Below, piece by piece: positions 1 through 16,733 of a stretch of 16,733 bases of DNA. The translations under genes were made by a program, and so were the position numbers. Source of the stretch: a virus (taxonomy: Duplodnaviria > Heunggongvirae > Uroviricota > Caudoviricetes); IMG/VR virus record IMGVR_UViG_2974603165_000001, positions 130,589-147,321 of that record, one strand, 5' to 3'. Within the stretch, counting starts at the first letter, position 1. Each line of letters starts with the position of its first letter. The notes under the pieces were generated by a model that saw only the letters and a list, made by a program, of their open reading frames with translations, did no database searches and was not told where the DNA came from.

Positions 1-1
1 C

Positions 2-97
2 ACGTTGGATATGGTGACTTTCCACACCATAGGCAGAGCGAAGGTTGATATGAAGACAATGCGTGAACAGGATCTAAAGTGTAGCCGCGACAGGTAG
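2..97 (+). CDS. Possible 3' end of a gene entering from the left (…LDMVTFHTIGRAKVDMKTMREQDLKCSRDR*)
   Basis: Frame open from position 2 to TAG 95-97, followed by a plus-strand terminator. Start is not in the window. Confidence 0.35.
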   Translation, partial: TLDMVTFHTIGRAKVDMKTMREQDLKCSRDR

Positions 98-126
98 TGT
101 AACCCCAGGCACTACCCACTCTCATG

Positions 127-147
127 ACCCGCTTCGGCGGGTTTTTT
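127..147 (+). terminator. Intrinsic terminator
   Basis: ACCCGC-TTCG-GCGGGT stem with UUCG tetraloop, then a T-run. Confidence 0.85.
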
Positions 148-283
148 GTTGCCCACAAAACTCCAACCCGACATGTTTAAGAAATCGTGTTTTCTGTACA
201 TATGCCCCACAACGTGTACACAGCGTAAACATGTCCTTGCTATTGGTAACTCATACTCCTCTCAGTAACTCATATGCGTTACT

Positions 284-309
284 AATAAGAAAGCCTCCCG
301 GAGGAGGCT
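284..309 (-). terminator. Intrinsic terminator downstream of the endonuclease gene
   Basis: AGCCTCC/GGAGGCT 7 bp stem (292-309), 4 nt loop, followed on the minus strand by TTCTTATT; lies just past the stop at 316. Confidence 0.7.
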
Positions 310-315
310 GACCAT

Positions 316-1290
316 TTACCTTATCCTGACACCACCATGCTTCTCGTAGATGGCAATGATCTTCTCCAGGTCGAGAACCGAGACGGTTTCAGTATGACCA
401 TCCTTGATCTCTCTCGAAGTCAACACCCTGCACTGCAAGGTTCTTTTGCACTCTCTTTCTGCCCTTCTGCAAGAAGTGGTCTCGGGGTAAGACCACACAC
501 CCAACACACTCATCTGGAAAAGATTCTTCGAGTTCTGCTGTTGGAGTCTGTTACTGGAGTGGGTAGCAATACCAAACTTCAACGCTACAGCCAGGCCTTC
601 ATCCATGATAAGGTTAATGTACGACTGCCTCTGCGACTGGCTCCCGCACACAGGGCAACCGCACCGTTTCTTCAATTGAGCAGGGTGGAAGTCCCAATCC
701 CCATGCTCCGGGCACCTGAAAACAACACGGGTCTTTTCGTGACCCAACCACTCTCCTGTATCAAAGCCAACAAACTCACAACCCAAAAGTTTGGCCTTTT
801 CCGCTGACCTTTTTTCCGCTTCTGGGGCATGGGCCGTCATAAGGGATTGGCCTGCACTCTTTGATTTACACATCTTGCACCTCTGCCCGAACATAAAATT
901 ACTGAGCCGGGGGCTGAGAACCTTTCCACAAGAACACTTGTATGTGACAATCACATTGTGCTGTTTGAATGGCTCTCGTATTTTTTCGAGAGAGATAAAG
1001 TCCAACCCTTCCTCTAAGAGCGTCTTCTTCACTTTGAAGAGGTACTGCTCAAAATTGAAACGGTACGTATATTTGCATCTGCATGATCTGTCTCCTTTTA
1101 GGAGTTCTCCAACGCGAGATATGAAGTCCTCCCCTCCCACCCCCGCCAAGGCGTATTCATCCTTCTCACAGATGGGGCATTCATACCTCCACATATTCTT
1201 CTTTTCAAGCCTAAAGAATTTCGTCCCTTCTGGAAATTTCCCTGTTGCCATAAAGCGGGACACGTACACCTCATCATCTATTCTTCTCAC
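316..1290 (-). CDS. Putative freestanding homing endonuclease with zinc-ribbon repeats and a GIY-YIG/T5orf172-like C-terminus
   Basis: 324 aa with several Cys clusters (CPIC, CRC, CSC…CKMC, CPEH…CGCPVC). C-terminal YINL…KFGI…RL…ERECKR resembles GIY-YIG-like nuclease domains. Confidence 0.65.
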   Translation of the reverse strand: MRRIDDEVYVSRFMATGKFPEGTKFFRLEKKNMWRYECPICEKDEYALAGVGGEDFISRVGELLKGDRSCRCKYTYRFNFEQYLFKVKKTLLEEGLDFISLEKIREPFKQHNVIVTYKCSCGKVLSPRLSNFMFGQRCKMCKSKSAGQSLMTAHAPEAEKRSAEKAKLLGCEFVGFDTGEWLGHEKTRVVFRCPEHGDWDFHPAQLKKRCGCPVCGSQSQRQSYINLIMDEGLAVALKFGIATHSSNRLQQQNSKNLFQMSVLGVWSYPETTSCRRAERECKRTLQCRVLTSREIKDGHTETVSVLDLEKIIAIYEKHGGVRIR

Positions 1291-1514
1291 GAGACTTTCT
1301 TATCCTCTGGTGCATCCCCTTCCCCACACAATATGAGCAACGCCTCCAACAACTGGACAGGGACTGTGGTCTCTGAGTGTGTGAAAGGCTTAGGCTGCTT
1401 CCTCTTGCCTATCGCTTTCCACACATCACTGAGAACCTTATCTCTGTTGATCCGGGATGCCGGGGTGACCAGCTTATATTCACGTTCAATTTTGTATTCG
1501 CGTTCAGCACTCAT
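1287..1514 (-). CDS. Hypothetical protein, 75 aa
   Basis: AAGGAG RBS upstream; ATGA-type 4 nt overlap with the endonuclease start. Confidence 0.7.
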   Translation of the reverse strand: MSAEREYKIEREYKLVTPASRINRDKVLSDVWKAIGKRKQPKPFTHSETTVPVQLLEALLILCGEGDAPEDKKVS

Positions 1515-1780
1515 TGGCCCTTCTCCTTATGGTTTTCATTGCCCACAATTGTAAACTGATAGGCCCGTAGAGGCAAGCCCTTTTCCTTAGCTGTACAGCT
1601 AAACCAGTGATTTTGCCTAAGAAACCCACCCTTAAATTTCCCCAGAAACCCACCCCCGCCCCCGCGTGGGGAATCTAAAGTGACGCCCCTGTTTGTATGG
1701 TCTCGTCGGAAAAATATCCAGACCCGAAGGGAGGTGTTTTGCCCTAAGCACACCGTCTGATCTGTTAGACGGACACTCAC
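1511..1780 (-). CDS. Doubtful ORF, 89 aa
   Basis: Overlaps the next gene by 4 nt, but has no clear RBS and its GGGGG stretch comes from a G-tract motif. Confidence 0.25.
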   Translation of the reverse strand: MSVRLTDQTVCLGQNTSLRVWIFFRRDHTNRGVTLDSPRGGGGGFLGKFKGGFLRQNHWFSCTAKEKGLPLRAYQFTIVGNENHKEKGQ

Positions 1781-3100
1781 ACCCCTCGGAAAAAGTCAAG
1801 GATCTTTTCAAAATATCTTAGCGGTCGGCCTGTCGAGACCCTTGCGAGTTCGAGACCTTTTTGATTTCGTTGCGAAACTATAACGGCAAATGATTACACA
1901 AATGATTGTTGCATAGTGTGATGATTAGCCAGCTATGAGCACGATTAGACCTTGACTTGAGATGTGTTGTGTGCATACCGCATTTAACATAATACACCTT
2001 ATACGCACTACACTACACACCGGGCAACCACTAACCATAGTGATGATTACATAGAGTGACTATCCACTGCATACACCATCAACACACTAACTATTCATCA
2101 GTGCAACAGTAAGCAGCGCTATAGTAACGCATAGTGACCATTACTGTCGGCTGTGGTGCAGATGAGAGTGATTATCATTACAGAATTGAAACCATTTGCG
2201 TTTTGATTCGCATTCTCAAAAAAGAAATATTCGACAAATGAAAATATTTTTCTTGACATAGGGAAAGAGTCGTGTTTAGCACATCATAACCTTGTGGGCC
2301 TGGCCTTCTGCGATAAGACCATGATTTACATCACATTAAGCCCTTACAGGGCTTGACACTTTAGGGATAATCTGCCCACGAAAAAGCCCTGATTATGACC
2401 GAAAACGGACGTTTTCAGGATGGATAGATAGACCTTTGTCAACCATTAATCACGATTTAACGTGATTTAATTTACATATTGACAAGCCTTTGACGTTATG
2501 ACACGCCACCTATAAAAGCAAGTAGCGATCACGAAAGTGATCGGCGTTATCGTGGCGTGATCATGATGATATCATTGCTACGTAGTAGCATAAACAGATA
2601 AGAAAAATTTATTGATTTATCACGTAAGTGATGATAAAGAGGCGTCACCGTAGCCACGATAACGCGAACGAAATCGAAACTTTGTTTTGATTGAGTTACT
2701 ACTTGCTTTTATAGGTGGCTCGCTACGCTCGCCACCTTCACCCCGATAACGCGAACAAGGGCGATCATTCTGCATTGTCATGATCATAGATCACGACGAA
2801 AAGCAACAGAAAAGAGACGAAAGGCGGGTTTTAGGTTGTGTTTTTAGTTTTATTCACTTTGTTGCATAATCATTCATCCTGAATGCGACACATTATCATC
2901 TTGCCCACAAAACCGGGTTTTTAGTGATTTTACGTGTTTTTCAGTTTGTCAATAGGTCTGAATTGAGCCTGTAAGCCTCTCTGAGCGTCTCGCCTGTTAA
3001 CGTGTACCCTACATCGTTTCCTTTGAGATCTCTTCATAGCGCGTTTTATTCAATTGGCTGCATAAAGAAAAGTTAACTATTGATTGACAGGCACAAAAAA
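1781..3100. other. 1.3 kb non-coding tract rich in inverted and short direct repeats
   Basis: No ORF in the six-frame track between 1780 and 3141; many palindromes read directly. Confidence 0.75.
2505..2719 (+). ncRNA. Candidate structured RNA or ssDNA fold (multi-branched)
   Basis: Perfect 21 bp IR (2505-2525/2699-2719) enclosing a 13 bp IR (2544-2556/2653-2665) and hairpins with GAAA (2526-2543) and GTAA (2619-2632) tetraloops. Confidence 0.45.
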
Positions 3101-3119
3101 GCCGGGAACGTGTCCCGGC
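3095..3119 (-). terminator. Intrinsic terminator ending the early island
   Basis: GCCGGGACACGTTCCCGGC hairpin then TTTTTT on the minus strand, 21 nt after the stop at 3141. Confidence 0.85.
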
Positions 3120-3140
3120 CTGGTGTTGTTGATTGTTGGA

Positions 3141-3404
3141 TTACATGATCAAGGAAGTGAGACCGCCCAGGACTGGCGGCAGATCATAACGGTTCAATTT
3201 GCCCACGGTTGACAGCTTCACCAGAACATAAAGCGCCAACTGTAAAGCGTCGATCACGTTATTGGTGATATTCACGTTATCAGCATCGAAAGCGAGACCG
3301 CCCACACCATTAAACACGGTATTGGTGATCATGCCCACAACGCAAGCCAGCAGGCAAGCGCCGATAAGGTTTGTTTTTGACAGCTTGTAAATTGTTGCTT
3401 TCAT
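3141..3404 (-). CDS. Hypothetical membrane protein, 87 aa
   Basis: Hydrophobic segments (LIGACLLACVVGMI, ALQLALYVLV); own promoter upstream and terminator downstream. Confidence 0.8.
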   Translation of the reverse strand: MKATIYKLSKTNLIGACLLACVVGMITNTVFNGVGGLAFDADNVNITNNVIDALQLALYVLVKLSTVGKLNRYDLPPVLGGLTSLIM

Positions 3405-3436
3405 TTCTTCTTACTCATAAAACCTATTGAGTGCTT

Positions 3437-3465
3437 ACAATAGCAAAAAGCGCCTGACAGTGCAA
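3437..3465 (-). promoter_or_regulatory. Sigma70-like promoter
   Basis: TTGCAC-17-TATTGT; the -35 lies in the loop of an AAGCGC/GCGCTT hairpin. Confidence 0.7.
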
Positions 3466-3494
3466 GCGCTTGTTTTTGGTTTAGTGCTTAAATC

Positions 3495-3737
3495 TTACAG
3501 CGTAAAATCTGGCCCTAACGCATCATTAAGCAGTGCCACCAGGGAACGATCATCCCAGTAAACGGGCTGGACTTCATAAAAACCGACTTCCAAGATCTGC
3601 ACCTTCATGACCTCATATTCAGCCGGGGTAATCTCAATACAGCCGCAAGCATGGCGGGCAATGTGTACGCCCTGCACACGTTCGAATGACACAGAAACCA
3701 CTTTAAAGCCTGCTTTCAAGATTTTGCGAGTTTGCAT
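3495..3737 (-). CDS. Hypothetical protein, 80 aa
   Basis: AAGGA RBS; sits behind a promoter/leader-hairpin cassette. Confidence 0.8.
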   Translation of the reverse strand: MQTRKILKAGFKVVSVSFERVQGVHIARHACGCIEITPAEYEVMKVQILEVGFYEVQPVYWDDRSLVALLNDALGPDFTL

Positions 3738-3757
3738 AGTGTTGATCCTTACGTTAG

Positions 3758-3816
3758 GCCGGGAACCGTTTCCCGTCCTGATGCAGATATATTAACAGAT
3801 CCTTTAATTGGTGCAA
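3758..3816 (-). promoter_or_regulatory. Promoter + 5' leader hairpin cassette
   Basis: TTGCAC-16-TAATAT, then ATCAG-GACGGGAAACGGTTCCCGGCC. Confidence 0.65.
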
Positions 3817-3849
3817 GCGATATCAAAGAATTTTTTACATTAGTTTTGT

Positions 3850-3935
3850 AAAGATTCGGTATTGAGAATCACTCGCATTACCAGAATGACAGGCTCCTCC
3901 GGTGGCTTTCCTCCGGTATCCATCGTTGCCGCTTC
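3850..3935 (-). ncRNA. Candidate small RNA unit A (alternatively a 27 aa ORF at 3840-3923)
   Basis: Follows the promoter at 3942-3970 with no long ORF; aligns by eye with 11797-11873 on the plus strand. Confidence 0.4.
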
Positions 3936-3941
3936 CAAAAC

Positions 3942-3970
3942 AGCATAACAAAAGCGAGACCTGATATCAA
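3942..3970 (-). promoter_or_regulatory. Sigma70-like promoter
   Basis: TTGATA-17-TATGCT; the -35 lies in the loop of a terminator-like hairpin (3954-3977). Confidence 0.65.
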
Positions 3971-3988
3971 GCCCCGCTCATGATTATT

Positions 3989-4198
3989 TTACTTCACAAT
4001 CTTATCATAATGATCGTAAAGCTCTTGTGCTCTGAGACAAGGCCAGGCGGTATCCTCAAAATGTACCCGGTGATCGATTGGCCTTGCATCTTTCAGGCCG
4101 TGAATGTGGAAAAATGATTCATGATCAATCTGTACAGCTTCCAGGATCAAAACGTTGTGTTGATCAATCTCTTTCTTTCTGATGGTGATAGTTGTCAT
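3989..4198 (-). CDS. Hypothetical protein, 69 aa
   Basis: GAGG RBS; directly follows the upstream gene. Confidence 0.8.
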   Translation of the reverse strand: MTTITIRKKEIDQHNVLILEAVQIDHESFFHIHGLKDARPIDHRVHFEDTAWPCLRAQELYDHYDKIVK

Positions 4199-4208
4199 GA
4201 TTTCAGCC

Positions 4209-4583
4209 TCAATAAAAGTCGATGTTTTCAGGGTTTAAGAATTCAAAGTTACGGCTGATCGGTGCGCCAGTCTCACCGCTTCCCCACTGGTTAAGGTTGT
4301 ATTCTGCTGTACGGCGGATCGCTAACCCTTTTTCAATCTTGCTTTCCGCTTCCTGCTGTTTACCGTCTAAGAAGGCATGAAAACGATCACGGGTTGCGCC
4401 GCTTTCAAGTTCCCAGGCTTGCAACTCTTCACGCTCTGACATAACGAACATAAGATCACGAAAACCCTGTTTCGCCATATCCTGGCCCGTGCCAAACATT
4501 GAATGATGATAATCAAAGGTGACGTGAAAAGGCTTGACTTTCGGCAATTTTGCATCTTTCGGTAACGGTTTGGCTGTGATCAT
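4209..4583 (-). CDS. Hypothetical protein, 124 aa (start MITAKP)
   Basis: GAGGGG RBS before ATG 4583. The longer ORF start at 4706 lies inside the -35 of its promoter. Confidence 0.75.
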   Translation of the reverse strand: MITAKPLPKDAKLPKVKPFHVTFDYHHSMFGTGQDMAKQGFRDLMFVMSEREELQAWELESGATRDRFHAFLDGKQQEAESKIEKGLAIRRTAEYNLNQWGSGETGAPISRNFEFLNPENIDFY

Positions 4584-4676
4584 GATTGACCCCTCAAAAG
4601 TTTTAACTGCTATAGCAGGTAAAAACGTTTTACCTGTTATAACGTGTAAGCAGAAACGATAACGCCCTACGCAATA

Positions 4677-4706
4677 AAGATAGCATAGAGCGGTTTTAGA
4701 TTGCAA
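4677..4706 (-). promoter_or_regulatory. Sigma70-like promoter (extended -10)
   Basis: TTGCAA-18-TATCTT with TGn; shares TTGCAATCTAAAA with the promoter at 6074-6101. Confidence 0.6.
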
Positions 4707-4712
4707 GTGTTT

Positions 4713-5219
4713 TTAATGATTATCGACAATCGAATAATAGTAATCAGATCCGCACTCTGTGATCACCTTGTCCACAAGTTCACACATTTTGCGCAAAACG
4801 TAAACGCAATGGCTTTCGAACTCTGAGACAATATTGATGATTTCCAGTGTTGTCGATCCTTGTGGTATGATCAAACAATCCAACACGCCATAATGATCGA
4901 ACCAGGCAACGCATTTAGAGCACTGGAAAGGCTCCTCTTTGCTGTCATGGCAATGTAACCCGGCAGCGTGAAAGGCTCTTAGATTGGCGCATAGCTCGTT
5001 ATACGCTGTTTCCTCTGATTCTGCCCAGAATTCAATCCACTGCTGATCGAACAAGTGATCAAGCTCCTGATCATCGGGTGCGCCCTCCTCGAAAGGTGGC
5101 GCGTTTTCGTCCCAGACAGCTAATTGAAACAGTTTTAAGCCTTCACGCTGGGTTAATGTGTAACGCTCTGATGCAACGCCACGTTTTGAGATATCAACTA
5201 ACCGGATTTTGTGGATCAT
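4713..5219 (-). CDS. Hypothetical protein, 168 aa
   Basis: Fills the space between a hairpin repeat and the next promoter; AAGG RBS. Confidence 0.8.
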   Translation of the reverse strand: MIHKIRLVDISKRGVASERYTLTQREGLKLFQLAVWDENAPPFEEGAPDDQELDHLFDQQWIEFWAESEETAYNELCANLRAFHAAGLHCHDSKEEPFQCSKCVAWFDHYGVLDCLIIPQGSTTLEIINIVSEFESHCVYVLRKMCELVDKVITECGSDYYYSIVDNH

Positions 5220-5242
5220 GTTACCGCCTTATAAAAGAGTAT

Positions 5243-5261
5243 GCCGGGAACGTGTCCCGGC
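5243..5261. repeat. Intercistronic hairpin repeat
   Basis: GCCGGGAACGTGTCCCGGC, identical to 3101-3119 but without a U-tract. Confidence 0.85.
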
Positions 5262-5270
5262 GTTTTGTGG

Positions 5271-5639
5271 TTATTCAATGTAAAGCAATTCTGCATCAAT
5301 GTAAACATTTTTGCTTGCAAATGACTGTGAAAGCGATGTTAATTTATCGCCTCTTTCGCCTAAACCACGATCCCAGAATCCAGCGCCGTGACCGTTGCGA
5401 GTAAGCCAAAAATCATGCCCCGCGTTAGAAAAATCATAGCCCGATGGCAAGTTATCCAGCAGATCCCCGGCAGCGTCGATAAATTGGGCGCAATCGTAAG
5501 CGCTATTGATTTTCGCAGACTCTGAGAGATCAAAACTTTCCAGGCTTTCGAATTCTTCCCCGTTGTCATCAGTGGCGCTACTGCTCCACACCAGGCAAGT
5601 TAGGTAAGCATTAAGGAACGTTTCAAAGTTGGATTTCAT
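5271..5639 (-). CDS. Phage protein with AGHDFWLTRNGHGAGFWDR motif, 122 aa (start MKSNF)
   Basis: GAGG RBS before ATG 5639. I recall the motif as recurrent in phage early regions; function unknown to me. Confidence 0.8.
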   Translation of the reverse strand: MKSNFETFLNAYLTCLVWSSSATDDNGEEFESLESFDLSESAKINSAYDCAQFIDAAGDLLDNLPSGYDFSNAGHDFWLTRNGHGAGFWDRGLGERGDKLTSLSQSFASKNVYIDAELLYIE

Positions 5640-5683
5640 CGGGTTAACCTCGTTTTGTTGTGTGGCATTAGTGCCTGAAAGAG

Positions 5684-5712
5684 ATACTATCAAAAGCGCC
5701 TACAGCTTGCAA
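5684..5712 (-). promoter_or_regulatory. Sigma70-like promoter
   Basis: TTGCAA-17-TAGTAT; -35 in the loop of hairpin 5692-5720; near-copy of the 3446-3471 region. Confidence 0.75.
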
Positions 5713-5730
5713 GCGCCTTTACTAACACTC

Positions 5731-6024
5731 TTACATTTTGTCCGCTTTCAGCATATCGGAAACGTAATCTAACAGCTTGTTGAATTTCTGCTTTTCGTCG
5801 ATCCAGACTGGCAGATCTTCCAGCTTGCTAAACAGGTTTGAATAATAGCTTAATGTTTCATCATCATTCAGACGGTACATTACTAACGGTTCACACTCGT
5901 TTTCTAAATCCCAGACCCAGACCTGGCGCATATCGTCTGCATCGTGCAAGGTAACATCAAGCCCCCGGCGTTGTGCAAAACCTTTTACAACTTCTTTTAG
6001 TGAACCGTCTTTATTAATGATCAT
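5731..6024 (-). CDS. Hypothetical protein, 97 aa
   Basis: Behind a promoter/leader cassette; AAGGG RBS. Confidence 0.8.
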   Translation of the reverse strand: MIINKDGSLKEVVKGFAQRRGLDVTLHDADDMRQVWVWDLENECEPLVMYRLNDDETLSYYSNLFSKLEDLPVWIDEKQKFNKLLDYVSDMLKADKM

Positions 6025-6045
6025 GGTGTAACCCTTTCAAGTGGT

Positions 6046-6101
6046 GGCGGTAGGATTACCGCCGATGTGAGACATTCTATCAGAGTGATTTTAGATTGCA
6101 A
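6046..6101 (-). promoter_or_regulatory. Promoter + leader hairpin cassette
   Basis: TTGCAA-16-TAGAAT, then CACATC-GGCGGTA-ATCC-TACCGCC. Confidence 0.75.
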
Positions 6102-6354
6102 TAACTTTCGCACCAGTTAAAGAGCGGTAAAAGTGGAAATGCTGCATTGCTTTATGTTCTGTGAAGCGATAGACGCCAGAAGCAAAACCGCCGACTTTGC
6201 TTGCTTCCATTACCAGGTAAGAATCACCGCCTTTGTGCTCAACAGTGATGATCCTAAATTCGCTTTCAGCTTTTGCGATAATGCCACGGGCTGGCGCTGG
6301 TGGGGTGATTACAGCGGGTTTTTTGCAGAAAAGAGACTTTAAGAATTTAAACAT
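6091..6354 (-). CDS. Hypothetical protein, 87 aa
   Basis: GGAGG RBS; own cassette upstream. Confidence 0.8.
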   Translation of the reverse strand: MFKFLKSLFCKKPAVITPPAPARGIIAKAESEFRIITVEHKGGDSYLVMEASKVGGFASGVYRFTEHKAMQHFHFYRSLTGAKVIAI

Positions 6355-6373
6355 GTTTGTAACCTCCAGAAAA

Positions 6374-6430
6374 GGCGGCGCTATTGCCGCCCGATGTGGT
6401 TACTTTACGCCTTTAGGTTTTCGCCGTCAA
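6374..6430 (-). promoter_or_regulatory. Promoter + leader hairpin cassette
   Basis: TTGACG-17-TAAAGT, then AACCACATC-G-GGCGGC-AATAGC-GCCGCC-TTTT. Confidence 0.75.
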
Positions 6431-6740
6431 TAGGAAAAACATCATTAACGATAGAAATTAGAGCGCCGATCACTTGATCCTGGGTTAAGGCGCTGCTTTC
6501 GCCTTCTTGGATCTGCTTTCCGTTGCAATCCAGTGCATAAGAAATAAAGCTATCACGATAAACCGCGTTAACAGTCTGTTTAACCTCAGTGCGGATCACT
6601 ACTTCCAGGCGGCAAGTTTTGAACTTGTCCGCTTGATCGGTAAAAGTCAACAGCATTTTATCATCAAAAGAGCGGAATTCAACTTCAACACGATCCGCAA
6701 CATTACCAGACAGGAAAAAGAAATTTTTTGCATTAGCCAT
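6405..6740 (-). CDS. Hypothetical protein, 111 aa (start MANAKN)
   Basis: AAGGG RBS before ATG 6740; this start avoids overlap with the upstream small gene. Confidence 0.75.
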   Translation of the reverse strand: MANAKNFFFLSGNVADRVEVEFRSFDDKMLLTFTDQADKFKTCRLEVVIRTEVKQTVNAVYRDSFISYALDCNGKQIQEGESSALTQDQVIGALISIVNDVFPIDGENLKA

Positions 6741-6750
6741 GATATGACCC

Positions 6751-6873
6751 TTATTTAAATAAAGCGGCAAGCGCCAGGAATGAGAAGAAAACCAGGAGGA
6801 TCAAAGACATACGATCCGCCTCTTTGTATGCTTCATTTTCGGTAGAATACTCAACTACATAAGGCTTTTTCAT
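6751..6873 (-). CDS. Small membrane protein, 40 aa (MKKPYVVE…LILLVFFSFLALAALFK)
   Basis: GGAGG RBS before ATG 6873; hydrophobic C-terminus. The longer ORF would run through the promoter cassette. Confidence 0.7.
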   Translation of the reverse strand: MKKPYVVEYSTENEAYKEADRMSLILLVFFSFLALAALFK

Positions 6874-6896
6874 CTTGTGACCCTCCAGGTTAGCAA

Positions 6897-6954
6897 CCGG
6901 GAACCATTTCCCGGCTGATGTGGTATTATTGATCGGTTTGGGTTGCCGTGTCAA
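6897..6954 (-). promoter_or_regulatory. Promoter + leader hairpin cassette
   Basis: TTGACA-18-AATAAT, then CCACATCAGCCGGGAAATGGTTCCCGG (27 bp identical to 9053-9079). Confidence 0.8.
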
Positions 6955-7292
6955 TCATTAGTTTGTGGGATTTTGTCGATACTCTCAAAAAAGTTATCGT
7001 CCGCATCCTGCACGTTTTGCAGGTATACCGCCCCGGCGTTATCCGGTGCGCCAACATCCGAACCAGGCAAAACACGATAGCAACCAGCAAAAGTAAACTT
7101 GTTAGGATCTTTCGGATCATTGGTAACATCATCAGGATAGAGGCGATCCAACATTGCCACACAATCGGCCTGATCTTTTGCATAGCTGGCGCTGGTGGAT
7201 GTCCAGTATTGCTCATAAGATGATTTACAATCATCAGCGTTGTTAGGCTGTACGGTGCAAAGGAAAGAAGCCAGTACGATAGATGCGATCAT
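6951..7292 (-). CDS. Putative exported protein with 4 Cys, 113 aa (start MIASIVLASFLC)
   Basis: Hydrophobic N-terminus and four cysteines; start is 5 nt after the stop of the 33 aa gene. Confidence 0.7.
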   Translation of the reverse strand: MIASIVLASFLCTVQPNNADDCKSSYEQYWTSTSASYAKDQADCVAMLDRLYPDDVTNDPKDPNKFTFAGCYRVLPGSDVGAPDNAGAVYLQNVQDADDNFFESIDKIPQTND

Positions 7293-7296
7293 GATA

Positions 7297-7398
7297 TCAA
7301 CCCCACAAAACAGCAGCAGTAACAACAAGACCAATGATCGCCAGTACGATAGCAACCGACCCGATTAACAACCATTTCGCAATTTTGTACTCATTCAT
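7297..7398 (-). CDS. Small single-pass membrane peptide, 33 aa (MNEYKIAKWLLIGSVAIVLAIIGLVVTAAVLWG)
   Basis: Hand-translated and not in the ORF track; GAGG RBS; first gene behind the promoter at 7458-7487. Confidence 0.75.
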   Translation of the reverse strand: MNEYKIAKWLLIGSVAIVLAIIGLVVTAAVLWG

Positions 7399-7457
7399 GA
7401 TTTAGAACCTCTAACAGTGGTGGCATGATTGCCGCGTTTCTCTTAATCAGTGCGCCC

Positions 7458-7487
7458 ATTGTAAGGGCTGCACTTGTTAAGAGTCAA
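7458..7487 (-). promoter_or_regulatory. Sigma70-like promoter embedded in a 44 bp imperfect palindrome
   Basis: TTGACT-18-TACAAT; IR 7440-7483 is centred on the -10. Confidence 0.75.
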
Positions 7488-7500
7488 CAACTTTCGAAAA

Positions 7501-7719
7501 TTATTTTTGAATCACGATAGCTGGCGTTTTGTCGCCTTCTTTAAGGCCGGGTTTTAGTTCATCGCAGTTGCCTAACTGCTCACCCTTGCGGAGTTCATAC
7601 GATTGATCGTAAACCTCGCAAGCCTCCATTGTTTCGAATTGCTTACGGACTAACCAGGAACAATCCAATTTAATGGACGTAAAAGAAATGTGACACGCTA
7701 ACACTAAGTAACCGATCAT
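7501..7719 (-). CDS. Putative exported protein with 4 Cys, 72 aa
   Basis: GAGGA RBS; MIGYLVLAC N-terminus; Cys spacing similar to the 6951-7292 product. Confidence 0.75.
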   Translation of the reverse strand: MIGYLVLACHISFTSIKLDCSWLVRKQFETMEACEVYDQSYELRKGEQLGNCDELKPGLKEGDKTPAIVIQK

Positions 7720-7763
7720 GCTTTTATCCTCTGATATGGGGCGTTGGTTGCCCTGTGTGAGTC

Positions 7764-7791
7764 ATACTATCAGATCCGTTTGTGGTGTCAA
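7764..7791 (-). promoter_or_regulatory. Sigma70-like promoter
   Basis: TTGACA-16-TAGTAT, GATC in the spacer, short GGGC/GCCC leader hairpin. Confidence 0.7.
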
Positions 7792-7803
7792 TACCCATAA
7801 AAG

Positions 7804-7832
7804 AAAAAACCGGGTTTTTTAGTTCCCGGTTT
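7804..7832 (-). terminator. Intrinsic terminator (CCGGG/CCCGG hairpin family)
   Basis: AAACCGGG…CCCGGTTT followed by TTT on the minus strand. Confidence 0.7.
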
Positions 7833-7865
7833 CTAACGTCCTGTAATCAATTTTAAGCCCTTTTA

Positions 7866-8093
7866 CTACTCTAAGTAGGCTGATGCCGCCTGGTGATGCA
7901 AAACGCGCTTACGTTCTGTTAGGCGCTTTAAATTGGCGGGATCATAGTTGCCCCCGTTCCAATCATCAGTAAAGCGGATCGGTTTGTGGCGTTTGTTGTT
8001 GCGCTGGCGGCGCTCGTTAACTTCACCATGCTGTAAGCGGGTGCGGGTACGGTTTGCACTCATTTTCTGGGTTGTTGCGTTTGTGTATGTCAT
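7866..8093 (-). CDS. Basic hypothetical protein, 75 aa (start MTYTN)
   Basis: GAGG RBS before ATG 8093; Arg/Lys-rich. Confidence 0.7.
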   Translation of the reverse strand: MTYTNATTQKMSANRTRTRLQHGEVNERRQRNNKRHKPIRFTDDWNGGNYDPANLKRLTERKRVLHHQAASAYLE

Positions 8094-8121
8094 GGCGTTA
8101 GCCCTCATAGTTGGTTGTTTA

Positions 8122-8454
8122 TCAGTTGTTGTAAGTCTGTCCGCGCCAGTCTGCGATCTCATCGGCGCGGGTATTAATATAAGCCTGCACAAAATCGCGT
8201 GTCCCTTGGATATGAATATCCACTTTACCGCCCCGGCTCTTTACTTCCATTGCTAACCCGGTGCCCTCTAAATCATTTAAAGGCCCGGATCGGCGGGTGT
8301 GATACTTGTTCCCGCGATAGCTATACTCTATATAATGAAACATCGTCTTAATCCTGTACATATGCCAGGCGCTTTGCGTCAGGCGGTAAACCCTTGCGGG
8401 GATCTTGAAAGCGATCACACCGCAAGCAATAAAGATGATCCCCGTTGCCGTCAC
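8122..8454 (-). CDS. Hypothetical protein, up to 110 aa
   Basis: GTG start just after the upstream stop; the true start could instead be the internal MFHYIEY. Confidence 0.65.
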   Translation of the reverse strand: MTATGIIFIACGVIAFKIPARVYRLTQSAWHMYRIKTMFHYIEYSYRGNKYHTRRSGPLNDLEGTGLAMEVKSRGGKVDIHIQGTRDFVQAYINTRADEIADWRGQTYNN

Positions 8455-8456
8455 TA

Positions 8457-9029
8457 TTAGTAATCCTCTAACAGTTCGTTTAATTTCTCACGTTCATCAG
8501 CAGTAAAGAAGCTGTTAAACTCGTTGCCGATCTTCTGGCAAGCCAGATAAAGATCTAAACCTTTGCGGCTATCCTCATCATAATCTAAGTTAGCGCAAAA
8601 ATCAGCATGGGTCTCATTACCTAATGACGCATCAGAAATCAGGCTATACAGTACACCAGCAGCGCCCGGAGTGATAGCGAAAACTTTTGCCCAGCCGCCA
8701 GCGTTCAACTTATTAGACAGTTTACGATCATCGTTTGTCCAATCTTCCTGGCCCAGATTAACAGCCATCAGGCCCAGCTTTTTCATTTCGCGGACATCTT
8801 GAGGAGTCAAGCCATTTTTACGCACAATACGATGACCAGTGCCAGTGGTGTAATCAGTGGTGATCCGTGCGCCGTTGTTGCTACGGCTTAAAACGATGTG
8901 GAATTGGTCGCCCTTCCAGTCTTTATCTTTACGCATACCAACGCTTACAGCTTTAAAATTAACGTTGATTGATTTCAGGAATTCAGCTACAGCCAGATCG
9001 GTTTCGTTTACAGTGATTGCGTTGTTCAT
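8457..9029 (-). CDS. Hypothetical protein, 190 aa
   Basis: Long ORF behind a full cassette; AAAGG RBS. Confidence 0.85.
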   Translation of the reverse strand: MNNAITVNETDLAVAEFLKSINVNFKAVSVGMRKDKDWKGDQFHIVLSRSNNGARITTDYTTGTGHRIVRKNGLTPQDVREMKKLGLMAVNLGQEDWTNDDRKLSNKLNAGGWAKVFAITPGAAGVLYSLISDASLGNETHADFCANLDYDEDSRKGLDLYLACQKIGNEFNSFFTADEREKLNELLEDY

Positions 9030-9052
9030 TTTTGTGACCTTTTCAGTTTTAA

Positions 9053-9110
9053 CCGGGAACCATTTCCCGGCTGATGTGGTTATTATGGGTTAATGCGTTT
9101 ACTGCGTCAA
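9053..9110 (-). promoter_or_regulatory. Promoter + leader hairpin cassette
   Basis: TTGACG-17-CATAAT, then CCACATCAGCCGGGAAATGGTTCCCGG. Confidence 0.85.
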
Positions 9111-9118
9111 GCGATTTT

Positions 9119-9547
9119 TTAGCCTTTCAGGTAATTATTTTTTACCTGGTAAACGTGGCGATAACGTACATAACCGTTATTAATACCACGATAAACAGAT
9201 TTTGTTTCGTCTGTCATTGAAACGTAAGCCAGATCGTAACCGATTTTTTCCAGCCAGTAAAGCGCGGCGCTTTGGCCTTCATTGTGGGATTGTTCCCGGC
9301 GATAAGGCGAGGTTAAAACCTCAATAGATCCAACGTCAGAATATTTATTCTGGACAGTTGGCAGATCGTCACAATGCAGGCTTGCCCGGTATTTGTTGAT
9401 CGTGTTGCCGTTGACATCGCGGCCAAAATCGAAAGCCTCTACCACAACAAAAAATTCTTTGCCCAGTGTACGGCCTTTGGCCTTTGCGCTGGTTTCCAGT
9501 TGGCGGACTGCATCAGCCAGGTTGATAGATGTTTTAAACTTTGCCAT
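9119..9547 (-). CDS. Hypothetical protein, 142 aa
   Basis: Behind a cassette; AAAGG RBS. Confidence 0.85.
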   Translation of the reverse strand: MAKFKTSINLADAVRQLETSAKAKGRTLGKEFFVVVEAFDFGRDVNGNTINKYRASLHCDDLPTVQNKYSDVGSIEVLTSPYRREQSHNEGQSAALYWLEKIGYDLAYVSMTDETKSVYRGINNGYVRYRHVYQVKNNYLKG

Positions 9548-9568
9548 GATGTTAACCTTTAATGTTAT

Positions 9569-9624
9569 GCCGGGAACCGCCCCGGCTTGATAAATAATGT
9601 AATCGATCTAAAACTTGATTGCAA
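9569..9624 (-). promoter_or_regulatory. Promoter + leader hairpin cassette
   Basis: TTGCAA-17-TACATT, then ATCAAGCCGGGGCGGTTCCCGGC. Confidence 0.7.
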
Positions 9625-9632
9625 CAACTATT

Positions 9633-9971
9633 TTAAACGATTTCTAATTTTCTGATGCGCCATGAATGCACTGTGATTTTAGACAGCATAGTGTTAGCCT
9701 CTTCATAAGTCAACGGGCTGGCATTCATGATCACTTTTTCTTTTGTTTTCTTGTTGATCACAACAACGTTAAACATCAAAGCGATGTAATCAGGGTTTAA
9801 AGTGCGGCGCTCAATGATCCGGGCGCTAACGCCGTTATCCAGGTAATCTTTTTTCGTTGCCCGTGCATCCTTCCAGGACAATTCCGCGCAAGAATCTTCC
9901 CAGCCGCTGCAAGTCATTTCTTGCACGATGATTTCATTTACCCATTTGTTAACGCGTTTTGCCTTTACCAT
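9633..9971 (-). CDS. Hypothetical protein, 112 aa
   Basis: GAGG RBS; own promoter. Confidence 0.8.
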   Translation of the reverse strand: MVKAKRVNKWVNEIIVQEMTCSGWEDSCAELSWKDARATKKDYLDNGVSARIIERRTLNPDYIALMFNVVVINKKTKEKVIMNASPLTYEEANTMLSKITVHSWRIRKLEIV

Positions 9972-10006
9972 GATAAACCTCTAAATTGTTGTGTTTTGTT
10001 GTGGGG

Positions 10007-10036
10007 ATTATGCGCCAGTTGCCTGGCGCTTGTCAA
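10007..10036 (-). promoter_or_regulatory. Sigma70-like promoter with a palindrome filling the spacer
   Basis: TTGACA-18-CATAAT; GCGCCAG-GCAA-CTGGCGC at 10012-10029. Confidence 0.8.
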
Positions 10037-10282
10037 TCAATAAACGGTAATTTTTTCGCCTTTCACAATCACATAAGTGTGACCGGAATTAGAATAGATA
10101 TCAACATAAACGCGGCGCATACGTCCGGCAAGGTTGATCATTTTTGTTGTGGGGATCTTAGTGCCGTACCCGGTGCGGGTTTTCTGTAAGCCCCGGCGCT
10201 GCCAATCCAACGGGCGATAATGCAGCGCCACGAAATCAGACGCGTAATCAGGATGTGAGATCATTACCATTTCTTGAGACAT
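10037..10282 (-). CDS. Hypothetical protein, 81 aa
   Basis: AAGGGG RBS; own promoter. Confidence 0.8.
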   Translation of the reverse strand: MSQEMVMISHPDYASDFVALHYRPLDWQRRGLQKTRTGYGTKIPTTKMINLAGRMRRVYVDIYSNSGHTYVIVKGEKITVY

Positions 10283-10306
10283 TTTAAACCCCTTGTGTTT
10301 TGTTTC

Positions 10307-10358
10307 GCCAGTTGTTTGGCTTGATAAAGATTCTACCTAAGAGCCTGCACCGTTGCAA
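10307..10358 (-). promoter_or_regulatory. Promoter + short leader hairpin
   Basis: TTGCAA-17-TAGAAT, then ATCAA-GCCA-AACAAC-TGGC; -35 in the loop of hairpin 10337-10366. Confidence 0.75.
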
Positions 10359-10385
10359 GCCCTTAGAGAAAATAAATCTCAACTT

Positions 10386-10775
10386 TTACGCCGCCACAAG
10401 GTCACGCGACTTGCACCAGGTTACCGGAATTTTATTTCCCTGATGACCGATTACCATTGTTTGACGCTTGCGGCGTCCTGGAAAACGCTTTCCATTTGGG
10501 TGACGCACTGACAGCGGGGCGCGGTCAATTTTAAGCGCTGGCGCTGGCAGTGGTGCGGCTGGAACGGTTGAAACCTCAACTTTAAGCGCGTTGTTTTTCT
10601 GCCAGTCCGCATGGGCGTTGGCTGTTTCATTAAAAGCAGCCTGCACACAATCGGGAACCTCAATAGCCCAGCGTTTACCCGGTGCGGCATCTTTGCCGTT
10701 GTCAATAGTTTTAACGCCTGCTGCTTTTGCTGCTTCACGGGCCAGGGTACGATTAGCGAAGAATTGAATATTCAT
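10386..10775 (-). CDS. Hypothetical early protein, 129 aa (start MNIQFFANRTLAREAA)
   Basis: Start lies just downstream of the leader hairpin; Ala/Pro-rich linker and basic C-terminus. Confidence 0.8.
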   Translation of the reverse strand: MNIQFFANRTLAREAAKAAGVKTIDNGKDAAPGKRWAIEVPDCVQAAFNETANAHADWQKNNALKVEVSTVPAAPLPAPALKIDRAPLSVRHPNGKRFPGRRKRQTMVIGHQGNKIPVTWCKSRDLVAA

Positions 10776-10796
10776 AATAATCTCTCTCTGAGTTAA

Positions 10797-10856
10797 CCGG
10801 GGAACCATTCCCCGGCTGATGTGGCTATTATTGATCGAAAGGTTTTAGCGAGTCAA
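10797..10856 (-). promoter_or_regulatory. Promoter + leader hairpin cassette
   Basis: TTGACT-18-AATAAT, then CCACATCAGCCGGGGAATGGTTCCCCGG, which has a compensatory G-C pair relative to the other copies. Confidence 0.8.
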
Positions 10857-10868
10857 CAACTTTTAAAG

Positions 10869-11402
10869 TTATTTTGCAAGATTCTTTAAAGCGTCCATCT
10901 TTCCTACGATTTCAGCGGCGGCGGCTTTCGCTAATGTGATCGCCTCCTCTAAGATTCCGTGCTCTTCATAGATGCTCTGAGCGGATTCTAACACTGTTTC
11001 ATCATCATGATAGGAATGATCCCAGCCACACCCGATCACGACATCATCTAAGAGATCAACGCCGTCGATACTTGCGGAGACTGTCAAGCCGTAATCAGTC
11101 GCATCGAGATCACGATCAAAGGCGTTTAACGCATCTTGATAAGCCTGGGCGCTTGCCTCATTAGGGGACATACCGCCTTTAATCAGGTTTTCCAGGCGCT
11201 CGGCAAGGCTGTAATTTAACGGTATGCCGTATTTGTAAGAGTTGCGATCCGCGTTGCGGTTTTTGACAGTGACGCCGCCCTGATGCTTATCAGTCAATTC
11301 CCACTGATCGCCTAAGCCGTCGTTTGTCTCATAGTTAACCACTGAGAAAACAAAGTTAATGCCTTGTGCTTCTACGTTGAAAGTTTCGCTTACGTGTGAC
11401 AT
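10869..11402 (-). CDS. Acidic hypothetical protein, 177 aa (start MSHVSE)
   Basis: GAGG RBS before ATG 11402; the longer ORF runs through the promoter. Confidence 0.8.
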   Translation of the reverse strand: MSHVSETFNVEAQGINFVFSVVNYETNDGLGDQWELTDKHQGGVTVKNRNADRNSYKYGIPLNYSLAERLENLIKGGMSPNEASAQAYQDALNAFDRDLDATDYGLTVSASIDGVDLLDDVVIGCGWDHSYHDDETVLESAQSIYEEHGILEEAITLAKAAAAEIVGKMDALKNLAK

Positions 11403-11427
11403 ATAATTAAACCTCAGTTTTGATTGT

Positions 11428-11486
11428 GGTCGGCGGTGTGCCGTCCTGATGTGATACATAGTAGGGATTAAAGATCCTGGCGTCAA
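11428..11486 (-). promoter_or_regulatory. Promoter + leader hairpin cassette (first of the island)
   Basis: TTGACG-17-TACTAT, then CACATCA-GGACGGC-ACACC-GCCGACC; A/T-rich UP-like tract upstream. Confidence 0.8.
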
Positions 11487-11610
11487 TACCTGAAAGCAAA
11501 ATAATTTAAAAATCTTTTTGGTAAAAAATGATTGCATTCACCTGGTGACCTATGCTATTCACGCGCACACATTAAGTAAAGGAGGGATGAAAAAGAATTG
11601 TTGAAAGTGG

Positions 11611-11640
11611 TTGACGGTGCGGAGCAAACCAGGCTACAAT
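11611..11640 (+). promoter_or_regulatory. Divergent sigma70-like promoter with no downstream ORF
   Basis: TTGACG-18-TACAAT. Confidence 0.65.
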
Positions 11641-11762
11641 ATCCCTACAGTAACAAAACGCCTACCAACGGCGCTAAACTTGGCTGGCATACCCGGAGGG
11701 GATGCAAGGTGGATCGCCGGTAGTTCGCCTCAAATAAGTTTTGTAAAGATTGAAAATAGTTG

Positions 11763-11791
11763 TTGACCTGAAAAGCAGGATCGGCGATACT
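11763..11791 (+). promoter_or_regulatory. Second divergent sigma70-like promoter with no downstream ORF
   Basis: AGTTG-TTGACC-17-GATACT; same AGTTG pre-35 motif as the promoters at 7487, 9624 and 10856; GATC in the spacer. Confidence 0.6.
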
Positions 11792-11796
11792 TATCA

Positions 11797-11875
11797 CATG
11801 GCGCAGGGTAACGGATAGCGCGAGACAAACACCGAGCCTGCCCGTCATTCCGTAAATGAGAATGATTCTCATTCA
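11797..11875 (+). ncRNA. Candidate small RNA unit B
   Basis: Follows the promoter at 11763-11791; similar to 3861-3935 (minus). Confidence 0.4.
11855..11873. promoter_or_regulatory. Fur-box-like perfect 9-1-9 palindrome
   Basis: AATGAGAAT-G-ATTCTCATT; two mismatches to the 7-1-7 consensus TGATAATnATTATCA. Confidence 0.55.
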
Positions 11876-11929
11876 ACCTAAAAATTTAGGTGGACGTGTG
11901 AAAATTTTTGTGTCATAATTACATACCCC

Positions 11930-12141
11930 AAAAAATTTTTTTCGCAATAGATCCGAAAATTCCATTTTTGAAAACGGCAAACCCCTCAAGTCCCCGCCGC
12001 GAAAAAATTTTTTCGAGCGAGTTCTGGAAAATCCATTTTCGATTTTGAAAAACCTCTCAAGTACCTGCTGTACCGAGAAAAATTTTTTACTATAGAGTTT
12101 GAAAATCCATTTTGGAAAATGAAAATCCTTTCGAGTCCCTG
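11930..12141. repeat. Three degenerate ~72-76 bp tandem units
   Basis: Units start at 11930, 12002 and 12078. Each has A5-6T6-7 … GAAAAT(T)CCATTTT … CC.(C/T)TC(A/G)AGT.CC. Confidence 0.7.
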
Positions 12142-12407
12142 AATCCCTGGAGAGTTTTGAGATAAGTTACTGGCACATATGGACATAATAGCGACCAAGG
12201 TTGGTTGTTTTATACTGTATAATCATGGACTTATGAGGGGTCTTTTGAGATGTTGATTCCCAGCCATTTGAGATAGCAGCCCCAACGTTATGGGGGCGTG
12301 AGCCACTACACCAGGTAAAACCATTTTGAAAACCATTTCGATTTCCATTTTGAATCTGAGGCCCAAATATCCACAAAATATCTGGGGTCAAATATCTGAA
12401 ACCATTT

Positions 12408-13244
12408 TCATTTCAGTTTGGATTTCAAAAGGTTATGCCACGCCAAAATATCCCATACCTTGTCTGTTGACATGGTGTACACTGCAAGCTCTGCCCTGGT
12501 AGGGTTGGTGTAGTCATCGAAGATGCTCATCAAATCCTGGATTTTGTGAGTCGTCACATGGACTGTACCTTCGGCTGACTCCTTGATCAGGATTGTCCCG
12601 TTAGTGGATACAGAGATAGCGAATCCACCGACAAACATATCAAGATCTGAACCACCGTCGAAGATCAACCAACCATCTACACTCATTGTGAGATCGCTTG
12701 GTGATGTGGATAAGCCAGAATCTACCGTCATAAAAGGGTTGTAGTCTACACCTAACAATGTTCGCAGGTATCCGCGTGAGGTATCTGACCATCCAAACTG
12801 CAACAAGACATCATGCAGCCGCTGAGATGACGTGGTGAAAATGTCGTCACACTCAGACCTGGCTTGAAGCAGTATTTCCTTGATCTTATCAATGGATGGT
12901 GGTGATTGCCCATCAAACTCATCCAAGGCTTGGTCTATTGACCTGGTAACCGACAAGGCAGCATAAGTCATGTCTGCGACCATATTATCTTTCAGTTCAT
13001 TCTGGGCGGTGAAGTCTTTCAGTTCGTTTGGAACATCAGATAAGAGATCGCTTACAAGACTCTTAGCAGAATCAAGTCTGCTTTCAGTTGTAGAGTCATC
13101 TGTGTCTACCCTGTCCAATTCCCACATGATATCCTTCACTTTGTCCTTCATAAACCCTTCCATGTCAGGGAGGTCGTGAAGGGTCTCACGGTGCCTATAA
13201 TCCCAGTGTGGGCTTCTTACTCCGTGCAAGTCATAATTCTGCAT
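12408..13244 (-). CDS. Acidic hypothetical protein, 278 aa
   Basis: Long ORF, AGGAG RBS, Asp/Ser-rich; no family recognised. Confidence 0.8.
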   Translation of the reverse strand: MQNYDLHGVRSPHWDYRHRETLHDLPDMEGFMKDKVKDIMWELDRVDTDDSTTESRLDSAKSLVSDLLSDVPNELKDFTAQNELKDNMVADMTYAALSVTRSIDQALDEFDGQSPPSIDKIKEILLQARSECDDIFTTSSQRLHDVLLQFGWSDTSRGYLRTLLGVDYNPFMTVDSGLSTSPSDLTMSVDGWLIFDGGSDLDMFVGGFAISVSTNGTILIKESAEGTVHVTTHKIQDLMSIFDDYTNPTRAELAVYTMSTDKVWDILAWHNLLKSKLK

Positions 13245-13261
13245 AGTTCTATAAGCTCCTG

Positions 13262-13339
13262 TAAGCCATTCTAAGGCGTTTTAGTAAAAGGCAGTACGTT
13301 TGCCTACCTTACATGCAAAAAGCCCCTGAGAATCGCTTA
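13262..13339. repeat. Intergenic nested inverted repeat
   Basis: 15 bp arms at 13262-13276 and 13325-13339 (13/15 complementary) around the hairpin AGGCA/TGCCT at 13289-13305. Confidence 0.6.
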
Positions 13340-13363
13340 GGCGAGTCCTGAGAGGCTTTCATA

Positions 13364-13528
13364 TCACTTCTTGTCGTCGGTGTGAAGAATGTACCGGAAA
13401 TATGCGCTGTTACGCTTGGCCTTCATGTCCCAGGTAAACGGCAAGTCTCCCAGTACGTACCAAGAAGCAACGTGAGCATACTCCCAGAACTTCCACAACG
13501 CTTTGTCAATCTTACGCTGTAAGCTCAT
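13364..13528 (-). CDS. Hypothetical protein, 54 aa (MSLQRKIDKALWKFWEYAH…)
   Basis: Hand-translated and not in the ORF track; AGGAG RBS. Confidence 0.75.
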   Translation of the reverse strand: MSLQRKIDKALWKFWEYAHVASWYVLGDLPFTWDMKAKRNSAYFRYILHTDDKK

Positions 13529-13539
13529 GGGGTCTCCTG

Positions 13540-13725
13540 TTAATATTGTTGTTCGACTGTGACCGTAACCCGCCCTTCTGCAAGATTGTGGGTAACTTCG
13601 GTCACGACATAAAGCCGACTATCGAATGATACAAGCTCCCCTTTCCGGGGGAGTTGGTAAGTGGCATTCGCTTGGATGGATTGTAGTTCACCACGCCAGT
13701 CGGCGTCAACCACTTTAATCAGCAT
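13540..13725 (-). CDS. Hypothetical protein, 61 aa (start MLIKVV)
   Basis: CAGGAGG RBS before ATG 13725. Confidence 0.75.
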   Translation of the reverse strand: MLIKVVDADWRGELQSIQANATYQLPRKGELVSFDSRLYVVTEVTHNLAEGRVTVTVEQQY

Positions 13726-14029
13726 TCGGGCCTCCTGCCTGTTGGATTGCCCATTTGCAGCGGTCTTCCCATCCAATGATGTTGGACACAGCGCCCTGGA
13801 CATTGACCCCATCCTGCATTGCGGCTTGCACTTGCTCTACAGCCTGCATGTAGCCCACCAGACACTTGTACAGTTCCGGGGCTGCTGCGATCAGTTTGGC
13901 ATTGGCCTGAGCCTGTTCGTAAGTTTCACCAGAAACGCGATTACAGATCTTGATGTTCATCATCGGAACATCTCCGACTTCTACACCAGAAGCCCACCAC
14001 TCACCGGGTGTGATATCTTCAAAAGCCAT
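13715..14029 (-). CDS. Phage protein with TPGxW…ANAKLIAAAPEL motif, 104 aa
   Basis: The motif pair is typical of a widespread small phage domain of unknown function. Confidence 0.8.
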   Translation of the reverse strand: MAFEDITPGEWWASGVEVGDVPMMNIKICNRVSGETYEQAQANAKLIAAAPELYKCLVGYMQAVEQVQAAMQDGVNVQGAVSNIIGWEDRCKWAIQQAGGPNAD

Positions 14030-14216
14030 ATAAAGCTCCTTTGATTACCAGAGTTCTGGGACTGATCTCTTCGTAGTGACATTTAAGCACCTTGAATCTC
14101 CAGCGGTTAACCTGCATGTTGGAGCCGATATCCGGTTCTTGACCGTTAGAGTCTTCGTACTCATAACGGATCAGATTACCATCCGGCGCGGTAAGCTCTA
14201 AACGAACCTTAGTCAT
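14019..14216 (-). CDS. Hypothetical protein, ~65 aa (start MTKVRL, or 14225)
   Basis: Short overlaps with both neighbours; exact start uncertain. Confidence 0.65.
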   Translation of the reverse strand: MTKVRLELTAPDGNLIRYEYEDSNGQEPDIGSNMQVNRWRFKVLKCHYEEISPRTLVIKGALYGF

Positions 14217-14409
14217 TGTCGTCATCTTCTTCGTCCTCATCTGGGATGTTTTTAGAGAGGCAATGATAACACTGATCGTAGAGATCATTCAAGAACTCAT
14301 CGCAATGATTTGAGGTGATATCCACACCGTACTCTTTAGCCTTTGCAATGAAGGCATCACGTAGGATAGGATAGACCTTTTCCGGGTGCATCTTGGTTTT
14401 ATCACTCAT
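14209..14409 (-). CDS. Hypothetical protein, 66 aa, acidic tail
   Basis: ATGA overlap with the upstream gene; ends DEDEEDDDND. Confidence 0.75.
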   Translation of the reverse strand: MSDKTKMHPEKVYPILRDAFIAKAKEYGVDITSNHCDEFLNDLYDQCYHCLSKNIPDEDEEDDDND

Positions 14410-14825
14410 TTTAATCTCTCCGAGATGTTGTTGAGTTTACGTGCAGCCTCACGCAGGGTACTGGTCATCTTTTGGATTTCCTCTACCCGGTCGCTACGTT
14501 TAATGCCTTGAACAATCCCCTCAAGCTGTTGCTGTACTGGGATAAGCACGGGCATGTCATCAATCCAGATGTCTGGAATCCAACCATGAATGGCAGTTAT
14601 TTGGGCCTTCTGGAAGTAATTGCAAAAGATTATTTGGATGCCCAGCTTCTCAGCCGCTGCCCGGATGTCAGAATTGCCAGGAGCATTTTCATAACGGTAA
14701 GTTACGAAACGCACTTCGCAACCGTGAGACTCCATCAGTGGAACGATTAAGTTCCACATGTCAGGATGGACGGTGTAAGTCTCATCGAAGTCCAAAGCGA
14801 TTTTGGTATTAGTCCAAGGCTTCAT
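14406..14825 (-). CDS. HAD-superfamily phosphatase-like protein, 139 aa
   Basis: Motif I IALDFDET (DxDxT), FVT motif II, K and IWIDD motif IV. Confidence 0.75.
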   Translation of the reverse strand: MKPWTNTKIALDFDETYTVHPDMWNLIVPLMESHGCEVRFVTYRYENAPGNSDIRAAAEKLGIQIIFCNYFQKAQITAIHGWIPDIWIDDMPVLIPVQQQLEGIVQGIKRSDRVEEIQKMTSTLREAARKLNNISERLK

Positions 14826-15022
14826 GGTTCAATCCTTGCAAGGCAAGCAGGCTCACGGAAGCAATGGAGAAGATCCGTGAATCTTGGTTGGTCGATATAG
14901 CGAATCTTTACACGGGATTCGGTGAAGGCGATCACCTCCCCTTTGAGGAGGGTTCGATAGTTTGACTCGACGAAGGCAACAATGTCACCGACCTTGAGAT
15001 CTTTTCCAGAGAAATCTCTCAT
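14822..15022 (-). CDS. Hypothetical protein, 66 aa (start MRDFSGKDLKVGDIVAF)
   Basis: ATGA overlap with the upstream stop; 'LKVGDIV' beta-barrel-like phage motif. Confidence 0.75.
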   Translation of the reverse strand: MRDFSGKDLKVGDIVAFVESNYRTLLKGEVIAFTESRVKIRYIDQPRFTDLLHCFREPACLARIEP

Positions 15023-15348
15023 TGCTTCATTTCCTCCGCTATGCCGTCCCACTTGAGACATTTGTGGTCAACCCAGAGTTCGATCTCTTTCTTAACCGCT
15101 GATAAGTTGATCAGCTTCTCACTGATACCGAGGTCTGCCAATCTTTTAACCTCAAGCATGTAAGCCAGATCCACAACGCAGTTCAGAACATCAGCAATCT
15201 CACCGATAGCTGGTTCGTCACAACGCCAAGGGCGGTTCAATGCTCGTGACAGTTCACCTACTTCCTCCACCAGATTCTTAAAGACAGAATCGACAGACCG
15301 GGCTTGCGCCCGGACTGAGGAGGAGAGGATGCGATCAATCGCTTCCAT
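15019..15348 (-). CDS. MazG-like NTP pyrophosphohydrolase, 109 aa
   Basis: LVEEVGELS…IGEIADV matches the EExxE…ExxD MazG signature. Confidence 0.75.
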   Translation of the reverse strand: MEAIDRILSSSVRAQARSVDSVFKNLVEEVGELSRALNRPWRCDEPAIGEIADVLNCVVDLAYMLEVKRLADLGISEKLINLSAVKKEIELWVDHKCLKWDGIAEEMKQ

Positions 15349-15974
15349 TATTTCTCCTGTTTAGTTTCTGTTTTGGCCTTGGCTGCTTCATCAGCATCCA
15401 GTTCACTGCTGTACTTCTTGATGGCTTTGTTCAGGAAGTCAATCGCATTGCCAGCGGTCTCACGAACTTCCGGGGTTTCCACCACCGTCTGACCTACGTA
15501 TGCTGCCAGCATTTTGTATGCGGTGTCCTTAGACGGCATGAAGTTAGCGTAAGCGATGCCCATCAGGAAGATGAACGCAAAGCCAGCAACGATACGACGC
15601 AAAGGTTTCAGCAGGTCACGGAACGGAGGAGCCTGGTCATCCGGTAAAGCTACCTGGTGAATATTCCCCGCAGCAAGCCAGTTTGAGGTGTGACCGTTAG
15701 GATAACGGATTTTCACAGTCTCGTCACTACGATCCACATTGGTGATTACGATCTTCTCACCAGCAGTCAGGTCGTCGAAGTCTTTAGCCAGGGTGACCAC
15801 TTTACCGACATGCAGGTTGATGGTCTTTTTGTCCGCTTCTTCTGCTTCCATCATCCGAGCGATCCACAGACCGACATAGACGATGGTGGTGAAGAAGAGC
15901 AGGAAGCCGAAGCCGCCGTATTTTCCGTCAGTTGACAGAACGTCGATTGCGTATACTAAGAAGGCCCATGACAT
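15348..15974 (-). CDS. Putative membrane protein, 208 aa
   Basis: Hydrophobic stretches near both ends flanking a soluble beta-rich insert. Confidence 0.8.
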   Translation of the reverse strand: MSWAFLVYAIDVLSTDGKYGGFGFLLFFTTIVYVGLWIARMMEAEEADKKTINLHVGKVVTLAKDFDDLTAGEKIVITNVDRSDETVKIRYPNGHTSNWLAAGNIHQVALPDDQAPPFRDLLKPLRRIVAGFAFIFLMGIAYANFMPSKDTAYKMLAAYVGQTVVETPEVRETAGNAIDFLNKAIKKYSSELDADEAAKAKTETKQEK

Positions 15975-15989
15975 AGTGTGTTCTCCCGA

Positions 15990-16235
15990 TTAAAGTGAGT
16001 TAGTGATTTGTGGAGCAATGAATTGCAGATCTTCAAAGCGAAGAACCACGATACGGTTACCCACCATCGGGCAGTTGGTCACGAAGACAGTGTTATCACC
16101 ATCGAGACCAACATCAACGATACGGAAGCCCTCAGATGCGTTCAACGCTGCTGCTGCTTCAATACCTTCTTGAGTACCTTCGGCCTCACCAGATTTGGTC
16201 ATACCTGCTTTATCTTTCACATAAAAGATGGTCAT
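15990..16235 (-). CDS. Hypothetical protein, 81 aa
   Basis: AGGAG RBS; in the operon run. Confidence 0.8.
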   Translation of the reverse strand: MTIFYVKDKAGMTKSGEAEGTQEGIEAAAALNASEGFRIVDVGLDGDNTVFVTNCPMVGNRIVVLRFEDLQFIAPQITNSL

Positions 16236-16289
16236 TACGTTCTCCTTCTGAGATTGTTTGGTCAGCGTTATCGCTGGTGTGTGAGTAGA

Positions 16290-16514
16290 TTACTTCTTAC
16301 GTTTCTTTGCGTCAAGCTCTTTTTTAAATTGTTTTGCATATCCTTGGCGCATCTTCCAGATCTCTTCGTGCTGGGTTTCGTACTCCCAGTAACGTTTACG
16401 CTTACGGTAATACTTGTAGACCACATAGGTCTCACCACCATCCTGGAACTCAGTAACACGGTGGAACAGTCTACCAAACGGCCCTACTTCTTTGAACTGC
16501 TTGTTGAGTTTCAT
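16290..16514 (-). CDS. Basic hypothetical protein, 74 aa (start MKLNKQ)
   Basis: GGAGG RBS before ATG 16514. The ATG at 16592 is upstream of the predicted +1. Confidence 0.75.
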   Translation of the reverse strand: MKLNKQFKEVGPFGRLFHRVTEFQDGGETYVVYKYYRKRKRYWEYETQHEEIWKMRQGYAKQFKKELDAKKRKK

Positions 16515-16592
16515 CGCGCCCCCTCCGACTCTCGGTTGATCCTCGTGACATCTTGCCACATTTCTGACGCGCTGTCGCTTGTCTTCCCACAT

Positions 16593-16620
16593 AGACTAAC
16601 ACATCACGCTACGCTGTCAA
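16593..16620 (-). promoter_or_regulatory. Sigma70-like promoter (extended -10)
   Basis: TTGACA-16-TAGTCT with TGn; T-rich UP-like tract upstream. Confidence 0.55.
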
Positions 16621-16733
16621 CCCACAAAAACAAAAAGAAGATCCCCTTAAAGATCCTTTGACCTATGAGGAGATCATCCCGGCCAGGGATGAACGACGAA
16701 TAAAGTTAGGGTTTGTTTATTTATTAATGTATT

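Follow-up and report, generated by a model that had tools for sequence, protein, structure and literature searches.

A conserved branched inverted repeat beside the terminal repeat of Vequintavirinae phages, a candidate folded-DNA signal for terminal-repeat processing

What is a non-coding, 215-nt inverted repeat, closed by a perfect 21-bp stem, doing near one end of a large myovirus genome? It lies in a window of 16,733 nt (the whole stretch of DNA analysed here, positions 130,589 to 147,321 of IMG/VR record IMGVR_UViG_2974603165_000001) that shares ~80% identity with Erwinia phage Hena1 (genus Henunavirus, subfamily Vequintavirinae); the phage belongs to Vequintavirinae and is Henunavirus-like. 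A preliminary description had read the locus either as a structured or switchable RNA or as a single-stranded DNA (ssDNA) or cruciform signal, and had named the injection-stop signal (iss) of phage T5 as a possible analogue. The features needed to decide among such readings are, in window coordinates:

1768-2276, no strand: predicted short direct terminal repeat, ~510 bp, projected from Hena1
1982-2009, no strand: dif-like XerD/XerC site inside the terminal repeat, 20/22 arm bases matching E. coli dif
2505-2525, plus: P1 5' arm, perfect 21-bp closing stem
2526-2543, plus: P2 hairpin, loop cGAAAg (cGATAg, cGTTAg or cGACAg in homologues)
2544-2556, plus: P3 5' arm, near-invariant in Henuna-, Seuna- and Mydovirus
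2557-2652, plus: P3 interior, variable and tolerant of insertions, with small hairpins cGTAg (2576-2590) and cGTAAg (2619-2632)
2653-2665, plus: P3 3' arm
2667-2697, plus: P4 arm, with AAC/GTT base, tandem G.A pairs (2670-2671 with 2693-2694) and compensated stem
2699-2719, plus: P1 3' arm, its final base pairing with G2505; predicted (inferred) fold-back primer terminus
2718-2732, minus: mini-hairpin with C-GTA-G triloop and tandem G.A pairs, directly abutting P1
2744-2756, plus: direct repeat of the P3 3' arm/P4 entry (2657-2669)

The exact reverse complementarity of 2505-2525 and 2699-2719, the hairpins at 2526-2543, 2576-2590 and 2619-2632 and the 13-bp stem 2544-2556/2653-2665 are all present as first described, and together with an overlooked fourth arm (2667-2697) they form a four-way junction of helices P1, P2, P3 and P4; the minus-strand mini-hairpin (2718-2732) had likewise been missed. 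Other details needed adjustment: the GTGA/TCAC extension of P3 exists but is not contiguous with it, pairing instead across a 4-nt bulge (2649-2652); the 13-nt direct repeat does have two copies, the second at 2744-2756 rather than 2745-2757; and GCCACC is found at 2731-2736, but the competing pairing proposed for it is limited to Henunavirus. The fold is non-random and real. In RNA parameters it reaches -102.5 kcal/mol, with z-scores (a check suggested at the outset) of -10.0 for the plus strand and -8.3 for the minus strand, in DNA parameters the z-scores of the two strands are -8.9 and -9.1, and 0 of 200 shuffles folded as stably. Across the 147,321-bp genome no perfect inverted repeat whose arms are separated by <600 nt is longer than P1; the runner-up is the element's own 13-bp inner stem, and the element occurs as a single copy. 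Near-identical phage contigs span the region in two independent sequencing runs, so the element is not an assembly artefact. A 55-codon ORF (2620-2787, minus) was rejected as a gene, having no PHROG match; ORFs annotated there by depositors are absent or inconsistent.

Retention of the pairing in homologues had been proposed as a further check, and the pairing proved to be kept, with compensating changes, in 35 distinct Vequintavirinae-type elements of 105-291 nt. BLAST recovered the element core in Seuna- and Mydoviruses, and with the dif-like site as anchor the same architecture was found in Certrevirus, Vequintavirus, Avunavirus, A73 and one unclassified contig; all the large relatives of this Erwinia-type phage that were examined retain the branched hairpin. 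Pairs were counted by script, because MAFFT misaligns the P1 of Henunavirus with that of other genera. Among 19 distinct versions of P1, 341 of the 342 pairs are Watson-Crick and the other is G.T; for the 13 alignable versions the figure is 207 of 208 (shuffles averaged 137 and reached at most 156), and 19 extra pair types are seen. Three things stay constant: P1 is perfect, its 3' arm is preceded by a GTTAC-like junction, and a small hairpin follows P1 immediately. The downstream direct repeat of an internal segment keeps its architecture in five genera. On these sequence comparisons the element is conserved through compensating changes in Vequintavirinae. The phi92-like group (phi92, Schickermooser and two Klebsiella phages) has an analogous fold, likewise branched, whose 15-16 bp stem is compensated and abutted by a hairpin; these elements lack the cGNAg triloop. 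Pattern matches in about six non-phage-looking metagenome contigs (L021-L023, L025, L027, L029 and L030 among them) showed no fold and were set aside as chance.

Additional copies of the P1 5' arm and inserted hairpin modules were seen in several related loci (L003:1391, L005:1390, L007 upstream of P1, L036 inside the element and L068:731-801), with insertions in P4 of the Mydoviruses and SalP219 as well. These extra arms and inserted modules suggest a local hot spot of rearrangement.

The spacing between element and terminal repeat is also kept. The window's terminal repeat is a projection of Hena1's annotated 519-bp repeat, and measured to its inner edge P1 starts 229 bp away; the corresponding distances are 261 bp in Hena1, 200 bp in EdH4 (459-bp repeat) and about 310 bp in KPP-1, using its published repeat at 116,316-116,829 (PMC9862379). 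The repeat ends were determined independently in Hena1, EdH4 and KPP-1. For the analogous folds of Schickermooser and phi92 the distances are 209 bp and 252 bp, giving a range of 200-310 bp across six genomes (the window by projection). Taking both groups together, the closing stem is perfect over 15-21 bp. The element stands at one genome end only, with no gene between it and the end, and in the window and in EdH4 the far side of the repeat has no comparable inverted repeat. Deposit orientation is mixed, with repeat and element at the right end in Hena1 and phi92 and at the left end in EdH4. On its inner side the element flanks a promoter-rich island of small genes, of which the minus-strand block at 3141-11537 points toward it.

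The dif-like site is the other conspicuous landmark here: it is unique in the genome and keeps 20-22 of its 22 arm bases in the Vequintavirinae loci examined, 404-704 bp from P1. It is absent from the phi92-like ends examined, where the analogous fold is nonetheless present, and thus the element tracks the terminal repeat and not dif. Seurat shows the converse, with a dif-like site (19/22 arm bases) and no such inverted repeat. No phage integrase domain was found in the genome, and KOPS motifs are nearly absent here. The dif-like site is probably not part of the element's mechanism. The ends of PaP1 also have no such inverted repeat.

Several further observations were made. The right end of PaP1 (L064) and its small-gene region carry several perfect cGNAg hairpins that lack a long stem. 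Just outside the other side of the window's repeat is an endonuclease gene (PHROG 681, HNH-like; 316-1290, minus); phiTE has an HNH gene at the equivalent place beside its repeat, and Hena1 has none there. Fur-box-like palindromes occur within the repeat (2164-2182) and at the island's far end (11852-11876), as well as at L033:3860-3882. A GC-rich hairpin cassette is repeated between island genes (3101, 3759, 5243, 6896, 9052 and 10797), and the island's far boundary (11930-12430) has A/T-tract repeats spaced by 71-74 bp. All seven Chi octamers of the whole genome are on the strand that is plus in the window and none on the minus, three of them in minus-strand gene regions; this bias would shield from RecBCD only the end opposite the element.

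Whether such a conserved fold acts as RNA or as DNA can be asked of its pairs and loops. G.T accounts for 1 of 342 pairs in P1, compared with G.U for 42 of 531 pairs in this genome's tRNA stems (Fisher p 1.6e-8, an overstated value since related sequences were counted as independent). Template-switch correction also yields perfect arms, whatever their function. Both tetraloops had been described as GNRA on the plus strand, but as an argument for RNA this fails in the homologues, whose P2 loops (GATA, GTTA or GACA in place of GAAA, each closed by C-G) fit the DNA motif d(cGNNAg) and not GNRA. According to PMC3201870, GNA triloops closed by C-G have a special stability in DNA; that paper also cites cGNNAg and cGNABg as motifs. 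Loops of the DNA types cGNAg, cGNYAg and cGNABg were found in 18 of 118 element strand-hairpins; the whole genome gives 16 of 1530, and the terminator-like hairpins 1 of 57. UNCG loops number 0 of the 118 vs. 7 of the 57. The sequences compared are related, so that p-values from these counts are inflated. The small hairpin after P1 is present in all 35 Vequintavirinae-type elements; among the 31 collected without using it (four more were found by a pattern requiring it and were left out of the count), 30 have C-GNA-G on the minus strand, the exception being Hena1 with C-ATA-G. Its stem shows compensatory changes, including one in Avunavirus, and in Henuna-, Seuna-, Mydo- and Avunavirus contains a tandem G.A that cannot form on the plus strand.

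Signs of transcription were also sought. A sigma70 scan revealed no conserved promoter upstream or downstream of the element, no plus-strand terminator was found, and against the Rfam covariance models neither the window nor any of five homologous loci had a match with E up to 1. TTGACA-N14-TG sites that lack a usable -10 hexamer flank the element (window 2353 and 2479; L003, L004, L006 and others), recurring in Seuna- and Mydoviruses ~130 nt before P1 and ~50 nt after it. A phage-specific TTGACA-N12 promoter was considered and dropped, there being no genome-wide excess at that spacing. Covariation across the subfamily supports a functional fold, and of the two alternatives in the preliminary description the ssDNA or cruciform branch is the better supported; the pair and loop statistics lean toward folded DNA over RNA. 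The element is most likely, judging from its sequence and position, a folded-DNA signal for terminal-repeat processing.

Which strand would fold? The tandem G.A pairs of P4 can form on the plus strand only, and they, the T.G at the base of P3 and the G.T pairs of P1 and P4 are all plus-strand or both-strand features. Where P1, P3 and the regular P4 stems depart from Watson-Crick pairing, the plus strand shows G.T and not A.C, and 11 of the 12 DNA-type loops outside the mini-hairpin class are plus-strand or shared. We infer that the folding strand is the plus strand of the window, whose 5'-to-3' direction leads from the repeat into the element.

In phages with short exact repeats, neighbouring genomes in a concatemer share one repeat, which must be copied. 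We tentatively favour, at close to even credence, a reading of the element as a cis-acting ssDNA fold-back for this processing, by analogy with the M-hairpin of phage T7. The plus strand of the concatemer would be nicked just 3' of P1, at 2719 or with trimming back to it, and the mini-hairpin, which abuts the predicted nick on the opposite strand, would together with the invariant junction form the nick recognition site. The nicked strand would then fold back, its 3' end paired at G2505 and pointing through the repeat, and the phage's family-A polymerase would extend this end leftwards through 2276-1768, yielding the second repeat copy needed by the neighbouring genome; the hairpin would be trimmed off at packaging. 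The near-absence of non-Watson-Crick pairs from P1 would be expected, because P1 would form the primer-template junction for a proofreading polymerase. Coding sequences for a family-A polymerase, a protein with an endonuclease VII domain and a Terminase_6N terminase are present in the genome. Three features are not accounted for by the fold-back model: the branching of the interior, the repeat downstream, and a location next to the small-gene island instead of the late genes.

The T7 precedent is a palindrome that we located in the T7 sequence: its centre is at 39,588, the repeat is 190 bp away, and the strand that leads from the repeat into it has a GCA triloop. A hairpin end has been demonstrated for T7, and Chung, Nardone and Hinkle reportedly proposed in 1990 that a nick at the M-palindrome leads to a hairpin end from which synthesis is primed across the repeat. 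To our knowledge, fold-back duplication of a terminal repeat is known only from T7. Both systems have a single non-coding inverted repeat ~200 bp from a short direct repeat, on one side of it; in both, the strand running from repeat to palindrome folds better, so that a fold-back points at the repeat; and both phages combine a family-A polymerase with short exact repeats. There is, however, no sequence similarity, and T7 has a simple imperfect hairpin of ~40 nt, whereas the fold here is branched, 105-291 nt in size, with a perfect stem and an opposite-strand mini-hairpin. The M-hairpin lies at the late-gene, packaging-first end and the present element beside a small-gene island, and the hairpin end that is known for T7 is here a prediction. 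The M-hairpin adjoins T7 gene 19.5, and its deletion is cited as giving concatemer-processing defects (PMC2680503). The element may thus work like the T7 M-hairpin, but as an analogue and not a homologue.

Much the same evidence would be expected of another ssDNA or cruciform cis signal, namely a replication origin, a site of single-strand initiation (primase or primosome loading) or a terminase loading site, none of which involves fold-back priming. Single-strand origins and N4-type extruded hairpins typically show branched hairpins carrying GNA loops. All of the DNA-type loop and pair evidence fits such a signal equally well, and the conserved direct repeat downstream might offer a further site for a protein; the likeness to single-strand origins and N4-type hairpins extends to DNA-stable loop motifs (PMC3201870) and the branched fold, with the difference that the present element sits beside the terminal repeat of a linear dsDNA myovirus. 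Such a signal would leave unexplained both the fixed spacing of 200-310 bp from one repeat in two subfamilies and the choice of a strand compatible with fold-back, and against an origin in particular, DnaA boxes are lacking and base skew merely follows gene orientation (also PMC3606486), so we regard this explanation as somewhat unlikely. A structured non-coding RNA from the plus strand, with the downstream repeat as a switch, draws on a four-way junction with covariation, as seen in Rfam RNAs, on the tandem G.A and the few plus-strand G.U-type pairs, on the variable inserts, tolerated as in many RNAs, and on RNA parameters favouring the plus strand in 33 of 34 elements (partly a composition effect); a phage-specific promoter is possible, as is a putative switch through the direct repeat. 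The RNA reading is nevertheless unlikely in view of the missing sigma70 promoter, terminator and Rfam match (six genomes), a P1 poor in G.U, loops of the GNYA and GNA types instead of GNRA or UNCG, a best-conserved mini-hairpin that forms on the opposite strand only, and loop and pair statistics that differ from those of RNA hairpins of the same phages.

The comparison with T5 iss is attractive in that both are non-coding, lie close to an end of the genome and combine inverted with direct repeats (10.1101/866236), here beside a small, pre-early-like gene block, but it breaks down on arrangement. The T5 stop is at 9.1-10.1 kb, behind pre-early genes in a 10-kb repeat, whereas the repeat here is ~0.5 kb and no gene precedes the element, so that a pause would deliver no genes. 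T5 has DnaA boxes and A1/A2; for the present phage, tblastn gave no match to A1, A2 or dmp at E 0.1 (very distant homologues could escape), 1768-3140 contains 0 DnaA boxes vs. 4 near-matches in T5 iss, and the element has no meaningful DNA similarity to iss. The analogy, part of the preliminary description, is hardly credible on these grounds. Very improbable, too, is that the element serves as a XerCD accessory site for the dif-like site or is a functionless palindrome kept by template switching. Proximity to dif in Vequintavirinae would suit the former, yet the dif spacing varies by 300 bp and the phi92-like phages have the fold and no dif; the duplicated P1 arms and inserted modules would suit the latter as marks of frequent local rearrangement, yet the invariant junction bases and compensated tandem G.A need selection.

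We found no description of the element in a literature search (mostly of freely readable papers); for rV5 merely a 'non-coding' box has been described (PMC3606486). The element is real, conserved and uncharacterised, and is neither T5 iss nor a known RNA family. With a little less confidence than we attach to the fold-back reading of the element itself, we propose that the rV5-like and phi92-like subfamilies may copy their terminal repeats by means of a dedicated fold-back primer of branched ssDNA, which would be read via a mini-hairpin on the opposite strand. The regeneration of short direct repeats in phages is an old and only partly solved question studied mostly in T7, and if the proposal is true, a mechanism otherwise restricted to T7 would generalise, in more elaborate form, to unrelated large myoviruses. 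The element offers a precise test in tractable coliphages (rV5, Bas54 and phi92), since the strand is specified, a hairpin junction is predicted where P1 begins to pair at its base, and compensatory pairs are available; for Bas54 a saturated insertion library exists from HIDEN-SEQ (PMC13716836). It is also a conserved non-coding site that gene-level screens of therapy-relevant phages have not reported, and it illustrates that counts of loops and wobble pairs can tell folded DNA from folded RNA in phage genomes.

Follow-up and report, generated by a model that had tools for sequence, protein, structure and literature searches.

In Gammaproteobacteria, the Fur operator, as in the aerobactin iucA promoter, is described by a 19-bp consensus (GATAATGATAATCATTATC) or by an alternative 7-1-7 reading. 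Paired cis-acting sites located behind phage early promoters are known from lambda (nutL/nutR) and HK022 (putL/putR). In T5, the injection-stop region has been described as packed with DnaA boxes and with palindromes that lack an explanation, and the preprint reporting this does not mention Fur (10.1101/866236).

Two non-coding units, A and B (Table 1), lie in a 16,733-nt window (the whole stretch of DNA that was analysed) of the 147-kb genome of a lytic, Erwinia-type phage. The original prediction did not recognise them as described, and literature searches likewise turned up no description. All the sequences and distances that it quoted are present in the window: GAGCCTG and the palindrome end (at 3861) lie 46 and 81 nt on from the -10 box of unit A (TATGCT, 3947-3942), and 43 and 82 nt on (palindrome end at 11873) from that of unit B (GATACT, 11786-11791). 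A and B are true paralogues, as had been proposed, since their local alignment score of 47 was reached by none of 1000 dinucleotide shuffles (mean 16.8, sd 2.8, maximum 29). When the two window copies are compared alone, BLAST aligns only the final 32 nt (26/32), while with relatives added the homology spans ~115 nt, from the -35 through the palindrome. Scanning the genome with a sequence model of the unit gave two full copies and no others (E 2.6e-26 and 1.2e-24). The geometry common to A and B is restricted to the distance between the promoter P1 and the palindromic box; the distance from the box to the next promoter, P2, varies from 17 nt in B and 44 nt in A to ~125 nt in Klebsiella A units. 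Both units point outward from a 7-8 kb early-gene block, a layout also seen in Hena1 and BIS47. The notion that they stand near both ends of an early island is only roughly correct, as early genes run on beyond unit B.

Table 1. Features of units A and B and of their surroundings (window coordinates).
Feature	Position	Strand	Description	Source
Unit A	~3975-3861	minus	Non-coding: promoter, leader, palindrome	
Unit B	~11763-11873	plus	Non-coding: promoter, leader, palindrome	
Hairpin	3952..3979	minus	Terminator-like, with T-run, of upstream gene (3989-4198)	Terminator scan
P1(A)	3942..3970	minus	-35 TTGATA, 17-nt spacer, extended -10 TGtTATGCT	Promoter scan
Leader A	3881..3935	minus	AGCG, two ACCGGAGG repeats, CACC, GCCTG, TCATTC	
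Box A	3861..3879		AATGCGAGTGATTCTCAAT; weaker copy, 3 mismatches to AATGAKAATNATTMTCATT, imperfect palindrome	
P2(A)	3789..3816	minus	TTGCAC, 16-nt spacer, TGtTAATAT	Sequence
Gene	3495..3737	minus	80 aa, first gene 3' of unit A	
Gene	3404-3141	minus	87 aa, follows the 80-aa gene; phrog_17242	
Terminator	3121-3099	minus	After the 87-aa gene	
Third box	2161..2179		TAATGATAATCACTCTCATC on minus strand; 2 mismatches	
P0	11611..11640	plus	TTGACG, 18-nt spacer, TACAAT; ~150 nt upstream of unit B	
P1(B)	11763..11791	plus	TTGACC, 17-nt spacer, GATACT	
Leader B	11797..11854	plus	GC-rich 3' half: CACC-N6-TGCC-N-G-NN-ATTC	
Box B	11855..11873		AATGAGAATGATTCTCATT; perfect 9-1-9 palindrome	
P2(B)	11891..11919	plus	TGGACG, 17-nt spacer, TGtCATAAT	
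Repeats	11926..12141	plus	Three tandem ~72-nt repeats, A6T6-7 tracts, GAAAATCCATTTT; targets of P1(B) and P2(B) read-in	

The promoters of the two units are embedded in different surroundings. The -35 of P1(A) is overlapped by the terminator-like hairpin of the upstream gene, and this hairpin/T-run/-10 layout is retained in the A-type units of BIS47, KNP2, 4MG, tuntematon and the jumbo contig L141. P1(B) is flanked by agtTG and CACAT, as are the phage's other early promoters, while the start region of P1(A) (GTTTTGGAAGCG) differs from the CACAT type. The early cassettes of this phage consist of a promoter, CACATC, a 5' stem-loop and an RBS; unit B shares their agtTGTTGAC -35 context and CACAT, and its leader may likewise start with a stem, a possible closing helix of 11798-11803 (AUGGCG) with 11843-11848 (CGUCAU) appearing in folds, although this stem-loop is weakly supported. 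Unlike these cassettes, the unit has no RBS or gene, a Fur box replaces the coding start, and the stem, if real, encloses ~40 nt instead of a tetraloop-sized loop. On the far side of unit A, P2(A), which has the form of the window's other early promoters, leads into the 80-aa gene through the standard cassette of CATC, 5' hairpin and RBS; no family match was found for this gene. On the far side of unit B, the -35 of P2(B) begins 17 nt past the box, whose centre falls at ~-62 of P2, and the corresponding distance is 16-18 nt also in Hena1, PVP-SE1 and KNP2. No convincing ORF was found in the repeat region that follows, and more iteron-like AAACCATTT copies occur at 12318-12426. The stretch between P0 and P1(B) (11706-11760) is conserved among relatives.

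Both units are kept in relatives, which was one of the checks originally proposed. Among phage records, 222 carry B-type units (Vequintavirinae, Stephanstirmvirinae and Shewanella phage 1/4), which are mostly annotated as intergenic, and ~37 carry A-type units, with the match limited to the 113-nt unit A in 35 of them; the flanks diverge while the units stay conserved. The promoter, the length of the leader and the box are conserved over two phage subfamilies. The most conserved columns are the -35 and -10 (GCTTG and TAT..T in a 26-sequence alignment), AGCG, CACC, TGCC, ATTC and the box, and the alignment is almost free of indels. Up to four tandem boxes, 29 bp apart, follow unit B in relatives, and these arrays overlap no promoter.

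The box that ends each unit was described as Fur-box-like, and this is borne out for box B, whereas box A is a poor match. Box B is by its sequence a canonical Fur operator, indistinguishable from bacterial ones: it shows no mismatch to the degenerate consensus AATGAKAATNATTMTCATT, 14/19 matches to the classical consensus and agreement at 16/18 specified positions of the palindromic consensus AATGATAATnATTATCATT. The exact 19-mer is found at at least 120 bacterial loci in many phyla, 98 of 121 matches being intergenic. Among 20 downstream genes tested (the largest adjacent ORFs and not random picks), at least 14 function in iron uptake or iron regulation; the 20 include five TonB-dependent receptors, two FeoB, one FTR1 and four Fe3+-type binding proteins, as well as two ECF sigma factors, one PepSY_TM protein and one multicopper oxidase. 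In many bacteria, the sequence of box B precedes TonB-receptor, feoB, FTR1, fbpA-type and ECF-sigma genes. Fur-type boxes are also enriched and clustered in non-coding DNA, with three in this genome against 0.1 expected, eight in tuntematon (0.5 expected) and nine in phiTE (0.2 expected), and shuffled genomes contain 0-2 such sites per 150 kb. The third box of this genome retains the ATTC-N-AATG flank with no full unit upstream, in an ORF-free stretch of 1.2 kb (1821-3084).

Could the palindrome be bound by a phage regulator or by another host factor, its likeness to a Fur box being incidental? In the phage copies, G/C is nearly always present at two symmetric positions that are T/A in the classical consensus, a GC-rich flank absent from bacterial Fur sites accompanies the box in three phage groups, and a small HTH-looking gene lies directly upstream of unit B in many relatives. 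However, that gene is missing here, in Hena1 and in the Mydovirus and PVP-SE1 loci, even though boxes are retained in every one of them, and no FUR-family gene was found in the phage genome. Moreover, tuntematon and phiTE both contain a near-perfect classical Fur box (AATGATAATCATTCTCATT), variants among relatives track the degeneracy of Fur half-sites (T/G, A/C), and the exact sequence is in use at iron-uptake genes across bacteria. Binding by a protein other than Fur thus appears very unlikely.

The resemblance to bacterial Fur operators extends to the 19-bp inverted repeat itself and, in relatives, to multiple adjacent boxes as at many Fur-regulated promoters. In contrast to bacterial operators, the box is carried by a virulent phage and stands off the promoter core: it is clear of any detected -35/-10, being located at ~+57 to +76 relative to P1 and ahead of P2, and no promoter-like hexamer pair was found over the boxes of A and B on either strand. 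The arrays of relatives have a 29-bp spacing instead of the overlapping 6-bp register usual in bacteria, and the phage box comes with a GC-rich flank that is missing at bacterial sites. This GC-rich 3' half with its box is also present in a 347-kb contig and in T5-like phages, where the exact box follows a GC hairpin (terminal repeat, injection-stop region, 'Repeat Region 3') and the unit model aligns at positions ~59-116 (E 4e-6 to 9e-4). In T5-like phages as here, conserved non-coding DNA within the earliest-expressed region harbours the element, next to genes that are not conserved. The T5-like element is located inside the 10-kb terminal repeat, with a terminator-like hairpin after it and DnaA boxes nearby, whereas this phage has two copies ~8 kb apart, a longer leader and no DnaA cluster.

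Do the units act as RNA? The original prediction had offered a small-RNA family as one possibility, and a broader version of it holds that P1 yields an RNA of at least ~80 nt, in which a 5' stem-loop precedes a palindrome hairpin and which would itself be the product (for example one that regulates mRNAs of host or phage, or a leader with a stabilising or antitermination role), the Fur-box likeness either regulating this RNA or being secondary. Such a role would fit the P1-to-box leader being conserved in both sequence and length, a 5'-closing helix (AU[A/G]GCG with CG[C/U][U/C]AU) for which 87% of cells allow pairing and some GC/AU/GU exchanges occur, and the appearance of a long-range stem and a palindrome hairpin in most single-sequence folds. 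Furthermore, the T5-like element, in which a -10 and CAC are succeeded by a strong GC hairpin, then the box and finally a long hairpin carrying a T5 run, resembles a discrete transcription unit of ~140 nt. However, an Rfam search gave no match at E<=1, no intrinsic terminator (stem and U-run) was found within 60 nt after either unit, and single-sequence folds do not outperform shuffles (z from +0.67 for A to -1.78). Covariation analysis, another of the proposed checks, came out against the idea: the RNAalifold consensus is -2.56 kcal/mol with a covariation term that is nearly nil, and no tested helix, the 5'-closing one included, rises above column shuffles (45-67/500 in one test of the proposed helices, 120-320/500 in a second). 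The TCATTC-N9-GARTGA pairing, noted originally in both units, can form in 91% of cells over 26 homologues, but shuffled columns do as well, so that this pairing is not evidence for an RNA hairpin. In addition, helix 2 pairs in just 35% of cells, A and B types would need different inner helices, and in L141 the proximity of the promoter would leave the proposed 5' arm untranscribed. The palindrome itself is mismatched at column pair 108/116 in 14/25 sequences, and such uncompensated variation is unlike what an RNA stem would require. A small or leader RNA is thus an unlikely product of the units, which have promoters of their own but show no terminator, Rfam match or covarying structure that would mark a small regulatory RNA gene.

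Two further candidates found no support. Like nutL/nutR and putL/putR, the units are two paralogous non-coding elements in opposite directions, each shortly after its own early promoter. Unlike those sites, they have no covarying boxB- or put-type hairpin behind these promoters and no boxA motif was seen in them, and their best-conserved part is a predicted DNA operator for a host repressor; an antitermination site of this type is not supported. Nor is a protein-coding micro-ORF. The ORFs noted originally do exist, with 27 codons in A (3923-3840) and only six in B (from the ATG at 11798), but start codon and frame are not kept in homologues: the ATG of A is missing in Hena1_A, and where the unit has GCTAT in place of GTCAT, the antisense ATG disappears. 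Neither unit is protein-coding.

The other possibility put forward at the outset, a promoter-plus-operator module, fares better, as both promoters are conserved, P1(B) has the standard early form and the palindrome is Fur-operator-like. We consider it somewhat probable that the units are promoter-leader-operator modules in which host Fur-Fe gates read-through from P1. In each of them, a sigma-70 early promoter (P1) would be followed by a non-coding, conserved leader of ~55 nt, GC-rich in its 3' half, and then by an operator to which the host's ferric uptake regulator Fur would bind. In an iron-replete cell, Fur-Fe2+ would occupy the box (or the arrays of relatives) just 3' of P1 and act as a roadblock hindering elongation, while in an iron-poor cell apo-Fur would depart and transcripts from P1 would add to those of P2. 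Read-through of unit A would then reach the two small genes that close the block, and that of unit B the non-coding repeats with their A/T tracts and iteron-like copies. For Fur site clusters placed between promoter and gene in E. coli, weak repression has been reported (PMC2189734). A roadblock leaves unexplained why leader sequence and length are conserved, and why the GC-rich element beside the box is shared with T5-like phages. With box B at a conserved distance from P2, the regulated promoter could be P2 and not P1.

Fur might also be recruited for a purpose other than regulation at P1, either because replicating phage DNA would soak it up, derepressing host iron uptake to the benefit of phage iron enzymes, or as part of a nucleoprotein structure at origin-like repeats or near the chromosome end, comparable to the host-factor sites of the T5 injection-stop region. 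The exact spacing of the promoter-free arrays in relatives would fit such a purpose, as would the distribution of the boxes over three non-coding loci, one close to the chromosome end, another at unit A and the last at the repeat hub of B, the presence of the same box in the T5-like terminal repeat beside the untranslated injection-stop region, and the phage-encoded small subunit of a class I (di-iron) ribonucleotide reductase (RNR; genome position 109777-110595). However, three boxes, one of them weak, would make a small sink, the DnaA-box cluster is absent here, and in both paralogues the box is fixed to P1 and its leader, which points to a transcription-coupled role. A purpose of this kind is hence judged improbable.

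The combination of promoter, leader and Fur-type site in each unit suggests that some of the phage's early transcription is probably linked to the iron state of the host. If read-through from P1 is indeed gated by Fur, a phage that encodes a di-iron RNR subunit would be adjusting its early or origin-proximal transcription to host iron.

The window covers the final 16.7 kb of a virus record of 147,321 bp. Among sequenced phages, the nearest to this virus is Erwinia phage Hena1 (Vequintavirinae, Henunavirus). The window harbours two paralogous units, each with a promoter (P1), a leader of ~55 nt and a 19-bp palindromic box resembling the sites of Fur, the host iron sensor. The sequences and distances that the original prediction quoted for them are all correct, including the positions of the -10 box, the GAGCCTG motif and the palindrome end in each unit, and the alignment of unit A with unit B clearly beats shuffled sequence, with a local score of 47 versus 16.8 +/- 2.8 and none of 1000 dinucleotide shuffles reaching 47. 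That the two can be aligned along their length is only partly borne out by pairwise BLAST, which recovers the last 32 nt, but once homologues of six phages are included, it extends nearly gap-free from the -35 to the palindrome. By a sequence-only covariance model, this genome, Hena1 and Klebsiella phage BIS47 each have exactly two full copies, 7-8 kb apart and pointing away from each other, while phiTE and tuntematon have one full copy each (plus, in tuntematon, a weak A-like remnant). The core of unit A recurs within a minus-strand ORF (CGGAGGAGCCTGGTCATCCGGTAA): 12 nt are the same as at 3901-3890, with GTCAT and GGTAA behind them, and a 12-mer match is unlikely to arise by chance in 16.7 kb.

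Promoters were identified as consensus matches and the transcription starts are predicted. In unit A, the terminator-like hairpin of the upstream gene, which overlaps the -35, is followed by P1 with an extended -10, the leader and the box, then by a 44-nt spacer, a second promoter (P2), an 80-aa gene, an 87-aa gene and a terminator. This P2 forms a standard phage cassette (promoter, CATC, 5' hairpin, RBS). In unit B, P1 has the context of a standard early promoter of the phage (agtTGTTGAC ... CACAT), and leader, box and a 17-nt spacer lead to a P2 that converges on the next minus-strand gene; in between, its transcripts would cross three 72-nt A/T-tract repeats and iteron-like repeats that contain no ORF. 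This gene-free hub downstream of unit B looks like an origin or a bent-DNA array: its tandem repeats carry A6T6-7 tracts and GAAAATCCATTTT, and its iteron-like copies read AAACCATTT. At the equivalent place, phiTE has GATCGAGACCC iterons. The long minus-strand ORF to the left of unit B is probably not the actual gene, which would start at an internal ATG since a standard early promoter located inside the ORF, CACATC, a hairpin and an RBS precede this codon and the PHROG match begins at residue 46 of the long form; the gene-free hub would thus be ~1 kb long. Upstream of unit B lie an additional promoter, P0 (TTGACG, 18-nt spacer, TACAAT), and a non-coding segment conserved in phiTE and PVP-SE1-like phages, where relatives have a small HTH-like gene. 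Elsewhere in the window, the ORF-free end region adjoins the gene for a 324-aa protein, which has a CapR-homology domain at its N-terminus and matches HNH-type endonucleases (phrog_681, phrog_559).

Coordinates of features in the window and in other phages (L plus a number, a sequence stretch of another phage or contig, in its own coordinates)
Feature	Sequence	Coordinates (strand)
Gene with HNH-type endonuclease matches	Window	316-1290 (-)
ORF-free 1.2-kb stretch	Window	1821-3084
Fur-type box in this stretch (2 mismatches)	Window	2161-2179
Weaker Fur-type box in this stretch (4 mismatches)	Window	2882-2900
Unit A	Window	~3975-3861 (-)
Box of unit A	Window	3861-3879
Long ORF left of unit B	Window	10869-11537 (-)
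Probable start codon of gene left of unit B	Window	11402
Early promoter preceding this codon	Window	11486-11458
Stretch with P0	Window	11611-11760 (+)
Conserved non-coding segment	Window	11706-11760
Unit B	Window	~11763-11873 (+)
Box of unit B	Window	11855-11873
Three tandem ~72-nt repeats	Window	11926-12141
Iteron-like copies	Window	12318-12426
Repeat of unit A core	Window	15624-15648 (+), within ORF 15348-15974 (-)
Iterons	phiTE (L019)	2690-2860
Tandem boxes after unit B	tuntematon	18063/18092/18121/18150
Tandem boxes after unit B	phiTE	39511/39540/39569
Tandem boxes after unit B	L163	3029/3058
Box clusters equivalent to the ORF-free stretch	tuntematon	4633, 4812, 5624
Box clusters equivalent to the ORF-free stretch	phiTE	49703-50021
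Small HTH-like gene	phi92 (L162)	2541-2807
Small HTH-like gene	tuntematon (L020)	2041-2307
Small HTH-like gene	Kashira (L185)	131-397
Small HTH-like gene	Av-05 (L186)	79-342
Small HTH-like gene	phiTE (L019)	1849-2280
T5-like element	vB_EcoS_HdH2 (L229)	1600-1800
Element in 347-kb contig	L141	1190-1360
Stretch with annotated tRNA features	OY978796.1 (L005)	2465-5577

Both units are conserved in relatives, unit B in 222 phage records and unit A in 37. The former belong to Vequintavirinae, Stephanstirmvirinae (phi92, phAPEC8) and the unclassified Shewanella phage 1/4, and their B-type units display ~80% identity over 80-100 nt and are nearly always annotated as 'none'. In the records with unit A, the 113-nt unit alone aligns and the flanking kilobase does not, Hena1 being the exception. 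The most conserved columns are the -35 (GCTTG), the -10 (TAT..T), AGCG near the start, CACC, TGCC, ATTC and the palindrome. The two paralogues share no geometry other than the P1-to-box distance; from box to P2, B-type units keep a constant 16-18 nt and A-type units vary. In relatives, boxes follow unit B with an exact 29-bp spacing, two in Klebsiella phages and four in phiTE, tuntematon and phi92. Shewanella phage 1/4 retains a promoter, a ~95-nt leader and the 23-nt box region without change, with a weaker box after another 29 bp. The table lists such tandem positions for three distant phages. Bacterial Fur sites with the same core are different: the neighbouring box typically overlaps them at 6 bp, and a spacing of 29 bp is rare.

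A less likely rival is that the units make an RNA product, as in the small-RNA family originally proposed. The sequence comparisons suggest instead that they are non-coding and not convincingly structured RNA. Micro-ORFs on either strand were rejected because start codons are not kept among homologues: the ATG of the 27-codon ORF envisaged for unit A is missing in Hena1's A copy, and the antisense ATG is lost wherever the unit reads GCTAT (unit B does have an ORF of just six codons, as claimed). The RNA family fared poorly both in Rfam (no match at E<=1) and in covariation analysis, where RNAalifold gave -2.56 kcal/mol (covariation term -0.07), and z-scores of single-sequence folds (n=10) ranged from +0.67 (unit A) to -1.78. 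Three helices were tried on a 26-sequence alignment that was fitted to no structure and in which many sequences are closely related. The first transcript bases can pair with those just before ATTC in 87% of cells, with some GC/AU/GU exchange, and this was not above column shuffles (45-67/500). A middle helix (AGGGG/CCCCU) was discarded, being confined to the phi92 group (35% of cells overall). For the predicted TCATTC/GARTGA hairpin, pairing is possible in 91% of cells, but the columns are almost all invariant; the palindrome read as an RNA hairpin has one pair mismatched, uncompensated, in 14 of 25 sequences. No terminator follows unit A or unit B, by reading of the sequence or by scan. A tRNA origin, raised by a tRNA-Phe annotated over a unit A homologue in one Klebsiella phage record, was dismissed, as ARAGORN finds none there and the annotation is misplaced; it finds none in the window either. 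In OY978796.1, annotated tRNA features coincide with no ARAGORN tRNA in the stretch listed, so that this annotation seems shifted relative to the sequence. A pseudo-ToxI antitoxin mimic was also set aside, since the phiTE locus is at 106.7 kb, outside the region concerned (PMC3475682).

What is the box? The exact pattern of unit B (AATGAGAATnATTCTCATT), scanned in one genome per species across ~185,000 bacterial species, occurs at no fewer than 120 bacterial loci in many phyla, and 98 of the 121 matches listed fall outside any ORF of at least 150 aa. The 20 largest ORFs starting within 250 nt downstream, a choice that is itself a selection, encode five TonB-dependent receptors, four Fe3+-type periplasmic binding proteins, two FeoB, two ECF sigma factors, an FTR1 iron permease, a PepSY_TM protein, a multicopper oxidase, an Fe-only hydrogenase, a DUF2325 protein and two proteins without family match. 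Iron genes are enriched downstream of the exact box in bacteria. Several relatives have near-perfect classical Fur boxes, e.g. AATGATAATCATTCTCATT in tuntematon and phiTE. By sequence and by bacterial use, the box is of the Fur-operator kind, which, together with the standard early-promoter form of P1 in unit B, argues for the promoter-plus-operator reading originally offered as the alternative to an RNA. A ligand other than Fur is an unlikely rival on which the gene content bears. No FUR-family gene is present in the genome, which disposes of a phage-encoded Fur, and a small HTH-like gene that might have encoded the binder (plus strand, ~88 aa, ALGWQGGTVHQVA.ATGL motif, just upstream of unit B in phi92 and others) was rejected because it is absent here and from several box-bearing relatives, being missing from Hena1 and from the Klebsiella Mydovirus and PVP-SE1 loci.

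In the whole phage genome, only the boxes of the two units and the first box of the ORF-free stretch lie within three mismatches of AATGAKAATNATTMTCATT, i.e. three sites where block shuffles predict 0.1. Tuntematon has eight (0.5 expected) and phiTE nine (0.2 expected), grouped at non-coding loci of the same three kinds. As a less likely rival, the boxes might act as a Fur sink or have an architectural role.

The exact box is also found in at least 119 IMG/VR contigs, among them six T5-like genomes of 108-120 kb (L190, L227, L229, L243, L251 and L252), where it lies inside the terminal repeat, at ~9.15 kb in vB_EcoS_HdH2, next to the injection-stop region. The layout there is a -10 (TAATAAT), CAC, a strong GC hairpin (GGGGCGC/GUGCCCC), AATTCTCA, the box, ~20 nt, and a long hairpin with a run of five T, which together may form a ~140-nt transcription unit with a Fur operator in it. 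A model of the unit aligns these elements to its positions ~59-116 (E 4e-6 to 9e-4) and a 347-kb jumbo-phage contig (E 2e-9), E-values that are rough owing to a quick calibration. In this contig, CACACC...TGCCTGCTATTC and the box come immediately after a terminator and an extended -10 promoter, a second half-box comes past the box, and a DUF932 gene follows ~340 nt downstream of the whole. In bacteria, Fur sites sharing the core of the phage box are flanked by AT-rich sequence only, without ATTC-N4 or a GC-rich element; the GC-rich element is therefore specific to phage copies, and the leader does not simply belong to a generic, extended form of Fur site. For the T5 injection-stop region, a preprint records many unexplained palindromes and DnaA boxes, with Fur never mentioned (10.1101/866236). 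T5-style DnaA-box clusters were sought and discounted here, with three scattered boxes in the window and none in the non-coding hubs.

How might the units work? We infer that host Fur-Fe2+ would bind the box and hinder elongation from P1 as a roadblock, making P1 an iron-starvation-responsive booster upstream of a second promoter. No acceptable hexamer pair for a promoter overlapping the box was found on either strand, by eye or by scan. A simple roadblock has points weighing against it: the operator position is atypical, conservation of the leader is unexplained and the box of unit B is at -62 of P2, a conserved distance; in E. coli, weak repression was reported for Fur sites so placed (PMC2189734). 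A broader and rather doubtful proposal is that the ~58-nt 3' half (CACC..TGCC..ATTC plus the Fur box) is a cis-element common to several unrelated groups of large virulent enterobacterial phages, which may include rV5-like, phi92-like and T5-like phages and a jumbo phage, recruiting host Fur-Fe to first-expressed non-coding DNA for a role other than classical occlusion of a promoter. This role could be an iron-dependent gating of early/origin transcription or of DNA entry, or else titration of Fur during genome replication, which could open the host iron regulon for a di-iron ribonucleotide reductase (the genome encodes the small subunit of a class I enzyme, a di-iron protein).

To our knowledge, operators for host sensors on strictly lytic phages have been little studied. 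No paper tying Fur to rV5-like, phi92-like or T5-like phages was found in the literature, nor any description of the module, in line with the claim that it was undescribed. Three aspects of the placement of this Fur operator are new, namely its presence on virulent phages, its position behind an early promoter and its coupling to a GC element specific to phages. Should Fur bind, conserved 'junk' hubs left unannotated in genome papers would gain a function, and the long unexplained palindromes of the T5 injection-stop region a concrete candidate ligand. More than 200 sequenced phages of the therapeutic type (infecting E. coli, Klebsiella, Salmonella, Cronobacter, Erwinia and Pectobacterium) would then read the iron status of their host and, since laboratory broth is very unlike infected tissue or plant tissue in its iron, their performance in use could depend on it.
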